Shown: one piece after another, positions 1 to 64,000 of the stretch
How positions within the stretch are numbered: position 1 is the stretch's first letter
Layout: every line of letters starts with the position of its first letter
Origin: Planctomycetota bacterium
GTDB taxonomy: Bacteria; Planctomycetota; UBA1135; UBA2386
Direction of reading: 5' to 3'
DNA: 64,000 bases
NCBI GenBank assembly: GCA_016794425.1
Contig: JAEUHR010000025.1
Location: 155,041-219,040, forward strand
The notes under the pieces: generated by a model
The model's input: only the letters and a program-made list of their open reading frames with translations
Database searches by the model: none
What the model was told of the DNA's origin: nothing
Position numbers and translations under genes: made by a program

Positions 1-2
1 GC

Positions 3-419
3 AGCAGCGAGCCGTTCGCGCTGGCCTGGGTGACGCGCCGCAACGCGGCGACCAACGCGGTCGCGATCGGCGGCAACCCGGTGCCGGGCGGCGTCGTGAC
101 CTACCAGTTCTCCGATCCGTACCACCCGAACGGCTCCTACCTGGCGGCGCTGTCGCTGACCGGGTCGCCGGCGACCGTGCCGGTCGGGCCCAACCACGTG
201 TTCGACTTCGGCTTCGACATCGTCACCGAGCTGAGTCTGTCGTTGCCCGGCTTCGCCGGCGTCTACGACGCGAACGGCCAGGCCAGCGCGGTGCTGGCGC
301 TGCCGGACTTCGCCTGGTTGACCGGCTTCCCGGTGCACTGCGCGGTGCTGACGTTCGACGCGCAGGTCCCCGGTGCCGTCGAGGAGACATCGCCGGTCGC
401 GACGTTCGTGATCCAGTGA
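3..419 (+). CDS. 3' part of a gene for an exported protein (5' end outside the window); ends with the recurrent C-terminal module
   Basis: The frame is open from the window edge (SSEPFALAW...) to the stop at 417-419. The tail ...GVYDANGQASAVLALPDFAWLTGFPVHCAVLTFDAQ...SPVATFVIQ has the same layout as the C-termini of the proteins at 40847, 55069, 56382 and 58046. Confidence 0.55.
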   Translation, partial: SSEPFALAWVTRRNAATNAVAIGGNPVPGGVVTYQFSDPYHPNGSYLAALSLTGSPATVPVGPNHVFDFGFDIVTELSLSLPGFAGVYDANGQASAVLALPDFAWLTGFPVHCAVLTFDAQVPGAVEETSPVATFVIQ

Positions 420-487
420 CGGTCGGCGTCGGGCGGGCGAGTGCGGGTGCATCGCGGCCGGGTCCACGCTAGCCTCTGCGGCTCGCC

Positions 488-1984
488 ATGCCGCCCATCC
501 GACGCATCCTCGTGGCCAATCGCGGCGAGATCGCGCTGCGCGTGATCCGCACCGCCCAGGAGATGGGCATCGAGACCGTCGCGGTCTACTCGGACGCCGA
601 CCGCGCCGCGCTGCACGTGCGCCGCGCGCACCGCGCCGTGCACCTCGGCGGCAGCAAGCCGTCGGAGAGCTACCTCGACATCGCCAAGGTCGTCGCCGCC
701 GCGAAGGCGACCGGCTGCGATGCGCTGCATCCCGGTTACGGTTTCCTCAGCGAGAACGAGGACGCGGCGCAGGCCTGCCTCGACGCCGGCATCGAGTTCC
801 TCGGGCCGCCGCCGAAAGCGATCCTCGCGATGGGCGACAAGGTCGAGGCGCGCAAGATCGCGCAGCAGGCCGGTGTGCCGCTGGTGCCTGGCCTGCAGGA
901 GGACGTCGACGAGGCGCGCCTGCGCCAAGCGGCGCTGCAGGTCGGTTATCCGGTGATGCTGAAGGCCGCGGCCGGCGGCGGCGGCAAGGGCATCCGCATC
1001 GTGCGCGACGAGAAGGGGCTGCTCGAGGCGTTCCACATGGCGCGCGCCGAGGCCAAGGGTGCGTTCGGCGACGACCGCATCTACCTCGAGAAGTTCGTGA
1101 CGCGGCCGCGGCACGTCGAGATCCAGGTCATGGCCGACAAGCACGGCAACGTCGTGCACTACGGCGAACGCGAGTGCTCGGTGCAGCGCCGCCACCAGAA
1201 GCTGGTCGAGGAATCGCCGTGCGCCGCGCTGTCGCCGGAGCTGCGCGCGCAGATGGGCAAGGCCGCGTGCGACCTCGCGCGGGCGGTCGGCTACGTCGGC
1301 GCCGGCACGGTCGAGTTCCTGTACTCGGAGGGCCGGTTCTACTTCCTCGAGATGAACACGCGCCTGCAGGTCGAGCACCCGGTGACCGAGATGCGGTTCG
1401 GGGTCGACCTCGTGCGCGAGCAGATCCGCGTCGGCCAGGGCGAGAAGGTGACGCCGCCACCGGAGCCGCGCGGCCACGCGATCGAGGTGCGCGTCAACGC
1501 CGAGGATCCGAACACGTTCTTCCCGTCGCTGGGACGGATCACGCGCATGAGCCTGCCGGGCGGCCCCGGCGTGCGGCTCGACAGTGCCCTCTATCGCGGC
1601 ATGGAAGTGACGCCGTTCTACGACAGCATGCTGGCCAAGCTGGTCGTGCACGCCGCCGACCGCGCGCAGGCGATCGAACGCTGCCAGCGCGCGCTGCGCG
1701 AGCTGCGCATCGTCGGCGTGCAGACGTCGCTGCCGGTGGCGCTGCGCGCGCTGCAGAGCGCCGAGTTCCGCGCCGGCGACTACGACACCGGCATCCTCGA
1801 GCGGATCGACAAGAACGCGTCGGCGGTGCCGACCGAGCTGGCGATGCTCGCTGCCGCGACCGCGCGCTTCCTGGCGGCCGAACGTGCCGGCGCCGCCAGC
1901 GCCGCGGGCAGCGGCCCCGCCGACCCGACCCCGGCGTGGGCGCGGCTCGGCCGCGTCGAACGCCTGCGGAGGACTGCACCATGA
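488..1984 (+). CDS. accC: Biotin carboxylase subunit of an acetyl/acyl-CoA carboxylase
   Basis: N-terminus ILVANRGEIALRVIRTAQEMGIETVAVYSDAD. ATP-grasp glycine loop MLKAAAGGGGKGIRIV, plus EKFVTRPRHVEIQV and FLEMNTRLQVEHPVTE. The family match runs the full length. Confidence 0.95.
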   Translation: MPPIRRILVANRGEIALRVIRTAQEMGIETVAVYSDADRAALHVRRAHRAVHLGGSKPSESYLDIAKVVAAAKATGCDALHPGYGFLSENEDAAQACLDAGIEFLGPPPKAILAMGDKVEARKIAQQAGVPLVPGLQEDVDEARLRQAALQVGYPVMLKAAAGGGGKGIRIVRDEKGLLEAFHMARAEAKGAFGDDRIYLEKFVTRPRHVEIQVMADKHGNVVHYGERECSVQRRHQKLVEESPCAALSPELRAQMGKAACDLARAVGYVGAGTVEFLYSEGRFYFLEMNTRLQVEHPVTEMRFGVDLVREQIRVGQGEKVTPPPEPRGHAIEVRVNAEDPNTFFPSLGRITRMSLPGGPGVRLDSALYRGMEVTPFYDSMLAKLVVHAADRAQAIERCQRALRELRIVGVQTSLPVALRALQSAEFRAGDYDTGILERIDKNASAVPTELAMLAAATARFLAAERAGAASAAGSGPADPTPAWARLGRVERLRRTAP

Positions 1985-2481
1985 GGTACCTGGCCCGCCT
2001 GCGCGGCGAAGAGCGCGAGTTCACGATCGAGCGCCGCGGCAACGAGCTGCACGCGCGCTGCGGCAACCGCGACTACCTGCTCGACGTAGCACCGGTCGGC
2101 GACGGCGACACCTTCTCGCTGCTGGTCGACGGCACCAGCTACGACGTCGTCGCCGACGTGCAGCGCGAGCAGGTGTCGGTGCTGATGCTCGGCGAGGCGT
2201 TCGCCGTGCACGTCGAGGACGAACGGGAGCGCGCTGCGCACGCGGTCGCGGGCCACAAGCAGGGTGGCCGCCGCGAACTGCGCGCCGCGATGCCCGGCAT
2301 CGTCGTCGACATCAAGATCAAGGAAGGCGACGCCGTCGAAGAAGGCCAGACGCTGGTCGTGCTCGAGGCGATGAAGATGCAGAACCCGCTGGTCGCCGAG
2401 GCGCCGGGCAAGGTCGTCAAGGTGCACGGCAAGAAGGGCGAGCCGGTCGCCGGTGGCGCGCTGCTGGTCGAGCTGGAGTAG
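1981..2481 (+). CDS. Biotin carboxyl carrier / biotinyl-domain protein (BT-like N-terminus plus biotinyl domain)
   Basis: The ATG at 1981 overlaps the accC stop (ATGA). The C-terminal biotinylation motif is LVVLEAMKMQNPLVAEAPGKV. The listed ORF 1174..2481 is a 5' run-on of this frame. Confidence 0.85.
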   Translation: MRYLARLRGEEREFTIERRGNELHARCGNRDYLLDVAPVGDGDTFSLLVDGTSYDVVADVQREQVSVLMLGEAFAVHVEDERERAAHAVAGHKQGGRRELRAAMPGIVVDIKIKEGDAVEEGQTLVVLEAMKMQNPLVAEAPGKVVKVHGKKGEPVAGGALLVELE

Positions 2482-2492
2482 CGCGGCGCGCT

Positions 2493-3485
2493 TCAGGCGC
2501 CGTCGAACAGGTCGTCCAGCGTCGCCGCGTCGAGCACGCGGTCGGTCCACCGATCGAGTTCCGTCGGTGACGCGGCGCGCAGGCGTGCGACGGTGGCCGG
2601 GTCGGGAGCGCCGAAGCGCCGCGCGATCTGGCGCAGCAGCGTTTCGATGCGGCCCTCGGCCTTCCCCTCGGCCTTCCCCTCGGCCTTGCCCTTCTGATAG
2701 GTGCGTTCCAGCGTGCTCATGATGGTGTCCTCCGGTCGTCGCAGGATGCGTGCCAGTGCTTCGCTGAGGTCGACGGCCGGTACTTCGCTGACGGCGAGAG
2801 CATACCAGCCGACCGCGTCGATGGCGTCGCGGCCGCCGGGCGGGTCCTCGCCGCGATCGACCGCACGCAGCAGTTCCTGCCAGCGGTCGAGCGCGGCCAG
2901 CACCGCCGCAGGGGCGCGCCGAGGCAGGCCGTGCAGGCACAGCAGTCCGAGTTGCGCGAGCGGCGTCAGGCCTTGCCGCCACGGTTCGTCTGCCGGTGCG
3001 GCCGCGAGGTCGTCGACCAGCAGCGAGAGCCGCGGCTGCAGTGCGGCCAAGGCGTGTGCGGCCCCTGCCGGCAGCGTCAACAGGTCCGGGTGCGCCGGTG
3101 CGGCCGGCAGCGGAGCACCGCCGTGGTGCAGCACGATCGGAACCACCAGCGGCGCTGGTCCGCGGCCGCGCCGCTGGAACACCCGACGCAGGTGCACGAC
3201 GTAGCGCAGCACCTGCGCCTCCGGCGCGGCGGTTGCCTCGTGCTTGTGTTCGAGCAGCAGCACGACGTTCCCCCCTGTCGTCAGGGCGGCGACGAACACG
3301 GCATCGGCCTCCTGGCGCCGCAGGTGGACGGCGTGCATCGCGGCTGGCGCCGGAACCAGCGTGTGCCAGTCGATCGCGGCCGTCAGCTCGACCGGCATCA
3401 CGCTGCCGAGCCAGCTGGCGGCGTGGCGTGTCTGCGCGAACACGGTGCGGAACAACGCGTCGTGCGGAGCATCGAGGAAGCCCAT
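2493..3485 (-). CDS. Rpn/YhgA-like PD-(D/E)XK recombination-promoting nuclease (putative transposase family) with a DUF4351-like tail
   Basis: Start MGFLDAPHDALFRTVF at 3485. Core ...DAVFVAALTTGGNVVLLLEHKHEA.....LRYVVHL. The C-terminal EG-repeat is followed by IETLLRQIARRFG...LDRWTDRVLDAATLDDLF, typical of this family. The upstream part of ORF 2493..3947 is a low-complexity run-on. Confidence 0.7.
   Translation of the reverse strand: MGFLDAPHDALFRTVFAQTRHAASWLGSVMPVELTAAIDWHTLVPAPAAMHAVHLRRQEADAVFVAALTTGGNVVLLLEHKHEATAAPEAQVLRYVVHLRRVFQRRGRGPAPLVVPIVLHHGGAPLPAAPAHPDLLTLPAGAAHALAALQPRLSLLVDDLAAAPADEPWRQGLTPLAQLGLLCLHGLPRRAPAAVLAALDRWQELLRAVDRGEDPPGGRDAIDAVGWYALAVSEVPAVDLSEALARILRRPEDTIMSTLERTYQKGKAEGKAEGKAEGRIETLLRQIARRFGAPDPATVARLRAASPTELDRWTDRVLDAATLDDLFDGA
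2653..2688. repeat. 12-bp tandem repeat x3 (ccctcggccttc) inside the Rpn-like gene
   Basis: Read directly. There are two perfect units and one unit with a single mismatch. On the minus strand it encodes KAEGKAEGKAEG. Confidence 0.8.
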
Positions 3486-3603
3486 GCCCCGGGGCAGGCG
3501 GGTCGCGCGTTTTCGGCGCGAAATCCGGTCACCGCCGGCCCCGGGGGCGGCGGTGTCGCCGCGAACGGTGACACCGTCGTGCCGACCGCCTAGGCTCGGC
3601 CGC

Positions 3604-4419
3604 GTGCTGCTCCACCGCCGGCCCTGCTGCCTGCTGCTGTCGATGCTTGCTGCCTGCGCGCTGTCGGCGCCGCCGGCCGACGCGACGCTGGCCACCGCGG
3701 CCACCCGCGACGAACTCGAGGACCAGGCGCAGGCAGCGTTGCTGCGGGCGCGTGCCGCGACCGGCGCCGACCTGCTGCCGGCACAACTCGAAGCGACCGC
3801 GCTGCTGTTCGCCGCCGCCGACCGGCGGCTGCAGGTCGCGACCGTCGCCTGGCTCGACGCGAACCCGGCGGCGACCCGCAGCGAAGTGCTGGCGGCGGAC
3901 GACCAGGTCGCCGACGACGTGCGCACCGGGATCCTGTCGTTGTGCACGGCCGGGCTCGAACTGGCCGAAGCAGCCCACGCCGCGCATCAGGACAGCGGGC
4001 CGGCCGCGCTGCACACCGGGCTGCACTTGTCGCTGATCGCCTGGGCGAATGGTCCGGCGCGGTCGCTGTTCGCCGGCTACGGCCCACGGCTGGTGGCCGC
4101 GATCGACGCGGCGCTGGCGCTCGACCGAGCCCTGGACGGCGGGGCGCCGCTGCGCCTCGCGGGCCGGTTCCGCGGCCGCGCCCCGTGGCCGTACGGCGAC
4201 CTGCCGCTGGCGCGGCAGCTGCTCGGCGAAGCGGTCGGCCTGCGGTCGGTGCCGGTCAACCACCTGTTCTTCGGCGACGCGCTGGCGGCAGCCGGCGAAC
4301 TGCCAGCGGCGCGCGCGCAGTGGCAGCTCGCGGTCACGGCGCCTTTCGATGCGACCACGCGCTGGTCGGCCGACCTGCTGCGCACGCTGGCGCAGCGTCG
4401 CCTCGCCGCACCCGAGTAG
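3604..4419 (+). CDS. Secreted helical protein of unknown function (possibly TPR/TatT-like)
   Basis: The GTG at 3604 gives the signal-like N-terminus VLLHRRPCCLLLSMLAACALSAPPADA. An alternative ATG is at 3643. The body is Ala/Leu-rich and helical. I recognise no catalytic motif. Confidence 0.55.
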   Translation: MLLHRRPCCLLLSMLAACALSAPPADATLATAATRDELEDQAQAALLRARAATGADLLPAQLEATALLFAAADRRLQVATVAWLDANPAATRSEVLAADDQVADDVRTGILSLCTAGLELAEAAHAAHQDSGPAALHTGLHLSLIAWANGPARSLFAGYGPRLVAAIDAALALDRALDGGAPLRLAGRFRGRAPWPYGDLPLARQLLGEAVGLRSVPVNHLFFGDALAAAGELPAARAQWQLAVTAPFDATTRWSADLLRTLAQRRLAAPE

Positions 4420-4420
4420 C

Positions 4421-5290
4421 TCAGCCGGCGCTGCACTCGAGGCGCAGCGTCAGCGTGTGGCTCGCGCCCGGCGCCAGTTCGATCGCGGCCTCGCGCACGT
4501 TCGCCGACTCGATGCAGCAGAAGCGCTGCCAGTCGTCGGCGGCCATCTGCGACAGCTTCGCGGTCTTCGCGGGCCACGGGTTCCACACGATCGCCGACGC
4601 GGCGCCGGTCGTCTGCAGCACGACGGTGCGCGACAGCAAAGGCGCACGCAGCTCGAGCCGCTCGGGCACGCGCTGGAAGATGCGGTCGGTCTCGGCGCGG
4701 AAGCGCAGCGGCTGCCGCGGATCCCAGCCGGTTTCGGGCGCCGCGGCGTGTTCGGTGTGCGGCGACGCTTCGAGTCCGTGCACGCTCGCGGTCGCGATGT
4801 CGCCGACACCGAAGTAGGTGTGCAGCGCCTGCTCGCAGCGGAACGGCGCCGTACCGGTGTTCTCGATCGACAGACCCAGCCGCAGCCGGCTGCCGAGCAC
4901 GACCGACAGCCGCAGCCGGAACGCGTGCGGCCACATCGCGCGGGTCGCGTCGTCGTCGCCGAGTTGCAGCACGACCTCGGGCGTCTCGTTGGCGTGCACG
5001 AGCTGCCACGTGCGGTTGCGCGCGAAGCCGTGTGCCGGCAGCTTCGCGTCGGCCGGGTGGTCGCCGAACCACGGGAACACCAGCGGTACGCCGCCGCGCA
5101 CCGGCTGGCCGTCGGCGTACTTCGGCTGGCTCGCGGTCCACAGCACGTCGGTGCCCTGGCGCAGCCAGCGCAGCACCTGTGCGCCGACCGTCGCGACCTC
5201 GACCGCGTCACCGTCGTGCTCGAGCCGCAGCAGGCTGCGGCCGCCCGGGTCCCGGTCCTGCTTGACGTTCGAGGGGAGTCGCTCGCTCAT
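4421..5290 (-). CDS. D-hexose-6-phosphate mutarotase (YeaD-type aldose 1-epimerase family)
   Basis: Motifs GGVPLVFPWFG, AHGFARNRTWQL, ALHTYFGV and IVWNPW match the YeaD/aldose-epimerase-like family over the full length. Confidence 0.85.
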   Translation of the reverse strand: MSERLPSNVKQDRDPGGRSLLRLEHDGDAVEVATVGAQVLRWLRQGTDVLWTASQPKYADGQPVRGGVPLVFPWFGDHPADAKLPAHGFARNRTWQLVHANETPEVVLQLGDDDATRAMWPHAFRLRLSVVLGSRLRLGLSIENTGTAPFRCEQALHTYFGVGDIATASVHGLEASPHTEHAAAPETGWDPRQPLRFRAETDRIFQRVPERLELRAPLLSRTVVLQTTGAASAIVWNPWPAKTAKLSQMAADDWQRFCCIESANVREAAIELAPGASHTLTLRLECSAG

Positions 5291-5339
5291 GGCCGCGATT
5301 GGAGCGCGGCGCGGCTTTGCTTTCCGCTGTGCCCGTCGC

Positions 5340-5500
5340 TACCGTGCGCGGCGTTCCCCGCGGGGAAGTCCGGTGCGAAGCCGGCGCTGTCCCGCAGCTG
5401 TGACCGAGGACGAACGCGATCGAGACCACTGGCGGCGCCGTGTCGGTGACGCCGGGAAGGGATCGCCAGTAGGACGATCCGGGAGCCAGAACATCCGCGT
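5340..5500 (+). promoter_or_regulatory. Cobalamin (B12) riboswitch
   Basis: Three plus-strand core elements are present. (1) GGGAAGTCCGGTGCGAAGCCGGCGCTGTCCCGCAGCTGTGA at about 5362-5403 parallels the E. coli btuB leader GGGAAUCCAGUGCGAAUCUGGAGCUGACGCGCAGCGGUAA. (2) CCACTGG (5426-5432) ... GCCGGGAAGG (5451-5460). (3) A B12-box-like GAGCCAGAACATCCGC at 5483-5498. The element is co-oriented with and 5' of the ORF at 5564, whose SD GGAGG is at 5556-5560. The boundaries are approximate. Confidence 0.8.
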
Positions 5501-5563
5501 GGAATCGGCGCCGACGAGGCGCCGCGGCTCCTTCCGAACCGGCGCGAACGACGCCGGAGGATC

Positions 5564-6580
5564 ATGCAACCGATCCGCGCACTCCGCGTGGCCGCCGCCC
5601 TCCTGGGCGCGTCGGCCGTCTCCAGTCCGCTGTCCGCCCAGAGCGTCTTCGCGACGACCGTGGTCGCCAGCAACACCAACGGCAACGCCGGCGGTGGCGT
5701 GTTCGCGCCCGGCAACGCGCTCGGCGCGCCCGACGGGCCCCTGGGCGTACATTCGCTCGGTACGGGCGGCAGCCTGACGCTCGGCTTCGCGCTGCCGATC
5801 GCGAACGGACCCGGCGCCGACTTCCTGGTCGGCGAGAATCCGTTCCTGGTCGCCGGCACCTTCTTCGCGAGCTTCGCCGAGGTCGCGTTCGTCGAGGTCA
5901 GCAGCGACGGCGTGCACTTCGTCCGCTTCCCGGCGCGCTACTTCGGGCCGGCGGCGTCGCCGGGTGCGTTCGGCATCGCCGGCATCGGCAGCTACGCGAA
6001 CCTGGCCGGCCAGCACCCGGTGCTGGCGACTGCGCCGGGCAGCGACGTGCAAGACGTCGTCGAGGCCGGCGGCGACGCGTTCGATCTGGCCGATCTGGCC
6101 GCCGACCTGGCGGTCGTCGGCGGCGCGGTCGACCTCGGCGCGATCGTGCAGGTGCGCCTGGTCGACGTGCGGGACGGCGTGTCGCTCGACGCGGTCGGCG
6201 TGCCGATCCACGATCCGAGCGCCGGCAGCGCCGACATCGACGCGGTGACCGCGATCCACCGGCAGGGTGAGGTCGCGGCGAACGGCCCGAGCGTCGCGCT
6301 CGCGATCGCCACAGACGGCACGATCGTCGTGCGGCTCGAGGACCCGGACGGCTGGCAGGACATCGATCCGGCGTCGCTGCGGGCGGCGCTGTTCGGCGTG
6401 CCGCTGGCGTTCGGCGACGTGGTCGGCACGTTCTTCCAGGTGCAGGCCGTCGACGCGAACGGGTTCACGCTGGTGCAGCCGTTCCCGCTGCCGAGCGAAC
6501 TGCAGTTCTCGCTGTCGTTCGCGCTCAAGGACCTGGCGGGCCACCGCTCGGGCGCGCAGCGGGTGCGGCCGACGAGCTGA
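5564..6580 (+). CDS. Secreted protein of unknown function, downstream of the cobalamin riboswitch
   Basis: Signal peptide MQPIRALRVAAALLGASAVSSPLSAQ. The mature part has ALGAPDG...SLGTGGSLTLGF...GPGADFLVGENPF...FAEVAFVEVSSDGVHFVRF, a surface-protein-like beta domain, followed by a second roughly 90-aa domain. I recognise no known B12 transporter or enzyme motif. Confidence 0.8.
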   Translation: MQPIRALRVAAALLGASAVSSPLSAQSVFATTVVASNTNGNAGGGVFAPGNALGAPDGPLGVHSLGTGGSLTLGFALPIANGPGADFLVGENPFLVAGTFFASFAEVAFVEVSSDGVHFVRFPARYFGPAASPGAFGIAGIGSYANLAGQHPVLATAPGSDVQDVVEAGGDAFDLADLAADLAVVGGAVDLGAIVQVRLVDVRDGVSLDAVGVPIHDPSAGSADIDAVTAIHRQGEVAANGPSVALAIATDGTIVVRLEDPDGWQDIDPASLRAALFGVPLAFGDVVGTFFQVQAVDANGFTLVQPFPLPSELQFSLSFALKDLAGHRSGAQRVRPTS

Positions 6581-6773
6581 CGCGGCCGTCGCCGCCGGCG
6601 CAGGCGCGGCACAGGCAGGCCCGGTCGCGCGCTGCGGCCGGGACCCGCGCCAGCGTCGCGGGGTCGAACGCCACCGCTTCGCACCAGCACGGGCCGGCGC
6701 CGCCGACGGCCCGGACGCACCGGTTGTCGGCGCCGCAGAGCGGGCATCGGCGCGCGTCGCAGGAGGGCTGCAC
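6525..6773 (-). CDS. Cysteine-rich CWC-family small protein
   Basis: CPLCGADNRC...GPCWCEAVAF...ACLCRAC shows the CxxC...CWC...CxCxxC pattern of the Cys_rich_CWC family. Its 3' end overlaps the convergent 5564 gene by 56 nt. Confidence 0.6.
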   Translation of the reverse strand: MQPSCDARRCPLCGADNRCVRAVGGAGPCWCEAVAFDPATLARVPAAARDRACLCRACAGGDGRVSSSAAPAARPSGGPPGP

Positions 6774-6804
6774 CGCGGCAGCGTAGTCGCTGCCGCCGCG
6801 GCCG

Positions 6805-8262
6805 TCAGTTCTTCATCTGCTTCAGCTTCGCGATCGCGCCGAGCACGTTCTTGCCCGACGTCGCGCGCGAGCCGGTCTTGTAGCCGGCGTTGGCATCCTC
6901 GCCCTTGGTCGCAGCGGCGGCCGGGGCCGGGGCCGAGGGCGCGGCGGGCGTCTCGGCCTTCGGCGTCGACGCGGCCGCAGCCGCAGCAGCGGGCGCGGGC
7001 GCCGCCGCCTGGGCCGCCGCGGCGACCGGTGCCGCCGCCGCACCGCGCGCGCCGTTGCGCACCGCGGCCTGGATCTGCGCCACCGCCGTCGCGACGCCGC
7101 TCAGTTCACGCTGCAGATCCCGCACGCCGGACTCGAGTCCGCCGAGGTTGCCGTCGCGCAGTTGCTGCAGACCTTCGGTCAGGCCACGCGTCGCCTTGTC
7201 GAGCCGGTCCTGCAGCTGCGACGTGGCCTTGCCGAGGCCGTCGCCGCGCAGCTGGTGCACTTCCTCGCGCGTCTTCTGCGTCGCGTCTTCGAGCCGCAGC
7301 AGGCTCTTCTGCACGTCGCTGTGGTCCAGGCGCTGCGCCAGGGCCGCGACCGCGACTTCGATGCGGCCGAGGTGCTGCTGCACCGGCTCCAGCGACACCG
7401 TGACCTGCTTGCGCGCCAGCTTGTCGACGTCGGCGGCGATGACGTGCAGCGCGTCGCGCAGCTCGGCGCGGTCCTGCTTGCCGCCGTCGTCGCCGGCCAG
7501 CCGCGCCTCGAGCTTCGCCAGGCCGCCGCGCGCCGCTTCGGCCGCCGTCTCGACCGCCGTGCGCGTCTGCGTGATCGCGGCCGCCAGGTCCGTGGTCTGC
7601 CCCGAGATCTCCATCAGGGGCTTGCCGTACATCTTGATCGCCTTGGTCAGGTTGTTGATCTTCTCTTCCTGACGCTGCATCGCCATCAGCACGTGCTGCA
7701 GCTCCTCACCGGCCGCGGGCGGCCGCTCGTTGCTGGCCTGCTGCGCGGCGACCAGGAACTCCAGGCTCTCCTGCGCGCTGCGGGCCCATTCGCCGCCCTG
7801 GTCCGCGCCCTGGCGCGGCGCCTGCAGGCGCGTCAGGTGGCGCTGCAGCAGCGCGCCGGTGACCAGCACCGTGCCCAGCACGAACAGCGTGCCGCTGCTG
7901 AGGCCGAGCCGCGCCAGCGCGGTCACCGCGTTGCTCTCCGACAGCATCGTGCCGAGTGCCGTCGCGGTGGCGACGACCAGCAGCCCGAGCACCAGCAGCG
8001 GCATGCCGCCGCCCGCAGGACGATGGCCACCGTTGTCGGTGCGCTCGGTGCGCTGCGAGGGCGACGGCGTCTCGGCGCCGCTCGCGCCCGCGTCGTCGCT
8101 GGTCTCGAACGTCGCCGTGGCGCTCGGTTCGTCGGCACCGATTGCCTCGGCTGCCGGTTCGCCGGTCTCCGGCTCCTCGTGGTCCGCGGCGGCGGGCTCC
8201 GCGGCATCGAAGAAGCTCGGCAGCGTATCGGGCTTGGGATGCGGTTCGGCAGGGTGCTTCAT
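6805..8262 (-). CDS. Membrane-anchored coiled-coil protein of unknown function
   Basis: The start MKHPAEPHPKPD is at 8262 (cat at 8260-8262). It has an acidic N-terminal region and two hydrophobic spans (MPLLVLGLLVVATATALG, GTLFVLGTVLVTGALL). A long heptad-like region follows. The tail is Ala/Pro-rich and ends in an amphipathic KNVLGAIAKLKQMKN. Confidence 0.65.
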   Translation of the reverse strand: MKHPAEPHPKPDTLPSFFDAAEPAAADHEEPETGEPAAEAIGADEPSATATFETSDDAGASGAETPSPSQRTERTDNGGHRPAGGGMPLLVLGLLVVATATALGTMLSESNAVTALARLGLSSGTLFVLGTVLVTGALLQRHLTRLQAPRQGADQGGEWARSAQESLEFLVAAQQASNERPPAAGEELQHVLMAMQRQEEKINNLTKAIKMYGKPLMEISGQTTDLAAAITQTRTAVETAAEAARGGLAKLEARLAGDDGGKQDRAELRDALHVIAADVDKLARKQVTVSLEPVQQHLGRIEVAVAALAQRLDHSDVQKSLLRLEDATQKTREEVHQLRGDGLGKATSQLQDRLDKATRGLTEGLQQLRDGNLGGLESGVRDLQRELSGVATAVAQIQAAVRNGARGAAAAPVAAAAQAAAPAPAAAAAAASTPKAETPAAPSAPAPAAAATKGEDANAGYKTGSRATSGKNVLGAIAKLKQMKN

Positions 8263-8357
8263 GGCGAGTGCGAGAGTCCGGTCGCATCGATCGGCATCCC
8301 GCTGCGGCGAGATGAAGCAGTCGTGTTGCAAACTGCCGCACCGTCCCCGAAAACCTC

Positions 8358-10133
8358 GTGGCACGGATGGCTCGCAAACTGAAAGGCATCGCCGCAGCGC
8401 CCGGCGTCGCGATCGCGCCGGTGGTGCACTTCCATCCGACGCTCGACCACATCCCGACCTGGAAGGTCGGTCCGGACGCCGTCGAAGGCGAGCGGCAGCG
8501 CTTCGCGTCGGCCGTGCAGGAAGTCACGGCCAGCCTGGTCGGCATCCAGCGCGAGCTCGCCAGCTCGATCGGTTCGCACGAAGCCCGCATCTACGACGCG
8601 CAGCTGGCGATCCTGCACGACCAGCGGTTCGGCCACGACGTCGAGCAGGAGGTGCGCCAGCACGGCGTCAACCTCGAGGTCGCGCTGCAGCGCGTGATCG
8701 CGCGCTACGAGGCGGTGTTCACCGCGATGGAGAATCCGGCGATGCGCGAACGCGCCGCCGACCTGCGCGACATCGGCCGGCAGCTGGTCGGCGCGCTGAC
8801 CGCGACCGAGCGCGGCAAGTACACCGCCAACGGCCGCGACTACCTGTTCGTCGCCGACGAGTTCCTGCCGAGCGACGCGGGCCTGCTCGACCGCGACCAC
8901 CTGCGCGGCATCGTCACCGCGCACGGCGGCAAGTATTCGCACGGCGCGATCCTGGCGCGCTCGATGGGCATCCCGGCCGTGGTCGGCGTCGAGCCGATCG
9001 TGCTCGACTCGACGACCGGCGTCGAGGCGATCGTCGACGGCGACGCCGGCATCGTGATCCTCGACCCGACGCCGGAGCAGCGCGCCGAGTACGAACGCAC
9101 GATGCGGGACCAGCGCGCGGTCGAGCGCCGCGTCGCCGAGGTGCGGTTCCAGCCGTCGGTGACCAGCGACGGCACGCGCGTGCAGTTGCAGGCCAACGTC
9201 GAGGGCGTGCGCGACCTCGACAGCCTCGAGACCGACGCGATCAGCGGCATCGGCCTGTTCCGCACCGAGTTCGCGTTCATGGAACGGCGGCAGTTCCCGA
9301 CCGAGGACGAACAGGTCGCGATGTACCGCCGCGCGATGGAGGGCGCGAAGGGCAAGCCGGTCACCTTCCGCACGCTCGACGTCGGCGGCGACAAGCCGCT
9401 CGGCTACTTCCGCATGCCCGACGAGCGCAATCCGGTGCTCGGCTGGCGCGGCATCCGGCTGGCGCTCGACTGGCCCGACATCCTCTACACGCAGATGCGT
9501 GCGATCCTGCGCGCCAGCGCGCTCGGCCACGCGCGGATCCTGCTGCCGATGGTGACGACCCGCAGCGAAGTCGTGCGGTGCCGCGAGGTGCTCGACCAGC
9601 TGAAGGCCGACCTGCGCGCCAACTCGGTGCCGCACGACCGCGAGATCGAGTTCGGCGTCATGGTCGAGGTGCCGGTGCTGGTGTCGGTGCTGTCCGACCT
9701 GCTGCCGCTGGTCGACTTCGTGTCGGTCGGCACCAACGACCTCGTGCAGTACCTGCTGGCCGTCGACCGCGACAACCAGCGGGTCGCGAAGATGTACGAC
9801 CCGTTCCACCCGGGCGTGCTGCGCGTGCTGCAGCAGATCGCGGCCGCCGCGACTGCGGCCGACAAGCCGGCGTCGATCTGCGGCGAGATCGCCGGCGACC
9901 ACTGGTTCACGCCGCTGCTGCTCGGCATGGGCTTCCGCGAGCTGTCGATGGCGCCGGTGTTCCTGCCGCGCGTGAAGCTGATGCTGCGCAGCTTCACGCT
10001 GACCGAGTGTGCCGATCTGGCGGCGCGCGCGATCGCGTGTCCGTCGACGGCCGCGGTGCGCAAGCTGGTCAAGGAAGAGATCGAGGTCCGCTGGACGCGG
10101 TTGCTCGGCGCCGCCGAGGAGCGGCGGCAGTGA
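8358..10133 (+). CDS. ptsI: Phosphoenolpyruvate-protein phosphotransferase (PTS enzyme I)
   Basis: KGIAAAPGVAIAPV. Phospho-histidine region TAHGGKYSHGAILARSMGIPAVVG. PEP-utilising C-terminal domain (FRTEF, SVGTNDLVQYLLAVDR, ICGEIAGD). The start is GTG 8358 or ATG 8367. Confidence 0.93.
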   Translation: MARMARKLKGIAAAPGVAIAPVVHFHPTLDHIPTWKVGPDAVEGERQRFASAVQEVTASLVGIQRELASSIGSHEARIYDAQLAILHDQRFGHDVEQEVRQHGVNLEVALQRVIARYEAVFTAMENPAMRERAADLRDIGRQLVGALTATERGKYTANGRDYLFVADEFLPSDAGLLDRDHLRGIVTAHGGKYSHGAILARSMGIPAVVGVEPIVLDSTTGVEAIVDGDAGIVILDPTPEQRAEYERTMRDQRAVERRVAEVRFQPSVTSDGTRVQLQANVEGVRDLDSLETDAISGIGLFRTEFAFMERRQFPTEDEQVAMYRRAMEGAKGKPVTFRTLDVGGDKPLGYFRMPDERNPVLGWRGIRLALDWPDILYTQMRAILRASALGHARILLPMVTTRSEVVRCREVLDQLKADLRANSVPHDREIEFGVMVEVPVLVSVLSDLLPLVDFVSVGTNDLVQYLLAVDRDNQRVAKMYDPFHPGVLRVLQQIAAAATAADKPASICGEIAGDHWFTPLLLGMGFRELSMAPVFLPRVKLMLRSFTLTECADLAARAIACPSTAAVRKLVKEEIEVRWTRLLGAAEERRQ

Positions 10134-10861
10134 CCGAACGCCCGCTGCGCGGCGGCAACTGGAGCGTGCAGGAGCTGGAGCGTCTGCGCCTGCTGCTGCC
10201 GCGGCGCGGCGTCGCCGCGACGGCGCTGCTGCTGCGGCGCTCGCCCGAAGCGACCGCGCGCAAGGCGTTGCAGCTGCTGCGCGTGCCACCGCGGCGCGGC
10301 GCGTGGACCGACAGCGACGACGCGCGGCTGCGCGAGGCCTGGGGCGCCGTCGAGCTGCGGCTGCTGGCGCCGATGCTGGGTCGCACGCAGGCCGAAGTCC
10401 GGCGCCGGGCGGTCGAGCTCGGGGCGCGACCGCGCACCGGGCCGTGGACGCGCAGCGAGATCCAGGCGCTGAAGGACCTCTACGGCACGCGCCGCGACGC
10501 CGACCTCGAGGTCTGCCTGCTGCGGCCGGCCGCGGAGATCGCCGCGCGGGCGCGTTCGCTGTGCCTGGCCAAGGACAAGCGCTTCGCCGCGCGCGCCCAG
10601 GCCGCCGAGGCGGCGCCGGTGGCCGCCGTCGCGCGCCTGCGCATGCCGCGCTGGACCCACGCCGAGGAAGCGCGGTTGCGCGAGCTCTACGCCGACCGCG
10701 ACAACCTCGCCGTCGCGCGCGAGCTGGGGCGCACGGTCGCCAGCATCGCCAACAAGGCGAACCTGCTGGGACTCAAGAAGAGCTCCGCGGTCCTGGCCGC
10801 GATCGGCCGCACGAACATCGAAGCGCGCTACGGCCGCGGCGAGGCGGCGGCCGAGCAGTAG
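10130..10861 (+). CDS. Protein with four tandem Myb/SANT-like helix-turn-helix repeats
   Basis: The GTG at 10130 overlaps the ptsI stop (GTGA). Four repeats are spaced about 55 aa apart: GNWSVQELERLRLL, GAWTDSDDARLREAW, GPWTRSEIQALKDLY and PRWTHAEEARLRELY. Each is followed by a short helix ending in a basic stretch. Confidence 0.65.
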   Translation: MTERPLRGGNWSVQELERLRLLLPRRGVAATALLLRRSPEATARKALQLLRVPPRRGAWTDSDDARLREAWGAVELRLLAPMLGRTQAEVRRRAVELGARPRTGPWTRSEIQALKDLYGTRRDADLEVCLLRPAAEIAARARSLCLAKDKRFAARAQAAEAAPVAAVARLRMPRWTHAEEARLRELYADRDNLAVARELGRTVASIANKANLLGLKKSSAVLAAIGRTNIEARYGRGEAAAEQ

Positions 10862-11007
10862 TCGGCACCGGCGGCGGTCGGACCGGCCGGCGCCACCGGG
10901 CGGCGGGCGGATTTTCGGGCCCGAAGCTCAATTCCGGAGGCGGCTGGCGCCGATGCACCCGGGGCGCGTGCCAAGCGAACAGGGCGCGTGCTCACCGAGG
11001 ATACGCC

Positions 11008-11397
11008 ATGGAAATCGTTGGGAAGAAGAGCCAGGGGCTGTCGGTCACCGCGCTGAAGGAAGACAAGACGGTCATCATCTCGTTCAACGACCGCAGCTTG
11101 AACTTCTACGTGACCGATGCGCTGAAGGAGTCGCTGAAGGAGACCATCAGCAGCAAGATCGAGGAGGGGTTCGCGCACTTCGTGCTGAACCTGGACAACG
11201 TGAAGATCATCGACAGCTGCGGCGTCGGGCTGATCATCGTTGCCAACAACGTCACGTCCTCGCGCAACACCAAGCTCTATCTGAGCAACATCAAGCCGTT
11301 CATCGTCAAGATCTTCGAGATCATGCGGATCTCGAAGCACCTGTCGATCTACGACACCGAGGACGACGCGCTGCAGGCCATCAAGGCCAGCAAGTGA
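11008..11397 (+). CDS. STAS-domain protein (anti-sigma-factor antagonist / SpoIIAA-like)
   Basis: 129 aa. FVLNLDNVKIIDSCGVGLIIVANN contains the conserved Ser and GxG of STAS. ...IFEIMRISKHLSIYDTEDDALQAI is a typical STAS C-terminus. The amino-acid composition is unusually K/I/N-rich for this genome, but third codon positions stay G/C-rich. Confidence 0.85.
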   Translation: MEIVGKKSQGLSVTALKEDKTVIISFNDRSLNFYVTDALKESLKETISSKIEEGFAHFVLNLDNVKIIDSCGVGLIIVANNVTSSRNTKLYLSNIKPFIVKIFEIMRISKHLSIYDTEDDALQAIKASK

Positions 11398-11433
11398 GAC
11401 CCCGACCGCGGTGGGCCACGGCCGGCCGCGAAG

Positions 11434-13017
11434 GTGGAAGCGATGTCGACCCCGGCCTGCGTGCTGATCGTCGAACCGGACGCAGCCGCGCGGGATCGCC
11501 GCATGGCGCAGGTCGCCGCACACGGTGTTCGCTTCGAGTGCTGCGGTGACCTCGACCAGCTCGCGTTGTGCCGCGGTGCAGCGTCGTTCGACGCGCTGAT
11601 CGTGGCCGAAACGCTGCCGGCGGCCGCTTGGCCCCGGCTGCACGCACTGGCCGACGAGCACGACGCCGTCGTCGTGCTCGGCACCTCGACGGCGCCGACG
11701 CCGCTGCAGTGGCAACTGGCGCTCGAACAGCAGTGCGCTGCCGTGCTGCCGGCCGACGCCGACGCCGCTCTGCTGGCGCGCACTTTGGTCGCGGTCGACG
11801 GGCGCCGTCGGCTCGCGCAGCGTCGCGGCGAAGAGGCGCGCCGCATGCGATTCCAGGCCGACGAGCTGCGGCGCCGTTGTGCGTTCCAGGCCGATCGCCT
11901 GCGTGAGACCCAGGAGACCTTCTTCCTCGACCTGTCGCGGATGATGAACATCATCACCAACATCATGGACGGCATCGTGTTCGTCGACCGTGGCGGCAAC
12001 GTCACGTTGATGAACCCGGCTGCCGAGGATCTGCTCGGCACGAAGTCGTTCGTCGCGATCGGCAAGCCGATCGCCGCGCTGCCCGGCCGCCCGGACCTGG
12101 TCTCGACGCTGGTCGCCGACCACGTGCGGCTGGCGACGCAGAAGGAAGTGATCCAGACCGTCGAGGTCCATCACAACGAACAGGACCTGATCTACGTCAA
12201 GTGCATGACGAGCCGCGTGCTCGACTACCGCGGCCAGCCGGCCGGCGTGCTGACGGTGCTGCGCGACGTGACGGCCGAGTTCAAGACCGACCAGCTGAAG
12301 AACCAGTACCTGTCGATCGTCGCGCACGAGCTGCGCACGCCGCTGACCGGCATCAAGACGTTCGCGACGATGCTGGCCAAGGGCTCGCTGGGCTCGCTCG
12401 GCGAGCACCAGCAGCGCGTCTGCGAGTCGATCCGCGAACAGTCGATCCGGCTCGAACACCAGATCGACAAGCTGATCAACCTCGGCAACCTCGAGTCGGC
12501 CGACTACGGCCAGGACCGCGAGGTCGTGTCGGTCGCCGACTTCGCGGCCGGGCTGCTGGCGCCGTTCGAGCAGCCGGCACGCGACCGCCACATCGAGCTG
12601 ACGTTCCGCGTCGAAGGCGCCGACCGGTCGCTGTTCGCCGACCGGGCCGACCTGCGCCGGGCGTGCCAGGCGCTGATCGAGAACGCCGTGAAGTTCGCCA
12701 AGGACGGCGGCCATGTCGAAGTTCGCATCGCCTCGGCACCGGACGGCGGCCTGCGGTTCGGCGTCCGCGACGACGGCATCGGCATCGATCCCCGGTACCA
12801 CCGGCGGATCTTCGAGAAGTTCTTCCAGGTCGAGGACCCGCTGACGCGCCACCACGGCGGCGCCGGTCTCGGCCTGTTCGTGGCGCGGGGAATCGTCGAG
12901 GCGCACGGAAGCCGCATCGAAATCTCCAGCCAGCTCGGCTCCGGTGCCGATTTCTCCTTCGTGTTGCCGCTGTACGAGCAGACGGTCGACACGTCGACCC
13001 CGGCCGTCACGGCCTAG
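11434..13017 (+). CDS. Sensor histidine kinase: pseudo-receiver, PAS, HisKA, HATPase_c
   Basis: The N-terminus is REC-like (VLIVEPD...FDALIVAETLP) and lacks the acceptor Asp. A PAS-like region follows (ITNIMDGIVFVDRGGNVTLMNPAAEDLLG). The H-box is SIVAHELRTPLTGI. The N, G1 and G2 boxes are LIENAVKFA, DDGIGI and GGAGLGLFVARGIVEAHG. Confidence 0.9.
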   Translation: MEAMSTPACVLIVEPDAAARDRRMAQVAAHGVRFECCGDLDQLALCRGAASFDALIVAETLPAAAWPRLHALADEHDAVVVLGTSTAPTPLQWQLALEQQCAAVLPADADAALLARTLVAVDGRRRLAQRRGEEARRMRFQADELRRRCAFQADRLRETQETFFLDLSRMMNIITNIMDGIVFVDRGGNVTLMNPAAEDLLGTKSFVAIGKPIAALPGRPDLVSTLVADHVRLATQKEVIQTVEVHHNEQDLIYVKCMTSRVLDYRGQPAGVLTVLRDVTAEFKTDQLKNQYLSIVAHELRTPLTGIKTFATMLAKGSLGSLGEHQQRVCESIREQSIRLEHQIDKLINLGNLESADYGQDREVVSVADFAAGLLAPFEQPARDRHIELTFRVEGADRSLFADRADLRRACQALIENAVKFAKDGGHVEVRIASAPDGGLRFGVRDDGIGIDPRYHRRIFEKFFQVEDPLTRHHGGAGLGLFVARGIVEAHGSRIEISSQLGSGADFSFVLPLYEQTVDTSTPAVTA

Positions 13018-13031
13018 CAGTGGAGAGTGTG

Positions 13032-13406
13032 ATGCAACGAACCGTACTGATCATCGAAGACGAGAAGCTGATCATCGTCTCCACCCAGATGGTGCTGGAA
13101 GCCGCGGGCTTCCGGGTCGAGTCCGCGACCAACGGCGAGGACGGCATCGCGAAAGCGAAGTCGCACGCGCCGGACCTGATCCTGCTCGACATCATGATGC
13201 CGGGCATCGACGGGTGGGAGACGCTGACGCGGCTGAAGCGCGACGCGGCGACGGCCGGCATCCCGGTGGTGATCTTCACGGCGCGCGAGCATTCGCGCGG
13301 CCATCAGAAGAGCGCCGAGATGGGGGCCGCGGACTACTTCCGCAAGCCGTTCGAGCCCGACGAGCTCATCGAGCTGGTCGAGAAGCACTGCAGCCAGCGC
13401 GCCTGA
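13032..13406 (+). CDS. Single-domain CheY-like response regulator
   Basis: VLIIEDEKLI...PDLILLDIMMPGIDGWE...PVVIFTA...ADYFRKPFEPDEL is a complete receiver domain with no output domain. Confidence 0.9.
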   Translation: MQRTVLIIEDEKLIIVSTQMVLEAAGFRVESATNGEDGIAKAKSHAPDLILLDIMMPGIDGWETLTRLKRDAATAGIPVVIFTAREHSRGHQKSAEMGAADYFRKPFEPDELIELVEKHCSQRA

Positions 13407-13437
13407 CCGGCGCGCCGCCGCTGCGGTCCGCCCGACC

Positions 13438-14511
13438 ATGGTCGCCGCCTGGCAACTGCAGCAGTGCGTGACCACGCTGTGGTCGCTGGTCGGTTCGTGC
13501 CGTGACGGCCACGAGCCGGCCGAACGCCGCGCCGCCGCCGAAGCCGCCGCCGCCGCGCTGGCGAGCGCCGGGGGTCCGCTGCAGGCGCTGCACCTGGCCG
13601 AGAACGGCGGGGCGCTGCAGGCCAACGGCGTGCCGCTGCCGCTCGACGTGCCGGTGTTCGCGGCGGCGTCCGGCCTCGCCGCGCTGCTGCGGGACCTCGA
13701 TCTCGACTACGTCTGCTTCGACGGCGGCGTCGCCGCCGACGAACTGCTGGCGTGGGGCGAACGCTGCGCCGCGGCGCAGCAGGCCGGACGGCCGCTGGCG
13801 CGACCGATGCTGGCGCCGCTCGGGCCGAGCGTGCACGACGCCGGGCGCCGGGTGTCGGTCGCCGACACCGCGCGCACGGCCGGCCGGCGCGATGAAGCGG
13901 GCGAACAGACCGACTCGCGCCTGCGGTCGGTGTTCCTGCAGTTCCACCTGATGCACGGTCTCGGCAGTGACGGTCTGGTGCCGCCCGGCATCGCCAAGGT
14001 CGTCGTGCAGGCGATCGTCGATCGGCTGCTGCTGCTGCCCGGCGGGCTCGAACCGCTGATGCTGCTGCAGCGGGATCCGGCGCGCCTGCGCCGCGCGACC
14101 GAGGTCGCGGTGCTGGCGGTCGTGATCGCACGCACCGCCGGCTGGCCCGACGACCGGCTCGCCGACGTCGGCGGCGCCGCGCTGCTGCACGACCTCGGCG
14201 CGGTGCTCGACGCGAGGCGGCCGGGACCGGCGGGCTTCCGCTGGCTGCTGCAGCGCGGCAGCGACGACTTCTGGCTGCGCGCGGCGCTGGTGTCGCGCTG
14301 GTGGCGCGACGATCAGGTCGTCGGCGGCAGCGACGGACTGACCGACGCCGGCACAGCCGCGGTGGTGCGGCTGGCGACGATCCTCGCCGCGGCGACGGCG
14401 CGCGGGGAAGGCTCGGCGACGGTGCGCGACCGGTTGCGGGCCGGCGCGGCCGAGCCGCTGGCGCCGGAACTGGTCGCGGTCGCCGACGCGGCGCTGGCGG
14501 CGCTCGGCTGA
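13438..14511 (+). CDS. HD-domain (degenerate HD-GYP-like) signalling protein
   Basis: The C-terminal half has VAVLAVVIARTAGW....GGAALLHDLG, an HD motif in a helical context. The N-terminal half is unassigned. It follows the kinase/regulator pair on the same strand. Confidence 0.55.
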   Translation: MVAAWQLQQCVTTLWSLVGSCRDGHEPAERRAAAEAAAAALASAGGPLQALHLAENGGALQANGVPLPLDVPVFAAASGLAALLRDLDLDYVCFDGGVAADELLAWGERCAAAQQAGRPLARPMLAPLGPSVHDAGRRVSVADTARTAGRRDEAGEQTDSRLRSVFLQFHLMHGLGSDGLVPPGIAKVVVQAIVDRLLLLPGGLEPLMLLQRDPARLRRATEVAVLAVVIARTAGWPDDRLADVGGAALLHDLGAVLDARRPGPAGFRWLLQRGSDDFWLRAALVSRWWRDDQVVGGSDGLTDAGTAAVVRLATILAAATARGEGSATVRDRLRAGAAEPLAPELVAVADAALAALG

Positions 14512-14517
14512 GATGGG

Positions 14518-14534
14518 ATGAGAGGGTCGGTCGC
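14518..14534. repeat. Left subterminal inverted repeat of the IS (atgagagggtcggtcgc)
   Basis: It is the perfect reverse complement of 15932-15948. Confidence 0.85.
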
Positions 14535-14589
14535 TCCGACGCAGTCGCCCACAATGGGTGCTGCACGAAAAATGGAGCAAGACCGACCC

Positions 14590-15660
14590 ATGACTCAGCC
14601 TACTCGTTCGACGTCCCCCGTGACCATCGGCCTCGACACCGGCGACCGCACAATCCACTACTGCGCCCTGGAAGCACGCGAGGTTTGCGGGCGCGGCGTT
14701 TGCCCGACGACCCGCGAAGGGCTGGACGAGGCGCTCGCGAAGTGGCCTGGCGCGCGTGTGGTGCTGGAAGCGGGCTCGCAGTCGGCTTGGATTGCTCGAC
14801 ACCTGAGGTCGCGGGGCTTCGACGTCCACGTAGTCGACCCGCGGCGGGTGCAGCTGATCTCGAAGGATCCGCGCAAGACAGACCGGCGCGACGCCGAGTT
14901 GCTGGCCCGCCTCGAGAGCGGAATGCCGGAGCTACTCGGGAGGGTGCACCACCGAGGCGAGCAGGCTCAGGCAGACCTGGCCATGATCCGTGCCCGCGAC
15001 CAGTTGGTGCGGGTGCGGAATTCGTTGGTGCAATGCGTCCGTGGACTGACGAAGTCCTTCGGGCTGCGCCTCCCATCTGCGACGACGTCGGCCTTCGGCA
15101 AGCGTGTCCGCGAGTTAGTGCCAGCAGCACTGCTGCCCGCAGTTGAGGTCGTGCTGGCACAGGTCGATGCGTTGACGGCATCGATCCGTGAACTCGACCG
15201 CCGCGTCGCACGAGTGGCCAAGGAGCGCTACCCAGAGGTCGCCAGGCTGCAACAGGTGCACGGCGTCGGTCCGGTCACCGCAGCCGCCTTCGTGCTGACG
15301 ATCGAAGAGCCGACGCGCTTCGACGACAGTCGCCGCGTTGGATCGTGGATCGGCCTGTGCCCGCGCGTCCACGCATCCGGCGACAGCAACCCCGAACTCG
15401 GGATCAGCAAATCGGGCGACGGCTACTTGCGCCGCTTGCTGGTGCAGTGCGCCCAGTACATCCTGGGGCACTTCGGCAAGGACAGCGAACTACGCCGCTT
15501 CGGATTGAAGCTGGCCGCCCGAGGCGGCCGCGCCGCGAAGAAGAAGGCCGTGACCGCGGTGGCCAGGAAACTGGCCGTGCTACTGCATCGCATCTGGCGA
15601 CGCGGTCTGACCTACGACCCCTTCCACAACACCAACCGGCAGGCGGCCCTGGCCGTCTGA
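14590..15660 (+). CDS. IS110-family transposase/recombinase (DEDD N-domain plus Transposase_20 C-domain)
   Basis: VTIGLDTGDRTIHYC, VVLEAGSQSAW, KTDRRDAELLARL, then LQQVHGVGPVTAAAFVLTIEEPTRFDDSRRVGSWIGLCPRVHASGD...ISKSGDGYLRRLLVQCA. The start is ATG 14590; an alternative is ATG 14572. Confidence 0.93.
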   Translation: MTQPTRSTSPVTIGLDTGDRTIHYCALEAREVCGRGVCPTTREGLDEALAKWPGARVVLEAGSQSAWIARHLRSRGFDVHVVDPRRVQLISKDPRKTDRRDAELLARLESGMPELLGRVHHRGEQAQADLAMIRARDQLVRVRNSLVQCVRGLTKSFGLRLPSATTSAFGKRVRELVPAALLPAVEVVLAQVDALTASIRELDRRVARVAKERYPEVARLQQVHGVGPVTAAAFVLTIEEPTRFDDSRRVGSWIGLCPRVHASGDSNPELGISKSGDGYLRRLLVQCAQYILGHFGKDSELRRFGLKLAARGGRAAKKKAVTAVARKLAVLLHRIWRRGLTYDPFHNTNRQAALAV

Positions 15661-15724
15661 GCGATCCCCGAAACCGAACAACGTGAGGAGCCTGACCTGA
15701 CCGCTACTCCCGCAAGCTGAAGAC

Positions 15725-15900
15725 TCACCGCCCGATCCCGGCGACTGCGACGGCGCTCTGGTCCTCGAGACCGTGGCTGAGATCGCAGCGCCGGATCGGA
15801 CGGATCCCAAGGTGCACCGGCCTCCGAATGAGGCCTTCAACGAGTGCGGATGGAAGTCTGCGGAGTCCGAAGCAACCGGCGGGATCGGCGCCAAGGCGCC
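15725..15900 (+). ncRNA. Candidate IS1111-type bridge (guide) RNA in the 3' non-coding arm of the IS
   Basis: This is a non-coding stretch with no credible ORF. A 9-bp long-range stem pairs 15732-15740 with 15880-15888. A local hairpin ggcctc-cgaat-gaggcc lies at 15819-15835. Two segments are identical to the flanks of the element: ggctgagat (15775-15783 equals 14506-14514) and gatggaag (15849-15856 equals the reconstructed empty site ...gatgg|aag...). Strand and ends are inferred, not demonstrated. Confidence 0.35.
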
Positions 15901-15931
15901 AGGCCCTCGCGATCAAACTCTGGCAGTTGAC

Positions 15932-15948
15932 GCGACCGACCCTCTCAT
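15932..15948. repeat. Right subterminal inverted repeat of the IS (gcgaccgaccctctcat)
   Basis: It is the perfect reverse complement of 14518-14534. Confidence 0.85.
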
Positions 15949-15953
15949 GGAAG

Positions 15954-15968
15954 CCGTGCCGGGCACGG
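15954..15968 (-). terminator. GC palindrome ccgtgcc-g-ggcacgg immediately 3' of the permease stop codon; possible terminator hairpin or REP-like IS target
   Basis: The palindrome was read directly. It abuts the stop codon at 15969-15971 on the minus strand and lies 3-4 bp from the IS right end. There is no U-run. Confidence 0.3.
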
Positions 15969-17228
15969 TCACTCGTGCCGCAGCGCCTCGACCGGGTCCA
16001 TGTTGGCGGCGCGCCAGGCCGGGTAGATGCCGAACACGACGCCGACCGCGGCCGAGATGCAGAACGCGAGCAGCACGTGCTCGGGCAGCACCACGGTCTT
16101 CACGTCGAAGCGCGCGGTGATCACGCGCGGCACGACCATGCCGAGCGCGACGCCGACGAGGCCGCCGAGCGCCGACAACACGGCGGCCTCGACCAGGAAC
16201 TGCTGCACGACGTGCTTCTTCTTGGCGCCGAGCGCGCGCCGGATGCCGATCTCGCGCGTGCGTTCGGTGACGGTCGCGAGCATCACGTTCATGATGCCGA
16301 TGCCGCCGACCAGCAGGCTGATCGAGGCGATCACCGCCAGCACGATGTTGAACATGCGCTTGCTCTCCTCCTCCTGCTGCAGCAGCTCGAGCGGCACCGT
16401 GATCTCGGTGTCGCCGCGGGTCTGGTGCGCCGGCCGCAGCATCTCGCGCAGCACGGTCGCCGCGCCTTCGACCTGGTCCGACGACGCCAGCTTGACCTTG
16501 ACCTCGTGCAGTTCGGTCAGCTCGAAGCGGTTCGTGGTCAGGTTGCGGATCGTGTCGCCGAAGCGGCGCCGCGAACTCGTCAGCGGCACGAACGCGCACT
16601 CGTCGTAGGTGGTGCCGTTCGGCCCGGCCGCGCGGCCCTGGGCCGCCAGCACGCCGACGACGCGGAAGCGGTCCTCGGTGCCGGCCAGGATCGTCTGGTC
16701 GATCGGGTTCTCGAGCGGGAACAGCAGACGCGCGAGGCTGTGTCCGAGTACGCAGACGTTCTCCTGGTTGCGCAGGTCGAGGTCGGTCAGCCAGCGGCCC
16801 TCGGCGAGCTTCATGTTGCTGACCTCGAGGAACTCGGGCTGCGTGCCGACGACGACCGTGACGCGGAACGCCTCGCCGCGCATCACGCCGCGCTGCACCT
16901 CGCGCACGCGCACGACCTGGCTCTGCGGCAGCAGGTTCTGGATCCGGTCGGCCTCGGCATAGGTGATGCCGTAGTCGAGCACGCTCCACATGTTGGAGCT
17001 CGACTGCTGCGTCTCCTCGGGCCGCACGCTGCGCACCAGCACGTTGGTGACGCCCATGTCGCGGTACTGCTCCAGCGCCTGCTGGCTCGCGCCTTCGCCG
17101 ACCGCCAGCATCGCGATCACCGACGCGACGCCGAACAGGATGCCCGCCGTGGTCAGCGAGCTGCGCAGCTTGTGCAGCATCAGGCTCTTCAGCCCGAGCT
17201 TGACGATGCGCCACGAGTCGCGGATCAC
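15969..17228 (-). CDS. ABC transporter permease, MacB/FtsX-type (MacB_PCD plus FtsX domains)
   Basis: The GTG at 17228 overlaps the ATPase stop (GTGA). N-terminus IRDSWRIVKLGLKSLMLHKLRSSLTTAGILFGVASVIAM. C-terminus VTERTREIGIRRALGAKKKHVVQQFLVEAAVLSALGG...AWRAANMDPVEALRHE. The listed ORF 15969..19232 is a run-on. Confidence 0.9.
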   Translation of the reverse strand: MIRDSWRIVKLGLKSLMLHKLRSSLTTAGILFGVASVIAMLAVGEGASQQALEQYRDMGVTNVLVRSVRPEETQQSSSNMWSVLDYGITYAEADRIQNLLPQSQVVRVREVQRGVMRGEAFRVTVVVGTQPEFLEVSNMKLAEGRWLTDLDLRNQENVCVLGHSLARLLFPLENPIDQTILAGTEDRFRVVGVLAAQGRAAGPNGTTYDECAFVPLTSSRRRFGDTIRNLTTNRFELTELHEVKVKLASSDQVEGAATVLREMLRPAHQTRGDTEITVPLELLQQEEESKRMFNIVLAVIASISLLVGGIGIMNVMLATVTERTREIGIRRALGAKKKHVVQQFLVEAAVLSALGGLVGVALGMVVPRVITARFDVKTVVLPEHVLLAFCISAAVGVVFGIYPAWRAANMDPVEALRHE

Positions 17229-17947
17229 GGCGCCGCCTCCGCCGGCCGGCGGTTGTCGTCGAGCCGCTCGACGCGGCCGTCGCGCAGCCACAACGTGAAC
17301 TCGGCGCGATCGGCGACCTTCTGGTTGTGCGTGACGACGACGATCGTGACGCCGTCGCGGCGCAGGTCGTCGAACAGCGCCAGGATCTCCTGCTCGGTGT
17401 TGCTGTCGAGGTTGCCGGTCGCCTCGTCGGCCAGCAGGAACAGCGGGTCGTTCATCAGCGCGCGCGCGATCGCGACGCGCTGCTGCTGGCCGCCGGACAG
17501 CTCGAGCGGCTTGTGTTCGAGGCGCTTGCCGAGGCCGACGCGTTCGGCGAGGTGCTCGGCCTTGCGCCGCGACTCGGCGCCGACGCGGCCCTGGTAGAAC
17601 AGCGGCACCTCGAGGTTCTCGAGCACGGTCAGCTGCGGGATCAGGTTGAACGACTGGAAGATGAAGCCGATCTCGCGGCCGCGCACCTCGGACAGCGCGT
17701 CGTCGTCGAGCTGGCTGACGTCGCGGCCGCCGACCAGGTAGCGGCCGGCGGTGGGGCGGTCGAGGCAGCCGAGGATGTTCAGCATCGTCGACTTGCCGGA
17801 GCCCGAGCGGCCCATGATCGCGAAGTAGTCGCCCTGGTGGATGCGCACCGAGACGCCGTCGAGGGCCCGCACGACGTTCTCGCCCATGCGGTAGTGGCGG
17901 TGCACGGCGTCGAACTCGGCGACGACCGGACGGCTGGCGCGGTCCAT
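17225..17947 (-). CDS. ABC transporter ATP-binding protein (MacB/LolD-type)
   Basis: Walker A GRSGSGKST, Q-loop FQSFNL, signature LSGGQQQRVAIARAL, Walker B LLLADEATGNLD, H-loop VTHN. Confidence 0.95.
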   Translation of the reverse strand: MDRASRPVVAEFDAVHRHYRMGENVVRALDGVSVRIHQGDYFAIMGRSGSGKSTMLNILGCLDRPTAGRYLVGGRDVSQLDDDALSEVRGREIGFIFQSFNLIPQLTVLENLEVPLFYQGRVGAESRRKAEHLAERVGLGKRLEHKPLELSGGQQQRVAIARALMNDPLFLLADEATGNLDSNTEQEILALFDDLRRDGVTIVVVTHNQKVADRAEFTLWLRDGRVERLDDNRRPAEAAP

Positions 17948-17950
17948 GGC

Positions 17951-20077
17951 TCAGCCGCCGTTCGCGTTGCGTTCCGGGGTGCCGCCGCCGCCCGGGCCCT
18001 GTCCACCGCCGCTGCCGCCGCCGTTGTTGCGGCGCGGCATCAGCGAACGCAGCCCGTCGCGCAGCGTCTGCGCGTCTTCGAGGCGCTTCTCGTCGATCGC
18101 CTTGACGATGTCGGCGACTGCGCGTTCGAGCTTGTCGACCTGCTCGGCGTCGAGCCGCGCGCGCATCATGTCCGGCATGCCGGCGAGCTGGTCGCGGCTC
18201 TGCTGCAGTTCTTCCGGCGTCATCTCGGTGAACTTCTTGCGCGGCCCGCCGCCGGGGCCGCGGTTGGCGGTGCCGGGGCCACGGTTGCCGCCGCCGTTCT
18301 GTGCGCCCGGCGTCGCCGGTTCGGCAGGCGGCGCAGCCGCGGTGGGTGCCGGTACGATTTCCGGCAGCGCCGGCTGCTCGAACTGCGGCGGCTGCGCCCC
18401 GACCGGCACCGCGAGGTGGATCACGTCGCCGACCGCGAGGCCGCGCAGCACTTCGACCATCTCGCTGTTGTGGCGACCGACCTCGACGCGCGTGGCGACC
18501 GGGCCCTGGTCGGTCTGCTTCCAGACGTAGTTGACGTTGCGGTCGCGGTAGATGCCCTGCAGCGGCACCGGCAGCGTGTCGGCGATCTTCTCGATGTTGA
18601 TCGTCACCGATGCGGCCATGCGCGAACGCAGCTTCGCGTCCGAGTTCTCGCCGTCGAGGTCGACGACCGTCGTGTAGACCTTGCGGTCGCTCGACATCCA
18701 GCCGCTGTTGCTGTCGGCAGTCGGGGCCACCGACGTCACGCGGCCCTGGTAGACCTCGCCGGGCCGCGCCTCGGCCTGCACGTAGGCGATCTGGCCCGGG
18801 CGCACCATCGACACCTGCGCCTCCTGCACCTTGATGATGCAGCGCATGCGCGTGGTGTCGGGCAGCACGATCAGCTCCTGCCGCTCGCGCACCTGCACGC
18901 CCTCCCGCACGGCCTCGCCGCCGCGGCGATCGCGGTCGATGCGCGCGTAGACGACCAGGCCCGGCGTCGGCGCGTGCACGACCGCGCTGCGGATCTGTCG
19001 CTCGAGGTTGTCGAGCCGCTCCTTCGCCAGCGTGAACTCGGCCTGGCGGCTGGTGAGTTCGCTGTCGGCCTTGGTGACCTCCGCGTCGTTGCTGGCCAGC
19101 ACGCGTTCGAGTTCGAGCGTCGCGTTCTCGCTCTCCTGCTGCAGTTCGATGCGCTGCTTCTCCAGCTCGTAGTTGATCAGCAGATCGAGCTCGTTCCAGG
19201 CCAGCGTCACCTGCGACACCTGGCTCTGCCACTCGAGCTGGTCGCGCTCGAGCTCGTTGCGCGTGATGAACTGCTTGGCGGCCAGGCGCCGCGAGTGGCC
19301 GAGGGTGTCTTCCTTGACCTTCAGTTCGGCCATCGCGAGCCGGATCGCGTCGACCTGGCGCAGCACCTTGTTGGCCATGTCGCCCATGTCGCGGTCGAGC
19401 CCGCCGTTCGGCCGGTCCTTCTCGCTCAGCAGCTCCCGCACCTTGCCGGTCAGGCCGCGGTAGTTGCGCGGATCGACCTGGCTGACCAGCGCTTCGGCGA
19501 CCGGCTCGCCCGCGGTCGGCTCGGGCGGCGCGCTCGGCGGCGTGGTGACGAGCTCCTCGAGCTTCTTCAGCATGTCGGCGTTCTTGCCCTCGCCGCCGCC
19601 GCCACGGCGGCCGCGGAACTTGTCGACCTCCATCTCGGCGATGCGCAGGCCGCTGCGCGCCGTGTTCTCCCTGGTCGTCAGTTCCTTCTGCAGGATCTCC
19701 TTCTCCTTCTGGGCCTGTGCCAGCGCTGCTTCCGCCTTCGCGACCGCGATCGCCTGGTTGGCGCGCTTCTCGACCAGCTCGCTGACGTCGAGTTCGACCA
19801 GCTTCTCGCCCTGCTGCACGTTGGTGCCCTCGGGGATCAGGAAGATGACCGTCGACTGACCCTCGACCTCGGAGCGCACCACGGTCTCGCGCACGGCCTG
19901 CAGCTCGGCGTTCTCCTTGACGGTGATCGGCAGGTCCGCGCGCTCGACGCGGAACAGCCGCGCGTTGGCCCCGGGTTCGTTCGCTTCGCCGCTGCAGGCG
20001 CCGAACAGCAGCGGCAGGGCGCCGACGGCGAGCAGGCGGAGGCGGATTCGGCGTGGATACGGCATGGCGAGGGTCAT
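17951..20077 (-). CDS. HlyD/MacA-family periplasmic adaptor, unusually long (708 aa), with a Gly-rich and helical C-terminal extension
   Basis: The ATG at 20077 overlaps the TolC-like stop (ATGA). Lipoprotein-like N-terminus LLAVGALPLLFGACSG. Biotinyl-like hairpin GEKLVELD, very long coiled coils, and beta-barrel and MP domains (VHAPTPGLVVY..., GQIAYVQAEARPGEVYQGRVTSVAP). The extra tail is ...NGGGNRGPGTANRGPGGGPRKKFTEMTPEELQQ...GGGSGGGQGPGGGG. Confidence 0.85.
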   Translation of the reverse strand: MTLAMPYPRRIRLRLLAVGALPLLFGACSGEANEPGANARLFRVERADLPITVKENAELQAVRETVVRSEVEGQSTVIFLIPEGTNVQQGEKLVELDVSELVEKRANQAIAVAKAEAALAQAQKEKEILQKELTTRENTARSGLRIAEMEVDKFRGRRGGGGEGKNADMLKKLEELVTTPPSAPPEPTAGEPVAEALVSQVDPRNYRGLTGKVRELLSEKDRPNGGLDRDMGDMANKVLRQVDAIRLAMAELKVKEDTLGHSRRLAAKQFITRNELERDQLEWQSQVSQVTLAWNELDLLINYELEKQRIELQQESENATLELERVLASNDAEVTKADSELTSRQAEFTLAKERLDNLERQIRSAVVHAPTPGLVVYARIDRDRRGGEAVREGVQVRERQELIVLPDTTRMRCIIKVQEAQVSMVRPGQIAYVQAEARPGEVYQGRVTSVAPTADSNSGWMSSDRKVYTTVVDLDGENSDAKLRSRMAASVTINIEKIADTLPVPLQGIYRDRNVNYVWKQTDQGPVATRVEVGRHNSEMVEVLRGLAVGDVIHLAVPVGAQPPQFEQPALPEIVPAPTAAAPPAEPATPGAQNGGGNRGPGTANRGPGGGPRKKFTEMTPEELQQSRDQLAGMPDMMRARLDAEQVDKLERAVADIVKAIDEKRLEDAQTLRDGLRSLMPRRNNGGGSGGGQGPGGGGTPERNANGG

Positions 20078-21693
20078 TCGGCGGTCCTGGCGGGTGACGG
20101 CGGCAGCGGCAGAGCGGGGTCGAAGCGCAGACCCTGGATGTCGAGCGCGATCGCCTCGAGGTCGCTCATCAGCTGCAGGCGCGCGATCGCGTAGTCGACG
20201 GTGGCGGCGGTCAGGTCGAGCTGCGCTTGCAGCAGCGCGTCCTGGGCGTCGAGCTTCTCGAGCGCCTGCACGCGGCCGGCGGCGTAGAGGTCGGTCGTCG
20301 CCTCGACACGTTGCGCGGCCAGATCGACGGCCACCGACTGGATGCGGTAGCTGTCGAGCGCTGCCTGGATGTTGCGCAGCGAGCTGCGCACGTCGGCGGC
20401 GATCTGGTCCTCGCTCTGCTCGCGGCTGCGCACCGCGAGGTCGAAGTCGATCAGCGCGCTGCGGTAGGCGTTGCGCTCGACCAGCCGGTCGAGCGCGAGG
20501 TCGAGCTCGAAACCGGCCGACCAGTTCACGCGCGACCAGTCGAGGTTCAGGCCGCTGCCCGACTCGGCCGGCGCGTTCAGGGCCGCGGTGAAGTCGAGCG
20601 CCATGCCCAGCGCGTCTTCGGCGACCAGGATGCGGCGGCCGGCGTCCTCGACCTCGTCGACGGTCGTACGGTGGTCGAAGCGGCGCTGCAGCGCCAGTTC
20701 GACCGCCGTGGCCTCGGTCAGGTCGACGGCTTCGACGCCGCGCGCCGTGACCTGGTCGAGTTCGGCCGGGTCGAGCGACACCTCGGCGGTGACCGGCAGA
20801 CCCAGAGTCAGCTTGAAGCGGTCCAACGAGGTCTGCAGCCGGTTCTTGGCGGCGACACGCTGCGCATCGGCCGCGTATTCGCTCTGCTGCGCGCGGCCGA
20901 GGTCGGTGACCGTGCGCCGGCCGGCGCGGTAGAGCTCCTCGATCTGCTCGCGCGACTGCACGAGGCTCTGGTAGTTGGCTTCGACGTTGCGCAGATCGGC
21001 GATCTGCGCGACGACGTTCCAATAGTCGCCGACGACCCGCACCGCGAACTCGGCCCGGAAGCGCTCGAAGGCGCGCATCGCGTAGACCACGTCGCGTTCG
21101 GCCTGCGTCAGCGGCTCGCGGACGATGCGGCGGCCGGCGCCGCGCAGCAGCGGCTGCGTCAGCGTCAGCCCCAGGATCGAGCTGCCGTCGAACGTGCCGC
21201 CGTGCACGACCGAGCGCAGGAACGTGTTGACGAAGTTGACGACGACGCGCGTGCCGGCCGTGCTGGTCACGGCCGCCGACAGGTCGTCGCCGAGCGTCAC
21301 GTCGGCGGTCTGGTCGGCGGTGCCGTCGATCGCGGCCGAACCGCCGCCGCCGAAGCGTAGCGCGAACTCGTGGCGGCTGCGCGTCAGGCTCAGCGCCGAC
21401 AGGTACAGCTGTTCCTTCTGCCGCTGGAAGTCGCGGCTGTTCTCGGCGGCGACGTCGAGTGCCTGCGCCAGCGTCAGCTGCACCGGCGTCGGCGCCGCCA
21501 GCAGCCGCGTGCGCAGCGTGTCGACCGGCCGTTCGACGGCGACCCGTTTGGCGGCGCCGGCCACCTTCGCGGCGGTCTGCTCGAGGATGCCGTAGACCTG
21601 TTCGTCGGCGCCCGTGCGGCTGTTCTCGGCGGTCCAGCAGGCGGCGCTGCACAAGGCGACGAGGGGGAGGGCGAGGCGGAGTCGGGCGGGCAC
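20074..21693 (-). CDS. TolC-family outer-membrane efflux protein
   Basis: GTG start at 21693. Signal MPARLRLALPLVALCSAACW. It has two OEP-type repeats with helical heptads (LTLAQALDVAAENSRDFQ..., ...YRIQSVAVDLAAQRVEATTDLYAAGRV). Confidence 0.85.
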   Translation of the reverse strand: MPARLRLALPLVALCSAACWTAENSRTGADEQVYGILEQTAAKVAGAAKRVAVERPVDTLRTRLLAAPTPVQLTLAQALDVAAENSRDFQRQKEQLYLSALSLTRSRHEFALRFGGGGSAAIDGTADQTADVTLGDDLSAAVTSTAGTRVVVNFVNTFLRSVVHGGTFDGSSILGLTLTQPLLRGAGRRIVREPLTQAERDVVYAMRAFERFRAEFAVRVVGDYWNVVAQIADLRNVEANYQSLVQSREQIEELYRAGRRTVTDLGRAQQSEYAADAQRVAAKNRLQTSLDRFKLTLGLPVTAEVSLDPAELDQVTARGVEAVDLTEATAVELALQRRFDHRTTVDEVEDAGRRILVAEDALGMALDFTAALNAPAESGSGLNLDWSRVNWSAGFELDLALDRLVERNAYRSALIDFDLAVRSREQSEDQIAADVRSSLRNIQAALDSYRIQSVAVDLAAQRVEATTDLYAAGRVQALEKLDAQDALLQAQLDLTAATVDYAIARLQLMSDLEAIALDIQGLRFDPALPLPPSPARTAE

Positions 21694-21741
21694 GGGCGGC
21701 AGGTTCGGAACGGTCGTTCGGGCGGATGCGGCGGTCGCTTT

Positions 21742-21777
21742 CTACGGGGCCAGTACAGACCACCGTAGCTGTTTTTT
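21742..21777 (+). terminator. Orphan intrinsic-terminator-like hairpin plus T6 run
   Basis: ctacgg (21742-47) pairs with ccgtag (21763-68) and is followed by ct-tttttt (T-run 21772-77). It lies in the divergent intergenic region between the TolC-like gene and coaB, with no upstream plus-strand gene. T6 is very unusual in this GC-rich sequence. Confidence 0.25.
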
Positions 21778-21851
21778 CTCCCCCGCAGCGCGACTGTTAC
21801 TACGATAGGACGCGTGGCGGATACTGGTCCCTGGGGCGTCGTTGCCACGGC

Positions 21852-22502
21852 ATGGTCTCGATCTTGATCACCGCCGGGCCAACGCGCGAACACCTCGACG
21901 ACGTGCGGTTCCTGAGCAACGGCAGCTCGGGCCGCATGGGGTGCGCCCTCGCCCGCGCCGCGCTGGCACAGGGGCATGCGGTCACGCTGGTGCTCGGTCC
22001 GGTCGAGATCGAACCGCCGGCCGGCGTGGTGCTGCGGCGGGTCGTGTCGGCGCTCGAGATGCAGGCGGCGGCGGCGGCCGCGTTCGGCGCCGCGGACGTG
22101 GTCGTCGGCGCGGCCGCGGTCGCCGACTGGCGCCCGGCGCACCGCTTCGACGGCAAGCCGGCGCGCGGCGCCGCCGCGGTCACCCTCGAACTGGTGCCGA
22201 ACCCCGACATCCTGGCCGGGCTCGCGGCCGGCAAGGGCCGCCGCGTCGTGTTCGGCTTCGGCCTCGAATCGGCGGCGGCCGGCATGTCGGCCGCGATTGC
22301 GCGCGGCCGGGCCAAGCTCGAACGGAAGCAGCTCGACGGCATCGTCGTCGACCTGACGACGGCGATCGGCCGCGACGCGGCCGAGTTCGTGTTGTGCCGG
22401 CCGGGGGTGCCCGACGAGCCGTTGCCGAACGACAAAGCAGCCGCGGCAGCGCGCATCGTCGCCGCCGCGGTCGACGTGTGGCGAACGAGGCAGGCATCGT
22501 GA
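21852..22502 (+). CDS. coaB: Phosphopantothenate-cysteine ligase domain protein (CoaB only, no CoaC half)
   Basis: ILITAGPTREHLDDVRFLSNGSSGRMG...AAAVADWRP is the DFP/CoaB signature. Start is ATG 21852. Confidence 0.8.
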   Translation: MVSILITAGPTREHLDDVRFLSNGSSGRMGCALARAALAQGHAVTLVLGPVEIEPPAGVVLRRVVSALEMQAAAAAAFGAADVVVGAAAVADWRPAHRFDGKPARGAAAVTLELVPNPDILAGLAAGKGRRVVFGFGLESAAAGMSAAIARGRAKLERKQLDGIVVDLTTAIGRDAAEFVLCRPGVPDEPLPNDKAAAAARIVAAAVDVWRTRQAS

Positions 22503-25339
22503 GCAAGGCAGCAGCGAAGGTCGACCCGGCGGGGGTTCCGCCGCCGAAGAAGCGGGGCACCCGGTTCGTGCCGCTCGAGGACGCGCCGGTGCCCGGCATG
22601 TCGCAGCGCACGCGCGAAGTGGTGGCGCTGGCCGTGTGCGGCTTCGCGCTCTACGCGCTACTGAGCCTGGCGACGTTCCGGCTGGCGCCGCTCGACGGCG
22701 CGATCCCCGGCGACGGGCTGCAGAACCTTGGCGGCAGCGTCGGCTACTACCTGGCGTTCGGCTGCACGCGCGCGCTCGGGCTCGCCGGCTGGATGCCGTT
22801 CCTGCTGCTGCTGCTCGGCGCGCTGATGCTGTTCCTCGGCCGCAGCGTCGAGCGCCTGACCATCAAGGCGCTCGGCACGGTCGTGTTCGCCGCGACCTCG
22901 GCGATCCTGTTCGCCGGCGGCGACGGCCTCGCCGGCGTGCGCGAGATGACGCCGTACGGGGCCGGCGGCGTGTTCGGCGCGTTCGTGTCGCCGCGGCTCG
23001 AGTCGGCGTTCGGCGGCACCGGCCGCCTGCTGCTGGTCTGGTTCGGCGCGCTGGTGTCGCTGCTGCTGGCGACCGAGTGGATGTTCTCGGAACTGCTGCT
23101 GCGCGTCGTCGGCGCGCTCGAGGGCGGCTGGCGGCGACTGTTCGGCGGCGTCGCCCCGGCGGTCGCCGGCGGCGCTGCGGTCGCGGAGCTGGTCGAGGAT
23201 CGCGACCCGGCGCCGCGGCGGCGGCGGCGCAAGCCGGCCGATGCGGCGGACTCGGCCGACGCTGCCGATCCGGCCGGCGCCGAAGACGACGAACCCGAAG
23301 CGTCGGCGGCGGACGGCGACGCAGCCGAGGCCGGCGCCGAGCCGGCCGATGCCGACGCGGACGCCGCCGCGGCGCCGGCGTCGCGGCGCGGCCGCGGTGC
23401 CAAGGCCCGCGCGGCGCGCGATGCCGCGCCGGGTGACGCGGCGGACGATGCCGACGGCGCCGACCAGGTCGACGGCGACACGGGCACCGAGGCAGCCGAC
23501 GAGGCCGGCGAAGCCACCGCGGCCAAGGCCGATCCGGCCCCCGAGCCCGCGGCCGCCCCGGTGCCGCCGAGCCCGCCGCCGGCCGAGCCGGCCCCGGCGC
23601 CGCGGCCGGTCGTCATCGTGCGGCCGAAGCCGAAGCCGAAACCGAAGAAGCGCAGCGGCCAGAGCACGCTGCCGTTCGACGACGCCTACCCGTTCCCGCC
23701 GATCGAGCTGTTCCAGGAGGCCACCGTCACCGACGTCGGCGAGGCGTCCGAGGTGCTGACCCGCGGCGGCGATGCGATCGTGCAGAAGCTCGCGAACTTC
23801 GGCATCCAGTCGGAGATCGTCGCGGCGTCGGTCGGCCCGGCGGTCACGCAGTACGAGCTGCGGCTCGCCGAGGGCATCCGCGTCAGCAAGGTCGTGACGT
23901 TCGAATCCGATCTCGCGGCGGCGCTGAGGGCGATGTCGGTGCGCGTCGTCGCGCCGATTCCCGGCAAGGACACGATCGGCATCGAGGTGCCGAACGCGGA
24001 GCGGCAGAAGGTCTTCATGCGCGACCTGCTCGAGCAGTTCGGTCGCTCGGAGGGGCTGGCGATCCCGCTCTACCTCGGCAAGGACGTGGCCGGCAATCCG
24101 ATCGTCGAGGACCTGTCGCGCATGCCGCACCTGCTGATCGCCGGCACCACCGGCTCCGGCAAGTCGGTCTGCATCAACACGATCCTGTTGTCGGTGCTGA
24201 TGACCCGCACGCCGCGGCAGGTCAAGCTGATCCTGGTCGACCCGAAGATGGTGGAGCTGCAGGCCTACAAGCGCGTGCCGCACCTCTGCTGCGACGTGGT
24301 CACCAACATGAAGAAGGCGCCGGGCGTGCTGCAGTGGGCCGTCGACGAGATGGAGAACCGCTACGCGCTGCTGTCGGCCGCCGGCGTCAACCACATCCGC
24401 AACTACAACCGGCTCGGCCAGCAGGAGCTCGCCAAGCGGCTGCAGAAGGAGCCCGATCCCGATCGCGTGCACCTGCCGTACATCGTGATCGTGATCGACG
24501 AGTTCGCCGACCTGATGAACGTCGCGCAGAACGAGGTCGAGGAGCTGATCCAGCGCCTGGCGCAGAAGTCGCGCGCGGTCGGCATGCACGTGATCCTCGC
24601 CACGCAGCGGCCCAGCAGCGAAGTCATCACCGGCATCATCAAGGCCAACCTGCCCTGCCAGATCGCGTTCAAGGTGAACCGCCGCATCGACTCGCGCGTG
24701 ATCCTCGACGCCAACGGCGCCGAGAAGCTGCTCGGCTTCGGCGACATGCTCTACATGCCGCCGAGCGGCGGTGCGCTGCTGCGCGCGCAGGGCACGTTCG
24801 TCGCGGACGACGAGATGCAGGCCGTCGTGCGCTACCTCGAGGAGCACGGCCAGGAACCCGAGTTCAACCCGGCGCTGGTGCAGCGCCAGACCGGCTCGCG
24901 GCCGTCGATCGCCGACCGCGACGAACGCTACCGCGAGGCGGTCGAGATCGTGCTCGGCCAGCAGCGTGGTTCGGCGACGCTGCTGCAGCGCGCGCTGGCC
25001 GTCGGCTACACGCGCGCGACGCGGCTGCTCGAACTGATGGAGGAGGATGGCCTGGTGGGCCCGTTCGTCGGCTCGAAGTCGCGCGACGTGCTGCTGACGC
25101 TCGACGAGTGGCGCGCCCGCGAGGAGCAGATGGCCGAGGAGCTCGCCGCGATCGATGCCGCCGACGGCGACGGTGCCTACGAAGCGGATGGCGACGACGC
25201 GGCTGCGGACGGCGCCGAGGCCGACGACGGCGAGTCCGGCGCCGAGCACGAAGCCGAGTCGGCCGCAGCGCCGCCGCCGAGCGCGCCGGCGGCCGATCCG
25301 GCGGCCGAGGGGCGCAGCGACAGCGCGGCGCCGTTCTGA
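22499..25339 (+). CDS. ftsK: DNA translocase FtsK (4-TM domain, long acidic linker, motor, gamma domain)
   Basis: The GTG at 22499 overlaps the coaB stop (GTGA). N-terminal TM helices. Linker rich in A/D/P/E. Motor with Walker A GTTGSGKSVCINTILLS and Walker B IVIVIDEFADLM, plus ILATQRPS. Gamma domain GSATLLQRALAVGYTRATRLLELMEEDGLVG. Confidence 0.93.
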   Translation: MSKAAAKVDPAGVPPPKKRGTRFVPLEDAPVPGMSQRTREVVALAVCGFALYALLSLATFRLAPLDGAIPGDGLQNLGGSVGYYLAFGCTRALGLAGWMPFLLLLLGALMLFLGRSVERLTIKALGTVVFAATSAILFAGGDGLAGVREMTPYGAGGVFGAFVSPRLESAFGGTGRLLLVWFGALVSLLLATEWMFSELLLRVVGALEGGWRRLFGGVAPAVAGGAAVAELVEDRDPAPRRRRRKPADAADSADAADPAGAEDDEPEASAADGDAAEAGAEPADADADAAAAPASRRGRGAKARAARDAAPGDAADDADGADQVDGDTGTEAADEAGEATAAKADPAPEPAAAPVPPSPPPAEPAPAPRPVVIVRPKPKPKPKKRSGQSTLPFDDAYPFPPIELFQEATVTDVGEASEVLTRGGDAIVQKLANFGIQSEIVAASVGPAVTQYELRLAEGIRVSKVVTFESDLAAALRAMSVRVVAPIPGKDTIGIEVPNAERQKVFMRDLLEQFGRSEGLAIPLYLGKDVAGNPIVEDLSRMPHLLIAGTTGSGKSVCINTILLSVLMTRTPRQVKLILVDPKMVELQAYKRVPHLCCDVVTNMKKAPGVLQWAVDEMENRYALLSAAGVNHIRNYNRLGQQELAKRLQKEPDPDRVHLPYIVIVIDEFADLMNVAQNEVEELIQRLAQKSRAVGMHVILATQRPSSEVITGIIKANLPCQIAFKVNRRIDSRVILDANGAEKLLGFGDMLYMPPSGGALLRAQGTFVADDEMQAVVRYLEEHGQEPEFNPALVQRQTGSRPSIADRDERYREAVEIVLGQQRGSATLLQRALAVGYTRATRLLELMEEDGLVGPFVGSKSRDVLLTLDEWRAREEQMAEELAAIDAADGDGAYEADGDDAAADGAEADDGESGAEHEAESAAAPPPSAPAADPAAEGRSDSAAPF

Positions 25340-25467
25340 TCGGCGCGCACGAACTTGGTCGCGCCGAGCCACCATTGCTTGTGGCCGCCCGCGCGCGCGA
25401 GTAGATTCCGCAGCGTCGTCCGGTGGCGCCGGACGGTCCGATCCCACGCCCGGGAGGGGCGCAGACC

Positions 25468-27078
25468 GTGAGAAGCCTAGACATCTCCCTAGCGGAGCGT
25501 TCGTCGCGTACGGCGGCCGAATGGCTGTGGCCCCTGCTGCCGATCGGGGTCTCGGTCTTCAGTCTGTCGGCGCTGATCTACTACCACGTCAAGCTCGAGG
25601 TCGTGGAGGTGCGCTCGGCGCTGCAAGTGGTCATCGCCGGCATCTACCAGGCGGTCGGCCTGGCGCCGGCCGTGATGTTCTTCCTGCTGACGTTGACCTG
25701 GAGTTCGATCTGGTTCGTCACCGGCAAGCTCGATCGGCCGGTGCTGCGCATCGGTCGCCTGCTGGCGATGACCGTGATGCTCGGCGTGTTCCTGAACCTC
25801 GGCGACGGTGGGGTCGCGGCTGCGTCGCACAAGGGCGAACTCGGCGCCTGGCTCGCCGGGTGCCTGGTCGCCGCGTTCGGCTACCTGCCGAGTCTCGTGC
25901 TGGTCTGGGCCGTGACGTTCGCATCGCTGCTGCTGGCGACGGACTTCTTCTTCAGCGACAGCTTCGAACGGCTGCGCCATCGGCCGTCGGCCGAGAGCGG
26001 CGTCGAACCGGCCGTGACCGAACATCTGCGCGGCCTCGGCGCGCTGTCCCAGGCCGCGCCGACAGCGCCGATGGCGCCGCCGGTCGAGCTCGGTCCGCTC
26101 GAAGAACTGGCGCCGCTGCCGCCGCTGGTGGTCGAGCCGCAGGTGGCTGCGGCCGCTGCCACCGCGCCGACCGCGGCTGCCGAGGCCGACGAAGCCGACG
26201 AAGCGGCCTACGAGCCGCGCCGCCGCCGTTCCTACTTCGAGCGCCGCCGCGACGAGGAGGCTGCGCCGGAGCCGATGCCGGCCGCGGACCTGGATCGGCC
26301 CAGCGACGACGATCTGGGCGTCGCGCGGACCGCCGAATGGGGGCCGGTCGACGTCGCGACGGAAGTGGCGGCGCTGTCGCTGCCCGCGACGCCGGGGTTC
26401 GACCGCGCCGACACCGAGGAAGGAATCGCCGCCGAGGAGCTCGAGCGTGCGATCGCAGCCGACCGCACCGCCGAGTTGCCCGAGCCGACGTTCGTGCCGC
26501 TCGACGTGGACACCGAGCCTCTGCCAGCCGACCGCTGGCGCGACACCGGTGCGTCGGCCGCCGTGCCGTCGTTCGGCGACAACCCCGCGGCCGCGGCGAT
26601 GGGTGCCCCCGAAGCCGACGACCTCGACGACACCGACGACCTCGACGAACGCGACGGGACCCAACCGACGGAGCTCGCCGCCGCCGAACCTGCCGAAGCC
26701 GCCGAAGCCGCCGAAGACGACGACGCTGAAGACGACGACGCGGACGCAGCCGACGCGCCGGTCGACGACGAGGTGGCAGCAGAGGACACCGACGAGCCGG
26801 CGGCGCCGGAGGCCGTGGTGGCGATCCCGCGGCCCGATCCGGCGGTGCGCGAGCGCGCGCCGGCGCGCCAGCAGCAGCTGTTCGCCAACGAGGTCGACGA
26901 CGACCTGGTGCAGGAAGCGATGGACGTGCTGGACGGCCAGAGCCGCGCCACGGCGTCGCTGCTGCAGCGCCGGCTGCGCATCGACTACGACCAGGCCGTG
27001 GCGCTGATGGCACAGCTCGGCGCGCGTGGGCTGGTCGAACTCGAGGCCGATGCGACGCAGGGTCGCGTGATCGTCTGA
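25468..27078 (+). CDS. FtsK paralog without a motor: FtsK-like 4-TM domain, acidic linker, FtsK-gamma winged helix
   Basis: GTG 25468 is preceded by GGGAGGGG (25452-59); ATG 25423 is also possible. The N-terminal membrane part parallels FtsK: compare GELGAWLAGCLVAAFGYLPSLVLVWAVTFASLLLATDFFF with GGVFGAFVSPRLESAFGGTGRLLLVWFGALVSLLLATEWMF. The C-terminus SRATASLLQRRLRIDYDQAVALMAQLGARGLVE is gamma-like. There is no Walker A/B anywhere. Confidence 0.75.
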   Translation: MRSLDISLAERSSRTAAEWLWPLLPIGVSVFSLSALIYYHVKLEVVEVRSALQVVIAGIYQAVGLAPAVMFFLLTLTWSSIWFVTGKLDRPVLRIGRLLAMTVMLGVFLNLGDGGVAAASHKGELGAWLAGCLVAAFGYLPSLVLVWAVTFASLLLATDFFFSDSFERLRHRPSAESGVEPAVTEHLRGLGALSQAAPTAPMAPPVELGPLEELAPLPPLVVEPQVAAAAATAPTAAAEADEADEAAYEPRRRRSYFERRRDEEAAPEPMPAADLDRPSDDDLGVARTAEWGPVDVATEVAALSLPATPGFDRADTEEGIAAEELERAIAADRTAELPEPTFVPLDVDTEPLPADRWRDTGASAAVPSFGDNPAAAAMGAPEADDLDDTDDLDERDGTQPTELAAAEPAEAAEAAEDDDAEDDDADAADAPVDDEVAAEDTDEPAAPEAVVAIPRPDPAVRERAPARQQQLFANEVDDDLVQEAMDVLDGQSRATASLLQRRLRIDYDQAVALMAQLGARGLVELEADATQGRVIV

Positions 27079-27118
27079 GCGCCCGCGGGGCCGCCTCTGG
27101 CGCGGGCTGGCGGCGGCA

Positions 27119-27159
27119 CATCCACACGACGTCCACGGCTTCCCACACGCACTCCACAT
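27119..27159 (+). promoter_or_regulatory. Array of four phased TCCAC(A) boxes (DnaA-box-like cores) upstream of dnaB
   Basis: aTCCACAc (27121), gTCCACgg (27132), tCCCACAc (27142) and cTCCACAt (27153) all face the same way with 10-11 bp spacing. A fifth tTCCACg lies at 27208-13, next to the start codon. Confidence 0.35.
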
Positions 27160-27214
27160 GGCGCCGTCTTGCGCCGTCCGGCGGCGCCGCTAAGGGAGGT
27201 CGCGCGGTTCCACG

Positions 27215-28564
27215 ATGGTCGACTTCAAGCAATCGTTCGAGGGGCGGGGCGTGCCGCAGAGCCTCGAGGCCGAGCGGTCCGTGCTCGGCGCGCTGCTGCT
27301 GCACCCCGATGCGGTCGCCGACGTGACGTTCCTGCGCGCCGACGACTTCTACCTGCCGCGCCACCAGCTGATCTTCGAGTCGATCCTGACCGCGTTCAAC
27401 GATCGCCACGCGACCGACCCGATCGTCGTCGGCGAACAGCTGTCCCGCAGCGGGCGGCTGCAGGAGGTCGGTGGCCACGAGCAGCTGCTCGACCTGATGG
27501 AGAGCGTGGTCACCGCGGCCGGCATCGTGCACCACGCCGAGATCGTGCGCGAGAAGGCGATCCAGCGCCGCCTGCTCGAGACCTGCCTCGACGTCGCGCG
27601 CCGCGCCTACGACAACGAACTCGAGGCCAAGGAGCTGCTCGACGAAGCGGAGCGGCAGATCTTCGAGATCTCGCGGCTCGACAAGTCCGGCGAGGCGGTC
27701 AGCATCGCCAGCGTGCTGCAGCAGACCTTCGAGCGCATCGACCGGCTGCGCGAGCGCGAGGGGCGCCTGACCGGCCTCGGCACCGACTACTACGACCTCG
27801 ACGACATGACCGGCGGTCTGCAGCCGGGCGAGCTGATCATCGTCGCGGCGCGTCCGTCGATGGGCAAGACGAGCTTCGCGCTGAACCTGACCGAACGCGT
27901 CGCCAGCCACAACGCCGCGGTGGCGTTCTTCTCGCTCGAAATGTCGAACCAGCAGGTCATCCAGAACATGCTCTGCTGCCGCGCCCAGATCGACGGCCAG
28001 GCGATGCGCAAGGGCCGCGTCACCGACCAGCAGTACAAGCGCCTGCAGGACGAGGCGGCGCGGCTCTACGAGACGCCGATCTACGTCGACGACACGCCGG
28101 GTATCACGATCACGCAGCTGCGCGCGAAGTGCCGGCGCCTGAAGCAGAAGCACGGCATCCAGATGGTCGTGGTCGACTACCTGCAGCTGATGTCGGCCGG
28201 CGGCCGCGTCGAGAGCCGCCAGCAGGAGATCTCGACGATCTCGCGCGGCCTCAAGGGCATCGCCCGCGAGCTGTCGGTGCCGGTGATCGCACTGTCGCAG
28301 TTGAATCGCGACGTCGAGAACCGCGATGATCACCGCCCGCGGATGAGCGACCTGCGCGAGTCGGGTGCCATCGAGCAGGACGCCGACGTCATCGTGCTGC
28401 TGCACCGCGACGAGTACTACAAGCCGACCGAACAGAACGCGGGCCTGGCCCAGATCATCATCGCCAAACAACGCAACGGCCCGACCGGCGAGGTGGTCCT
28501 GCGTTTCTTCCGCGAGTACATGCGATTTGAGAACTTCACGCGCAGGGCCGAGCCGATGCAGTGA
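27215..28564 (+). CDS. dnaB: Replicative DNA helicase DnaB
   Basis: PQSLEAERSVLGALLL, Walker A AARPSMGKTSFALN, FSLEMS, VVVDYLQLM, ALSQLNR and IIIAKQRNGPTG match the family over the full length. Confidence 0.95.
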   Translation: MVDFKQSFEGRGVPQSLEAERSVLGALLLHPDAVADVTFLRADDFYLPRHQLIFESILTAFNDRHATDPIVVGEQLSRSGRLQEVGGHEQLLDLMESVVTAAGIVHHAEIVREKAIQRRLLETCLDVARRAYDNELEAKELLDEAERQIFEISRLDKSGEAVSIASVLQQTFERIDRLREREGRLTGLGTDYYDLDDMTGGLQPGELIIVAARPSMGKTSFALNLTERVASHNAAVAFFSLEMSNQQVIQNMLCCRAQIDGQAMRKGRVTDQQYKRLQDEAARLYETPIYVDDTPGITITQLRAKCRRLKQKHGIQMVVVDYLQLMSAGGRVESRQQEISTISRGLKGIARELSVPVIALSQLNRDVENRDDHRPRMSDLRESGAIEQDADVIVLLHRDEYYKPTEQNAGLAQIIIAKQRNGPTGEVVLRFFREYMRFENFTRRAEPMQ

Positions 28565-28577
28565 GCGCCGCCGCGGC

Positions 28578-31253
28578 GTGGCCCTCGCGCTCGCCGCCGG
28601 GCTGGGACTGTTCGCCGCCGTGCCGGCGCAGGAACCCGTCCCGGCGCCGCAGGAACCGCGTCCGCCCGAACCGGCGCCGCAGCCGCCGCCGGTGCGCGTC
28701 GAGGCGCCGCAGGGCCCCGACGTGTTCGTCACCGAGCAGGTGCGTGCGCTGCAGAAGCGGCCGGTGCGCGAGATCCAGTTCCAGCGCCGTGCCGACGACG
28801 GGCCGTTGCAGCCGCTCGACGCGGCGTCGGCGGAGTCGTTCACGCGCAGCCTGCTGACCCGCGTCGGGCAGGAGTTCGAGCAGCGCAAGGTCTCGACCGA
28901 CTGCGTCAACCTGTGGAACGAGCGGCGCATGGTCGTGACCGCCTACGCGATCCCGGTCGACGCCGAGGTCGTGGTGCGGTTCGTCGTCGAGCGTGAGGTC
29001 GAGGTCTACGAGGGCGTCGAGTTCGTCGGCATGAAGAGTCTCGACCGCGCCACGGTCGACGGCCTGCTCGGACTGTCGGCCGACCGGCAGGTGACGCGCA
29101 CCGAAGCCGAGGCGATGCGCAAGGTGCTGCTGTCGCGCTACCGCCGCGACGGCTACGCGTTCTGCAGCATCGACCTCGAGGAACGGCCGGTCGCCGACGG
29201 CGAGCCGATCGACGACCCGAGCGCGCCCGGCGGTCCGCCGCGCGCGCGCGACGTCGCCCGGTTCGTGGTCGACGAAGGGCCGCAGGTGACCGTCGCGGCG
29301 GTGCGGTTCGTCGGCAACGTGTCGTTCGCGGGGGCGCCGCACTTCAACCTGTTCGGCTCCGACAGCTACCTGCTGCGCGACTCGCACATCCTCAGCGACC
29401 CGGCCAGCTTCCTCAGCGGCGGCGCCGCCTACAGCCGCGAGATCCTCGAGGAGGACGTCGACCGGCTGCGCCTGTTCTACCGCAGCCGCGGCTTCCTCGA
29501 CGCCAGCGTCGACATCGCCGACGTTCGCTTCGCCGCCGATCGCGAGTCGGTCGAGATCACGATCGTCGTCGTCGAAGGGCCGCGCTACACGATCGAGGAG
29601 GTCCGCGTCGAACACATCGACGCGAGCGGTCGCGTCCTGACCGAGCCGCCGCGGTACTCCGAGGCCGAGATCCTGGGCGAGTGCAAGGTCGCGCCCGGCG
29701 ACTTCTACGACCACGACCGCCTGCAGCGCGACTGGCAGGCGATCCAGGACTTCTACGGCCGCCGCGGCCACCCGCCGCGCAGCTTCCGCGGCATGGCCGA
29801 CGTGCCGGATGCGTGCACGGTGCTGCCGCCGCGCGAGGTCTACGGCCTCGAACCGAAGGTGCGCATCGTGTTCCAGGTGTTCGAGGGCAAGCCCAAGCGC
29901 CTGCGCGACGTCGTGATCCGCGGCAACCGCTTCACGCGCGACAAGGTGATCCGGCGCCGCGTGCGCGTGCTGCCCGGCGACGTGATCGACATGCAGGAGG
30001 TGAAGCGGGCGCTGCGCAACATCGAGCAGACGCGGTTCTTCCAGGACCCGGTGACGATGCGGACGCCCGAGCTGCGCCTCGAACCGGTTGCTGGCGCCGA
30101 CGACTACCTCGACATCGGCATCGACGTCGAGGACGGCGCCACCGGCGAGCTGCGCTGGGGCATCATGATCGCGCCCGGCACCGGCACGACCGCCTACATC
30201 AGCTACAACAAGCGCAACTTCGACCTCTGGAACCCGCCGAGCAGCGCCAACCCGGCGACCGCGATCGAGGAGATCCTCGACAACCGCGCGTTCCACGGCG
30301 GCGGCCAGAACCTGAACCTGCTGCTCGCGCCGGGCAGCCGCCAGAGCCAGTTCCGCCTGACGTTCGTCGAGCCGGACCTGTTCGTGCAGCACTTCGACAC
30401 GTTCGAGCTGCGTTGGTCGGGCCAGCGGCTGATCCGCCGGCTGCCGGACGGCTACACGTCCGACACGCTCGGCACCGAGATCGGCATCTCGCGCAACTTC
30501 ACCGACAACTTCAACGCCGGCGTGTTCCTGCGCCACGACTCGGTCGAGATCGACGACCTGGCGCCGAACGCGTCGTCGCTGGCGTTCGACGCCGAAGGCC
30601 AGACCGAACTGCGCAGCGGCCGCCTGTCGACGCGCTACCGCGACGTCGACGATCCGTTCCGGCCGACCTCGGGCTTCGAGTTGAGCCTGTCGGCCGAGAT
30701 GGTCGGCGGCTTCCTCGGCGGCGAGGAGAGCCTGAGCAAGATCGAGCACAATGCGCACGTCTACGTGCCGCTGGCCGAGAACGAGATGGGGCACCGCACG
30801 GTGCTGCACCTCGAGCACCGCTTCGGCTGGGCGCAGGCGTTCGGCGGCAGCGACGACGTGTTCCTGACCGAGCGCTTCTACATGGGCGGCTTCAACCTGC
30901 GCGGCCTCGACTACCGGCGCGCCGGCCCGAGCCAGTTCGGCCGGCCGATCGGCGGTGAAGCGCTCTACACCGGCAGCGTCGAAGTGTTCTTCCCGCTGGT
31001 CGCGACGCGCAGCGAAGGCGAGGTCCGCGACCGCGAACTGCTGCGCGGCGTCGTGTTCACGGACTTCGGCCTGCTCGGCCTGTCGATCGACGATCCGACG
31101 TTCGGCGAACTGCGCGCCAGTTCGGGCTTCGGGCTGCGCATCGAGCTGCCGGTGCCCGGCATGGAGCTGCCGATCGCGCTCGACTTCGGCTGGCCGTGGC
31201 AGTTCGAGGAGAGCGACAGCCGGCGCTACTTCTACTGGACGTTCGGGCGATGA
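28578..31253 (+). CDS. bamA: Outer-membrane protein assembly factor BamA (POTRA repeats plus Omp85 barrel)
   Basis: Signal VALALAAGLGLFAAVPAQEP. POTRA-like repeats (IREIQFQ..., VYEGVEFVGMKSL..., VTVAAVRFVGNVSF..., RLRDVVIRGNRFTRDKVIRR). C-terminal barrel (ERFYMGGFNLRGLDYR, FTDFGLLG, SSGFGLRIELPV). The start is GTG 28578; an alternative TTG 28527 would add a basic n-region. Confidence 0.88.
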   Translation: MALALAAGLGLFAAVPAQEPVPAPQEPRPPEPAPQPPPVRVEAPQGPDVFVTEQVRALQKRPVREIQFQRRADDGPLQPLDAASAESFTRSLLTRVGQEFEQRKVSTDCVNLWNERRMVVTAYAIPVDAEVVVRFVVEREVEVYEGVEFVGMKSLDRATVDGLLGLSADRQVTRTEAEAMRKVLLSRYRRDGYAFCSIDLEERPVADGEPIDDPSAPGGPPRARDVARFVVDEGPQVTVAAVRFVGNVSFAGAPHFNLFGSDSYLLRDSHILSDPASFLSGGAAYSREILEEDVDRLRLFYRSRGFLDASVDIADVRFAADRESVEITIVVVEGPRYTIEEVRVEHIDASGRVLTEPPRYSEAEILGECKVAPGDFYDHDRLQRDWQAIQDFYGRRGHPPRSFRGMADVPDACTVLPPREVYGLEPKVRIVFQVFEGKPKRLRDVVIRGNRFTRDKVIRRRVRVLPGDVIDMQEVKRALRNIEQTRFFQDPVTMRTPELRLEPVAGADDYLDIGIDVEDGATGELRWGIMIAPGTGTTAYISYNKRNFDLWNPPSSANPATAIEEILDNRAFHGGGQNLNLLLAPGSRQSQFRLTFVEPDLFVQHFDTFELRWSGQRLIRRLPDGYTSDTLGTEIGISRNFTDNFNAGVFLRHDSVEIDDLAPNASSLAFDAEGQTELRSGRLSTRYRDVDDPFRPTSGFELSLSAEMVGGFLGGEESLSKIEHNAHVYVPLAENEMGHRTVLHLEHRFGWAQAFGGSDDVFLTERFYMGGFNLRGLDYRRAGPSQFGRPIGGEALYTGSVEVFFPLVATRSEGEVRDRELLRGVVFTDFGLLGLSIDDPTFGELRASSGFGLRIELPVPGMELPIALDFGWPWQFEESDSRRYFYWTFGR

Positions 31254-31804
31254 GCGCGCGGCCGCCGTTCACGCGGTTGTCGCGCGAGGTGCTGGTCGAC
31301 AATCCGTGGCACCGCTACTGCCGCGATCGCTACGTGCAGGCCGACGGCAGCGAGGGCGTCTACCACTACATCGACATGGCCGGCAGCTGCGCCGCGATCC
31401 CGGTGTTCGCGGACGGCAGCACGGTGCTGGTGCGCGTGCACCGCTACCTGCTCGGCCGCGACCTGTGGGAGTTCCCGATCGGCGGCATGAAGCCCGGCGA
31501 GCAGCCGCTGGCAATCGCGCAGAAGGAACTGCACGAGGAGGCCGGCCTGCTCGCCGACCAGTGGACGCCGCTCGGCCACTTCGCGCCGTACAAGGGCGCG
31601 TCGAACGAGATCTGCTGGTTCTGGCTCGCGCGCGGCCTGCGCGAGGATCGGCAGGAACTCGAACCCAGCGAGCGCATCACGGTGCACCGGTTGCCGTTCG
31701 CCGAGGCGCGCACGCGGCTCGTCGATCAGGAGTGCGGCGACGGCCAGTCGCTGGCCGGGCTCGCGCTGCTGGACCGCTGGCTGGCGCGAGGCAACACGCT
31801 GTGA
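31250..31804 (+). CDS. NUDIX hydrolase (ADP-ribose pyrophosphatase-like)
   Basis: The ATG at 31250 overlaps the bamA stop (ATGA). Nudix box GGMKPGEQPLAIAQKELHEEAGL. Confidence 0.85.
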   Translation: MSARPPFTRLSREVLVDNPWHRYCRDRYVQADGSEGVYHYIDMAGSCAAIPVFADGSTVLVRVHRYLLGRDLWEFPIGGMKPGEQPLAIAQKELHEEAGLLADQWTPLGHFAPYKGASNEICWFWLARGLREDRQELEPSERITVHRLPFAEARTRLVDQECGDGQSLAGLALLDRWLARGNTL

Positions 31805-32403
31805 GCGCCGCGCGGGCGTTCCGCGTCACGGTCTACGCATCGTCGAGCGACCGCATCGACCCCGCGTTCGTCGCGATCGCCGAAGACCTCGGCCGCCGCA
31901 TCGCCGAACGTGGCTGGGACCTGGTCTGGGGCGGCGGGCGGCACGGCCTGATGGGCGCGGTGTCGCGCGGCGCGCGCGCTGCCGGCGGCCGCACGATCGG
32001 CGTGATCCTGCAGGCGTTCGTCGACAAGAACGTGCACTGCACCGACGCACACGAGATGGCGTCGGTCACCGACATGCGGCTGCGCAAGCGCGGGCTCGAC
32101 GAGTCCGGCGACGCGTTCGTCGCCTTGCCGGGCGGCCTCGGCACGATGGAGGAACTGCTGGAGGTGCTGTCGTTCCGGCAGCTCGGCCTGCACCGGAAGC
32201 CGATCGTCGTGCTCGACGCGCTCGGCTACTGGCAGCCGCTGCTGGCGATGCTCGAACACGGCTTCCGGCACGGGTTCATCCAGCCGCACTTCCGCGGCCT
32301 GTGGTCGGTCGCGCGCGACCCGGCGCAGGCGATCGAGCAGATCGCCGCACCAGTGCGCGCGGCGGCCGCACCGCACGACCCGCGCGGCGGCGGCACCGCG
32401 TGA
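31801..32403 (+). CDS. LOG-family protein (TIGR00730; nucleotide 5'-monophosphate nucleosidase-like)
   Basis: The GTG at 31801 overlaps the Nudix stop. VTVYASSS...VWGGGRHGLMGAVSRGA...FVALPGGLGTMEELLEVLS has the PGGxGTxEE signature. Confidence 0.85.
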   Translation: MSAARAFRVTVYASSSDRIDPAFVAIAEDLGRRIAERGWDLVWGGGRHGLMGAVSRGARAAGGRTIGVILQAFVDKNVHCTDAHEMASVTDMRLRKRGLDESGDAFVALPGGLGTMEELLEVLSFRQLGLHRKPIVVLDALGYWQPLLAMLEHGFRHGFIQPHFRGLWSVARDPAQAIEQIAAPVRAAAAPHDPRGGGTA

Positions 32404-33166
32404 ACTTCGCTGCCGACCTCGAGCTCGCCGCGGCGGGATTGCGGGTCGCGGCCGCGATCCTGCGCGCGCACGCCGGCCGCGCCGGCGGCGTGCCCTACGA
32501 ACTGAAGGACGGCAGCAGCCCGGTGACCGCGGCGGACCGCGAAGTCGACGCGGCGCTGCGCGCGCTGCTGCCTCGCGGCGACGACGGCTGGTTGTCGGAG
32601 GAGAGCGACGACGATCCGCGGCGGCTCGGCTGTCGGCGCGTCTGGATCGTCGACCCGCTCGACGGCACGCGCTCGTTCGTCGCCGGGCGGCCGGAGTACG
32701 CGACGTGATCGCGTTGGTCGTCGACGGCGAACCGGTGCTCGGCGCGATCGGCAATCCGGCGACCGGGTTGTGCGTGTGCGGCGCGGTCGGCCACGGTGTG
32801 CAGGTCGACGGGGATCCGGGGCTCGGGTGGCAGCACGCCGGCGACCGGCTGCGGCTGCTGGTCAGCCGCAGTGAGTGGCAGCGCGGCGAGTGGCGGCACG
32901 CGGCGGCGGCCGGCTGTGAAGCGCTGCCGATGGGTTCGGTCGCCTACAAGCTGGCGCTGGTGGCCGCCGGCGGCGCCGACGCGACGTGGACGCGCCATCC
33001 GAAGCACGAGTGGGACGTCGCGGCCGGGGCCGCGCTGGTGCGGGCGGCCGGCGGCGAAGTCTGGCTGCCGCACGGCGGAGCGCTGCACTGGAACGCCGCG
33101 CGGCCACGGTTGCCGAGCTTCGCGGCGGCGCGCGCCGGCGTGCGACCGCGCCTCGCGGCGCTGTGA
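32400..33166 (+). pseudogene. cysQ: CysQ/inositol-monophosphatase-family gene split by a 1-nt frameshift at 32705-32708
   Basis: The N-half (32400..32708) has KDGSSPVTAADREVD and WIVDPLDGTRSFVAGRPEYAT-stop. The C-half (32705..33166) starts VIALVVDGEPVLGAIGNP and carries WDVAAGAALV. In intact family members the two halves are contiguous (...GEFTVNIALI...). The junction reads gcg-ac-GTGA-tc, which is one nt short of a continuous frame. It could also be two translationally coupled halves or a sequencing error. Confidence 0.7.
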
Positions 33167-33169
33167 GAC

Positions 33170-33577
33170 TCAGGCCTCGGCCATCGTGCGCTGGAAGATG
33201 TCGCTGGTACTCAACAGGCCGACCACGGCCGTGCCGTCGACGACCGGCATGCGGCGCACGCCGGCCATGCGCATCAGATTGATGCAGTCGAGCAGGTTCG
33301 TCGTCGCCGGCACGCAGATCGCCGGCCGCGTCATCACGTCGGCGACGCGCAGCTCCGACAGCACCGCGGGGTCCTGCGTGCCGAGCAGGTTGACGATGTC
33401 CTTGCTGGTGACGATGCCCGGCAGGTCGGTCGGGTCGGCGCCGGCGACCAGCAGTGCGCGGATGCCGTGCTGCACCATGCGGCGTGCGGCCGTCAGCAGG
33501 TTCTCGTGGGCGGTGGCCCACTGCGGCGCCTTGCTCATCACGTCCTTGGCGCGCAGACGATGCAGATCGACGGTCAT
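33170..33577 (-). CDS. CBS-domain pair protein
   Basis: 135 aa. It has two CBS repeats (AKDVMSKAPQWATAHENLLTAARRMVQHGIRALLV... and VADVMTRPAICVPATTNLLDCINLMRMAGVRRMPVVD). The ATG at 33577 overlaps the FapA-like stop (ATGA). Confidence 0.85.
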   Translation of the reverse strand: MTVDLHRLRAKDVMSKAPQWATAHENLLTAARRMVQHGIRALLVAGADPTDLPGIVTSKDIVNLLGTQDPAVLSELRVADVMTRPAICVPATTNLLDCINLMRMAGVRRMPVVDGTAVVGLLSTSDIFQRTMAEA

Positions 33578-34884
33578 GACAGGGACTCCTCTCGCATGCG
33601 GTCGTGCTCCGGATCCCACACGAAGCGGACCCGCGAGCGTGGTTCTTCGAGCTGGCGCGTGAACACGCCGAAGCGCAGCCGGACACCGGGCTGCGCGGTG
33701 CCGGCGATCTCGATGCTGGCGGCTTGCAGCAGCTCGCGCTGCAGCTGCGCCAGCCGCAGCTTCTCCTCGCGCGTCGCATCGGCCGTGCGCACGGCAGAGC
33801 GCAGCGCCTTCGCGCCGGCACGGCCGTGGTCGCGCCGGCTGCGCACGGCCTGGCGTTCGAGCCGTGCGCCCGAGGCGGCGCGGCGCGCGGCGTCGGTCTG
33901 TTCGGCGGTCAGGTCGGCGACCGCCAGCAGCGTCACGGCGCCGTCGACGACGCCGGCGTGCAGCAGCCGGATCGCGCGGCGCGCGCGCAGCTCGCCGCCG
34001 ACGACGGTACCGCGGCCGGTCCGCACGTGGACGTGTTCGCCGAGCACCGTGCAGCTGGTCGCGTGGTCGGTGATCTCGACCGTGCCCTCGGCGCACAGCC
34101 GCGCCGAGGTCGCGTGCCGGCAGTGGATCGAAGCGCCGGCGCGCACGATGCTGTCGCGGCCGACGATGCCCTGCGCCACACGCACCGAACCGCCGGCCGT
34201 GACCGTGCCGCCCTGCACGGTGCCGCCGACGACGATGTCGCCGGCCGCCGTCGCGGCGAGGCCCTCCCGCACGTCGCCGCGGATCTCCAGCGAACCCTCG
34301 GTGTGCAGATTGCCGCTGCGCAGGTCGACGTCGCCGGCGTGTGAATAGAGCGGCATCACGTCGAGCTGCCGCGCGTCGCGCAGCAGCACGCCGGCGCGCG
34401 CGGCGACGAGTCGATCGCCGTCCAGCGCCACGCCGGCACCGATGCGCACCGCGTGCGGCCGACCGGGCCGCGGCTCGAGCCGGCGCCCGCGCACGTCGAT
34501 GCCGACCGTGCCGGGCGTCGGCGCCACGACCACGCCGAGCGGCTGGCCCGCGGCGACCGGGTGCAGGCGTTGCCGTTCGTGCCAGTCGATGTGGCCGTCT
34601 TCGTGCTCGCGGCCGGGCCGGAAGCGCGTGTCGATCGCACAGTCGACGCGGCCGTCCTCGCCGGCAACGGCCGCGGTGCCGCGCGCCAGCACGGCGGTGC
34701 CGTCGTAGCCGGGATCGGCGAGCCGCTGCGCGAACGCTTCGACGGCGTCGTTGTCGATGCCGGCCTGCACGCCCGCGCGCTGCAGTTCGTCGCGCAGCTC
34801 CCGTACCGAGACGGCGAAGCCGGCGGCGGCGATCGCCTCGGCCGACGAACCGTCGCCGGCGATCTGGATGCGGATGCGGGTCAC
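33574..34884 (-). CDS. FapA-family protein (DUF342, flagellar-assembly-protein-A-like)
   Basis: GTG start at 34884. N-terminal regulatory-like domain. Central beta-helix repeats (GDVDLRSGNLHTEGSLEIRGDVREGLAATAAGDIVVGGTVQGGTVTAGGSVRVAQGIVG...). C-terminal coiled coil and ...GVRLRFG tail, as in DUF342 proteins. Confidence 0.7.
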   Translation of the reverse strand: MTRIRIQIAGDGSSAEAIAAAGFAVSVRELRDELQRAGVQAGIDNDAVEAFAQRLADPGYDGTAVLARGTAAVAGEDGRVDCAIDTRFRPGREHEDGHIDWHERQRLHPVAAGQPLGVVVAPTPGTVGIDVRGRRLEPRPGRPHAVRIGAGVALDGDRLVAARAGVLLRDARQLDVMPLYSHAGDVDLRSGNLHTEGSLEIRGDVREGLAATAAGDIVVGGTVQGGTVTAGGSVRVAQGIVGRDSIVRAGASIHCRHATSARLCAEGTVEITDHATSCTVLGEHVHVRTGRGTVVGGELRARRAIRLLHAGVVDGAVTLLAVADLTAEQTDAARRAASGARLERQAVRSRRDHGRAGAKALRSAVRTADATREEKLRLAQLQRELLQAASIEIAGTAQPGVRLRFGVFTRQLEEPRSRVRFVWDPEHDRMREESLS

Positions 34885-35063
34885 GGTCGTTCCATCGACC
34901 GGGCCGGGGCCCGGGCTTCTGGGCCGTTGGCGGCGAGGGGCGTTCGCGGCGCGGACGGCGGCTGGTCGGCGGCCCGCCGGCCGGCTGCGCGGCAGGCGCC
35001 GATGCCATCGACGGCTCGGCGGCGGCTCAGCCGGGCGCGCCGGCGAGCCGATGAGACCGGGCG

Positions 35064-35912
35064 ATGACGACCGCGACCTCGGACCTCTCCCGGCAGTTCG
35101 CCGGCCTGATCGCGAAGGGCCAGCTCGACTTGCCGCCGATGCCGGCGACGGCCACCGAGGTGATGGACCTCTGCCAGCAGGAGACGACCGACGCGGCGAA
35201 GTTGTCAGCGGTCGTGCACCGCGACCAGACGATCGCGTCGAACGTGCTGCGCGTCGCGAACTCGGTCGCCTACGCCGGGCAGATGCCGTGCACGTCGCTG
35301 CAGCAGGCCGTGAGCCGGCTCGGCATGCAGCTGATCAGCGAGATCGCGACGGCGGTCGCGGTGCGCGGGCGCATGTTCACGAACCCTCGCTGCGCCGCGC
35401 TGCTGGCCTTGCTGTGGCGCCATTCGGTGCTGGCCGGCTTCTTCGCCAAGGAGGTCGCGCGTCTGCGTCGGCGCAACGTCGACGTGGCGTTCCTGTGCGG
35501 GTTGTTGCACGACGTCGGCAAGGCGGTGCTGCTCGACAACGTCGACCGCACGGCGGCCGGCCGCGGCGCCGGCCTGGACGAAGGCGAACTGATGGCGGCG
35601 CTGCACGAACAGCACACCGCGGCCGGTGTCGTGCTCGCGGCTTCGTGGAAGCTGCCGGAGCAGATCGCCGAGGCGATGCGCTGCCACCACGAGCCGACCG
35701 CGTCCGAGCGCTTCCAGGAGCTCGCCGAGACGGTCGCGTTCGCCGACGCGCTGGCGCACCTGACCGCCGCCAGCGCCTTCGCGGTGCCGCCGAGCGAAGC
35801 CGAGCTGCGCGCGCATCCGGCGCTGCGCGTCCTGAACCTCTATCCCGACCAGGTCGATGCGCTGCTGGCGATGCGCCCGCGGGCACTGCAGGTCGCCGAG
35901 GGCATGCGATGA
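35064..35912 (+). CDS. HDOD-domain signalling protein
   Basis: LPPMPATATEVMDLCQQETTDAAKLSAVVHRDQTIASNVLRVANSVAY....LQQAVSRLG ... FLCGLLHDVGKAVL is the classic HDOD layout. Confidence 0.85.
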   Translation: MTTATSDLSRQFAGLIAKGQLDLPPMPATATEVMDLCQQETTDAAKLSAVVHRDQTIASNVLRVANSVAYAGQMPCTSLQQAVSRLGMQLISEIATAVAVRGRMFTNPRCAALLALLWRHSVLAGFFAKEVARLRRRNVDVAFLCGLLHDVGKAVLLDNVDRTAAGRGAGLDEGELMAALHEQHTAAGVVLAASWKLPEQIAEAMRCHHEPTASERFQELAETVAFADALAHLTAASAFAVPPSEAELRAHPALRVLNLYPDQVDALLAMRPRALQVAEGMR

Positions 35913-37381
35913 ACCCGAACTCCGCCAACTCCGCCCGTTCCGGCGGTCCCGTTCCCGAGCCGTGGGACGTCGTCGTGATCGGCAGCGGTCCGGCCGGCCA
36001 GAAGGCCGCCGTGCAGGCCGCGAAGGCCGGCCGCCGCACCGCGGTCGTCGAACGCGACCTCGGCGTCGGCGGTGCCTGCGTGCACCGCGGCACGATCCCG
36101 AGCAAGACGCTGCGCGAGACCGCGGTGCGCCTGGTCGGCTTCCGCGCGCGCATGGGACGCCACATGCGGGTGGAGATCCCGCCGGACCTGCAGCTCGCGA
36201 GCCTGATGGACCGCATGGAGTCGGTCGTCCGCGCGCACGTCGCCTACCAGGAGGCGCAGCTGCAGCGCAACGGTATCACCGACCTGCACGGTCGCGCGCG
36301 CTTCGTCGACCCGCACACGATCGCGGTCGAGTCGGTCTACGGCGAGACGCGGCTGCTGCGCGCCGAGACGATCGTGATCGCGACCGGTTCGCGGCCGCGC
36401 ACGCCGAGCGACATCCACATCGACCACGAACACGTGTTCGACAGCGACTCGGTGCTCGGCATGGCCTACCTGCCGAAGTCGATGGTCGTGCTCGGCGGCG
36501 GCGTGATCGCCTGCGAGTACGCGACGATCTTCGCGTCGCTCGGCGTGCAGGTCACGCTGGTCGACAAGACGCCGCGGCCGCTCGCGTTCCTCGACGGCGA
36601 GATCCTCGATCGCTTCACGACCGACTTCGAGGCCAACCCGGGCTGCACCTGGATCGGCAACGCGAAGGTCACCGGGGTCGAATGGAACGGCGTCGACGCG
36701 GTCGTCACGCGGCTCGACAACGGCTGGGAGTTGAAGTCCGAGAAGGTGCTGTTCGCGCTCGGCCGCGTCGCCAACGTCGAGGGGCTCGCGATCGAGGCTG
36801 CCGGCCTGACGACCAACGCGCGCGGCCACCTGCAGGTCGACGCCGAGTGCCGCACCGCGGTGCCGCACATCCTGGCGGTTGGCGACGTGATCGGCCCGCC
36901 GTCGCTGGCGTCGGCGTCGATGGAGCAGGGTCGCCGCGCGATGTGCGCGGCACTGCACCTGCCGAAGCCGGTCGGCGCCGACCTGATCCCGACCGGCATC
37001 TACACGATTCCCGAGATCGCCAGCGTCGGCCTGGCCGAAGCCGAGGCGCGCGCGCAGCACGGCGACTGCCTGGTCGGCCGCGCGCGTTTCGCCGAACTGG
37101 CGCGCGGCCAGATCGCGGGCTCCGACCAGGGCCTGCTGAAGCTGGTCGTCGCCGCCGACTCGCTGCGCGTGCTCGGCTGCCAGATCATCGGCGAAGGCGC
37201 GACCGAGCTCGTGCACCTGGCGCAGATGGCGATGCTGACCGGCGCCGACGCGACGATGTTCGTCGACCGGATCTTCAACTTCCCGACGCTGGCCGAGGCG
37301 TACCGCGTGGCGTCGCTCGACGTGCTGGGGCAGCTGCAGAAGCGCTGTGCCAGTGCGGCGCCGACGCCTCTGCCGCGCTGA
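35909..37381 (+). CDS. sthA: Soluble pyridine nucleotide transhydrogenase (SthA-type flavoprotein disulfide-reductase family)
   Basis: The ATG at 35909 overlaps the HDOD stop (ATGA). DVVVIGSGPAGQKAA. The single-Cys active-site region GGACVHRGTIPSKTLRE matches E. coli SthA GGGCTHWGTIPSK. Second dinucleotide fold VVLGGGVIACEYA. ILAVGDVIG. Dimerisation domain IYTIPEIASVG. Confidence 0.8.
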   Translation: MNPNSANSARSGGPVPEPWDVVVIGSGPAGQKAAVQAAKAGRRTAVVERDLGVGGACVHRGTIPSKTLRETAVRLVGFRARMGRHMRVEIPPDLQLASLMDRMESVVRAHVAYQEAQLQRNGITDLHGRARFVDPHTIAVESVYGETRLLRAETIVIATGSRPRTPSDIHIDHEHVFDSDSVLGMAYLPKSMVVLGGGVIACEYATIFASLGVQVTLVDKTPRPLAFLDGEILDRFTTDFEANPGCTWIGNAKVTGVEWNGVDAVVTRLDNGWELKSEKVLFALGRVANVEGLAIEAAGLTTNARGHLQVDAECRTAVPHILAVGDVIGPPSLASASMEQGRRAMCAALHLPKPVGADLIPTGIYTIPEIASVGLAEAEARAQHGDCLVGRARFAELARGQIAGSDQGLLKLVVAADSLRVLGCQIIGEGATELVHLAQMAMLTGADATMFVDRIFNFPTLAEAYRVASLDVLGQLQKRCASAAPTPLPR

Positions 37382-38159
37382 GTTCGCGGGCGAACTGCTC
37401 GGCGAACCACCACAGTCCGCCGTCGCTGCGGTGCACGTCGCCGGGCACCAGCGCGGTGCCGGCCGCCGCCTGCTGCAGCGCCGCCGGCGGGACGGCGCCT
37501 AGCACGAAGCCGCCGAGTGCCGTGCGCGCGACCAGGTCGCCGTCGCCGACCAGGTGCGCCTGGCCGACGTGCACGACCAGCAGCCGGTCCGGCCACCGCG
37601 CCGCTGCCGCGCGTACCGCGCCGGCGATCACGGCGTCGCGTTCGTCGATCGGCAGCCGCGGCACCGGTTCGAGCGCGACGACCGGCGCGCCGTGCGCGCG
37701 CGCGAACGCGAGCAGCTCGCGGTAGTGGCGCGGGTCGAGCTGCTGGTCGTCGAGCCACGAGCCGGGCCAGCGGCGCCGCAGCAGCGTGGCCAGGCGTTCC
37801 AGCGTCAGTTCGCCGCCGAGGTAGCGCGCCACGGCGGCCTCGTCCTCGCTGCCGATCGCCTCGAGCGCGAACGCGAACCGCACGCCGCGCGCCTGCAGCT
37901 GCAGCAGCAGGTCGCGCTGCCGCGCGTGCAGCGACGGATCGTCGTGGTGGTCGCCGAGCCACAGCACGCGTTCGCGCTGCAGCAGCTGCAGCAGCCGGTC
38001 GCGCGGCAGCCGCTCGACGAGCTGCGTACCGGCCGCGTCGGCGAACGACGCGAGGTACTGCTCGAGCGCGGGTGGTGCCGCGCCGGTCCAGCCGAACGTG
38101 GTCGGCGCGCATGCGGCGAGCAACGTGAAGGTGGCGACGGGCGCGCCGCGGGGCATCAT
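37275..38159 (-). CDS. ChaN-like lipoprotein (Tiki/TraB/ChaN superfamily, haem-binding-uptake-like)
   Basis: The start MMPRGAPVATFTLLAACAP (lipobox LAAC) is at 38159. VLWLGDHHDDPSLHARQRDLL resembles the GExH....H motif of ChaN-type proteins. Its 3' end overlaps the convergent sthA by 107 nt. The functional call is tentative. Confidence 0.5.
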   Translation of the reverse strand: MMPRGAPVATFTLLAACAPTTFGWTGAAPPALEQYLASFADAAGTQLVERLPRDRLLQLLQRERVLWLGDHHDDPSLHARQRDLLLQLQARGVRFAFALEAIGSEDEAAVARYLGGELTLERLATLLRRRWPGSWLDDQQLDPRHYRELLAFARAHGAPVVALEPVPRLPIDERDAVIAGAVRAAAARWPDRLLVVHVGQAHLVGDGDLVARTALGGFVLGAVPPAALQQAAAGTALVPGDVHRSDGGLWWFAEQFARELSAAEASAPHWHSASAAAPARRATPRGTPRPASGS

Positions 38160-38191
38160 GCAGAGCCTACCCCAGGCCCCACGGACCCGAC

Positions 38192-38881
38192 ATGACCCCG
38201 AACATCGGCGTGCTGCTCTCCGGCTGCGGCCACCTCGACGGCAGCGAGATCCACGAAGCCGTCCTGACGCTGCTGGCCCTCGACGAACAGCGTGCACATG
38301 CCGTCTGCATCGCGCCGCACGCGCCGCAGGCGGCGGTCGTCGACCACCGCACCGGCGCGCCGGTGCCCGGCGCCGAACGCGACATGCTGACCGAGGCGGC
38401 GCGCATCGCGCGCGGCCGCGTCCGCGACCTCGCCAGCGTGCGCGCCGACGAACTCGACGGCGTCGTGCTGCCGGGGGGCTTCGGCGCGGCCAAGAACCTG
38501 TGCGACTTCGCGGCCAAGGGGGCCGCGGCGACCGTTCGGCCCGACGTCGCGCGGTTGCTGCGCGAACTGCATGCGGCGCGGAAGCCGATCGGGGCCCTGT
38601 GCATCGCGCCGGCGGTGGTCGCGGCGGTGTTCGGCCGCAGCGAGCACCCGGTGCTGACGGTCGGTGCGGCCGGGCAGGCCGCGCAAGCGCTCGAGGCGAT
38701 GGGGGCGCGGCACCAGGTACGGCCGGTCACCGAGTGCACGGTCGACACCGACCACCGGATCGTGACCGCGCCCGCGTACATGTACGACGCGCGCATCGCC
38801 GACGTCGCGGCCGGCGTGCGCAAGCTCGTCGCCGCGGTGCTCGAGCTGGTGCACCGGCGCGCGGCCGGAGGTGCCGCGTGA
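38192..38881 (+). CDS. elbB: Isoprenoid-biosynthesis glyoxalase ElbB (DJ-1/PfpI superfamily)
   Basis: IGVLLSGCGHLDGSEIHEAVLTLLAL...VLPGGFGAAKNLCDFA...GALCIAPAVV...IVTAPAYM is near-collinear with E. coli ElbB. Confidence 0.9.
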   Translation: MTPNIGVLLSGCGHLDGSEIHEAVLTLLALDEQRAHAVCIAPHAPQAAVVDHRTGAPVPGAERDMLTEAARIARGRVRDLASVRADELDGVVLPGGFGAAKNLCDFAAKGAAATVRPDVARLLRELHAARKPIGALCIAPAVVAAVFGRSEHPVLTVGAAGQAAQALEAMGARHQVRPVTECTVDTDHRIVTAPAYMYDARIADVAAGVRKLVAAVLELVHRRAAGGAA

Positions 38882-39657
38882 GCCGCGTGCTGCGCGGCAA
38901 GCGCTGCCTCGTGACCGGCGGCGGCACCGGCATCGGCGCCGGCATCGCTCGCTGCCTCGCGCGCGCCGGCGCCGCATCGGTCGCCGTGCTCGGCCGTCGC
39001 CGCGCGCCGCTGCTGCGCACGGTCGCGGCCGTGCGGGCGCTGCGCGCCGAAGCGATGGCCGTGACCGCCGACGTGACCGATCGGCGCGCCGTGGCCGCCG
39101 CCGTGCGCCGCGCCGCGAAGGCGATGGGCGGCATCGACCTGCTCGTCAACAACGCCGGCGTCGGCGGTCCCAACGGCTGCGCGTTGCCGGGGCCCGATCG
39201 CTGGGACGAGATCGTGCGCACCAACCTCGACGGCGTGTTCTTCACGACGCGCGCCGCGCTGCCGTTCCTGCACGAAGGCGGCCGCATCGTCACGATCAGT
39301 TCCGTGCTGGGTCGCTTCGGCGTGCCCGGTTACACGGCCTACTGCGCCAGCAAGCACGGCGTGATCGGCTTCACGAAGGCGCTGGCCCTCGAACTCGCGC
39401 CGCGCCGGATCACCGCGAACGCGATCTGCCCCGGGTGGGTCGACACCGAAATGGCGACGGCGGGGCTGGAACTCATGGCTGCGGGCCTCGGCGTCGACTT
39501 CGCGACCGCGAAGGCGCAGGCGATGGCGGCGGTGCCACTGGGTCGCCTGCTCGAACCCGAGGAGATCGGCGAGCTGGTCGTGTGGTTGGGTTCGTCGGCC
39601 GCCCGCGGTATGACTGGCCAGGCGATCAGTCACTGCGGTGGGCAAGTGATGTGGTGA
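38878..39657 (+). CDS. Short-chain dehydrogenase/reductase (FabG-like)
   Basis: The GTG at 38878 overlaps the elbB stop. Cofactor motif VTGGGTGIGAGIA, NNAG, catalytic SS...YCASKHG, and PGWVDTEM. Confidence 0.88.
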   Translation: MSRVLRGKRCLVTGGGTGIGAGIARCLARAGAASVAVLGRRRAPLLRTVAAVRALRAEAMAVTADVTDRRAVAAAVRRAAKAMGGIDLLVNNAGVGGPNGCALPGPDRWDEIVRTNLDGVFFTTRAALPFLHEGGRIVTISSVLGRFGVPGYTAYCASKHGVIGFTKALALELAPRRITANAICPGWVDTEMATAGLELMAAGLGVDFATAKAQAMAAVPLGRLLEPEEIGELVVWLGSSAARGMTGQAISHCGGQVMW

Positions 39658-39802
39658 GTGGTCCCGGAACGGGAGTCGCCGTAGCGTCGGTGGCACCGGT
39701 GCGGCGGCGCCGCCGCTGCGGGTCCGCCGAGATGCAGCGCGGCGGCGTGAGATACCCTGTCCCGTCGGGCCCGGCCCGGCGACGGAATCGCGGAACCCTG
39801 GC

Positions 39803-40786
39803 ATGCGAACCTCCCTGCCCCTGACCTTCCTGCTGCTCGCCGCCTGCGCATCGCCGGGCAAGCCCGGGGTGGACCCCGAGTGGAACGAAGTGCAGCGCCA
39901 TCGTCTGGAGCGGCTGCACCAGCAGCGGCGCGTCGCCGATGCCGTGGTCGCGCTGCTCGGCCGCGCCCCGCGCGATCTGTCGCTGGTGCCGCAGGACCCC
40001 AAGCCGGCGACGGCCGGGCGTGAGCGCCACATCGACCAGATCCTGCCCGCGGTGGCCGGTGCCGGCCCGCGGCGCTTCCGCACCGCGCGCCAGCCGCTGA
40101 CCGTGCAGCTCGGCGTCGGCGGCGGCGACGTGATGGTGCGCAGCAAGAACTCGCTGCTCGACGACCGCGCCGGCGCGGCGTTCGTGCGTGCCGCGGTGGA
40201 CACCGGCCACGGCGTCGGCGTCGACGCCGAGCTGTGGTCCAGCGACGACGACTTGTTCGAAGGCGTGCGCATCAACGACGGCGTCGCGCCGCGCGCCGCG
40301 GACGCCACGCTGCTCGGCCTCGACGTGTTCCCGCATCTGCGGTTCGACGTGGCGCAGCGCGGCGCATTCTCGATGCCGGTGCGTGTGGGCCTGTTCGCGA
40401 ACTGGCAGACGCTCGACCACGAGACCGCGCTGGTCGAACGCGAGTGGCTGTCGCTCGGGCCGCGCCTCGTGCTCGAGCCGACGCTGCGCGTGCTCGGGGA
40501 AGCCGGCGGCGACCGACTCGATCTCGTCGGGCGCGTCGGTGGCGACGTCGGTCCGGCGTGGTTCGCGGAGCAGTACCGCGGCGGCGACGATTACGACGTC
40601 ACGTCGACCTGGACCGGCGAACTCGGCGCGAGCCTGCGCGGTTCGCTCGGCCGCTGGCAGGCGGAGCTGGGCTACGGCCTGCAGCATCGCACGTTCGGCG
40701 CCACCGACACCGACCTGTTCGGCGAGCACAGCCGCACCGAGCTGCAGCGCCAGCGCGCGTTCCTCGGCGTCGGCGTGCAGTTCTGA
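39803..40786 (+). CDS. Lipoprotein, probable outer-membrane beta-barrel, unknown function
   Basis: Lipobox LLLAACASPG. Alternating beta-strand-like segments. The terminal ...AFLGVGVQF ends in Phe, as in OM beta-barrel proteins. Confidence 0.6.
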   Translation: MRTSLPLTFLLLAACASPGKPGVDPEWNEVQRHRLERLHQQRRVADAVVALLGRAPRDLSLVPQDPKPATAGRERHIDQILPAVAGAGPRRFRTARQPLTVQLGVGGGDVMVRSKNSLLDDRAGAAFVRAAVDTGHGVGVDAELWSSDDDLFEGVRINDGVAPRAADATLLGLDVFPHLRFDVAQRGAFSMPVRVGLFANWQTLDHETALVEREWLSLGPRLVLEPTLRVLGEAGGDRLDLVGRVGGDVGPAWFAEQYRGGDDYDVTSTWTGELGASLRGSLGRWQAELGYGLQHRTFGATDTDLFGEHSRTELQRQRAFLGVGVQF

Positions 40787-40846
40787 CGCGACGCTCGGGT
40801 CCAGCGCCGGCCGACGGGGTGTGCCCGCCGGCCGGTCGACCGCCGG

Positions 40847-43840
40847 TCAGTTCTGCGTGAAGAACGACACGAACGGATTCGACACGACGAACTGCGTCGC
40901 CGCGGCGTCGATCGTCAGCACCTGCGTGTAGGTCAGCGTGCCGAGCGCCGACGGCACGTTCGGCGCGGGGAACGTCGAGAACGACGCGCCGATCGCATTG
41001 GTGGCGCCGCCGATCAGGGCGAGGTTGCCGCCGAGCGCGAACGTCGGGAAGCCCGGCACCGGCGTCGGGCCGGGCGTGTCGCCGATGCCGAGCAGCCACG
41101 GCAGGTTCGGTGCCTGCGTCTGGATCCGCATCGTCACCGTGGAGCCCTGCACCGCCTGCTCCGGCAGCAGCTCGAGTTCGGCGCCGAGCGGCGGCGCGGT
41201 CAGCGTGCCGAGCTGCACGTCGTCGAGGTTCCAGCCGCCGAGCTGTACGCCGTTGTCGGCCACCAGCCGCCACTCGATCTGCACCGACGGGTTGTTGTCG
41301 GCCGACGGGATCGCCAGCTCGAAGTTCGACCAGTTGGTGTCGACCAGGTTGGCGCCGTTGGGGTTCACCCACACCTGCACGCCGTTGACCAGGATGCTCG
41401 CCTGGTCGAACCCGGCGTCCTCGACGGACAGCCAGCGCTTGAAGCGCAGCCGCACGCCGGTGCGGCCCGTGCAGTCGATGACCGGCGAGCGCAGGAAGTT
41501 CTGCGCGTTGGCGGCGTAGGAGCCGTTCCAGTTCGTGGCGCCGATCGGGTTGCCGAGATCGTTGCCGATGCAGAACGCGCCGCGCGGCGCGAAGCCGGGA
41601 TCGGCCCAGGCGATGCCGCTGCTGGTGCCCGAGCGGCCGGCCGGCGCGCCGATCTGCCAGTCGTTCTGCGTCGCGATCTGGCCGTTGGTCCAGCCCGGCG
41701 CCCCGTTCTCGAAGCCCTCGCCGAAGAATGGCTGGAACGTGTCGACGACGTACAGGTAGGTGCCGCTGCGCGGCAGCCGGACGACGGCGCCCGAGTTGTG
41801 CACGGCCTCGAAGTAGTAGGTCATCGTGCCGGAGCCGACGCCGGCCAGCAGGGCGCGGTAGACGTTCGGCGTCGCGGTTGGCTGCATGCGGCGCAGCACC
41901 GGGCCGGTGCCCTTGTTGAAGATCACGCGGACGTCGTTCCACGAGCCGGTCAGCGGCGTCGCGGTCAGCAGCACTTCACGCGGCGTCAATCGCTGGTCGG
42001 TGTCGGCCAGGCCCTGGTGCGCCAGGGTGCCGACCACGACCTCCGGGTAGGGCAGGTTCTTCGCGATCGCGGCGCCGCTGAGCTGCGCGTAGTGCGGCGT
42101 GCCGTTCAGCAGGTTCGCGTCGTCGTCGTCGGCGAGGAACACCTGCAGCACCGCGTTGGTCTGGTTGGTCGCGTTGGCGACGATCGAGCCGATCACGATG
42201 TCGTTCGAGATCGCGATCGCCTGCGGCGTGCCGAACGCCGTGCGCAGCCGCGTGCGCAGGTCCCACGCGAAGCCCATCCAGACCTGGCCGGCCGTGTGCA
42301 CGCCCTGGCCGGTCTGCGGGTAGGTGCGCGAGTTGACGCCGTTGCGCAGCGGCACACCCGGGATTTCGAAGCCGCTGCCGAGCAGGCTGCTGTCGACCAA
42401 GTACATGCCGATGATGTCGCCCCAGCCCTCACTGAGGCCGTCGCCGGTCGTGTTCGAGATGCCGCCGTAGCGGTCGTCGAGGCCGTGGCCCCATTCGTGC
42501 GCGACCACGGTCGAGAAGGCGGTGTTCGCGCAGCCGTTGCCGGCGAGGAAGAAGTTCGTCGTGTTGCCGCCGTAGCTGGCGTTGCAGTTGTTGTTGACGT
42601 TGACGTTGACCGCGATGTTGTCGGCGGTGTTCAGCTGTGCGGTGTTGCCGAGGATCGAGCGCGACCACTCGTTGACCAGGTCGATCCAGTAGGCCGCCGT
42701 CGTGTGCGCGGCCTGGTCGGAGGTCGCCGCGGCCGACAGCAGCTGGATCGTCGCCGGCACGCCCGGGTCGACCTGCACGCTGGCGGACGGCGCGCTGCTG
42801 CCCGCGATCAGTGCGTGGTGGGTGCCGTCGAGACCGTTGATGTTGATCACCACCGGCGCGGCGATGTCGATCGAGAACTGGCCGTTGGCGTCGGTCGTGC
42901 GCGTGCCGACCCCCGGCACGTTGACGACGATGTTGCGCAGCGGGGTGTTCACGAGGGCGCTCTGGCCGTCGTTGCCGGTGCGCGTCCACGCCATCAGCGT
43001 GACCGTCGTCGCCACCGGCAGCGGCAGCGGCGCAGCCGTGCTGGCGGCGGCTGCCGGCGCCGGCGTCGGCGCCGCGGCGATCGACTCGAACCGCGCGTGC
43101 GCCGCATTGCGGCAGCTGGCGTAGCCGCACTCGTGCCGGTCGTTCCGGTAGTGCAGCACCGCGCCGGTCTTCGCGTCGACGTAGTAGCGGCCCATCGCGC
43201 CGTCGGCGCCGAGGCTCCGCACCGGCACTTCCCAGGCCAGGAACACCGGCGCCAGCTGCGGCGCGTCGATGTCACCCCAGATGCACAGCTGCGCTGCGCC
43301 GGGGCGCACGGCTGCGCCGGCGGCCTGCGGGGAGAACGCCTCGATGGCGATCGCGGTCGCCAGCTCGTCACCGAGCGCCGGGCCGGTGTCGAAGTCGGCC
43401 GGGATCGGGAAGGCGCGGCTGCCCAGCATCGACACGGCGCCGCGCATGTGGATGCGGAAGTCGATGCGGCCCTCGATGACCGGCAGGCCGCGGAACGACT
43501 GCGCGTAGGTCAGCGACCAGGTGCGGCCCATGCGCGCGCCGATCTCCTCGTGGAAGTCCGAGGCGCCGGTGCCGAGCAGCGTCGCGTACTGCTGCAGCAG
43601 CAGCTGCGCCTGCCGGCGCGCCTCGTCCAGCGAATTGGCGCGCCAGTCTGCGAGCGGCAGGCCGGGGCCGTAGATCACGCTCGGCGTGCCGGTCGCGGCA
43701 TGCCACTGCGCGACCCACTGGTTGCCGGACTGTTCCTGCAGCCGTTGGAATGCGGCCTGGGGCCCGGCAGCGAGCGTCGGGTCCTGGGCGGGGAGGGACA
43801 GTGCGAGCAGAACGCCGGCACCAAGTGCGTGGATACGCAT
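40847..43840 (-). CDS. Secreted zinc metalloprotease (FTP/PepSY propeptide, HExxH catalytic domain of M36/M4-like type, large C-terminal extensions)
   Basis: Signal MRIHALGAGVLLALSLPAQD. Propeptide-like RTWSLTYAQSFRGLPVIEGRIDF and GRYYVDAKTGAVLHYRN. Zinc site VVAHEWGHGLDDRYGG with downstream GLSEGWGDIIG. The C-terminus carries the recurrent module (...LGTLTYTQVLTIDAAATQFVVSNPFVSFFTQN). Confidence 0.8.
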   Translation of the reverse strand: MRIHALGAGVLLALSLPAQDPTLAAGPQAAFQRLQEQSGNQWVAQWHAATGTPSVIYGPGLPLADWRANSLDEARRQAQLLLQQYATLLGTGASDFHEEIGARMGRTWSLTYAQSFRGLPVIEGRIDFRIHMRGAVSMLGSRAFPIPADFDTGPALGDELATAIAIEAFSPQAAGAAVRPGAAQLCIWGDIDAPQLAPVFLAWEVPVRSLGADGAMGRYYVDAKTGAVLHYRNDRHECGYASCRNAAHARFESIAAAPTPAPAAAASTAAPLPLPVATTVTLMAWTRTGNDGQSALVNTPLRNIVVNVPGVGTRTTDANGQFSIDIAAPVVININGLDGTHHALIAGSSAPSASVQVDPGVPATIQLLSAAATSDQAAHTTAAYWIDLVNEWSRSILGNTAQLNTADNIAVNVNVNNNCNASYGGNTTNFFLAGNGCANTAFSTVVAHEWGHGLDDRYGGISNTTGDGLSEGWGDIIGMYLVDSSLLGSGFEIPGVPLRNGVNSRTYPQTGQGVHTAGQVWMGFAWDLRTRLRTAFGTPQAIAISNDIVIGSIVANATNQTNAVLQVFLADDDDANLLNGTPHYAQLSGAAIAKNLPYPEVVVGTLAHQGLADTDQRLTPREVLLTATPLTGSWNDVRVIFNKGTGPVLRRMQPTATPNVYRALLAGVGSGTMTYYFEAVHNSGAVVRLPRSGTYLYVVDTFQPFFGEGFENGAPGWTNGQIATQNDWQIGAPAGRSGTSSGIAWADPGFAPRGAFCIGNDLGNPIGATNWNGSYAANAQNFLRSPVIDCTGRTGVRLRFKRWLSVEDAGFDQASILVNGVQVWVNPNGANLVDTNWSNFELAIPSADNNPSVQIEWRLVADNGVQLGGWNLDDVQLGTLTAPPLGAELELLPEQAVQGSTVTMRIQTQAPNLPWLLGIGDTPGPTPVPGFPTFALGGNLALIGGATNAIGASFSTFPAPNVPSALGTLTYTQVLTIDAAATQFVVSNPFVSFFTQN

Positions 43841-44063
43841 GGATCCTGATCCAGAGGGGAAACGAGCCGGTTGGGGACCGGACGGCGATGGGAATGGGCT
43901 CGGCGGGGCGACCGAACGCGTGGTGGAGCAGGCGTGGCCAGTATGCGGTTCCGCCGCGGCGGGTCAACCACCGGCGCCCGGCCGCGCCCGGGCCGATGTC
44001 ATCGCGACTTCCCGCGGGCGGAAAATCCTGCACCCGCAGCGGCCGTTCGCGGATTCTGGCCGT

Positions 44064-44576
44064 GTGCACGCCGTGCGCAGCATCACCGAAGCCGACGTGA
44101 CCCGCCTCGTGCAACAGCACCAGGCCGAGGTCTGGCGCTACCTGCGCTTCCTCGGCGCATCGGCCGAGCTCGCCGACGACCTGACCCAGGAGGCGTTCCT
44201 GCAGCTGCTGCGCGCGCCGTTCGAGGAACGCACCCCCGCGGCGACCGCGGCCTGGCTGCGCACGGTGGCGCGCAACGCGTACGTGAAGGCGTTCCGGCGG
44301 CCGCCGTTCGAGCTGGCCGAGCTCGACGAGATCGAGGCGGTCTGGACCGGGTTCGCCGGCGCCGACGCGGGGCAGCAGGCACTCGACCGGCTGCGGCTCT
44401 GCCTCGAGCGGCTCGACGGCCGCGCGCGCGACGCAGTGCGGCTGTGCTACGAAGAGCGGCGGTCGCGCCGCGAGATCGGCGATCGGCTCGGCATCGGCGA
44501 CGACGGCGTCAAGTCGCTGCTGCGGCGCACGCGCGCGGTGCTGCGCGCCTGCGTCGAACGCGCGGAGGGTGCATGA
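44064..44576 (+). CDS. ECF-type RNA polymerase sigma-70 family factor
   Basis: Region 2 LVQQHQAEVWRYLRFLGASAELADDLTQEAFLQL. Region 4 RDAVRLCYEERRSRREIGDRLGIGDDGVKSLLRRTRAVLR. The start is GTG 44064 or 44073. Confidence 0.85.
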   Translation: MHAVRSITEADVTRLVQQHQAEVWRYLRFLGASAELADDLTQEAFLQLLRAPFEERTPAATAAWLRTVARNAYVKAFRRPPFELAELDEIEAVWTGFAGADAGQQALDRLRLCLERLDGRARDAVRLCYEERRSRREIGDRLGIGDDGVKSLLRRTRAVLRACVERAEGA

Positions 44577-46234
44577 CCGACTGGGGCGATCGATGGGTCG
44601 ACGGCGCGCTGCAGGAGCTGCACGGCAGCCGGCCGCCGGATCTGTCGGCGCGCGTGCTGCTGGCGCTCGGCGAACCGGCGCGCGGCACGCTGCCGAAGCT
44701 CGAGCCGCCGCGCCGCACGGTCGGCCTGCGCTGGGCGCTGGCGTCGGCGGCACTGGTGCTGGTCTCGGTGCTGACCGGCGCGCTGCTGTCGCGCTCTGGC
44801 GCGCCGGTCGCAGAGCGCGTCGTGCAGGTCGATCTGACCGTGCACACGGGCTCGCTCGAGTGCGTCGAGGTCGAGCAAGGCGCTGTGCGCCGTTCGCAGA
44901 GCGCGGCCGGGTCGCGGGTGTCGTTCGCCGCCCGCGCCGGCAACCGGCTGCTCACGGCGGCGCCGTGTCGTTTCCAGGTCGGCCCGTACGGCGAACTCGC
45001 CACCGGTCCGGCCACCGAGTTGGAGGTGAGGCAGATGAGCGTCAGTTGGCAACAGGGAGTCGTGGCCGCGTCGTCGTTGACGATCGCGGTGGTCGCCGGG
45101 GTCGTCACCTGGCATTCGCTGCAGCAGTCCGGCACCGCACGCGCCGGCGAGACCGTGCAGCTCGACGCCGGGCCGCGCGGTGAGCAGGCGGTCGCCAGCG
45201 CGGCCGAGATCGAACGGCTGCGGCAACGCGTGCAGCAGCTCGAACAGCAGAACCAGGATCTGCAACTGCAGGCGACGCGCACCGCCGCCGAGGCGCCGCC
45301 GCTAGCCGCCGCCGCGGTGGAGCCCGAGCCCGCGCCCGCACCGGTGCAGACTGCCGCGGTGTTCGCCGACGAGCGCTACGCCGACCTGCTCGCGAAGCTC
45401 GACTGGCGCACGATGGGCGAGGTCACGCACGAGATGGGGCCGATGCTGGTCGACCTGGTCCAGCGCATGCAGGAGACCGGCGAGCTGCCGATGGACCTCG
45501 CGGCCAAGGTCGGCGCGCTGAACATGAAGCTCGTGCAGCAGGTGCCGGCGCTGATGGAGTCCGGCCTGCCCGGCAGCGGCCCGAACGGCGCCTACACGCA
45601 CCCGCTGGTGTCGGCGAACATCCTCGCGACGACACTCGACGCCGCCGGGCTGGCGATGGACCAGGGCCAGCGCGACCGCATCGCCGGGCTCGTGCGCCAG
45701 TTCTCGATCGAGACGCAAGCGGCGATGGACTCGGTGCAGGAGTTCGACCTGCAGAAGCTCGGGCTCGAGGCCGAGACCAAGGACCGCTTCTACCGCGAGG
45801 TCTCGTCGCTGCTGACGCCCGAGCAGCAGCGCGTCATGTTCCCGGACGGCGCCGATCGCTACGACGGCGCCAGCCTGTTCCACTCGAGCCTGTTCACGCG
45901 GCAGTTCGTCGACGGCGTGTCGGCCGCCAACCCGGCCGAGTTCGCGCGGTCGGTGGCCGGCGACGTCGGTGAGCACCTCGGCCTCGACGACCAGGCCAGC
46001 AGCCAGGTGCGCGCGATCGTCGAGCGGCTCGGTGCCGCGCCGGAGCTGTGGCAGGACCGCGCCGACGAGATCGAGCGCGGCCAGCTGCACATGCTGAAGC
46101 GCGGCCGCGTCGACGTGGCGCTGCGGCACCAGGTCGCGATCCTGCAGGAGATCGTGCGCACGGTGCCGATGAGCGCGGCGCAGAAGAAGAAGCTGCTGTC
46201 GATGAAGCGCATCTTCGTGCCGCTGCCGAAGTGA
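44573..46234 (+). CDS. Putative anti-sigma factor / membrane protein with a large periplasmic domain
   Basis: The ATG at 44573 overlaps the sigma-factor stop (ATGA). It has a short cytoplasmic N-terminus, one TM span (LRWALASAALVLVSVLTGALL), a coiled coil (EIERLRQRVQQLEQQNQDLQLQ) and a helical C-terminal domain. The function is inferred from position only. Confidence 0.6.
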   Translation: MTDWGDRWVDGALQELHGSRPPDLSARVLLALGEPARGTLPKLEPPRRTVGLRWALASAALVLVSVLTGALLSRSGAPVAERVVQVDLTVHTGSLECVEVEQGAVRRSQSAAGSRVSFAARAGNRLLTAAPCRFQVGPYGELATGPATELEVRQMSVSWQQGVVAASSLTIAVVAGVVTWHSLQQSGTARAGETVQLDAGPRGEQAVASAAEIERLRQRVQQLEQQNQDLQLQATRTAAEAPPLAAAAVEPEPAPAPVQTAAVFADERYADLLAKLDWRTMGEVTHEMGPMLVDLVQRMQETGELPMDLAAKVGALNMKLVQQVPALMESGLPGSGPNGAYTHPLVSANILATTLDAAGLAMDQGQRDRIAGLVRQFSIETQAAMDSVQEFDLQKLGLEAETKDRFYREVSSLLTPEQQRVMFPDGADRYDGASLFHSSLFTRQFVDGVSAANPAEFARSVAGDVGEHLGLDDQASSQVRAIVERLGAAPELWQDRADEIERGQLHMLKRGRVDVALRHQVAILQEIVRTVPMSAAQKKKLLSMKRIFVPLPK

Positions 46235-46244
46235 CCACGTGCGC

Positions 46245-47201
46245 TCAGTGCCGCGGCCCCAGCGCGGCGAGCGCAGCCAGGAATTCAGCCGGTGGTGTGG
46301 CCTCGAGCACGAGCGCCGCACCCGAGCGCGGGTGGCGCAGCGCCAGCTGCTGTGCGTGCAGCAGCTGGCGGCCGGCCTTTCTCCCCGCCGGCCAGCGTGG
46401 GTCGCCGCCCTGCTTCAGGTGTGCTGTGAACGCGAGGTAGCACGCCTCGTCCTCGCCGTAGAGCACGTCGCCTTCGATCGCATGGCCCAGGTGCGCCAGG
46501 TGCACGCGCAGCTGGTGCGTGCGGCCGGTGCGCGGCGTCAGCGCGACCAGCGTGTGCTCGGCGAAGCGTTCGACGACCCGCAGCTCGGTGCGCGCCGACC
46601 GCGCGCCGCGTGTGCCGGCCGCCAGCACCGCCTGCCGGTGCCGGATCGCGCTGCCGGCGCTGCCGATCGGCGCGTCGATCACGACTGCGTCGTCGGCGAC
46701 GACGCCGCGCACCAGCGCCAGGTAGCGCTTCTCGACCTGGCCGGCCGTGAACTGCGCCTGCACGGCCGTCACGGTCGCCGGCTCGCGCGCCAGCAGCAGC
46801 ACGCCGCTGGTCTCGCGGTCGAGCCGGTGCACCAGATGCAGCGGTGACGCCGCGCCGAGCTGCCGTTCGAGGTCGTGCAGGAACGTGTGCTGCACGAACG
46901 CGCCGTCGCGGTGCGCCACCGCGTGCGCCGGCTTGTCGACCGCGACCAGCCAGGCATCCTCGAACAGCACCGCCGGTGCCGGCCGACCGGACGGCGCCGC
47001 CGCGGCCGGCGTGAACACGACCTCGGCACCGGCGCCAAGCCGTTCGTCGCCGGCGGCGACCCTGCCGTCGAGCTGCACGCGGCCCGCGGCCAGCTGCGCG
47101 CGCCAGCCGGCCGCGTCGAAGTAGGTGAAGCGCCGCGCGAGCCAGTCGCACAACGGCGCGCCGGCGGCGTCGGCGGGGGCGCGGCTCCGCAGTTCGGTCA
47201 C
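46245..47201 (-). CDS. RluA-family pseudouridine synthase
   Basis: GTG start at 47201. S4-like N-terminus. Catalytic motif HLVHRLDRETSGVLLLAR, and later GRTHQLRVHLAHLGHAIEGDVLYG. Confidence 0.9.
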   Translation of the reverse strand: MTELRSRAPADAAGAPLCDWLARRFTYFDAAGWRAQLAAGRVQLDGRVAAGDERLGAGAEVVFTPAAAAPSGRPAPAVLFEDAWLVAVDKPAHAVAHRDGAFVQHTFLHDLERQLGAASPLHLVHRLDRETSGVLLLAREPATVTAVQAQFTAGQVEKRYLALVRGVVADDAVVIDAPIGSAGSAIRHRQAVLAAGTRGARSARTELRVVERFAEHTLVALTPRTGRTHQLRVHLAHLGHAIEGDVLYGEDEACYLAFTAHLKQGGDPRWPAGRKAGRQLLHAQQLALRHPRSGAALVLEATPPAEFLAALAALGPRH

Positions 47202-47229
47202 GCGCGGCAGCGTAGCGCCGCGCCGCGCT

Positions 47230-47418
47230 TCAACGCACCCAGATGCCGAGGCCGGCCAGCGCGCGGCGCAGCACCGTGACCTCGCGCTCGACGAGCTGCA
47301 GGTGCACGAGTTCGTCCGTGGTCTGCACGTTGCTGCCTTCGAGGAACCCCTGCTTCAGGCAGCCGAAGCCGGGCTGCCCCGGCTTCGACAGGGTGCCGTC
47401 CCGGACTGGAGCCGGCGG
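47230..47418 (-). pseudogene. Remnant of the C-terminal domain of a flagellar rod/hook-family protein (FlgC/F/G-like)
   Basis: My codon-by-codon translation of the minus strand gives PPAPVRDGTLSKPGQPGFGCLKQGFLEGSNVQTTDELVHLQLVEREVTVLRRALAGLGIWVR-stop. LKQGFLEGSNV....E.V.L....R matches the conserved Flg_bbr_C signature (for example QGFLE-SNV-----EMV-MI--QR). There is no start codon, and the frame begins directly after, and in frame with, the TAG stop at 47419-21. Confidence 0.45.
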
Positions 47419-49830
47419 CTAGCGGTAGACGCGGATCACGAACGTGCCGCCGTCTTCGCCGACATCGATCTCGGTCGGCTCACACAGCATTTTGCCGAGC
47501 GACAGGTCGGGGGCGAGCAACCCGCAGTCGAGCGTGTATCTGCCCGCGGCCGGCAGGTAGACGGTCGTCAGGTCGGAGCGCAGCGTGACCGAGCCCACCG
47601 CGTCGGCGCCTGCGAGGTACAGCACGACCTGGCCCGCGTGCGCACGGTCGAACGTGGTCCGCAGCGCGACCGCGATCGCCGGTTCCAGTGCCACCGTCGT
47701 GTCCACCCGCACGCCGCGCAGCACGCGGTTGCGGTAGCCCGGGACCTGCACGTGCAGGTCGACCGGTGGTTCGGCCAGGACGAGGAACGTGCAGGCGTCG
47801 ACCGCCGGGATGCTGCGTTCCGTCGCGTCGCCATCGAGCAGCGTGAGCTGCGTCGACATCGAATCCAGGCCCCGCGCCGGCACAGCAGTGGGCACCGTGA
47901 TCCGCACTGGGCGCAGCACCGGCAGCCGGACGTCGACGAGCCGCGGATCGGGCCCGGCGGCGGCTGCGAACCACACGGCGGGGATCGTGTGCAGCGGCGC
48001 GCCGCGATGGTCGAGCACGAGGATGTCGTAGCGCCCTTCGAACGGCTGGCGCCAGCGACAGTGAAGCCGCTGCCCGTCCCAGTGCCGTGAATCGGGCTCG
48101 AAGTCGTACGGGTCGTCGTCGGATTCGTCCGACGGAATGCGCACGACCGCGCGCACGGCCACTGCCAGCTCGCGCGACGGCAGCAGGAACGTCGCCGTGC
48201 GTTCGAGTTCGGCGCGCAACGTGACCACGAGGTCGCGCTGGCCCGGTCGGAACGGGACCGGATCGATCCCGAGGTGTGCCGGCGATCCCACAAGGAGGTG
48301 CAGGTCGGTGGCGTCGGTTGCACCGCGGACTTCGAACGCGCCGTCGGCATGGACCATCGTGTGCGCAGTCGATTCGAGCTCGACGAAGCGGTCGTTCGAA
48401 ACCTGCCCGACTGCGACCGTGGTGCCGTCGAGTGGGCCCGGTGCGACGATTCGGCCGGCGACCAGGACCGGCAGCGCATCCCGCCGCAGCGACAGCGTGC
48501 CGAGGTCGAGAGTGCCCTGGTCGGCCGACCGGCCGCGCCAGGGCGCGGCCAGATCGGTGGGGCGACCGACGCGGTCGCAGGTGCGTACGAACAGGGCCGG
48601 TTCCGGTTCGTCGCCGAACGGTCCCTGACCGGCGGGCAGATGGAAGCGGAAGCGGCCGTCTGCGTCGGTTTCGGTGACGTCCAGCAGGCCGCTGGCGCCG
48701 TCGTGGAACAAAGCCACGAGTCGCTGCGCGAACGGAGCTGCGTCGTGCAGCAGGCGGCCGCTCACCGTCAAGAACGGCCCGGCTCGCAGCGTCACCCGCA
48801 CGACGTCGCCAGCGCGCGCCGGCCCGTCGACCTCGACTGTCGAAGAGAACAGCAGCGTGACACGGTAGCGCTGGCCGACCGGTGCGACCGGGCACCGCAG
48901 CACGGTGCCGTTGGTCATCGCCACCCAGACCTGGTTCCCACTGCCGACCGCGACGTGCTCGTTCACCAGCAGCGAACCATCGGCGGCGAGTGGTTCGATC
49001 TCGATGGCGCCGAACTCCTCGAAGCGCAGCACGACCGGTGCGTCGGGCAGCGCGTTCGCGTCGAGGTCGATCGGCGTCGCGCGTCCGAGCTGGCCCGCGG
49101 CGACGCGCAGTGGTCGCGTGCCGTCGTGGGGGCATATGAGGTCGCGCCAACGTTGTGCGTGCGTGAACACGGCGGTGCCGGTTGCATCCGTATGTTCTGC
49201 GGCCAGCGTGGTCTGGCTGTCGTCGTCCAAGTCGATCGTCGTCGCGAGCAGTTCGACGGCGGCACCGGCAACCGGGGTCCCGTCGCGGTCGACCGCGCGC
49301 ACGACCAGCGCCTGGTCGGCGGACAGATGCAGCAGGTGCTCGGCGCCCAGCGGCGCCGACGACGACAGTTGCAGCGAACCCCACTGGGTGCCGTGCCGCG
49401 CCGTGATCCTGACCTGGCCGAGCTCGCGCCGCGGCCAGGGCAGCTGCGCCACCGCCTCGCTGTCGGTGCCGAACGACTGCCAGTCCGCTTCGCCGTCGAA
49501 CGGCCGGCGGGTCGCAACCGGCTCGGGCGGGCTCATGCGCACGAGGGCGCCGACCGCCGGCGTGCCGTCGCGGAGCAGCACGCGCACTGCGATCGTGCCC
49601 GGTCGCGCCGCCGCCGCGGTCGTCGGCGCGCCGGCTTCGACCAGCTGCCGTTCCGTGTCGAACGCCGACACCTGCGCGCCGTCGGCCGCGGCGTGCGGCG
49701 TCGCGCCGGGGCCGGCCTCGGGCAGCGGCGTGCCGGTGCGGCCGAACCACGCGGCGATCGCGATGGCGGCCGCCGCTGCGAGGACGATCGTCAGGATCCC
49801 GGTGCGGGTCGACACGGCGCGCGTGGTCAT
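47419..49830 (-). CDS. Large membrane-anchored protein (803 aa) built from carboxypeptidase-regulatory-like / Ig-like repeats; paralog 1
   Basis: The ATG at 49830 overlaps the upstream paralog's stop (ATGA). N-terminal anchor TGILTIVLAAAAAIAIAAWF. Recurrent beta-sandwich-like signatures (VRVLLRDGTPAVGALVRM, VRAVDRDGTPVAGAAVELL, TETDADGRFRFHL, VHADGAFEVRG). The end is ...GEDGGTFVIRVYR. Confidence 0.7.
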   Translation of the reverse strand: MTTRAVSTRTGILTIVLAAAAAIAIAAWFGRTGTPLPEAGPGATPHAAADGAQVSAFDTERQLVEAGAPTTAAAARPGTIAVRVLLRDGTPAVGALVRMSPPEPVATRRPFDGEADWQSFGTDSEAVAQLPWPRRELGQVRITARHGTQWGSLQLSSSAPLGAEHLLHLSADQALVVRAVDRDGTPVAGAAVELLATTIDLDDDSQTTLAAEHTDATGTAVFTHAQRWRDLICPHDGTRPLRVAAGQLGRATPIDLDANALPDAPVVLRFEEFGAIEIEPLAADGSLLVNEHVAVGSGNQVWVAMTNGTVLRCPVAPVGQRYRVTLLFSSTVEVDGPARAGDVVRVTLRAGPFLTVSGRLLHDAAPFAQRLVALFHDGASGLLDVTETDADGRFRFHLPAGQGPFGDEPEPALFVRTCDRVGRPTDLAAPWRGRSADQGTLDLGTLSLRRDALPVLVAGRIVAPGPLDGTTVAVGQVSNDRFVELESTAHTMVHADGAFEVRGATDATDLHLLVGSPAHLGIDPVPFRPGQRDLVVTLRAELERTATFLLPSRELAVAVRAVVRIPSDESDDDPYDFEPDSRHWDGQRLHCRWRQPFEGRYDILVLDHRGAPLHTIPAVWFAAAAGPDPRLVDVRLPVLRPVRITVPTAVPARGLDSMSTQLTLLDGDATERSIPAVDACTFLVLAEPPVDLHVQVPGYRNRVLRGVRVDTTVALEPAIAVALRTTFDRAHAGQVVLYLAGADAVGSVTLRSDLTTVYLPAAGRYTLDCGLLAPDLSLGKMLCEPTEIDVGEDGGTFVIRVYR

Positions 49831-52289
49831 CCGTCGTACTCGATCGTGGCTTCGACGACGAAGGTGCCGCCGCCGTTCGGCACGCGGAGCCAGTTCGGGT
49901 CGGGGAAGAGTGTGAAGATCCGCCCTGCCGCGTCCCCGCCATGGCCGTGCAGCATGTAGCTGCCCGGTTCCGGCACGTAGAAGACGCGGGTCGCGCCGTC
50001 CCCCATGCCGCTGTGGGAATCGCTGCCCATGAGGCCCGTGACCAGGCAGTCCCCGACGAGGTCCAACGACCAATCGGCCCCTTCGGGCAGGTTCGCGATG
50101 CGGCAGTGCACCGTCACGCCGATGCCCGGTTCGAAGTCGACCTCGCGATCCTCGAACACGCCTTGCAGCCGGCGGTCGCGGCAGCGCCGCGCGCGCAGTA
50201 GCACGTCGAAGGGCGCGGCCGCCGCGATGCGGAACGACCCGTCCAGCTCCTGCTGGCACTGGCGAGTCTTGCCGTCGGCGAACGCGACCACGGCATATGC
50301 GTCGCGCGGCGACGCGAGCCGTGGGCGCAGGCGGACCACGGTCAGCGTGGGCACCTCGATCGTCGGTTGGATGTCGATTTCCCGTGCGCCAGCCGGGACC
50401 ACCAGATCGCGCGACGCGATCGGCTGCGGTTGGCCGGCGACCTCGAGGTGCAGGCGGTACGGTCCTGGCGCCTGACGGTGCCAGCTGACCACGAGGTCTC
50501 GGCCGGTGCTGCGCAACTCCGATGGGTGGCCGCCGGACCGATCGTCGCGATGGCGCTGCGCATCCAGGGGCTTGAGCTGCGGCAGCAGGCACTGCAGCGT
50601 CGCAGCCTGCCCCGTCAGCGTCGCCCGCACCGTGCACCCGCGGTCGAGCTCGATGCGGACGTCGGTCTGTCCGGCCGTGACCGGCACGAGCGGCACGGGC
50701 AGGTGGCGCTGACTGTCCACGCGGATCGCCAGGGCCGCTGACGGTGCTGCCCCGCGGAACACGAACGAGCCGTCGGCGTGGTTCCGCTCCAATACGGGTT
50801 CGGCGGGCGACCCCACGATCGGACTGCCGTCGTGCCCACAGAGTTCGAGTCGGACCTCGCTGAGGTCGCGGTCACCGGGAGCTGCGACGAGCCGGCCGGC
50901 GACGAGGCGCGGTTGTGGTGCTGCCTTCGCCGGTGCATCGACCGCGAACTCGAGCGTGCCGAGGTCGTGGTCGCCGGCCGAAAGCGTGACCTGGCCGCGC
51001 CACGAGGCGCGCAGCCGCGGTGCGCCGGGCTCGTCGATCGTGAAGGGGGTTTCGCCGAGCACGGTGCCGAGCCGGCTCGGCGGCAGCAGCACCGTGAAGG
51101 AACCACTCGCGTCGGTGTGGACGGACTGCACTGCGTCCAGCCGACTGCGCAGCGTGCGCTGCGTGAGTGGTGTGCCGGCGAGGACGGCGCGGCCGGACAC
51201 GCGGACGACCGGATGGCAGCGCACGAGGACCGCCGTGGTCGTGCCTGCGACTGCGGGCCCGTCGAATGCGACCCAAGGCGACAGGGCCGCGAGCCGGAAT
51301 CGTCTGCCGACCGCGACGTGCTCGAACCGGGCGCGCCCCGGTGTCGTCACGGCGAGGTACGAGCGTCGGATCGCATCGGGCTCGAACAGGAACACCGGCG
51401 TGCCGCGCGGCATCGGGCGTCCCGCCGGATCCTGGAGCACCGCGTCGATCGACCCGACCGGCGGCAGGGTGAGGATCGGTGCCGTGCCCCCGTCCGGATC
51501 GAACACGCATTCGACCTCGGCGCCGGGGATCGTCGTCGCGGCGAGCAGTCGGGTGGACTCACCGTCCGGCATCACCCGCGGGAGCCACAGCTGCACGTGC
51601 TCGAAGTGCGCGACGCCATCGGCGCCCGTCGTCGCCGTGGCGACCGTGTCGAGGGTGTCGCGGAACCCGTTGCGTCGTGCCGCTGCGAGCGTCACCGCTT
51701 GCTGGCCCACCGGTCGGCCATCGGCATGGTGGACGCGGACCGACAGCGAGCGATCGGCCTGCAGCGTCAGCACGTGTACGTGGTCCGGCCCACGCAGCGC
51801 CGTCGCGGCGAGTCGGCAGAGGGCCCAGCGCGAACCGTGGCGCGCCTCGACGCGCACCTCGAGGCCGGTCTGGTCCTGGCTGGTCCACCACACGCGGCCA
51901 TCGGCTGCGGTGTGCAGCACGACGATCCCCGGCAGTGTGGCCACCGATGCGTCGGCCAGGCCGGGGTCGCCGCGAAGCGACTCCGGTGGCCCCACACCGA
52001 TGTGCAGCGAGGCGCCGCCAACCGGTGCGCCGCGCTCGTCGCGGACTTCGAAGCCGAACTGGTCGGCGAGCGGCACCAGGCTGGCGCCGACCGCGGCGAT
52101 GCGATCGACGAGGTCGACGTGTTCTGCGCCCGGATCGGCCGCCGCGGTTGCGGGCCGGTCGGCCGGGGCTCGCAGCGCGGGCGGCTCCGGTCCGTGCCGG
52201 GGCGGCCAGGCGACGGCGACGCCGATCGCGGCGGCGAGCAGCCCACATCCCCACAGCGCGGCGCGCGGCATGGCGGGCAGCGTAGCCAC
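49827..52289 (-). CDS. Large membrane-anchored repeat protein (about 820 aa); paralog 2
   Basis: The start is GTG 52289 or ATG 52271. Anchor AALWGCGLLAAAIGVAVAW. The repeat style matches paralog 1 (FEVRDERGAPVGGASLHI, VRVHHADGRPVGQQAVTL, TGADGVAHFEHV, HTDASGSFTVLL, NHADGSFVFRG). The end is ...NGGGTFVVEATIEYDG. Confidence 0.7.
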   Translation of the reverse strand: MATLPAMPRAALWGCGLLAAAIGVAVAWPPRHGPEPPALRAPADRPATAAADPGAEHVDLVDRIAAVGASLVPLADQFGFEVRDERGAPVGGASLHIGVGPPESLRGDPGLADASVATLPGIVVLHTAADGRVWWTSQDQTGLEVRVEARHGSRWALCRLAATALRGPDHVHVLTLQADRSLSVRVHHADGRPVGQQAVTLAAARRNGFRDTLDTVATATTGADGVAHFEHVQLWLPRVMPDGESTRLLAATTIPGAEVECVFDPDGGTAPILTLPPVGSIDAVLQDPAGRPMPRGTPVFLFEPDAIRRSYLAVTTPGRARFEHVAVGRRFRLAALSPWVAFDGPAVAGTTTAVLVRCHPVVRVSGRAVLAGTPLTQRTLRSRLDAVQSVHTDASGSFTVLLPPSRLGTVLGETPFTIDEPGAPRLRASWRGQVTLSAGDHDLGTLEFAVDAPAKAAPQPRLVAGRLVAAPGDRDLSEVRLELCGHDGSPIVGSPAEPVLERNHADGSFVFRGAAPSAALAIRVDSQRHLPVPLVPVTAGQTDVRIELDRGCTVRATLTGQAATLQCLLPQLKPLDAQRHRDDRSGGHPSELRSTGRDLVVSWHRQAPGPYRLHLEVAGQPQPIASRDLVVPAGAREIDIQPTIEVPTLTVVRLRPRLASPRDAYAVVAFADGKTRQCQQELDGSFRIAAAAPFDVLLRARRCRDRRLQGVFEDREVDFEPGIGVTVHCRIANLPEGADWSLDLVGDCLVTGLMGSDSHSGMGDGATRVFYVPEPGSYMLHGHGGDAAGRIFTLFPDPNWLRVPNGGGTFVVEATIEYDG

Positions 52290-52309
52290 CGCGGCGGTCG
52301 CCGACGAGC

Positions 52310-52333
52310 CGCCTCGCGCACCCGCGCGAGGCG
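52310..52333. promoter_or_regulatory. Perfect 10-bp inverted repeat (cgcctcgcgc-accc-gcgcgaggcg) in a divergent promoter region
   Basis: Read directly. It lies between the paralog-2 start (52289) and the M14 peptidase start (52352). It could be an operator or a 5'-UTR hairpin. Confidence 0.3.
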
Positions 52334-52351
52334 CCGTAGAGTCCGCCGGCC

Positions 52352-55072
52352 ATGCCGACCGTCGCCTCGTTGGTAGTGCCGTTCGTTCTCGCCGCCGTCG
52401 CCGTTGCGCAGGTGCCCGAGCCCGACGCGGCGCCGAAGCCGCTGCCGTTCGCGCCGGGCGTGACCTACGACCCGGCGATCCCGACGCTCGAACAGGTCAC
52501 CGGCCACGCGCCGGGCGCCGAGGTCAGTTCGCACGCCGACGTCGAACGCTACCTGCGCGCGCTGGCGGCGGCGTCGCCGCGGATCCGGCTGGTCGACTAC
52601 GGCGCCAGCTGGGAGGGGCGCACGTTGTGGTACGCGATCGTCGGCGCGCCGGTGCAGGTCGCGCGCGCCGGCGAGATCCAGGCGGCGATGCAGCGGCTCG
52701 CCGATCCGCGCGGCATGCAGGACGGCGACGTCGAGGCGCTGATCGCTGACCTGCCGGCGGTGGGCTGGCTCGCCAACTGCGTGCACGGCGACGAGCCGTC
52801 GGGAACCGACGCGGCGCTGCTGGTGCTCTACCACCTGCTGGCGGCGCAGAACGACCCGGTGGTCGACAAGGTGCTCGCCGAGTGCCTGGTGCTGATCGAT
52901 CCGCTGCAGAACCCCGACGGCCGCGACCGCTTCGTGCACTCGACGCGGGCCGCGCGCGGCCGCTTCGCCGATGCGACGCCGCTCGGCGCCGAACACAGCC
53001 AGCCGTGGCCGGGCGGCCGCAGCAACCACGCGCTGTTCGACATGAACCGCGACTGGTTCGCGCTGTCGCAGCCGGAGACGCAGGCGCGCGTGCGGGCGTT
53101 CCTGGCCTGGTGGCCGCTGGTCTACGTCGACCTGCACGAGATGGGCGGCGACTCGACCTACTACTTCCCGCCGCCGGCCGCGCCGGTGCACGGCGAGATC
53201 ACCGCCGGCCAGCGCGCGTGGCTGTCGCGCTACGGCCGCAACAACGCGCGCTGGTTCGACCGCTTCGGCTTCGACTACTTCACGCGCGAGGCCTACGACT
53301 CGTTCTACCCCGGCTACGGCGAAGGCTGGCCGACCTTCCACGGCAGCATCGGCATGACGTTCGAGATGGCGAGCGCGCGTGGGCTGGTGTTCCGCCGCCG
53401 CGACGACAGCCTGTTGTGGTACCGCGACGGCGTGCACCGGCACTTCGTCGCGTCGATGGCGACGCTCGAGACGCTGGCGAACGGCCGCGCCGAGGCGCAG
53501 CGGTCGTTCGTGCAGCACCGCCGCGCCGGCATCGCGCGCGGCGAGGCGGGGCCGATCAAGGAATACGTGTTCCCCGACACCGGCGATCGCACGCGGCTGG
53601 CGCGGCTCGCCAACCTGCTGCTGGCGCAGGGCATCGAGGTCCAGCGCGCCACCGGCGAGCTGCGCGCCAGCGCGGTGCCGCTCGGCCGGCCCGCGGCCGA
53701 GGCCGGCGACCGCACGTTCGCGGCCGGCGCCTACGTCGTGTCGCTGGCGCAGCCGGCCAGCACGCTGGCGCACGTGCTGCTCGAGCCGCACTTCGACATG
53801 GACCGAGCGTTCGTCGACGAACAGAAGCGGCGCGAGGCGCGTCGGCTCGGCACCGAGTTCTACGACCTGACCGCGTGGTCGCTGCCGCTGCTGTTCGGTG
53901 TCGAAGCGTGGGCGACCACGGCCGTCGCGACCGGCGACCGCGCGCCGCTCGGCGTCGGTGCGGCGGCCAGCGGCGCCGCGCCGCTGCGTGCACAGCCGCC
54001 GCAGGTCGCCTACGTGGTCGCGTGGGGCCAGAACGGCGCCGCGGCGCTGCTGGCCGAACTGCTGCGGCTGGGCGTCAAGGTGCGGAGCCTCGACCGCGCG
54101 TTCACGCTCGACGGCGTCGAGTATCCGGCCGGCTCGTACGTGATCCGCGTGCACGACCAGCCCGACGGCCTGCACGCGCGGCTCGCGCAGCTGGCGGCGG
54201 CGCACGGCGTCACGCCGTACTGCGCCGACAGCTCGTGGATCGAGCAGGGCATCAGCCTCGGCAGCGGCCACGCGCTGGCGCTGAAGGTGCCGCGCGTCGT
54301 GATGGCGTGGGACCGGCCGGTCAACCCGTACTCGGCCGGTTGGGTGCGCTACCTGCTCGAGCAGCGCTACGGCGTGCCGGTGACGCCGGTGCGCACGCAC
54401 CAGCTCGACGACGTCGAACTCGACCGCTTCACGGTGCTGATCCTGCCCGAGGCCGACGGCTACGGCCGCGCGCTCGGCGAGCGCGGCATCGCGGCGGTCA
54501 AGGGCTTCGTCGAACGCGGCGGCGTGCTGGTCACGTTCGGCTCGGCGACGCGCTGGTTGTGCGAGAAGGAGGTCGGCCTGCTGGCCAGCGAGGCCGAGCC
54601 GCGCGTGAAGCCGGAGGCGCCGAAGCCGAAGGCGAACGACGCGGCCGACGCGGCACCCGAGGCGAAACCCGACGCGCCGTTCGACTACGGCAAGGCGATC
54701 CGGCCCGACAAGGAAGCGCCGCCGGCCGTGCCGGGCGCGATCCTGCGCGTCACCGTCGACCCGGACCACTGGCTCGGTTTCGGCTACCGCGGCAGCGCCA
54801 ACGTCGTGCACGACTCGAGCCACGTGTTCACGCCGGTCAAGCTCGACCGCGGCACCAACGTCGCGATCTACGCCGAGGCCGAGCAACTGGTGCTGGCCGG
54901 TTTCGTCTGGGACGAGAGCCGGCGGCTCTTGCCGCAGAAGGCGTTCCTCGTGCACCAGCCGCACGGCAAGGGCCACGTCGTCGCGTTCGCCGAGGATCCC
55001 AACGTGCGGGCGTTCGCCGACGGGCTCAACCTGTTCCTGCTGAACGCGGTGCTGCTGACCGCCGGCCGCTAG
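52352..55072 (+). CDS. M14-family zinc carboxypeptidase with a long C-terminal extension (906 aa)
   Basis: Signal MPTVASLVVPFVLAAVAVAQ. The zinc/catalytic region LANCVHGDEPSGTDAALLVLYHL...LIDPLQNPDGRDRF...DLHEMGG fits HxxE...NPDG...H of M14. The C-terminal two-thirds are unassigned. Confidence 0.85.
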   Translation: MPTVASLVVPFVLAAVAVAQVPEPDAAPKPLPFAPGVTYDPAIPTLEQVTGHAPGAEVSSHADVERYLRALAAASPRIRLVDYGASWEGRTLWYAIVGAPVQVARAGEIQAAMQRLADPRGMQDGDVEALIADLPAVGWLANCVHGDEPSGTDAALLVLYHLLAAQNDPVVDKVLAECLVLIDPLQNPDGRDRFVHSTRAARGRFADATPLGAEHSQPWPGGRSNHALFDMNRDWFALSQPETQARVRAFLAWWPLVYVDLHEMGGDSTYYFPPPAAPVHGEITAGQRAWLSRYGRNNARWFDRFGFDYFTREAYDSFYPGYGEGWPTFHGSIGMTFEMASARGLVFRRRDDSLLWYRDGVHRHFVASMATLETLANGRAEAQRSFVQHRRAGIARGEAGPIKEYVFPDTGDRTRLARLANLLLAQGIEVQRATGELRASAVPLGRPAAEAGDRTFAAGAYVVSLAQPASTLAHVLLEPHFDMDRAFVDEQKRREARRLGTEFYDLTAWSLPLLFGVEAWATTAVATGDRAPLGVGAAASGAAPLRAQPPQVAYVVAWGQNGAAALLAELLRLGVKVRSLDRAFTLDGVEYPAGSYVIRVHDQPDGLHARLAQLAAAHGVTPYCADSSWIEQGISLGSGHALALKVPRVVMAWDRPVNPYSAGWVRYLLEQRYGVPVTPVRTHQLDDVELDRFTVLILPEADGYGRALGERGIAAVKGFVERGGVLVTFGSATRWLCEKEVGLLASEAEPRVKPEAPKPKANDAADAAPEAKPDAPFDYGKAIRPDKEAPPAVPGAILRVTVDPDHWLGFGYRGSANVVHDSSHVFTPVKLDRGTNVAIYAEAEQLVLAGFVWDESRRLLPQKAFLVHQPHGKGHVVAFAEDPNVRAFADGLNLFLLNAVLLTAGR

Positions 55073-56175
55073 CGCACGATGCCGCCGACGACCGGTGCGA
55101 CCTGCCACGGGAAGGTCGGTTCGACCGTGATCGCCTGCAGCCACAGCGGCGTGTCGACGAACTGGCCCGCCGGCAGGTTCCAGCTGGCGCCGGCGGCGCC
55201 GGTGGCGTCGGTGGCGTAGAGGCCGACGAACCAGGCCGTCGCCAGGTCGAGCTGCAGCGGCTGCTCGAACAGCGCCGGCAGCGCGGTCGTCGCGACACCG
55301 GGGCTCGCGTGCAGCGCGACGAACTGGAACGGGGCGCCCTGGAACTGCAGCGAGTAGGTGGCACCGCTCTGCAATGGCGATGGCGCGTGGACGCCGAGCA
55401 GCGTCGGTCCGGGTGCCGACGTCGCGCAGTTGGTCGCGGTCGTCGGCGACAGCGTGCAGCGCTCGTAGCGCACGGTCGAGCCGATGGCGACGATCGGGCA
55501 CTGGCTCGGACCGGCCTCGATCGTCGAGTCGCTGAGCCAGACCGCGCTGCCCGCGGTGGCGAAGATGCCGAGGCCGCCACTGAACGCGTCGACCGGGAAC
55601 GAGCAGCCGCTGGCGACGAACTGCGAACCGATCAATCGCACGGCGACCGGCGCGAAGAACGCGCCCGCAGCCGTGAACGACGTGTCGACTGCGGTCAGGT
55701 GCGTGTTCTCGGCCTGCGTGCCGACCTGGCCGAAGGCCGTGGAGCCGAACAGCGAGGTCAGCGCGCAACCGACGAGGTGCACGCTGCAGTCCTTCGCCGA
55801 CAGCGCCGGATTGGTACCGCCGAACGCGGGCAGGATGGTGCAGTGGGACAGCGTCACCCGGCCCGAGCGGACGTCGACCGAGCCGGTGAAGGTCACGCCG
55901 TCGACGTGCAGGTTCTGGCCGGGCGGCACGTTCCAGGACGGTGGCGTCATGTGCTGCACCTGGACCGTGCCCAAGGCGCGGATCGTGACGCCGATGTCGG
56001 CGTCGATGGCCTCGGCATAGCTGCCGGGCTGGACCAGCAGCACGTCGCCGGGCGCTGCGGCCGCGAGCGCGGCTGCGAACGTGGCAAAGCCACCGGGGCC
56101 GACGAGGTGCGTCGTTTGCGACGGCAGAGCGACGGTGGTGGCGAAGAGCAGACAGCAGGTGAAGGGGCAGCGCAT
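55069..56175 (-). CDS. Secreted right-handed beta-helix (pectate-lyase-fold-like) protein with the recurrent C-terminal module
   Basis: The start MRCPFTCCLLFATTVALPSQ is at 56175. Repetitive short strands with Cys/Gly turns (VTFTGSVDVRSGRVTLSHCTI, CSVHLVGCAL, LIGSQFVASGCSF, VWLSDSTIEAG). C-terminus ...YATDATGAAGASWNLPAGQFVDTPLWLQAITVEP.... Its stop shares the palindrome CTAG (55069-72) with the M14 stop. Confidence 0.65.
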   Translation of the reverse strand: MRCPFTCCLLFATTVALPSQTTHLVGPGGFATFAAALAAAAPGDVLLVQPGSYAEAIDADIGVTIRALGTVQVQHMTPPSWNVPPGQNLHVDGVTFTGSVDVRSGRVTLSHCTILPAFGGTNPALSAKDCSVHLVGCALTSLFGSTAFGQVGTQAENTHLTAVDTSFTAAGAFFAPVAVRLIGSQFVASGCSFPVDAFSGGLGIFATAGSAVWLSDSTIEAGPSQCPIVAIGSTVRYERCTLSPTTATNCATSAPGPTLLGVHAPSPLQSGATYSLQFQGAPFQFVALHASPGVATTALPALFEQPLQLDLATAWFVGLYATDATGAAGASWNLPAGQFVDTPLWLQAITVEPTFPWQVAPVVGGIVR

Positions 56176-56381
56176 GGGTGGATTCGGGCGAGTCAGCCGA
56201 CGGGCGCGGTGCTGCAAGCAGCAGGCCACGCACTTCCACTCGCGCGCCGGGACGGTACGCGGCTCGGACCGCCACCGCAACCAGCCGGCACCGCGCGCGG
56301 CGTCTGCCCGCGAAGCGGCGGAATCCGCGAACGCAACGGTCGACCGGTCCGCTGCTCGGACGGAGGCGCCGCGCACCACCC

Positions 56382-57998
56382 ATGAAGAGACTACCGTCCG
56401 GCTTCCTGTTCCTGCTCGCAGCGGCTGCGCTGCCTGGCCCGGTGGCGGCCCAACTGGTCGGTTCCGCGTTCCAGGTGGCCGCCGGCACCACGCTCGAGCA
56501 TCCGGCGGTCGCCTACGGCGCCGGTTCGGGCAATCAGTACCTGGTCGTCTGGCTCGCCCCGACCGCGACCACGACCGCCGAGCTGCGTGGGCAGTTCGTC
56601 GGTTTCGCCGGAACGCCGACCGGCGCGCCGTTCGTGATCGAGGCCGCCGTCGACCGCGCCGTGCCGCCCGCGCTCTGCCACGTGCGGCGGACCGACGAAT
56701 TCGTGGTCGGCTACCGCCGCCGCGCGCTCGGCACGTTCTCGGACACCAATTGGTATGTGCGGACCATCGCCGCCGCGGGCGGTGCGGTCTCGAACCGCGA
56801 AGTGGTGCCGTTCGACGCGGCGACCACCGGCGAACTGACCGAACTGGTGCTCGGCGGCGACGCGCGCGTGCTGCTGCTCTTGCCGGACGATCGGGCGCTG
56901 CTGGTCGTGCGGCGCGCCGGTCCGACCGGCGGGCAGCCGTCGATTGCGTACGCGCTGGTGACCACGCTCGGTGCCGATCCGGTGGTCGGCACGTTCACGA
57001 CGCTCTCGTCGCCGGGCGTGCCGGTCGGCGACATCGCAGTGACCGAACGCGCCGGCGACGAGTTCGCCGGCCACTGGCTCGTCGTGTGGTGCCAGAGCGT
57101 GGGGCTGTCGCCCTTCACCAGCGTGCGCGGACGCCTGGTCGACACCGACGGCGTCGCGTGCGGGGCGTCGACGACGCTGCACACCGGGCTCGTGTCGGTG
57201 CGCAATCCGACCGTCGCGGTGCGCGACACCGACGAGTTCGCGGTGGCGTGGGAACACGGCGCCGACATCCGCGTGCGCTCGGTCGCGTTCACCGGCACCT
57301 GCGCGGCACCGGCGTTCACGCTCGGCACGACCGTCGATCCGACCTCCGGCACCGACAACAGCGAGCCCGCGCTGGCGTTCGCGCGCGACAAGTTCCTGCT
57401 GGCGTGGCGGCGCTCGCCGACGCCGTTCCCGGCCGGCATCCTGGTGCGCGGCCTCGATCCGGACGCATGCATCGCCTGCGGCCAGGAGTGGGCGCCGTCC
57501 TATCCGGTGGCAGCCCAGGGGCAGCCGGCGCTCGGCGCACGCTACGCGGCCGGCGACCTGACCAGCGACGAAGCGCTCACGGTCTGGGCCGACGGCGCGA
57601 TCGTGGCGCGGCGGTTCGAGGCGATGGCCGAGGACCTCGTGCTCAACCTCGGCGGCGGCTGCACCAACACCGGCTACGCCAACGCCGCGACGCACGACGG
57701 CGAGTGCGTGATCGGCAACGACAGCTTCCGGCTCGTGCTCGGTGCGCCGACCGTGCCGGCGCTGGCGCTGATCGTCGGCTTCAGCGCGATCTCGTTCCCG
57801 TGCGGCGCGTGCACGATCGTGCCGTCGCCGGACCTGCTGCTGCCCGGCGCCACGCCGACCACGGTGCCGATCCCGTGCGACACGATGCTGATCGGCACCC
57901 ACCTGTGGTCGCAGTGGCTGCTGCTGAAGCCGAGCACGTGCCCGCTGCTGCCCGACTTCTCGTTCACCAACGCGCTGCGCTTCACGATCGGCGAATGA
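56382..57998 (+). CDS. Secreted Cys-rich repeat protein of unknown function, tandem paralog A (538 aa)
   Basis: ATG 56382. Signal MKRLPSGFLFLLAAAALPGPVAAQ. Recurrent blade-like motifs (YLVVWLAP, FVVGYRR, ALLVVRR, WLVVWCQ, FAVAWEH, FLLAWRR, ALTVWAD). C-terminal module GGGCTNTG...CGACTIVPS...PCDTMLIGTHLWSQWLLLKPSTCPLLPDFSFTNALRFTIGE. Confidence 0.75.
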   Translation: MKRLPSGFLFLLAAAALPGPVAAQLVGSAFQVAAGTTLEHPAVAYGAGSGNQYLVVWLAPTATTTAELRGQFVGFAGTPTGAPFVIEAAVDRAVPPALCHVRRTDEFVVGYRRRALGTFSDTNWYVRTIAAAGGAVSNREVVPFDAATTGELTELVLGGDARVLLLLPDDRALLVVRRAGPTGGQPSIAYALVTTLGADPVVGTFTTLSSPGVPVGDIAVTERAGDEFAGHWLVVWCQSVGLSPFTSVRGRLVDTDGVACGASTTLHTGLVSVRNPTVAVRDTDEFAVAWEHGADIRVRSVAFTGTCAAPAFTLGTTVDPTSGTDNSEPALAFARDKFLLAWRRSPTPFPAGILVRGLDPDACIACGQEWAPSYPVAAQGQPALGARYAAGDLTSDEALTVWADGAIVARRFEAMAEDLVLNLGGGCTNTGYANAATHDGECVIGNDSFRLVLGAPTVPALALIVGFSAISFPCGACTIVPSPDLLLPGATPTTVPIPCDTMLIGTHLWSQWLLLKPSTCPLLPDFSFTNALRFTIGE

Positions 57999-58045
57999 GC
58001 CGGCGCCGCGGCGATCGTCGACCGTCCGGATCCACGGTACTTCCC

Positions 58046-59668
58046 ATGAACCTCTTCGCATCCTGCCGTCTCGCCGCGTTCGCGCTGTCGTGCGTGGCAC
58101 CTCTCGCCGCGCAACTGGTCGGGCCGCCGTTCCAGGTCAGCGTGCACGGGTCCGTGCGTGACCACGCGGTCGCGTTCGACAACGCCGCGCAGCGCTACCT
58201 GGTGGTCTACTCGGTGCCGACCGGGGCCACGACCGCCGAGATCTACGGCCAGTTCCTGTCCACGACCGGCGGTGCGTTCGGCTTCCCGGTGCTGATCGAA
58301 GCCGATGCCGACCTCGCGGTGCCGCCGGTGGTCTGCAACGTGAACCGCACCGACAAGTTCGTCGTCGGCTACCGCCGCAACTTCACCGCCGGCACGATCC
58401 CGGTCAGCGACACGAACTGGTACGTGCGCACGCTCGTCTTCGGTGCGGTCTCCAACCGCGAACTGGTGCCGTTCGACGCCTCGACCACGGGGCCACTGAC
58501 CGAACTAGTGCTCGGCGGCGATGCGCGCCACGACCCGTTCCAGGGCAACGACCATCGCGCGCTGCTGGTCGTGCGCCGCGCCGGCTCGGCCAGCGCGCTG
58601 CACTCGATCGCGTACGCGCTGGTCGACACGTCGGGCGCCGATCCGGTGCTGGGCGCGTTCACGACGCTGACCACGCCCGGGCTGCAGTTCGGCGACCTCG
58701 CGGTGACCGCGAACGCCGGCACGCTGGCCCCGGAGGTCGGCCGCTGGCTCGTCGTCTGGTGCCAGGGTGGTCTGTCGGGGTCGTACACGCAGGTGCGCGG
58801 CCGGCTGGTCGACACGCTCGGCGCCGTCTGCGGGCCGGTGGCCACGCTGTGGTCCGGCAGCACGCCGGTCGCGCGTCCGTCGGTCGCCGGCCGCACGGCC
58901 GCCGAGTACGCGGTCGCCTGGGAACAGGACGACGACGTTCGCGTGCGGACCGTCACGGTGGTCGGTGCCTGCGGCGCCAACACGTTCGCGACCGGCGACG
59001 TCGTCGACCCGACGTCCGACGGCGACAATTCGCACGCGGCACTCGTGCGCGGCCGGGAGAAGTACCTGCTCGCCTGGCGCCACTCGACCGCGTTCCTGCC
59101 GTCGACGGTGCTCGTGCGCGGCCTCGACCCGGCGACCTGCACCGTGTGTGGCCAGGAATGGGTGCTCGAGTACGACGACACGGCGCAGGCCACGCCGGCC
59201 GTGGTCGCCCGCGCGAGTGCGAACGACTTCGCCAGCCGCGAAGCGGTGGTCGTCTGGCGACAGGGCTCGGTGCGCGGTCGCTACGTCGAGACGATCGGCA
59301 ACGACCTCGTCGTCGACGTCGGCGGCGGCTGCACCGACACCGGTTTCGCGAACACCGCGTCGTGGTCCAGCGAAGCCGTGATCGGCAACCCGAACTTCCT
59401 GCTGACGATCGCGACGCCGACCGTGCCGGTGCTGGCGCTGATCGTCGGCCTGTCGTCGGTGAACCTGTCGTGCGGCAGCTGCACGCTGGTGCCGTCGCTC
59501 GACTTCGTGCTGCCCGGCGCGTCGCCGACGATCTTCGCGCTGCCGTGCGACCCGCTGCTGATCGGCGCCAACCTGTGGTCGCAGTGGCTGCTGTGGAAGC
59601 CCAGCGACTGCCCGATCCTGCCGGACTTCGCGTTCTCGAACGCGCTGCGGTTCACGATCGGCGAGTGA
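58046..59668 (+). CDS. Secreted Cys-rich repeat protein, tandem paralog B (540 aa)
   Basis: ATG 58046. Signal MNLFASCRLAAFALSCVAPLAAQ. It is collinear with paralog A along its whole length, and the last roughly 50 aa are nearly identical (...PCDPLLIGANLWSQWLLWKPSDCPILPDFAFSNALRFTIGE). Confidence 0.75.
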   Translation: MNLFASCRLAAFALSCVAPLAAQLVGPPFQVSVHGSVRDHAVAFDNAAQRYLVVYSVPTGATTAEIYGQFLSTTGGAFGFPVLIEADADLAVPPVVCNVNRTDKFVVGYRRNFTAGTIPVSDTNWYVRTLVFGAVSNRELVPFDASTTGPLTELVLGGDARHDPFQGNDHRALLVVRRAGSASALHSIAYALVDTSGADPVLGAFTTLTTPGLQFGDLAVTANAGTLAPEVGRWLVVWCQGGLSGSYTQVRGRLVDTLGAVCGPVATLWSGSTPVARPSVAGRTAAEYAVAWEQDDDVRVRTVTVVGACGANTFATGDVVDPTSDGDNSHAALVRGREKYLLAWRHSTAFLPSTVLVRGLDPATCTVCGQEWVLEYDDTAQATPAVVARASANDFASREAVVVWRQGSVRGRYVETIGNDLVVDVGGGCTDTGFANTASWSSEAVIGNPNFLLTIATPTVPVLALIVGLSSVNLSCGSCTLVPSLDFVLPGASPTIFALPCDPLLIGANLWSQWLLWKPSDCPILPDFAFSNALRFTIGE

Positions 59669-59739
59669 GCCGGGCGCGCGGGCCGCCGCCGGCCGCCGCG
59701 ATTCGCGACCCGAGGCTCACAATCGCGCCGGCTGCGTGG

Positions 59740-60792
59740 ATGATGCGCGGCCGTCCCGTGACCTCCGCCGCCGACGCTCCGATCCGCCCGCACACCAGGG
59801 TCGCCGCCATGGCCTTCGCCGTGGGGGTGGTGCTGCTGGCGACCAAGTTCTGGGCCTACGCGCTGACCGGCTCGCAGGCGATCTTCAGCGACGCGCTCGA
59901 GTCGATCGTCAACGTGATCGCCGGCGCGTTCGCGCTCGGCGTCGTGCACTACGCCGGCCAGCCCGCCGACCGCGACCATCCGTACGGCCACGGCAAGGTC
60001 GAGTTCCTGTCGGCGGCGTTCGAGGGCGCGCTGATCTTCGGCGCGGCGCTGGTGATCCTGTGGCAGGCCGGCGTCGCGCTGGTCGAAGGTGCCGCGCCGC
60101 AGCGCGTCGATCTGGGCCTGCTGCTGACCGTGGTGGCCGGCATCGCGAACGGCCTCTTGGGTGCGTTCCTGGTGCGCTTCGGCCGCCGCCACCACTCGGC
60201 CGCGATCGAGGCCGACGGGCACCACCTGCTGTCGGACTTCTGGACCAGCGTCGGCGTGATCGCCGGCCTCGTCGGTGTGCGGGTGACCGGGCTCGCCTGG
60301 TTCGATCCGATCGCCGCGGCGCTGGTCGCGCTGCTGCTGCTGCGCACCGGCTGGCAGCTGGTGCGGCGCGCGACCGGCGGCCTGCTCGACGAGGAGGATC
60401 CCGAACTGCTGCGCCGGCTGGTGCAGGTGCTGGCGCCGCGTGTGCGCGACGGGCTGATCCGCGTGCACCACCTGCGCGCGATCCGCAGCGGCCACTTCCG
60501 GCACATCAGCGCGCACCTCGTCGTGCCGGAGTTCTGGAGCGTCGAGCGCGCGCACGACGCCGCCGAAGCGCTGGCGGCCAGCGTGCTGGCGGAATTGCCG
60601 GGCGAGGGCCACATCGACTTCCACACCGACCCGTGCGAACGGGCCTACTGCGCCGGCTGCGACCTCGAGGCCTGTTCGGTGCGGCAGCAGCCGTTCGCCG
60701 GCGTGCGGCCGCTGACCGTCGACGAGGCGGTGCTGCCGGATCCCGACGTGCACCGCAGTGCCGCGATGGCGCCGCCCGGTCGCACCAAATAA
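59740..60792 (+). CDS. Cation diffusion facilitator (CDF) family metal efflux transporter
   Basis: TGSQAIFSDALESIVNVIAG...DRDHPYGHGKVEFL...EADGHHLLSDFWTSVGVI covers CDF TM helices with the metal-site His/Asp residues. The cytoplasmic C-domain is present. An extra Cys-rich tail is HTDPCERAYCAGCDLEAC. Confidence 0.85.
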   Translation: MMRGRPVTSAADAPIRPHTRVAAMAFAVGVVLLATKFWAYALTGSQAIFSDALESIVNVIAGAFALGVVHYAGQPADRDHPYGHGKVEFLSAAFEGALIFGAALVILWQAGVALVEGAAPQRVDLGLLLTVVAGIANGLLGAFLVRFGRRHHSAAIEADGHHLLSDFWTSVGVIAGLVGVRVTGLAWFDPIAAALVALLLLRTGWQLVRRATGGLLDEEDPELLRRLVQVLAPRVRDGLIRVHHLRAIRSGHFRHISAHLVVPEFWSVERAHDAAEALAASVLAELPGEGHIDFHTDPCERAYCAGCDLEACSVRQQPFAGVRPLTVDEAVLPDPDVHRSAAMAPPGRTK

Positions 60793-60823
60793 AACGCCGC
60801 GCGAACCGTCGAACGCACCCCGC

Positions 60824-62208
60824 ATGCCCGCCGAGCCCCGCTCCGCCATCGCCGCATTCGCTCGCCGGGCGGCCCTCGGCGCGTTCGTGGCGGCGGCGCT
60901 GCGCACGCTGCTGCTGGTCGCCGCGGTCGCCGCGCTCGTGCTGCTGGCGCTGCGGCTGTGGGGGCATCACGCGCGGCCGCAGCCGCTGTGGGCGCTGGCG
61001 CTGCTGCCGGTGCTCGGCGCGGGCCTGCTCGCCGCGCGGCGCGAACGGCCGACGGCCGCGACCGCGGCGGCGCACCTGGACCGGCGCCTCGGCCTCGACG
61101 GCCTGCTGCTGTGCGCGCACGCCGGGCTCGGCCTCGACGACGCGCAGCGCGCACGGCTGTCGGCGGGGCTCGCGGGGCTGCCGGCAGCGTTGCCGCGGCT
61201 CCGCTGGCGCGCGCTGTTGCCGTGGCCCGCGCTGGCGGTGCTGGTCGCGACCGTCGTCGCGCTGCTGCCGCCGCCACCGGCACCGTCGCTGCCGCGGTCG
61301 CTCGCCGCGGCGCAGCAGGAGGTCGCGCGGCTCGACGAGCGGCTGCGCGAATTGCTGGCGCGCGGCGAGCTGCCCGAGGAGGCGCAGCGCGAGCTGGCGC
61401 AGAAGGTCGCCGAACTGCAGCAGCGGCTGCAGCAGGACGACGTGCCCGAGTGGCGCGAGTTCGACGAACTCGACCGGCGCCTCGACCGCGAGCAGCTGCT
61501 GCAGGCCGCGGCGGCCGAAACGCCGACCGATGCCGGGGCGGCGAACGAGGCCGAGGGCGGCGCCGCGACCACGCCGTCGCCGACGGACGTCGCCGCCGCC
61601 GCGGACGCGCTGGCGCAGGCCGGCCAGCTCGATGCGCTGCCGGAGGCCGTACGCGCGCAACTCGCCGCGGCGCAGCGCGCCGACGGTTCGTTCGCGGCCG
61701 ATCGGCTGCCGCTGGATCCGGCGGCGCTGCAGCAGTTGGCGCAGGCGCTGGCGGAGCTGGCGCAGCAGCCCGGCGTGCTGCAGCAACTGCAGCACCTCGA
61801 CGGCGGTCAGCTGGCCGACCTGCGCGCCGTGCTGGACGCGTTCGCCGGCGGCGCTGCGGGCCAGGGCGAAGACGGTCGCGACGGCGAAGGTGCCGGGCGC
61901 GGTGGTGTCGACCGCGGGCCGGGCCACGCCGCGCTGCAGCTGACCGAGGCTGCCGTCGGCGAAGCGTCGGGCGCGCTGCCGCTGCCGCCGGGCCAGCCGC
62001 TGCCGGGCGAATGGGTGCCGGTCGGCGATCGCCGCGCCGCGCCGGTGACCGCGCCCGAGACGAACCGCAGCGCCGGCGGCCAGGGTGCGGCCGGCAGCGG
62101 CGGCGCCTCGTGGCAACTGGATCTTCGCCCCGGCCACCGCGCCGTGGTGCAGCGCTACTTCGACGCCGGCGCGCGGCCGGCCGACGCCGAGGGACCGAAG
62201 GAGAAACG

Positions 62209-62212
<4 letters not shown>
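60824..62212 (+). CDS. Membrane protein with coiled-coil and acidic low-complexity regions, unknown function (first gene of the MoxR cluster)
   Basis: ATG 60824. Hydrophobic spans LGAFVAAALRTLLLVAAVAALVLLAL, LWALALLPVLGAGLLAA and WPALAVLVATVVALL. Then QQEVARLDERLRELLARGELPEEAQRELAQKVAELQQRLQQ. The stop overlaps the MoxR start (ATGA). Confidence 0.55.
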
Positions 62213-63221
<1,009 letters not shown>

Positions 63222-63225
<4 letters not shown>

Positions 63226-64000
63226 GCCGCGGTGCGCGCGCGTTCGCCGCGCTGCTGGTTGCCGCGGCGCTGCCGGCGCAGGAGCGCACGATCGTGCACG
63301 GCAAGGACGCCGTGGTGGTGCGCGCGACTCCGTACCACGGTTCGCCGGTGTCGGGCGGCTTCGGCTTCCTGGTGGTCGCGGTCGAGAACCGCGAGGCCGC
63401 GCCGCACCGCGTCGTCGTCGACCTCGCGACGCCGCAGTGGGCGCAGCAGAGCAACATCGCGGTGCGCCGCGAACTGGCGCTCGGTCCGAACGAGACCGGC
63501 CGCTGCGTGCTGCCGCTGCCGACGTCGGCGGACCGCAGCCTCGCGCTCGACCTGACCGTCGACGACACGTCCTATCCCGGTTCGATCGGCGGCCGCACCG
63601 ACAGCGTGGTCGCGCTGCTGGTCGGCCGCCCCGAACTCGAACCGTGGGCCGGCACGGTGCTGCAGGCGTGGGTGCGCGCGCCGCGCGCGACGACCGAGGT
63701 AACGGTCGCACCGCCCGACGACCTGCCGCGCGACTGGCGCTGGCTGACCGGCTTCCACGTCGTCGTCGTCGACGGCAAGAGCGCGATCGGCGAGGACGTG
63801 CAGGCGACGCTGTGCGACCTCGCCAGCGCCGGCGGCACCGTCGTCGTCGCCGACGTCGACCGGTTGCCGCCCGGCGCGCTGCGCACGCGCTGCGGCGACC
63901 GGCACCGCGGCGTGGTGCCGCTCGGCATCGGCCGCTGCGTGCTGGCGACGCCGACCGGCGACCAGGGCCACCTGCACGACGCGCTGGCGCAGCTGCCGCA
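63222..64000 (+). CDS. Secreted protein of unknown function, 3' end outside the window (not in the ORF track because no stop is reached)
   Basis: The ATG at 63222 overlaps the MoxR stop (ATGA). My translation reads MSRGARAFAALLVAAALPAQERTIVHGKDAVVVRATPYHGSPVSGGFGFLVVAVENREAAPHRVVVDL... and stays open to position 64000. It has a signal peptide and G/C-rich third codon positions. Confidence 0.6.

What the first reader, a model, noticed from the sequence alone, without database searches (positions are those of the whole stretch)
15725..15900. Candidate bridge RNA: the IS 3' arm contains two segments identical to the two halves of its own target site
IS110-family recombinases use an element-encoded bispecific guide (bridge) RNA. 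In the IS1111 subgroup it is reported to lie 3' of the recombinase gene. Here the 290-bp ORF-free 3' arm contains two matching segments:
- ggctgagat (15775-15783) is identical to the DNA immediately left of the element (14506-14514).
- gatggaag (15849-15856) is identical to the junction restored by precise excision (...gatgg + aag...).

The two segments tile the reconstructed empty site GGCTGAGATGGAAG and overlap on GAT. That overlap adjoins and partly covers the ATGG found at both element junctions. They flank a local hairpin (15819-15835), and the whole region is closed by a 9-bp long-range stem (15732-40 with 15880-88).

My rough estimate is that a single 9-nt match in this search space is only mildly unlikely by chance. 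It is the complementary pair covering both target halves that makes this interesting. Both matches are same-strand identities, which would need reconciling with the published guide geometry.
Basis: partly seen in the sequence, partly recalled or inferred. Interest (0 to 1): 0.7.

Follow-up and report, generated by a model that had tools for sequence, protein, structure and literature searches.

The report
Bridge RNA of an IS1111-type element

Summary
The window holds one intact IS110-family, IS1111-group element at 14511-15953. It has a DEDD transposase, a perfect 17-bp subterminal inverted repeat and a 293-nt 3' non-coding arm.

I compared it with about 60 relatives (37-97% amino-acid identity, mostly from Planctomycetota genomes assembled from metagenomes). 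The arm encodes a conserved structured RNA of about 146 nt (15722-15867). In the family consensus helices, 97% of sequence-by-pair cells are standard base pairs, and 18 pairs show compensatory changes.

The RNA carries four guide segments:
- **RTG, 15750-59:** reverse complement of core plus right flank.
- **LTG, 15775-83:** GGCTG+AG+AT, identical to left flank plus core.
- **RDG, 15804-09:** complementary to the left end of the element.
- **LDG, 15850-56:** ATGGAAG, identical to the right end plus core.

All four co-vary with their DNA partners across the family.

The second is a donor guide, not the other half of the target. AGATGGG and GGAAG are conserved element termini, and empty sites in relatives read left flank-AG-right flank, so the site here should be GGCTG-AG-CCGTG.

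In this copy the RTG matches the right flank poorly.

Verdict: a new member of a known kind, of modest interest.

The parts
14511..15953 (+). Complete IS1111-group (IS110-family) insertion sequence, counting both copies of the AG core. It is 1441 bp with one core copy.
   Evidence: Conserved termini in 49 relatives. Empty sites in relatives read left flank-AG-right flank. There is a single copy in the window.
14511..14512 (+). Left copy of the AG core dinucleotide. Its A completes the TGA stop codon (14509-11) of the upstream ORF 13438-14511.
   Evidence: AG is the only sequence shared by the conserved left end (AG|ATGGG) and right end (GGA|AG). The empty sites L003:4093 and L024 support this. 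ORF end.
14511..14517 (+). 7-bp left extension AGATGGG beyond the inverted repeat. TGGGAT at 14514-19 is the partner of the right donor guide.
   Evidence: Conserved as AGATG[GA][GA] in the family. A 7-bp left extension is described as required in IS1111 elements (PMC11187229).
14518..14534 (+). Left subterminal inverted repeat, ATGAGAGGGTCGGTCGC.
   Evidence: Perfect 17-bp inverted repeat with 15932-48.
14581..14589 (+). GACCGACCC directly before the ATG. It is complementary to GGGTCGGTC (14524-32) in the left inverted repeat and may form a hairpin that hides the start codon.
   Evidence: Conserved, with compensatory changes in L002, L037, L024, L052, L049 and L051. The function is inferred.
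14590..15660 (+). Transposase/recombinase of 356 aa.
   Evidence: PF01548 (E = 2e-13) and PF02371 (E = 1e-21). NCBIfam NF033542 'IS110 family RNA-guided transposase', 238 bits against a cut-off of 140. PDB ISCro4 (E = 3e-9) and IS621 (E = 1e-7) transposases. The motif GLCPRVHASG is present.
15722..15867 (+). Bridge/seek RNA core of about 146 nt. It is closed by helix P1 (15722-26 with 15863-67).
   Evidence: Alignment A2 of 33 relatives. RNAalifold consensus. 97% of cells form standard pairs, 18 pairs have changes on both sides, and 0 of 500 shuffles reach this. The covariance model finds one copy per element, always 3' of the transposase gene on the same strand, including in held-out loci.
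15728..15803 (+). Target-binding domain of 76 nt. It has a long closing stem (15728-48 with 15785-803), an internal loop and an inner hairpin (15759-73).
   Evidence: The closing stem has 17 pairs, 10 with compensatory changes, and 97.9% of cells paired. The inner hairpin has 2 of 5 pairs compensatory. Its size matches the 70-100 nt short seekRNA (PMC11187229).
15750..15759 (+). Window for the right target guide (RTG), ACGGCGCTCT, on the 5' side of the target loop.
   Evidence: In relatives this window is the reverse complement of the right flank (4-8 nt) followed by CT. Mean match is 3.14 nt for own flanks against 0.41 nt for others, with 0 of 10000 permutations reaching this. In this copy only 1 nt beyond the core matches in register.
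15775..15783 (+). Left target guide (LTG): GGCTG (left flank) + AG (core) + AT.
   Evidence: Identical to 14506-14. It co-varies with the left flank across the family. The 97%-identical relative L068 has GCCTG in both guide and flank.
15804..15809 (+). Right donor guide (RDG), ATCCCA. It is the reverse complement of TGGGAT in the left end (14514-19).
   Evidence: It co-varies with the variable triplet of the left extension: GGG with CCC (17), GAG with CTC (8), GGA with TCC (5), GAA with TTC, CGG with CCG. The exceptions are mostly G:U wobbles.
15813..15848 (+). Inner stem of the donor loop (15813-18 with 15842-48), enclosing the hairpin 15819-35.
   Evidence: The stem is nearly invariant, with 99.5% of cells paired. 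The hairpin arms vary in a compensatory way, seen by eye in the alignment.
15850..15856 (+). Left donor guide (LDG), ATGGAAG. It is identical to the right terminus 15947-53 (ATGGA + core AG).
   Evidence: 33 of 34 elements ending ATGGAAG carry ATGGAAG. All 6 elements ending ATAGAAG carry ATAGAA[GA], in two lineages (the L001 group and L014).
15887..15900 (+). Conserved 3' hairpin, GGCGCC-AA-GGCGCC. Its role is unknown.
   Evidence: 97.7% of cells paired. Compensatory change in L023 (GGCACC/GGTGCC).
15927..15932 (+). TTGACG, a probable -35 box of a promoter formed only at the circle junction (TTGACG, 17 nt, GAAG|AT).
   Evidence: TTGAC is conserved at a fixed distance from the right inverted repeat. 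No sigma-70-like promoter is found in the integrated copy. A junction promoter is documented for ISEc11 (PMC11187229). This is an inference.
15932..15948 (+). Right subterminal inverted repeat, GCGACCGACCCTCTCAT.
15949..15953 (+). Right extension GGA plus the right copy of the AG core.
   Evidence: [GA]GAAG is conserved in all relatives.

Best explanation
**What it is.** Positions 15722-15867 on the + strand encode the bridge RNA (also called seekRNA) of an intact IS1111-group, IS110-family insertion sequence at 14511-15953.

**Expression (inferred).** The RNA is probably co-transcribed with the transposase gene from a promoter that forms only when the element circularises. It would then be trimmed and bound by the DEDD/serine recombinase.

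**Target recognition.**
- In the target-binding domain, the 5' side of an internal loop carries the RTG. [quoted passage not shown]
- The 3' side carries the LTG, GGCUG-AG. [quoted passage not shown]
- The two pairings overlap on the AG core, where the strands are exchanged.

**Donor recognition.**
- Two further single-stranded segments sit in a multi-branch loop.
[quoted passage not shown] - Together they recognise the circle junction ...CTCATGGA-AG-ATGGGATGAG...

**Outcome.** Recombination at AG inserts the element in one orientation and leaves only the 2-bp core repeated. The predicted empty site here is GCGCTCGGCTG-AG-CCGTGCCGGG.

**Shown and inferred.**
- Shown: the conserved structure, the four guide-DNA relationships and their covariation, the AG core in relatives, and the protein family.
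- Inferred: transcription, processing, protein binding and catalysis.
For: - **Protein family:**
- **Element ends:** perfect 17-bp subterminal inverted repeat and family-conserved termini.
- **Core:** empty sites reading left flank-AG-right flank at L003:4093 and in L024.
- **Structure:** conserved helices with 18 compensatory pairs, 97% of cells paired, 0 of 500 shuffles as good, and at most 39% paired when partners are slid.
- **LTG:** 22 of 39 elements show 5 of 5 matches to their own left flank. Mean 3.97 against 0.98, with 0 of 10000 permutations. Held-out loci L026, L031, L011, L042 and L035 also show 5 of 5.
- **RTG:** mean 3.14 against 0.41, with 0 of 10000 permutations. L057, at 37% amino-acid identity, still matches 7 nt plus the core.
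- **Donor guides:** they co-vary with variants of the element ends.
- **Covariance model:** it finds exactly one RNA per element, 3' of the transposase gene on the same strand.
- **Literature:** IS1111 elements have a 3' non-coding region, the top-strand match lies 5' of the bottom-strand match, the matches overlap in the target, the RNAs are 145-170 nt (long) and 70-100 nt (short), and the left extension is 7 bp (PMC11187229). In IS1111 elements the donor-binding nucleotides lie in a multi-loop (PMC11208160).
Against: - There is no expression or binding data for this element.
- In this copy the RTG (ACGGCGCUCU) matches the right flank (AG-CCGTG) by only the core plus 1 nt in register. A 6-bp match (AGCCGT) needs a 2-nt bulge.
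- 12 of 36 relatives likewise show 1 nt or less by my strict contiguous measure.
- No Rfam 15 family matches the region.
- The AG core is demonstrated in relatives at 68-70% amino-acid identity, not for this copy.
- The 2 nt after the core in the LTG (AT) do not consistently track the left end, so a 'handshake' role for them is unproven.
Confidence: 0.88

Rival explanations
1. Both segments are target guides that tile the empty site GGCTGAGATGGAAG, one for each half, overlapping on GAT next to an ATGG core.
For: Both identities exist in the sequence, and ATGG is at both junctions.
Against: - AGATGGG and GGAAG are conserved termini in 49 relatives with unrelated flanks.
- Relatives with AGATGGA/ATAGAAG or AGATGAG/ATGGAAG ends do not share ATGG.
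- Empty sites lack ATGG.
- GATGGAAG does not vary with the flanks, only with the element's right end.
- A separate flank-tracking guide for the right half exists at 15750-59.
Confidence: 0.02
2. The conserved 3'-arm segments act as DNA sites, such as extra recombinase-binding sites or copies of the ends, and not through an RNA.
For: - The LDG and RDG repeat or complement the element ends.
- A third copy of the inverted-repeat core lies at 14581-89.
- No expression data exist.
Against: - 18 helix pairs keep pairing through changes on both sides, which argues for a folded single strand.
- The guide segments track arbitrary flanking DNA, which protein-binding sites would not.
- Homologous non-coding regions are shown experimentally to act as RNA (PMC11187229, PMC11208160).
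Confidence: 0.04
3. The RNA gene is real, but this particular copy did not arrive by its own guide. It may be an off-target or left-flank-only insertion, or the right flank may have been altered later by deletion or rearrangement.
For: - The left flank matches 5 of 5 plus the core, but the right flank matches only 1 nt in register.
- L010 looks like an insertion into the LTG-coding DNA of another copy, where only left flank plus core can match.
- Several relatives also have poor right-flank matches.
Against: - A 6-bp RTG match is possible with a 2-nt bulge.
- The position next to the core does track between this copy and L068: a guide G with flank C here, and a guide C with flank G in L068.
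- No sign of rearrangement is visible. The flank is a tidy 3'-3' intergenic hairpin.
Confidence: 0.3
4. The matches arose by chance in GC-rich DNA.
For: The single 8-mer is weak: 3 copies against 0.85 expected in the window.
Against: - The 9-mer is unique apart from the flank copy.
- The same positional rule holds in dozens of relatives and in held-out loci.
Confidence: 0.01

Closest known systems
IS1111-group seekRNA / bridge RNA (ISEc11, ISPa11, ISKpn4, ISPst6; Siddiquee et al. 2024, PMC11187229; IS1111 predictions in Durrant et al. 2024, PMC11208160)
   Same: - The RNA is encoded in the long non-coding region 3' of the transposase gene.
- The inverted repeats are subterminal, with a 7-bp left extension.
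- The guide for the top strand lies 5' of the guide for the bottom strand, and their target matches overlap.
- The target domain is about 76 nt (compare the 70-100 nt short form) within a core of about 146 nt (compare the 145-170 nt long form).
- The donor-binding nucleotides lie in a multi-branch loop.
- Insertion is orientation-specific with no duplication beyond the core.
- The circle junction appears to form a promoter.
   Different: - The lineage is different. The relatives found are almost all from Planctomycetota genomes assembled from metagenomes, and plasmid-borne IS110-family genes are at most about 35% identical.
- The core is AG.
- The left guide is very short and sharply defined at 5 nt plus the core.
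- This family is untested experimentally.
IS621 bridge RNA (IS110 group; Durrant et al. 2024; Hiraizumi et al. 2024, PDB 8WT6)
   Same: - The RNA is bispecific, with a target loop and a donor site.
- Each has one guide for the bottom strand (left side plus core) and one for the top strand (core plus right side).
- The core is a 2-nt dinucleotide included in the pairings.
- The recombinase has the same DEDD and Tnp domains.
   Different: - The IS621 RNA lies 5' of the gene in the left end.
[quoted passage not shown] Here it is on the 3' side.
- IS621 has two successive simple internal loops. Here the target domain is nested inside the donor multi-loop.
- The IS621 core is CT and its inverted repeats are only 2-3 bp.
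ISPpu9 / Ssr9 small RNA of Pseudomonas putida (PMC12288879)
   Same: An IS110-family element that inserts into REP-like palindromes and has a small RNA gene downstream of the transposase gene.
   Different: I did not compare the sequences. Ssr9 also occurs as orphan copies, whereas here the covariance model finds the RNA only inside elements.

Membership tests
IS110 family, IS1111 group insertion sequence | Transposase with an N-terminal DEDD (RuvC-like) domain and a C-terminal PF02371 domain. | tested here: met
   PF01548 and PF02371. NF033542 at 238 bits against a cut-off of 140. Matches to the ISCro4 and IS621 transposases in the PDB.
IS110 family, IS1111 group insertion sequence | C-terminal motif GL-P----S(T)G, typical of IS1111 transposases (PMC11187229). 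| tested here: met
   GLCPRVHASG in the translation. G255, P258 and G264 are invariant and S263 nearly invariant in 47 homologues.
IS110 family, IS1111 group insertion sequence | Subterminal inverted repeats of 7-17 bp, with a 7-bp extension at the left end. | tested here: met
   17-bp perfect inverted repeat at 14518-34 and 15932-48. Conserved 7-nt AGATGGG to its left.
IS110 family, IS1111 group insertion sequence | The long non-coding region lies downstream of the transposase gene and the left end is short. | tested here: met
   79 nt lie before the ATG and 293 nt after the stop codon.
IS110 family, IS1111 group insertion sequence | Site- and orientation-specific insertion with no target duplication beyond the shared core. 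| tested here: inconclusive
   Met in relatives: multi-copy elements share the target GGTCTC-AG-AGACTC, and there are empty sites at L003:4093 and in L024. No empty allele is available for this copy.
IS110 family, IS1111 group insertion sequence | A circular intermediate with a promoter formed at the junction. | not testable with these tools
   The sequence is compatible: TTGACG, 17 nt, GAAG|AT, and no promoter in the integrated form.
Bridge RNA / seekRNA | A structured non-coding RNA encoded in the element's long non-coding end. | tested here: met
   Consensus fold with 18 compensatory pairs, 97% of cells paired, 0 of 500 shuffles as good. Recovered in held-out loci by the covariance model.
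Bridge RNA / seekRNA | A guide identical to left flank plus core, pairing with the bottom strand and co-varying with the flank. | tested here: met
   15775-81 is GGCTG+AG. Family statistics and held-out loci.
Bridge RNA / seekRNA | A guide that is the reverse complement of core plus right flank, overlapping the first guide on the core. | tested here: inconclusive
   Met across the family: mean match 3.14 nt for own flanks against 0.41 nt for others, with 0 of 10000 permutations reaching this. In this copy only the core plus 1 nt pair in register.
Bridge RNA / seekRNA | IS1111 order: the top-strand guide lies 5' of the bottom-strand guide. | tested here: met
   RTG at 15750-59 precedes LTG at 15775-83, and RDG at 15804-09 precedes LDG at 15850-56.
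Bridge RNA / seekRNA | Donor-binding segments complementary to the element's ends. | tested here: met
   RDG and LDG co-vary with variants of the left and right ends.
Bridge RNA / seekRNA | The RNA is expressed, binds the recombinase and is required and reprogrammable for transposition. | not testable with these tools
   Needs experiments.
Any Rfam 15 family | A match to a curated covariance model. | tested here: not met
   Best hits score 17-18 bits against gathering scores of 56-59. No curated model covers this RNA.

The most novel reading that the evidence does not exclude
In this lineage, a 5-nt match to the left flank plus the AG core may be enough for insertion.
- This copy has a poor right-flank match.
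- L010 looks like a copy inserted into the LTG-coding DNA of a sister copy.
- If so, the guide gene itself would be a built-in self-target.

Separately, the perfect 9-bp complementarity 15732-40 / 15880-88 competes with the closing stem of the target domain. It could be an alternative helix that switches the RNA between its long and short forms.
Probability: 0.12. Interest if true: 0.5.

Novelty: new member of a known kind. Interest (0 to 1): 0.3.

Why it matters
The finding confirms, from sequence comparison alone, that a previously uncatalogued lineage of IS1111-type elements, found mostly in Planctomycetota genomes assembled from metagenomes, carries a complete two-specificity guide RNA.

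It yields:
- a clean map of all four guides and of the AG core;
- a covariance model for annotating such RNAs, which Rfam 15 does not cover;
- a corrected set of element boundaries.

The short, sharply defined guides (5 nt plus core) and the nested layout of the target and donor sites add a data point for people who engineer bridge recombinases. The principle itself was published in 2024.

Tried and rejected
- **Rfam scan of 14300-16200 at E up to 10:** only chance-level hits.
- **Exact-protein look-up of the window's transposase:** not on record, so I found no second copy of this exact element and no empty allele.
- **Search of the window for the site the RTG predicts (GGCTGAGCGCCGT, up to 3 mismatches):** 110 hits against 109 expected, so it is uninformative.
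- **Alternative outer stem for the donor loop (15797-801 with 15865-69):** 84% of cells paired but no compensatory change, and it conflicts with the closing stem of the target domain. Rejected in favour of P1.
the complementarity is real, but only 74-86% of cells pair and the central pair is broken in 22 of 33 sequences.
- **Closest named relative in plasmids:** only generic 'IS110 family transposase' annotations, at 35% identity or less.
- **Collection scans:** the genome and metagenome scans were each spent on the transposase alignment, so no collection-wide search for the empty site GGCTGAGCCGTGCC was possible.

Full report
**Observation.**
- GGCTGAGAT occurs only at 14506-14 and 15775-83, where 0.34 copies are expected in the window.
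- GATGGAAG is at 15849-56. There are three copies in the window against 0.85 expected, so on its own it is weak.
- ATGG is at both junctions, the hairpin at 15819-35 exists, and 15732-40 is perfectly complementary to 15880-88.

**The element.**
- ORF 14590-15660 encodes a 356-aa protein with the two IS110-family domains, PF01548 and PF02371.
- NCBIfam names it 'IS110 family RNA-guided transposase' at 238 bits against a cut-off of 140.
- It matches the ISCro4 and IS621 transposases in the PDB and carries the IS1111-type motif GLCPRVHASG.
- A perfect 17-bp subterminal inverted repeat lies at 14518-34 and 15932-48.
- The left non-coding end is 79 nt and the right is 293 nt, which is the IS1111 arrangement (PMC11187229; PMC11208160).

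**Relatives.**
- A protein search found thousands of homologues.
- I fetched 77 loci: 20 from genomes, almost all Planctomycetota genomes assembled from metagenomes; 47 from metagenomes; and 10 around the closest proteins, at 79-97% identity.
- The window's own protein is not on record elsewhere.

**Boundaries and core.**
- In 49 elements with recognisable inverted repeats, the 7 nt left of the repeat are always AGATG[GA][GA]. The 5 nt right of it are always [GA]GAAG. The sequence beyond these is unrelated from element to element.
- These nucleotides therefore belong to the element. This matches the 7-bp left extension described for IS1111 members.
- The only dinucleotide shared by the two conserved ends is AG (AG|ATGGG... 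and ...GGA|AG).
- Two empty sites confirm it.
  - L003:4093 carries GAGGCCAGTGTTGTCTTCG-AG-CCTCCGGGAGC. This is an uninterrupted copy of the repeat that is split by the element in L002 and L004.
  - L024 contains GGAAGTGCTCTG-AG-CAAATTCTTCGG. It lies on a fold-back at the contig end that is probably an assembly join of the empty allele.
- The element here is thus 14511-15953 with AG at each end.
- The predicted empty site is GCGCTCGGCTG-AG-CCGTGCCGGG. It keeps the TGA stop of the upstream ORF and lies in a 17-bp 3'-3' intergenic hairpin.

**The RNA.**
- An alignment of 43 distinct 3' arms, and a cleaner one of 33 (A2), show a conserved block at 15722-15903.
- RNAalifold, extended by one helix I added by inspection (P1), gives five helices:
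  - P1, 15722-26 with 15863-67;
  - a long closing stem, 15728-48 with 15785-803;
  - an inner hairpin, 15759-73;
  - a donor-side stem, 15813-18 with 15842-48, which encloses the hairpin 15819-35;
  - a 3' hairpin, 15888-99.
- On A2, 97.0% of cells form standard pairs and 18 of 37 pairs change on both sides. None of 500 shuffles reaches these values, and sliding the partners drops pairing to 28-39%.
- A covariance model built from this alignment finds exactly one copy in the window. It finds one per element elsewhere, always 3' of the transposase gene on the same strand. This includes loci not used to build it, down to 37% protein identity.
- Rfam 15 has no matching family.

**Target guides.**
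- On the 3' side of the first internal loop, each element carries the last 5 nt of its own left flank followed by AG, and usually AT.
  - Examples: this element GGCTG, L068 GCCTG, L070 GACTG, the L001 group GTCTC, L073 TTGAT, L025 TCGCA.
  - Among 39 distinct guide sets, 22 match exactly 5 nt. The mean is 3.97 nt against 0.98 nt for non-cognate pairs, and 0 of 10000 permutations reach this.
  - Held-out loci L026, L031, L011, L042 and L035 also match 5 of 5.
- On the 5' side of the same loop lies the reverse complement of the right flank (4-8 nt) followed by CT.
  - Examples: L002 CCGGAGG-CT, L025 GTGAACG-CT, L054 TATGTTCC-CT, L057 TAGTGGC-CT.
  - The mean is 3.14 nt against 0.41 nt, with 0 of 10000 permutations.
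- The two pairings overlap on the AG core, and the top-strand guide lies 5' of the bottom-strand guide. This is the published IS1111 geometry. It is the reverse of IS621.

**Donor guides.**
- ATCCCA at 15804-09 is the reverse complement of TGGGAT in the left end.
  - Its middle triplet follows the variable triplet of the left extension: GGG with CCC (17 elements), GAG with CTC (8), GGA with TCC (5), GAA with TTC, CGG with CCG.
  - Most exceptions are G:U wobbles.
- ATGGAAG at 15850-56 is identical to the right terminus plus core.
  - It is invariant except in the six elements whose right end is ATAGAAG, which carry ATAGAA[GA]. These fall in two lineages.
- The donor guides lie in a multi-branch loop bounded by P1, the target domain and the inner stem. 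Durrant et al. noted this layout for many IS1111 orthologues.
- The 76-nt target domain corresponds in size to the short seekRNA. The 146-nt core corresponds to the long form.

**This copy.**
- The LTG matches the left flank 5 of 5 plus the core.
- The RTG window, ACGGCGCTCT, predicts AG-CGCCGT, but the flank is AG-CCGTGC. Only one nucleotide beyond the core pairs in register. A 6-bp match needs a 2-nt bulge.
- A third of relatives are similarly poor by my strict measure.
- The 97%-identical L068 differs by one nucleotide in each target guide. The available flank bases agree with those changes.
- I cannot tell whether this is tolerated mismatch, an off-target event or later change of the flank.

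- It is perfect here, but its 5' arm forms the closing stem of the target domain in every relative.
- Across the family it pairs in 74-86% of cells, and the central pair is broken in 22 of 33 sequences.
- It may be an alternative helix, which I leave open.

**Mechanism.** The established steps come from the literature on homologous elements (PMC11187229, PMC11208160).
1. The element is excised to a circle.
2. A promoter forms at the junction.
3. The transposase and the downstream RNA are co-transcribed.
4. The RNA binds the recombinase.
5. The donor guides hold the junction and the target guides hold the target.
6. Strands are exchanged at the core.

What I show here is the anatomy and the covariation that fit each of these steps. 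What remains inferred for this element is expression, processing and activity. No sigma-70-like promoter is present in the integrated copy. The conserved TTGAC lies 17 nt from GAAG|AT at the junction.

**Novelty.** This is a new member of a known kind. Its interest lies in the clean comparative proof and the corrected interpretation, not in a new principle.

Noticed in passing
L010:3440-3920 (OZ245006.1, the same assembled genome as L002-L004): The right end ...CTCATGGA-AG of one copy runs straight into AAAGCTGCGCCGGG.... That is the bridge-RNA sequence which follows LTG+core (GTTATCG-AG) in a sister copy. The rest of that copy's RNA, its right end and its normal flank then follow. It looks like an insertion into the guide-coding DNA of another copy, where only left flank plus core can match. 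The covariance model sees two RNAs in tandem (171.9 and 77.9 bits). The left junction is missing because the transposase gene is truncated at its 5' end.
   Followed up: partly
window 14524-14532 and 14581-14589: GACCGACCC directly before the transposase ATG is complementary to GGGTCGGTC in the left inverted repeat. The pairing is kept through compensatory changes in relatives (L002 GGGTCGATC/GATCGACCC; L037 over 12 nt; L024, L049, L051, L052). It may be a hairpin that hides the ribosome-binding site and start codon in read-through transcripts, or a third recombinase site.
   Followed up: partly
window 15927-15953 joined to 14513-14514: TTGAC is conserved at a fixed distance from the right inverted repeat in nearly all relatives. 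At the circle junction it would give TTGACG, 17 nt, GAAGAT. This is a promoter that exists only in the excised circle. The integrated copy has no sigma-70-like promoter.
   Followed up: partly
window 15732-15740 with 15880-15888: This perfect 9-bp complementarity competes with the closing stem of the target domain. In relatives the 3' partner is only partly conserved (77% of cells paired overall), but the central pair changes on both sides in four sequences. It may be an alternative conformation and remains unexplained.
   Followed up: partly
window 15751-15758 and 14498-14505: The RTG window contains CGGCGCTC. This is identical to the 8 nt of left flank directly 5' of GGCTG, so the two target-loop strands together copy 17 contiguous nt of the left junction. 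It is probably chance in GC-rich DNA, but I did not test it.
   Followed up: no
flanks of many relatives; window 14501-14512 with 15954-15958: Reconstructed targets are often short palindromes centred near the core: here CGGCT-G-AGCCG, L007 TTCGGCT-G-AGCCGAA, the L001 group GTCTC-A-GAGAC. Many left flanks end in CTG, so TGA stop codons are retained. This suggests a preference for REP-like or terminator hairpins at gene ends.
   Followed up: no
window 15887-15900: The hairpin GGCGCC-AA-GGCGCC, just 3' of the bridge RNA, is conserved with a compensatory change in L023. No U-tract follows it, and its role (processing, stability or protein binding) is unknown.
   Followed up: no
L018:5264-5442 (- strand): A second bridge-RNA hit, and so a second element copy in opposite orientation, lies about 1.5 kb from the first in the assembled genome ABC2.42. 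That genome carries at least six copies in GGTCTC-AG-AGACTC repeats.
   Followed up: no

Follow-up and report, generated by a model that had tools for sequence, protein, structure and literature searches.

A single polypeptide, FtsK, does three jobs: its N-domain makes it a member of the divisome, the alpha/beta domains pump DNA, and the gamma domain reads sequence and activates XerD. To our knowledge, these jobs have been separated in Escherichia coli only by engineering, in the form of N-domain-only alleles, isolated gamma, and gamma–XerC or gamma–XerD fusions. In Bacillus subtilis, SftA is a second FtsK-family paralogue present beside the full-length membrane-bound translocase, with the membrane domain absent and the motor kept.

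The N-domain of E. coli FtsK hexamerizes at midcell (PMC3870252). At the other end of the protein, gamma on its own, with no motor attached, activates XerCD-dif (PMC3130261); engineered isolated gamma and XerC–gamma and XerD–gamma fusions show that motor-less gamma can act on XerD, and a 9-residue gamma peptide (1289–1297) is enough when tethered (PMC3130261, PMC5052618). Gamma contacts XerD through Q1288, R1289, R1292, I1293, G1294, and N1296 (E. coli numbering), with R1289 being critical, and its XerD and DNA surfaces overlap (PMC5052618). Mutation at N1296, R1300, E1303, and E1306 causes KOPS-blindness (PMC2680272, PMC2533119). Phage TLC-phi encodes an Xer activation factor, XafT, that does not depend on FtsK translocation to activate XerD (PMC6744903, PMC9226527), and the small terminases of the Bacillus phages Sam46 and Sam112 contain an FtsK_gamma domain, fused to the terminase, in which the DNA-binding residues are kept (PMC8190038). 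With respect to Planctomycetota, division without FtsZ has been reported at the level of the phylum, which may not hold for the lineage studied here; in Planctopirus limnophila, a species with neither ftsZ nor ftsA, ftsK was reported to be the one dcw-cluster gene that is essential (PMC12283558).

In the planctomycete DNA analyzed here, a stretch of 64 kb (the window), ftsK is followed by a gene for an FtsK paralogue with a membrane domain and a gamma-like winged helix, and without the motor between them. The first-pass annotation of this gene knew of no characterized example, and likewise no published description of a motor-less FtsK paralogue was found in the searchable literature.

The gene, its neighbors, and its family

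The paralogue lies between ftsK and dnaB, all on the forward strand:

21852–22502 (+): coaB-like gene, phosphopantothenate–cysteine ligase domain (Pfam DFP C-terminal domain, E 4e-51)
22499–25339 (+): full-length ftsK (Pfam FtsK_4TM, FtsK_alpha, FtsK_SpoIIIE, FtsK_gamma)
25340–25467 (+): spacer of 128 bp between ftsK and the paralogue
25468–27078 (+): coding sequence of the motor-less FtsK paralogue, 536 aa
27215–28564 (+): dnaB, directly 3′ of the paralogue (Pfam DnaB, DnaB_C)

The coaB-like gene opens a conserved coaB–ftsK–paralogue string, with coaB preceding ftsK in most related loci and also in a divergent one (L058). The likely start of ftsK is the GTG at 22499, whose overlap with the stop of coaB reads GTGA; translation could alternatively begin at the ATG at 22598. 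The encoded FtsK is complete, its Pfam scores of 64 (FtsK_4TM), 99.5 (FtsK_alpha), 200 (FtsK_SpoIIIE), and 74 bits (FtsK_gamma) all exceeding the cut-offs. The paralogue starts with GTG at 25468, 8 bases past a Shine-Dalgarno-like GGGAGGGG within the spacer (25452–25459, +), and stops at 27076–27078; its homologues share the same start residue, and an identical protein (P0001), annotated as hypothetical, is on record from a Planctomycetes MAG. A promoter and terminator scan detected no such site in the spacer after ftsK and was likewise uninformative for the spacer before dnaB, Rfam and tRNA scans returned nothing at the locus of the paralogue, and no Xer recombinase was present among the 30 ORFs scanned in the window.

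The first search retrieved 134 relatives, and an exhaustive search (E ≤ 1e-30) yielded about 144 clusters at 50% identity, 400–754 aa in length, with the same architecture and with the motor in none. A word-indexed search with divergent members, which themselves retain the 4-TM and gamma architecture, added few sequences; in it, the family (E ≤ 1e-43) stood well apart from true FtsKs (E ≥ 4.5e-16). The source of the family is Planctomycetota MAGs, and it is confined to uncultured lineages; loci labeled Acidimicrobiales (L044) and Luminiphilus (L054) resemble mis-binned contigs of the same clade. The pairing with ftsK, for which a phylogenetic survey had been proposed, proved to be conserved, with ftsK as the immediate upstream neighbor in 37 of 43 loci; in 3 of the 43 no ftsK occurs within the upstream flank, so that adjacency is not obligatory. 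Downstream, dnaB follows directly in 40 of 42 loci, and in the most divergent subclade (L058) the ftsK–paralogue pair persists with different downstream genes.

Two FtsK-derived domains and the linker between them

The three-part architecture noted in the first-pass annotation—a 4-TM domain, an acidic linker, and a gamma-like winged helix—was recovered over the whole ORF (25468–27078, 536 aa), and four conserved short motifs were located in the linker:

25516–25974 (+): FtsK-type 4-TM membrane domain, aa 17–169 (hhalign, pLDDT, invariant residues, dN/dS)
25999–26037 (+): juxtamembrane helix GVExAVT(D/E)HLRGL, aa 178–190 (conservation, AF2)
26215–26250 (+): basic helix (P)RRRRSYFERRR inside the acidic linker, aa 250–261 (conservation, AF2)
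26809–26841 (+): motif EPxVxIPRPxP, aa 448–458 (conservation)
26866–26886 (+): short linear motif R-Q-Q-x-L-F-[GA], aa 467–473 (conservation)
26896–27075 (+): gamma-derived winged helix, aa 477–536 (Pfam, PDB sequence and fold matches)

The N-terminus contains four hydrophobic segments, and its AF2 model has a pLDDT above 90. Profile searches had been suggested as a check of the domain content; they placed FtsK_gamma above its cut-off and returned no FtsK_SpoIIIE, but FtsK_4TM (PF13491) was sub-threshold in Pfam (11.2 bits, E 0.29; cut-off 23.1) and was recovered only by profile–profile comparison. In that comparison, the paralogue N-domain aligned to the N-domains of same-clade FtsKs with a probability of 97.8% and E 8.8e-13 over 148 colinear columns, against E 0.16 for the reversed-template control, which upholds the paralogy to FtsK claimed for this end. 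Furthermore, a homologue (P0191) exceeds the Pfam cut-off at 30.4 bits, two others carry a precomputed PF13491 match, and the full-length profile alignment with FtsK is colinear at the N and C ends (E 7.4e-14). The N-domain scored 84.8 against FtsK N-domains of its own clade and 43.9 against those of other phyla, and the gene most likely arose by ftsK duplication within this planctomycete lineage. Its invariant residues are W78, W82, G86, N110, G123, G126, LAT156–158, F162, and F166, with W78, W82, and N110 being absent from the FtsK N-domain. The fold search with the N-domain gave no PDB match at E ≤ 0.001, the top matches all being to the C-terminal winged helix.

As had been read from the translation, Walker A/B and any alpha/beta motor sequence are absent. 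The Pfam matches of the paralogue consisted of FtsK_gamma only, plus sub-threshold MarR_2 and FtsK_4TM; the NCBIfam scan gave no match, and neither library gave a motor match at E ≤ 1. No RecA-like beta motor (FtsK_SpoIIIE, PF01580) with Walker A/B was detected in the paralogue or, by FtsK_SpoIIIE match, in ten divergent family members, and the alpha domain (PF17854) had no match in the paralogue or the divergent members. Walker-A-like strings (G....GK[ST]) are confined to two members of the family (P0146 and P0212), where they lie in the N-terminal tail ahead of TM1 and match by chance.

The linker is acidic, as first described (pI 4.05; D+E = 76, K+R = 20), but at about 298 aa it is longer than the 250 aa originally estimated. 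In the AF2 model it is mostly disordered and joins two confident domains; it is of low complexity, is fast-evolving, and has codon-period repeats. Within it, the juxtamembrane helix (AF2 helix 179–194) has G178, V179, E180, and L187 each conserved at 90% or more, and the GVE string occurs in 146 of 167 family members. The basic helix (AF2 helix 256–265, pLDDT ~80) has conserved Y256, E258, R259, and R260, its strict pattern being found in 80/167. I453, P454, and R455 of EPxVxIPRPxP are invariant across 116 sequences (pattern in 140/167), and the RQQxLF motif precedes the gamma-like domain by a constant distance in 146/167, being missing from 21. By eye, these last two motifs seem colinear with the linker end of FtsK. 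Nevertheless, as homologous linker ends, EPxVxIPRP...RQQxLF and the FtsK string PVVIxRPKP...QxxLPF were rejected: hhalign gave E 0.14, and the reversed control was better, at 0.014. A precise excision of the motor between these motifs is not claimed.

The C-terminus resembles FtsK gamma, as previously noted: it matches Pfam FtsK_gamma (PF09397) at 37.7 bits over aa 477–529 (gathering score 30.6), its PDB sequence matches are FtsK gamma only, and its best PDB fold matches (Foldseek) are the FtsK gamma structures 2j5p, 2ve8, and 2ve9, with target-normalized TM scores of 0.73–0.81 and an rmsd of ~2 Å. The AF2 model of the domain has a pLDDT above 93 and the topology H-b-H-H-b-b. Its pI is 4.27, the family median being 5.0.

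Residues of the winged helix and possible roles

Gamma columns were compared between 120 family members and 38 neighboring FtsKs in E. coli FtsK numbering, with residue roles taken from the literature (PMC2680272, PMC2533119, PMC5052618). The KOPS-blind positions (N1296, R1300, E1303, E1306) are substituted in most of the 120 family members: 1296 is D/A/E/Q, 1300 is D or E in 76/120 and R in 11/120, 1303 is A/G/V, and 1306 is A/G/S; the adjacent position 1297 is L/Q/E/T. In the neighboring FtsKs, by contrast, R1297, R1300, E1303, and E1306 are kept in all 38, as they are in the window FtsK, and position 1296 is Thr in 37. Judged by these residues, the gamma-like domain is without those needed to read KOPS and is predicted not to read it; the "KOPS-reading" attribute given in the first-pass annotation is thus not supported.

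The helix-2/turn face LLQR[KR]LRIDY (aa 498–507; 26959–26988, +) is nearly invariant. Four of the six XerD-contact positions are conserved in the family, namely Q1288 (114/120), R1289 (120/120), R1292 (119/120), and I/V1293 (120/120), and the two others are changed, with G1294 being Asp in 111/120 and N1296 being D/A/E/Q. Given an E. coli-like XerD, the acidic residues at 1294 and 1296 would face XerD Glu119. A role in fold stability or in contact with the DNA backbone, rather than with XerD, could also account for the retention of the helix-2 residues.

With the KOPS residues lost and the helix-2/turn protein-contact face kept, a protein-interaction adaptor is therefore proposed, and we put the probability that the paralogue acts as a membrane-anchored adaptor sitting, or co-assembling, with FtsK at the division site at about 0.5. 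Under this proposal, the protein, an FtsK derivative that kept the 4-TM domain and the gamma winged helix and lost the alpha/beta DNA pump, would neither translocate nor read DNA. It would reside in the inner membrane, probably with the N-in/C-in topology of FtsK, and its cytoplasmic part would consist of a long acidic disordered tether with conserved short docking motifs and the gamma-like domain at the end. The FtsK-like 4-TM domain would place it with, or in assembly with, FtsK at the division site; the homology of this domain makes it plausible that the paralogue localizes where FtsK does and competes with it. There, it may recruit or regulate late chromosome-processing partners, the leading candidates being XerCD or FtsK itself. 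An extended version, in which a motor-less FtsK-derived membrane hub joins the end of replication to division, is a long shot: its 4-TM domain would seat it in or next to the FtsK ring, RQQxLF would catch beta-clamps loaded on DNA or factors bound to them, and the re-purposed gamma domain would bind Xer recombinases or another partner; if true, it would mean that the checkpoint/adaptor roles of FtsK have been split from pumping into a separate protein.

Several other explanations were weighed. One of them, that the gene is what is left of a tandem ftsK duplication, decaying and without its own function, agrees with the position of the gene directly after ftsK and with the low-complexity, fast-evolving middle with its codon-period repeats, where dN/dS is 0.41–0.75. 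However, dN/dS is 0.20–0.43 in the N-domain, no higher than that of FtsK, and 0.19–0.80 in the gamma-like domain; purifying selection acts on the structured domains. Across the ~144 clusters at 50% identity the ORFs are intact and similar in length, both domains have many invariant residues, and there are conserved residues and linker motifs specific to the family. A pseudogene or decayed duplicate, the outcome that the first-pass annotation had named as fatal to its proposal, was ruled out by conservation, synteny, intact ORFs, and dN/dS, no frameshifted or shortened orthologues having been seen; decay is thus extremely improbable, and the paralogue is a functional, conserved gene. A different possibility is that its 4-TM domain enters FtsK N-domain hexamers as a poison subunit or assembly regulator, reducing the number of motor subunits in each ring or timing hexamer formation. 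The homology of the two N-domains, the hexamers formed at midcell by the E. coli FtsK N-domain (PMC3870252), and the tight adjacency of the genes with no terminator-like site between them are consistent with such a role, which nonetheless leaves the conservation of the gamma-like domain and of the four linker motifs unexplained; in addition, the invariants specific to the paralogue N-domain (W78, W82, N110) may equally mean a separate homo-oligomer. We regard this role as unlikely.

Two further explanations concern ligands of the C-terminal region. The gamma-like winged helix might bind DNA non-specifically or at a new motif, through R1281, R1289, K/R1290, R1292, R1308, and a wing Arg, with the protein serving as a membrane–DNA tether or regulator that anchors a chromosomal region at the membrane or division site. 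Relatives of this winged-helix fold bind DNA, several family-specific basic residues are invariant in the domain, the XerD surface of canonical gamma overlaps the DNA surface (PMC5052618), and the gene lies between ftsK and dnaB. The exposed positions of the recognition helix, however, are acidic or neutral (D1294, D/E1296, D/E1300, E1304; Ala at 1303 and 1306), the domain as a whole is acidic, and even canonical isolated gamma is a poor KOPS DNA binder (PMC3384302), leaving a DNA tether improbable. Alternatively, RQQxLF may bind the beta-sliding clamp, so that loaded clamps or clamp-bound factors would be held at the membrane or division site. The pentapeptide QQQLF of the paralogue (aa 468–472) lies in a disordered segment with low pLDDT and fits the clamp-binding pattern QL[SD]LF/QxxLF defined in PMC12309361. 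Q-x-x-[LM]-F recurs at a fixed position in those 146 of 167 members, whereas the remaining sequence of these proteins shows 5.6e-5 matches per residue, and positions 1, 4, and 5 are the conserved ones, as in clamp-binding motifs (PMC12309361). A similar QxxLPF is present in 27 of 36 clade FtsKs, and dnaB is the conserved downstream neighbor. On the other hand, this is a five-residue pattern match with Gln in place of the usual Leu at position 2 and a variable position 3, and 21 members do without it; a clamp tether is more doubtful still.

Comparison with known systems

If the paralogue works with FtsK as proposed, it would offer a handle on the roles of the N-domain and gamma apart from translocation, and would be a candidate part of the poorly understood division and segregation machinery of planctomycetes. 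The family amounts to a natural "FtsK without alpha/beta," long maintained beside a complete FtsK, and its gamma-like domain to a natural equivalent of the KOPS-blind mutations. With FtsK itself—that of E. coli, P. aeruginosa, or the window neighbor—the paralogue shares a homologous 4-TM domain, a long, variable, low-complexity linker, and the gamma winged helix, including the conserved Q1288/R1289 motif of helix 2. It differs from FtsK in lacking the alpha domain, the RecA-like beta motor, and the Walker motifs, in the substitutions at the KOPS-blind positions, and in the conserved linker motifs of its own. Relative to SftA, the truncation is the opposite one: the membrane domain is present and the motor is not.

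Engineered gamma constructs are artificial and canonical in sequence, whereas the paralogue is natural and membrane-anchored, retains R1289, R1292, I1293, and Y1295 of the 1289–1297 peptide, and is changed at G1294 (to Asp) and N1296; action on Xer is only a candidate function for it. A functional analogy with XafT is possible, although XafT is phage-encoded, soluble, and of an unrelated family. The Sam46 and Sam112 terminases resemble the paralogue in reusing the gamma winged helix without the FtsK motor, but only in the paralogue are the DNA-binding residues lost and the winged helix fused to an FtsK membrane domain.

Gene order and domain architecture

The 536-aa motor-less FtsK paralog (X) is encoded directly after ftsK, in a window of ~72% G+C:

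21852-22502, +, coaB-like gene (Pfam DFP)
22499-25339, +, full-length ftsK (GTG start)
25468-27078, +, gene for X, following ftsK after a 128-bp spacer
27215-28564, +, dnaB, downstream of X
ending at 31253, bamA-like gene, after dnaB

The spacer contains GGGAGGGG, eight bases 5′ of the GTG start of X, and the start at 25468 matches the N-termini of homologs (MRSLD... / MTVNTLG...). An identical 536-aa protein (P0001), annotated as hypothetical, is recorded from a Planctomycetes MAG. At 22499-22502, GTGA is the likely ftsK GTG start overlapping the TGA with which the coaB-like gene ends, suggesting translational coupling; coaB lies next to ftsK across the clade. Divergently, upstream of coaB-ftsK-X, lie a TolC-like OEP gene and an HlyD-type membrane-fusion gene (17951-21693, −), an arrangement kept, together with MacB/ABC genes, in the divergent locus L058 (1-4536, −).

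Other features of the window include a cobalamin riboswitch (5327-5516, +; Rfam RF00174, 72.6 bits, E 5.7e-16) directly 5′ of ORF 5564-6580; this ORF drew no Pfam match and may encode a B12-related transporter or enzyme that has escaped annotation. An inositol-monophosphatase-family gene is seemingly split into ORFs 32301-32708 and 32705-33166 (+), matching Pfam profile positions 14-107 and 108-251; the split could be genuine, or it could stem from a frameshift or an error in the assembly. Two transposase genes (14518-15660, +, and 2493-3947, −), one of the IS110 family (DEDD_Tnp_IS110 and Transposase_20) and one YhgA-like (Transposase_31 and DUF4351), are also present, and at 33574-35912 a FapA-family gene (−) adjoins an HDOD/HD-domain gene (+), a signaling or motility-related pair.

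The generic Pfam FtsK_4TM profile gave only 11.2 bits (E 0.29) on the N-terminus of X, and the N-terminal paralogy therefore needed a better test. BLASTP against the neighboring FtsK showed 43% identity over 47 aa in the TM4 region (E 2e-6) and 39% over 46 aa in the gamma region (E 4e-6). In a profile-profile comparison, the N-domains of the X family—relatives sharing the 4-TM domain, acidic linker, and gamma-like domain—matched a profile of the N-domains of 36 FtsKs encoded at these loci with a probability of 97.8% (E 8.8e-13), over 148 colinear columns covering all four helices; the control with a reversed template gave E 0.16, and hydrophobic composition therefore cannot account for the match. 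Full-length profiles were colinear at both ends (E 7.4e-14). In an AlphaFold2 model built from a 116-sequence family alignment, the four hydrophobic segments of the N-domain form a helical bundle (pLDDT >90). Arg and Lys are placed in the loops as expected for an N-in/C-in topology, which X would share with FtsK. A second hhalign match (probability 95.4%, E 1.7e-8) placed TM3-4 of X (aa 66-174; 25663-25989) onto TM1-2 of FtsK (aa 10-92; about 22625-22873), which suggests that the 4-TM domain of FtsK contains an internal duplication of 2+2 helices.

The C-terminus matched Pfam FtsK_gamma at aa 477-529 (37.7 bits; gathering score 30.6), and a PDB sequence search returned FtsK gamma entries only (2j5p, 2j5o, 2ve8, 5dcf, 2ius, 2iut). 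Residues 475-536 were modeled with pLDDT >93 and a helix-strand-helix-helix-strand-strand topology, the best fold matches being the E. coli and P. aeruginosa gamma domains (target-normalized TM 0.73-0.81, rmsd ~2 Å, identity 27-30%). Neither an alpha nor an FtsK_SpoIIIE domain was matched in X by Pfam or NCBIfam, and none was found in ten divergent relatives. The linker (~298 aa, pI 4.05, 76 D+E versus 20 K+R) is disordered in the model apart from three short helices. Thus, the FtsK-like membrane domain, gamma-like winged helix, and missing motor described in the first-pass annotation were all confirmed, as was the acidity of the linker but not its length, put at ~250 aa; among the Pfam profiles, FtsK_gamma and the absence of FtsK_SpoIIIE agreed with that description, and FtsK_4TM fell short of its cut-off.

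Loss and retention of residues in the gamma-like domain

The gamma domains of 38 distinct neighboring FtsKs and 120 distinct X-family members were aligned with those of E. coli and P. aeruginosa. In E. coli, the R1300A/E1303A/E1306A and N1296A/R1300A/E1303A mutations abolish recognition of KOPS (PMC2680272; PMC2533119).

Table. Residues at gamma positions (E. coli FtsK numbering)
Position; neighboring FtsKs (38); X family (120)
1296; T 37; D 34, A 32, E 31, Q 10
1297; R 38; L 54, Q 24, E 12, T 10
1300; R 38; D 40, E 36, A 14, R 11
1303; E 38; A 72, G 11, V 11, R 8
1306; E 38; A 79, G 17, S 8, V 6

In the X family, helix 3 exposes an acidic or alanine-rich face, counting D1294 and E1304, and X itself has RIDYDQAVALMAQLG at the position of E. 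coli RIGYNRAARIIEQME. With its KOPS positions substituted and helix 3 so altered, the X family carries, as judged from the alignment, the natural equivalent of KOPS-blind mutations, beside an FtsK with the reading residues intact. The earlier likening of the X C-terminus to a KOPS-reading gamma domain thus fails for most of the 120 members, which leaves the first-pass interpretation partly supported, and X is very probably a functional motor-less FtsK paralog whose gamma domain is not a KOPS reader.

In the crystal structure of an XerD-gamma fusion, contacts are made by Q1288, R1289, R1292, I1293, G1294, and N1296, the salt bridge from R1289 to XerD E184 being the most important; furthermore, a 9-residue peptide (1289-1297) tethered to XerC suffices to stimulate recombination (PMC5052618). 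The X family retains Q1288 (114/120), R1289 (120/120), K/R1290 (120/120), R1292 (119/120), I/V1293 (120/120), and Y1295 (113/120). R1292 is dispensable for the fold, because clade FtsKs have Ala, Ser, or Gly there. Thus, the best-conserved gamma surface of X is the face that canonical gamma uses for its protein partner. Position 1294, Gly in E. coli, is Asp in 111 members; with two XerD-contact positions changed, the partner need not be XerD, which is a possible but rather doubtful candidate. XerCD-dif can be activated by gamma alone, with no translocase attached (PMC3130261), so that a motor-less activator is mechanistically possible.

Conservation, genomic context, and origin

A homology search yielded 134 relatives of 400-700 aa, nearly all with a precomputed PF09397 match and, where named, from Planctomycetota MAGs. 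When 1.84 billion cluster representatives were searched exhaustively with a profile, 144 X-family clusters emerged at E≤1e-30, none with a motor and none longer than 754 aa; in another search, the X family (E≤1e-43) was cleanly separated from genuine FtsKs (E≥4.5e-16), which matched through gamma only. The 116-sequence alignment contains 23 invariant columns and ~46 more with ≥90% conservation, concentrated in the N-domain and gamma-like domain. Pairwise dN/dS against seven close relatives was 0.20-0.43 in the N-domain, 0.19-0.80 in the gamma-like domain, and 0.41-0.75 in the linker, versus 0.32-0.58 for the whole neighboring FtsK; these values are if anything too high, because a GC3 of ~90% compresses dS. 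The number of relatives, motor-less clusters, conserved columns, and dN/dS rule out a decayed ftsK duplicate, the possibility that the first-pass annotation had held open, and a pseudogene is scarcely credible. In three MAGs (L018/L056, L022/L048, L025/L047), the assembly is interrupted inside the X linker: the N-domain lies at one end of a contig, and the gamma domain opens a second one. Short codon-period tandem repeats occur in the linkers of both X (26181-26741) and FtsK (23234-23647), which may be repeat-driven and length-variable.

Scanning one genome per GTDB species identified 57 loci with X, nearly all in records titled as Planctomycetota MAGs, which come from lakes, soils, and activated sludge; the hosts are uncultured organisms only. 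Two loci labeled Acidimicrobiales (L044) and Luminiphilus (L054) have the same neighboring genes as planctomycete loci, carrying planctomycete ftsK-X or X-dnaB-bamA genes with high identity to other loci, and are probably binning errors in public MAGs. Among 43 loci with enough flank, ftsK ends ≤1.5 kb upstream of X on the same strand in 37, lies 2-5 kb upstream in three, and is absent from the flank in three; dnaB directly follows X in 40/42. Across these loci, identity ranges from 94% to 60% in the FtsK motor and falls to 37% in BamA. L058, from the most divergent subclade examined, keeps coaB-ftsK-X despite different downstream genes, and the ftsK-X pair—whose conservation had been left to a phylogenetic survey—is therefore the stable unit. 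The family N-domain profile scored 84.8 (E 7e-13) against clade FtsK N-domains and 43.9 (E 4.9e-6) against sampled FtsK N-domains from other phyla, and the most divergent X members have a more FtsK-like gamma, with a GPYxGS wing and LMSxxEW tail. An ftsK duplication within the lineage, followed by motor loss, would fit both observations.

Proposed role and comparison with known systems

The X linker has four short conserved blocks, the remainder being unalignable:

aa 178-190, GVExAVT(D/E)HLRGL, just after TM4, predicted helix
aa 250-261, basic RRRSYFERR helix
aa 448-458, EPxVxIPRPxP, with I453, P454, and R455 invariant
aa 467-473, R-Q-Q-x-L-F-[GA], ~ten residues before gamma helix 1

X is proposed to be a membrane-anchored adaptor derived from FtsK, a model given a probability of about 0.5 as a whole. 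The 4-TM domain would place X in the membrane, probably with or within assemblies of the FtsK N-domain, which in E. coli hexamerizes at midcell (PMC3870252); the acidic tether would display docking motifs, and the re-purposed gamma domain would engage a protein partner and read no DNA. A DNA tether is unlikely, and so is a regulator or poison subunit of FtsK assembly, for which X has an FtsK-like N-domain and a stable place beside ftsK. A clamp tether draws on the fourth linker block: Q-x-x-[LM]-F is fixed there in 146/167 X members, with four occurrences elsewhere in the same proteins (71,277 residues), and RQQxLF fits QxxLF, the general pentapeptide for beta-clamp binding, whose most important positions are 1, 4, and 5 (PMC12309361). 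However, this is a pattern match only, and a clamp tether is very unlikely. Clade FtsKs have QxxLPF before the alpha domain in 27/36; in their linkers (window about 23560-23690; loci L002-L050), a PVVIxRPKPKPKPK stretch precedes the Q-x-x-L-P-F, which looks like a hexapeptide motif for clamp binding and recalls the IPRP...RQQxLF pair of X, the similarity between the two linker ends not being statistically significant.

No description of a 4TM+gamma motor-less FtsK paralog was found in a search of largely open-access literature, in line with the first-pass annotation, which knew of no characterized example; a recent paper on division genes of the PVC superphylum treats planctomycete FtsK, not such a paralog (PMC12283558). 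Gamma domains outside translocases are found in phage small terminases (PMC8190038). The X family is uncharacterized and lineage-restricted, and the residues it has lost and kept form an informative pattern. By descent, X is an FtsK-family protein at either end, but lacks the alpha, beta, and Walker motifs that define DNA translocases and the defining features of a KOPS-reading gamma. Engineered isolated gamma and gamma fusions are among its nearest functional precedents, as is the phage factor XafT, unrelated to X, which activates XerD without FtsK (PMC6744903, PMC9226527).

Follow-up and report, generated by a model that had tools for sequence, protein, structure and literature searches.

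We identified, in the 64-kb stretch of planctomycete DNA analysed here (the window), exported proteins that end in a distinctive domain. Comparison of the tails indicates one fast-evolving and so far uncatalogued superfamily, predicted to form an Ig-like β-sandwich of about 110-125 residues (typically ~115). The domain is strictly C-terminal, modular and abundant, and its known range so far is confined to uncultured Planctomycetota. Four of five tails grouped by an original prediction belong to the superfamily, three firmly and one, that of a truncated open reading frame (ORF), probably. We are highly confident that the superfamily is real. The best explanation overall, to which we give a probability of about one half, is that it provides a C-terminal handle for a lineage-specific apparatus.

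The five proteins are a beta-helix protein (55069-56175, minus strand, 368 aa), paralog A (56382-57998, plus strand, 538 aa), paralog B (58046-59668, plus strand, 540 aa), an M36-type metalloprotease (40847-43840, minus strand, 997 aa) and a 5'-truncated ORF that ends at 419 (plus strand); their coordinates and reading frames had been given correctly. Four are identical to proteins annotated at NCBI as hypothetical in a Planctomycetes MAG (JNL08_09525, _09530, _09535 and _09490). Paralogs A and B are homologous over their full length (56% identity by BLASTP) and are therefore one observation, not two. Given these paralogs and the unproven tail of the beta-helix protein, a count of five unrelated proteins was too high, although passengers are indeed unrelated across the family.

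Signal peptides, read off the sequence together with the N-terminal hydrophobic maximum in the first 40 aa, are predicted for paralog A (56382..56453, plus strand, MKRLPSGFLFLLAAAALPGPVAAQ, maximum 2.8), paralog B (58046..58114, plus strand, MNLFASCRLAAFALSCVAPLAAQ, maximum 2.35), the M36 metalloprotease (43784..43840, minus strand, MRIHALGAGVLLALSLPAQ, maximum 2.40) and the beta-helix-like protein (56116..56175, minus strand, MRCPFTCCLLFATTVALPSQ, maximum 2.31). Thus, all four complete window proteins have signal-peptide-like N-termini, as do 69 of 92 full-length relatives, in agreement with the expectation that carriers have signal peptides.

Sequence comparison firmly places three tails in a single superfamily: the last 121 aa of paralog A (57633..57995, plus strand), the last 121 aa of paralog B (59303..59665, plus strand) and the last 117 aa of the M36 metalloprotease (40850..41200, minus strand). 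The paralog A tail is of a Cys-rich subtype (GGGC...CGxC...C...C), with disulfide-type Cys patterns in the A/B subtype, and the M36 tail is of a Cys-free subtype. Pairwise alignment of the five tails and an HMM built from them had been suggested as checks. No tail-versus-tail similarity was significant by BLASTP except A versus B, and each leave-one-out HMM from the window tails missed the excluded tail, which ranked between 12 and 322 among 448 ORFs. An independent HMM, constructed from eight tails of other proteins without any A/B-type or M36-type sequence, was searched against a 2182-ORF six-frame database and identified the tails of paralog A (E=1.8e-7), paralog B (E=1.1e-5) and the M36 metalloprotease (E=5.8e-5). 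By hhalign against the same profile, the paralog A tail aligns over 113 columns (Prob 92%) and the M36 tail with Prob 88%. Profile-against-profile comparison of A/B-type and M36-type tails gives P=1.5e-4. An iterative search started from the A/B profile picks up M36-type tails (E=1.4e-4) and converges at 202 hits, all C-terminal on real ORFs except two pseudogene-associated pieces. One antisense ORF scored E=0.0018 in the search of the six-frame database; therefore, E-values near 1e-3 are not airtight.

The tail of the truncated ORF (57..416, plus strand) is, from its sequence, a probable member. It scores E=0.021 with the eight-tail HMM in the 2182-ORF database and E=4.5e-4 once M36-type tails are joined to the profile. 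The hhalign alignment covers 91 columns (P=1.1e-4) with a score of 29.8, about 10 standard deviations over 200 composition-matched control segments (maximum 16.6). For the beta-helix-like protein, the last ~110 aa (55072..55401, minus strand) are a possible, unproven member. They match in no HMMER profile search, and hhalign aligns only 35 columns over the TDxxG...P...Q segment (ATDATGAAGASWNLP...PLWLQAITVE). The score of 20.6 exceeds all 200 controls (P=0.006-0.011), but tails were picked by eye from ~40 C-termini, and these P-values therefore fail multiple-testing correction. The motif reported previously matches the only near-invariant columns of a 60-sequence superfamily alignment, P-x6-G-x5-Q. 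The truncated ORF has P-x6-G and a TDxxG-like 'YDANG' but no Q; in the beta-helix tail, the G is missing.

It is very improbable that the five tails, encoded in a genome of 72% G+C, are simply unrelated C-termini rich in β-structure and in Ala, Gly, Pro and Thr, with a motif that reflects pattern matching by the reader. Such a coincidence would account for the non-significant pairwise and leave-one-out results, the selection by eye with its uncorrected beta-helix P-values, and the scoring antisense ORF. For paralog A, paralog B and the M36 tail, however, it is excluded by the independent-profile E-values (1.8e-7 to 5.8e-5) and hhalign probabilities (88-92%). In addition, the matches are all in register at the C-terminus, and the truncated ORF stands ~10 standard deviations above controls over its 91 columns. 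Thus, of the claim that five proteins end in one kind of module, the part concerning A, B and the M36 metalloprotease is firm, that concerning the truncated ORF is probable, and that concerning the beta-helix protein is unproven.

At E<=1e-3, an A-subtype profile matches 427 representative proteins, in nearly every case at the very C-terminus, and all named proteins among the matches are from Planctomycetota MAGs. In 135 of 152 representative proteins, 0-2 residues separate the domain from the protein end (the rest reflect alignment-end effects, fragments or a decayed gene remnant), and in 15 M36 orthologues from metagenomes the stop follows at the same distance. The predicted modular unit is thus real, at roughly 110-125 aa, and essentially always lies at the extreme C-terminus. 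Each carrier has one copy, and three to five genes carry the domain within 64 kb. No match to the domain was found in the Pfam and NCBIfam libraries.

For the M36 tail, AlphaFold2 predicts an 11-strand Ig-like β-sandwich (pLDDT 90.9, pTM 0.79) in which residues 110-115 of 117 form the final strand. The A-type tail gave a pLDDT of 46, and the fold is therefore modelled confidently for the M36 subtype alone. Foldseek comparison of the M36 tail model with the PDB returned generic Ig-like relatives only (LILR, PECAM, RbmA, S-layer protein and LPMO accessory domains). An invariant position at the extreme C-terminus, which had been taken as a hallmark of sorting signals, is absent. Protein endings vary (FTIGE, FTQN, FVIQ, GIVR), and the conserved residues are located inside the β-sandwich, where a hairpin turn contains TDxxG, a loop contains P-x6-G and a strand contains the Q. 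These near-invariant residues appear to be structural.

Passengers identified using Pfam include M36, M28 and M12B peptidases, Exo_endo_phos, a Rax2/DUF5122 propeller and FG-GAP; the paralog A family is also represented. The pre-tail region of the window M36 metalloprotease recurs in the M28 peptidase L026 and in L027, a divergent M36 enzyme, both of which have other tail subtypes. Within orthologue groups, tail identity is 42-59%, versus 44-57% for the whole protein. Most of the best 150 database matches have a paralog A-type passenger, and the case for modularity therefore comes from some ten proteins in flanking DNA. Directly upstream of the M36 tail is a MAM-like domain (41213..41560, minus strand), a distant relative of NCBIfam 'choice-of-anchor J' (NF038128), whose profile it covers almost end to end. 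The match is at 18.1 bits (E=0.0024) for the window protein and 22.5 bits (E=1.1e-4) for an orthologue, below the 30-bit cut-off. Pfam InhA-like_MAM also matches this domain weakly.

A C-terminal module combined with a signal peptide and unrelated passengers is the architecture expected for a sorting domain. By analogy, we infer a putative sorting or anchoring function, with recognition by a machinery and possibly cleavage; we hold this assignment tentatively, at somewhat less than even odds. The carrier would be exported by Sec via its N-terminal signal peptide, and the folded C-terminal sandwich, its last strand built from the final residues of the protein, would act as a common handle. A lineage-specific apparatus would recognise this handle, so that cargo crosses the outer membrane or is fixed on the cell surface, and the handle may be removed afterwards. 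In NCBIfam, M36 families are defined separately according to whether their C-terminal signal depends on myxosortase, rhombosortase or the T9SS. Together with the choice-of-anchor J relative before the tail, this suggests that the tail occupies the sorting-signal position of related enzymes. The nine window genes scanned have housekeeping functions only (including Omp85/BamA, DnaB and M14 carboxypeptidase), and no sortase-like or secretion gene was identified among them. Arguing against a sorting role, the tails of one genome are too divergent for pairwise detection, whereas a single model readily recognises the T9SS CTDs or PEP-CTERM tags of one genome. With a shared receptor, recognition residues should be more constant than is observed across the tails.

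An ordinary accessory Ig-like domain, functioning in adhesion, oligomerisation, capping of the passenger or the binding of substrates or glycans and C-terminal by descent and gene fusion without sorting machinery, seems rather unlikely. It would fit the generic Foldseek relatives, the structural appearance of the conserved turn and loop residues, the extreme tail divergence inside one genome, the lack of machinery genes among the nine scanned and the way in which tails follow their passengers in orthologue groups (42-59% versus 44-57%). However, accessory Ig-like domains (Big, PKD, fn3, CARDB) are usually internal and tandem too, whereas the planctomycete domain is, with essentially no exceptions, terminal and present once per protein; it is also very frequent (3-5 genes in 64 kb). 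Its carriers are propellers and enzymes that act on unrelated substrates (a nuclease/phosphatase and proteases from three clans), and a single common ligand linked to catalysis is therefore disfavoured. We regard as improbable a PPC-like pre-peptidase C-terminal domain or intramolecular chaperone that aids folding or latency during export and is then clipped, with no targeting role. The C-terminus of secreted peptidases, here of M36, M28 and M12B type, is the classic PPC setting (Pfam PF04151), and the small β-sandwich modelled is also compatible. Nevertheless, there is no Pfam PPC match in the five window proteins and 60 tails, and non-peptidases (Exo_endo_phos, FG-GAP, propellers and the paralog A family) carry the domain equally.

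The proposed C-terminal handle resembles several known systems in part. Tripartite signals (PEP-CTERM/exosortase, LPXTG/sortase, GlyGly-CTERM/rhombosortase and MYXO-CTERM/myxosortase) are also strictly C-terminal tags of many unrelated exported proteins in one lineage, and the setting is shared by the rhombosortase- and myxosortase-dependent M36 families of NCBIfam. These signals are ~20-30 aa, with a short motif, membrane helix and basic cluster, whereas the planctomycete tail is a folded domain of ~115 aa. We did not identify a hydrophobic 19-mer in the last 60 residues of the tails (maximum Kyte-Doolittle 0.9-1.4), a basic tail at the C-terminus, or a hit of NCBIfam tripartite-signal models on the tails. 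The tails thus lack the membrane-helix signal and basic cluster of PEP-CTERM tags, the type originally suggested, and of LPXTG-type tags. PPC (PF04151) is likewise a small β-sandwich, C-terminal on secreted metallopeptidases, but PPC domains can occur in tandem; the planctomycete domain is single per protein, lacks a Pfam match and is present on non-peptidases as well. Choice-of-anchor domains, as named by NCBIfam, adjoin alternative C-terminal anchors. The choice-of-anchor J profile is covered almost completely by the domain that precedes the M36 tail, although at 18-22 bits versus the 30-bit cut-off, and the likeness is of this neighbouring domain, not of the tail.

Carriers of the domain share their layout with T9SS cargo, which has a Sec signal, passenger and C-terminal Ig-like sandwich; in RgpB this sandwich comprises 7 strands and about 65 aa (PMC4804311). 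Shared features are the Sec signal peptide, unrelated passengers (proteases, nucleases and adhesins being frequent), one terminal Ig-like β-sandwich with its last strand formed by the final residues, and many cargo genes per genome; one of the M36 peptidase families in NCBIfam also ends in a T9SS tail. The planctomycete domain differs in being larger (~115 aa and 11 predicted strands versus ~65 aa and 7 strands in RgpB) and its tails are far more divergent within one genome. The host belongs to the Planctomycetota, whereas the T9SS is described as confined to Bacteroidota in those parts of the literature found. No T9SS components were seen within 64 kb, and T9SS CTD structures were not among the 50 best Foldseek hits of the M36 tail model. 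Neither the T9SS CTD models (Pfam PF18962 / TIGR04183 type A, TIGR04131 type B) nor any NCBIfam sorting-signal model matches the tails, and by sequence the domain does not belong to the T9SS CTD family. From the shared architecture, the domain is best read as a putative cargo tag, analogous in role to the T9SS CTD.

The original prediction proposed that a C-terminal module of roughly 100 aa, possibly a sorting or anchoring domain, recurs on five unrelated exported proteins, all of which were identified at the coordinates proposed. These are a beta-helix-like protein of 368 aa (55069-56175, reverse strand), the tandem paralogs A and B (56382-57998 and 58046-59668, both forward strand), a metalloprotease of 997 aa (40847-43840, reverse strand) and a truncated ORF that enters from the left edge of the window and terminates at 419. 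Four are matched exactly by 'hypothetical proteins' of a Planctomycetes MAG (JNL08_09525, _09530, _09535 and _09490). The metalloprotease passenger (the part of the protein upstream of the tail) has a marginal Pfam match to peptidase M36 (fungalysin) (PF02128, 24.5 bits where 23.3 is required, residues 443-481 only) and carries HEWGH within the motif VVAHEWGHGL, so that both the gathering score and an HExxH motif support the family assignment. The 368-aa protein is only possibly a beta-helix, a fold for which the sole evidence is a match to NosD at E=0.09. A crude gene call places roughly 40 genes in the window, where G+C is 72.5%. Antisense ORFs in this DNA equal real genes in third-position G+C (0.94 for the ORF opposite the beta-helix gene, 55469-56020, forward strand), and a simple GC3 gene call placed that gene on the wrong strand and overlooked paralog B.

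The tails do not resemble one another in direct comparison. BLASTP found no pairwise tail similarity except between paralogs A and B, and a profile of three tail types from the window misses the fourth; by the refutation test attached to the original prediction, namely tails that fail to align significantly, the claim therefore fails on the window alone. Searches with jackhmmer against related loci, seeded with single tails, were likewise empty for the M36 and beta-helix tails and for that of the truncated ORF. Profiles that draw on relatives nevertheless say yes to homology for three of the four independent tail types. The Cys-rich A/B-type profile and the Cys-free M36-type profile align in register across the C-terminal half (hhalign, P=1.5e-4). 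Iterative hmmsearch was seeded by the A/B-type profile in a database of 2334 sequences, most of them six-frame ORFs serving as internal negatives. An M36-type tail entered in round one (E=0.0036) and the M36 tail of the window in round three (E=1.4e-4). At convergence there were 202 matches, all at the C-terminus of real ORFs save two pseudogene-associated pieces, one a frameshifted piece of a tail gene and the other a decayed partial tail upstream of the second gene of the related locus L003.

The cleanest homology test used an HMM of eight 'intermediate' tails from flanking DNA, with no A/B-type or M36-type sequence included. The passengers of these eight tails contain Rax2/DUF5122 propeller, FG-GAP, Exo_endo_phos, M12B, M28 and M36 domains. 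This HMM matches paralog A at E=1.8e-7, paralog B at E=1.1e-5, the M36 tail at E=5.8e-5 and the truncated ORF at E=0.021. Aligned with the same profile by hhalign, paralog A reached a probability of 92% (113 columns) and the M36 tail 88%. When the profile was widened by M36-type tails, the truncated ORF matched at E=4.5e-4, and with hhalign at P=1.1e-4 over 91 columns with a score of 29.8; 200 controls taken from passenger regions scored 10.0 on average, with a standard deviation of 2.0 and a maximum of 16.6. One antisense ORF of L003 (1685-2749, reverse strand) matched the eight-tail profile at E=0.0018 and also matches antisense ORFs of the tail-coding regions of the window. Thus, E-values near 1e-3 are by themselves no proof.

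The beta-helix tail was never detected by any HMMER profile. With hhalign it aligned over 35 columns (ATDATGAAGASWNLP...PLWLQAITVE, P=0.006-0.011), with a score above all 200 controls for one profile and above 99% of controls for two others; sub-clustering of the superfamily for sharper profiles did not improve its support. Because this tail was originally chosen by eye for the same motif, we consider its membership somewhat less probable than its exclusion. Thus, the module stands for paralogs A and B and the metalloprotease by an independent profile, with weaker matches for the truncated ORF, and the beta-helix tail is matched by hhalign only. The phrase 'five unrelated proteins' was too strong, as paralogs A and B are 56% identical over their full length (BLASTP). 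We conclude that a real yet very divergent domain family lies behind the observation, and put the probability that the superfamily exists at about 0.9.

An alignment of 60 superfamily sequences has near-invariant columns P-x6-G-x5-Q, with each of P, G and Q present in at least 90%. These columns are the core of the motif originally described. All three residues occur in paralog A, paralog B and the M36 tail; the other two tails each miss one, with A or C at the conserved Q in the truncated ORF and T at the conserved G in the beta-helix tail. In most subtypes a TDxxG turn precedes these columns, and it is absent from paralogs A and B. AlphaFold2 modelled the M36 tail with 17 relatives at a pLDDT of 90.9 and a pTM of 0.79, predicting 11 beta strands in 117 residues. 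The final strand comprises residues 110-115, and the last residues of the protein are therefore predicted to form part of the fold. In the model TDxxG maps to the turn of strands 7 and 8, P-x6-G to the loop of strands 8 and 9, the conserved Q to the middle of strand 9 and 'SN' to the position immediately before the final strand. Placed in a turn, a loop and a strand, the conserved columns appear to serve the fold rather than cleavage or recognition. The invariance claimed for the extreme C-terminus was also overstated, as endings vary (FTIGE, FTQN, GIVR), and what all five tails have in common is an end no more than a few residues short of the stop codon. Conserved cysteines of the A/B subtype lie at GGGC and CGxC, with two more besides, a pattern that fits disulfides of an exported protein. 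The confident fold is that of the M36 subtype, as the paralog A tail modelled with 6 sequences gave a pLDDT of 46.

Among 1.84 billion representative proteins, the A/B-type profile matched 427 at E<=1e-3, of which 59 reached E<=1e-10 and 28 reached E<=1e-30. As predicted, the domain is C-terminal: in 135 of 152 proteins only 0-2 residues follow the match, and incomplete alignment ends, fragments and one spurious repetitive protein account for the apparent exceptions. Signal-peptide-like N-termini, likewise expected of carriers, occur on 69 of 92 full-length A/B-type matches and on all four complete window proteins, where the segments end PAQ, AAQ or PSQ. Matches with a named organism all come from Planctomycetota MAGs, one assembly being labelled 'uncultured candidatus Brocadiaceae bacterium'. 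Three to five of the roughly 40 genes in the window encode carriers, and several more are present in every flanking region. Word-indexed protein searches were nearly insensitive (1 match for the M36 tail and 4 for the paralog A tail; 17, mostly M36-type fragments, with the 60-sequence profile).

A genome scan recovered nine loci, among them some with paralog A-like genes in tandem (as many as seven per array), every one with an A/B-type tail. When metagenomes were scanned with the M36 tail, 17 loci were recovered, of which 15 encode M36 orthologues with the same tail (42-59% identity in the tail region) 0-2 residues before the stop. The other two encode distant proteins, an M28 peptidase (L026, 3-1808) and a divergent M36 protein (L027, 426-3539), that match the window M36 protein over about 290 aa or more upstream of the tail. 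Their tail subtypes differ from that of the window protein despite this common region; the tail either evolves faster than the passenger or has been swapped.

Paralog A-like genes occur in tandem as a pair in the window (56382-59668) and as seven in a row on a related MAG contig (L001, 1307-15062). Their passenger spans about 420-620 aa and contains '[VI]A[YW]D...[YF]L[VI]VW' as a recurring motif; it is matched by nothing in Pfam, NCBIfam or PDB and is the majority type among the 150 best database matches. One member of the array of seven is split into two overlapping ORFs of 106 and 161 aa (L001, 9726-10486), the second of which (P0005) has an N-terminal stretch that aligns to none of the other tails, followed by an intact tail; this is probably a frameshifted pseudogene. 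At L003, a decayed half-tail (…NPYTLAIPCDATLVGVDLCTQWLLLKPSTCPILPDFSFTSAWKFTIGE) lies at about 2300-2470, 5' of the next paralog A-like gene. No stop codon follows it and the frame runs on into the start of that gene, so this looks like a gene remnant.

Nine window genes were scanned for machinery that might serve the tails, and all are housekeeping genes. Divergent to the M36 gene are an ECF sigma-factor-like gene and a large downstream ORF (43674-46234), and homologues of both (66% and 50% identity) adjoin the M36 orthologue at another locus (L015). Directly beside the beta-helix gene, 52352-55072 encodes an M14 carboxypeptidase of 906 aa that has a signal peptide but lacks a tail. A homologue (64% identity; L020, 3-1376) adjoins an M36 orthologue; we considered the enzyme as a candidate for tail processing and found no support, as this recurrence is ordinary synteny and nothing ties M14 to the tails. 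An Omp85/BamA-type protein with POTRA repeats (28347-31253) adjoins DnaB (27194-28564). It confirms a diderm envelope and shows no obvious connection with the tails.

We hypothesize that the tails function in sorting. Counted in favor of a cargo tag are the strictly terminal position, the single copy per protein, the signal peptides and high frequency of the carriers, and the presence of at least seven unrelated kinds of passenger, all plausible extracellular enzymes or adhesins. The structural appearance of the conserved residues counts against it, as do the lack of a machinery gene among the nine scanned and the unusual divergence among tails of one genome. The main rival to a cargo tag is an ordinary accessory Ig-like domain, an explanation that we regard as rather unlikely. 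On balance, we place a sorting or anchoring role just short of even odds. To our knowledge, how planctomycetes transfer enzymes across or onto the outer membrane is poorly understood. A strictly C-terminal domain on many unrelated exported hydrolases provides a means to predict which proteins these uncultured bacteria secrete, a phylogenetic-profiling query for the machinery and a candidate tag for reporter work. Even if merely accessory, this is a sizeable family (427 representative clusters from one subtype alone), and a profile of it would supply an annotation for many 'hypothetical proteins'.

No Pfam or NCBIfam model matched any of the five window tails or the 60 superfamily tails, and searches of PDB sequences with tail profiles, the beta-helix protein and the paralog A protein found no match. 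Foldseek comparison of the M36 tail model with the PDB returned generic Ig-like domains only (best E 1.3e-3, TM <=0.6), and we did not find such a domain described in Planctomycetota in the literature. The family is thus without a Pfam or NCBIfam model or a sequence relative among solved structures, and is so far restricted to uncultured Planctomycetota. Candidate identities were rejected individually. For the T9SS CTD, there was no match to PF18962, TIGR04183 or TIGR04131 at E<=1 in the five proteins or E<=0.1 in the 60 tails, and no T9SS components occur among the nine genes scanned in these 64 kb of genome. For PEP-CTERM, LPXTG, GlyGly-CTERM or MYXO-CTERM tags, the required helix and basic tail are missing (within the final 60 aa, hydrophobicity of the top 19-mer reaches 0.9-1.4; the four complete window proteins have no C-terminal hydrophobic stretch or basic cluster), and NCBIfam sorting-signal models match none of the five proteins or 60 tails. 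The PPC domain (PF04151) has no Pfam match, and carriers include non-peptidases (Exo_endo_phos, FG-GAP, propeller). By the criteria tested, the domain does not appear to be a T9SS CTD or a PPC domain, nor does it appear to be a sortase-type signal of a known kind.

There are hints that the tail occupies the place of a sorting signal. Three M36 families in NCBIfam are defined by myxosortase-, rhombosortase- or T9SS-dependent C-termini; the window metalloprotease scores far below their cut-offs. The domain upstream of the M36 tail scores 12.5 bits against choice-of-anchor J (NF038128; cut-off 30) in the whole protein, and excised pre-tail regions score 18.1 and 22.5 bits over profile positions 15-162 of 162. 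It is probably a distant relative of choice-of-anchor J; the curated cut-off does not admit it as a member. The domain could be the cargo tag of a so far undescribed Planctomycetota sorting pathway that evolved independently of the Bacteroidota T9SS, in which an outer-membrane export or surface-attachment system would recognize a C-terminal Ig-like sandwich on perhaps 100 or more Sec-exported proteins per genome; we offer this as a tentative model with the odds against it. The CTD of RgpB is an Ig-like sandwich of seven strands and about 65 residues, the last of which are required for export (PMC4804311). T9SS cargo and the carriers of this domain are alike in combining a Sec signal, an unrelated passenger and a single Ig-like sandwich at the extreme C-terminus.
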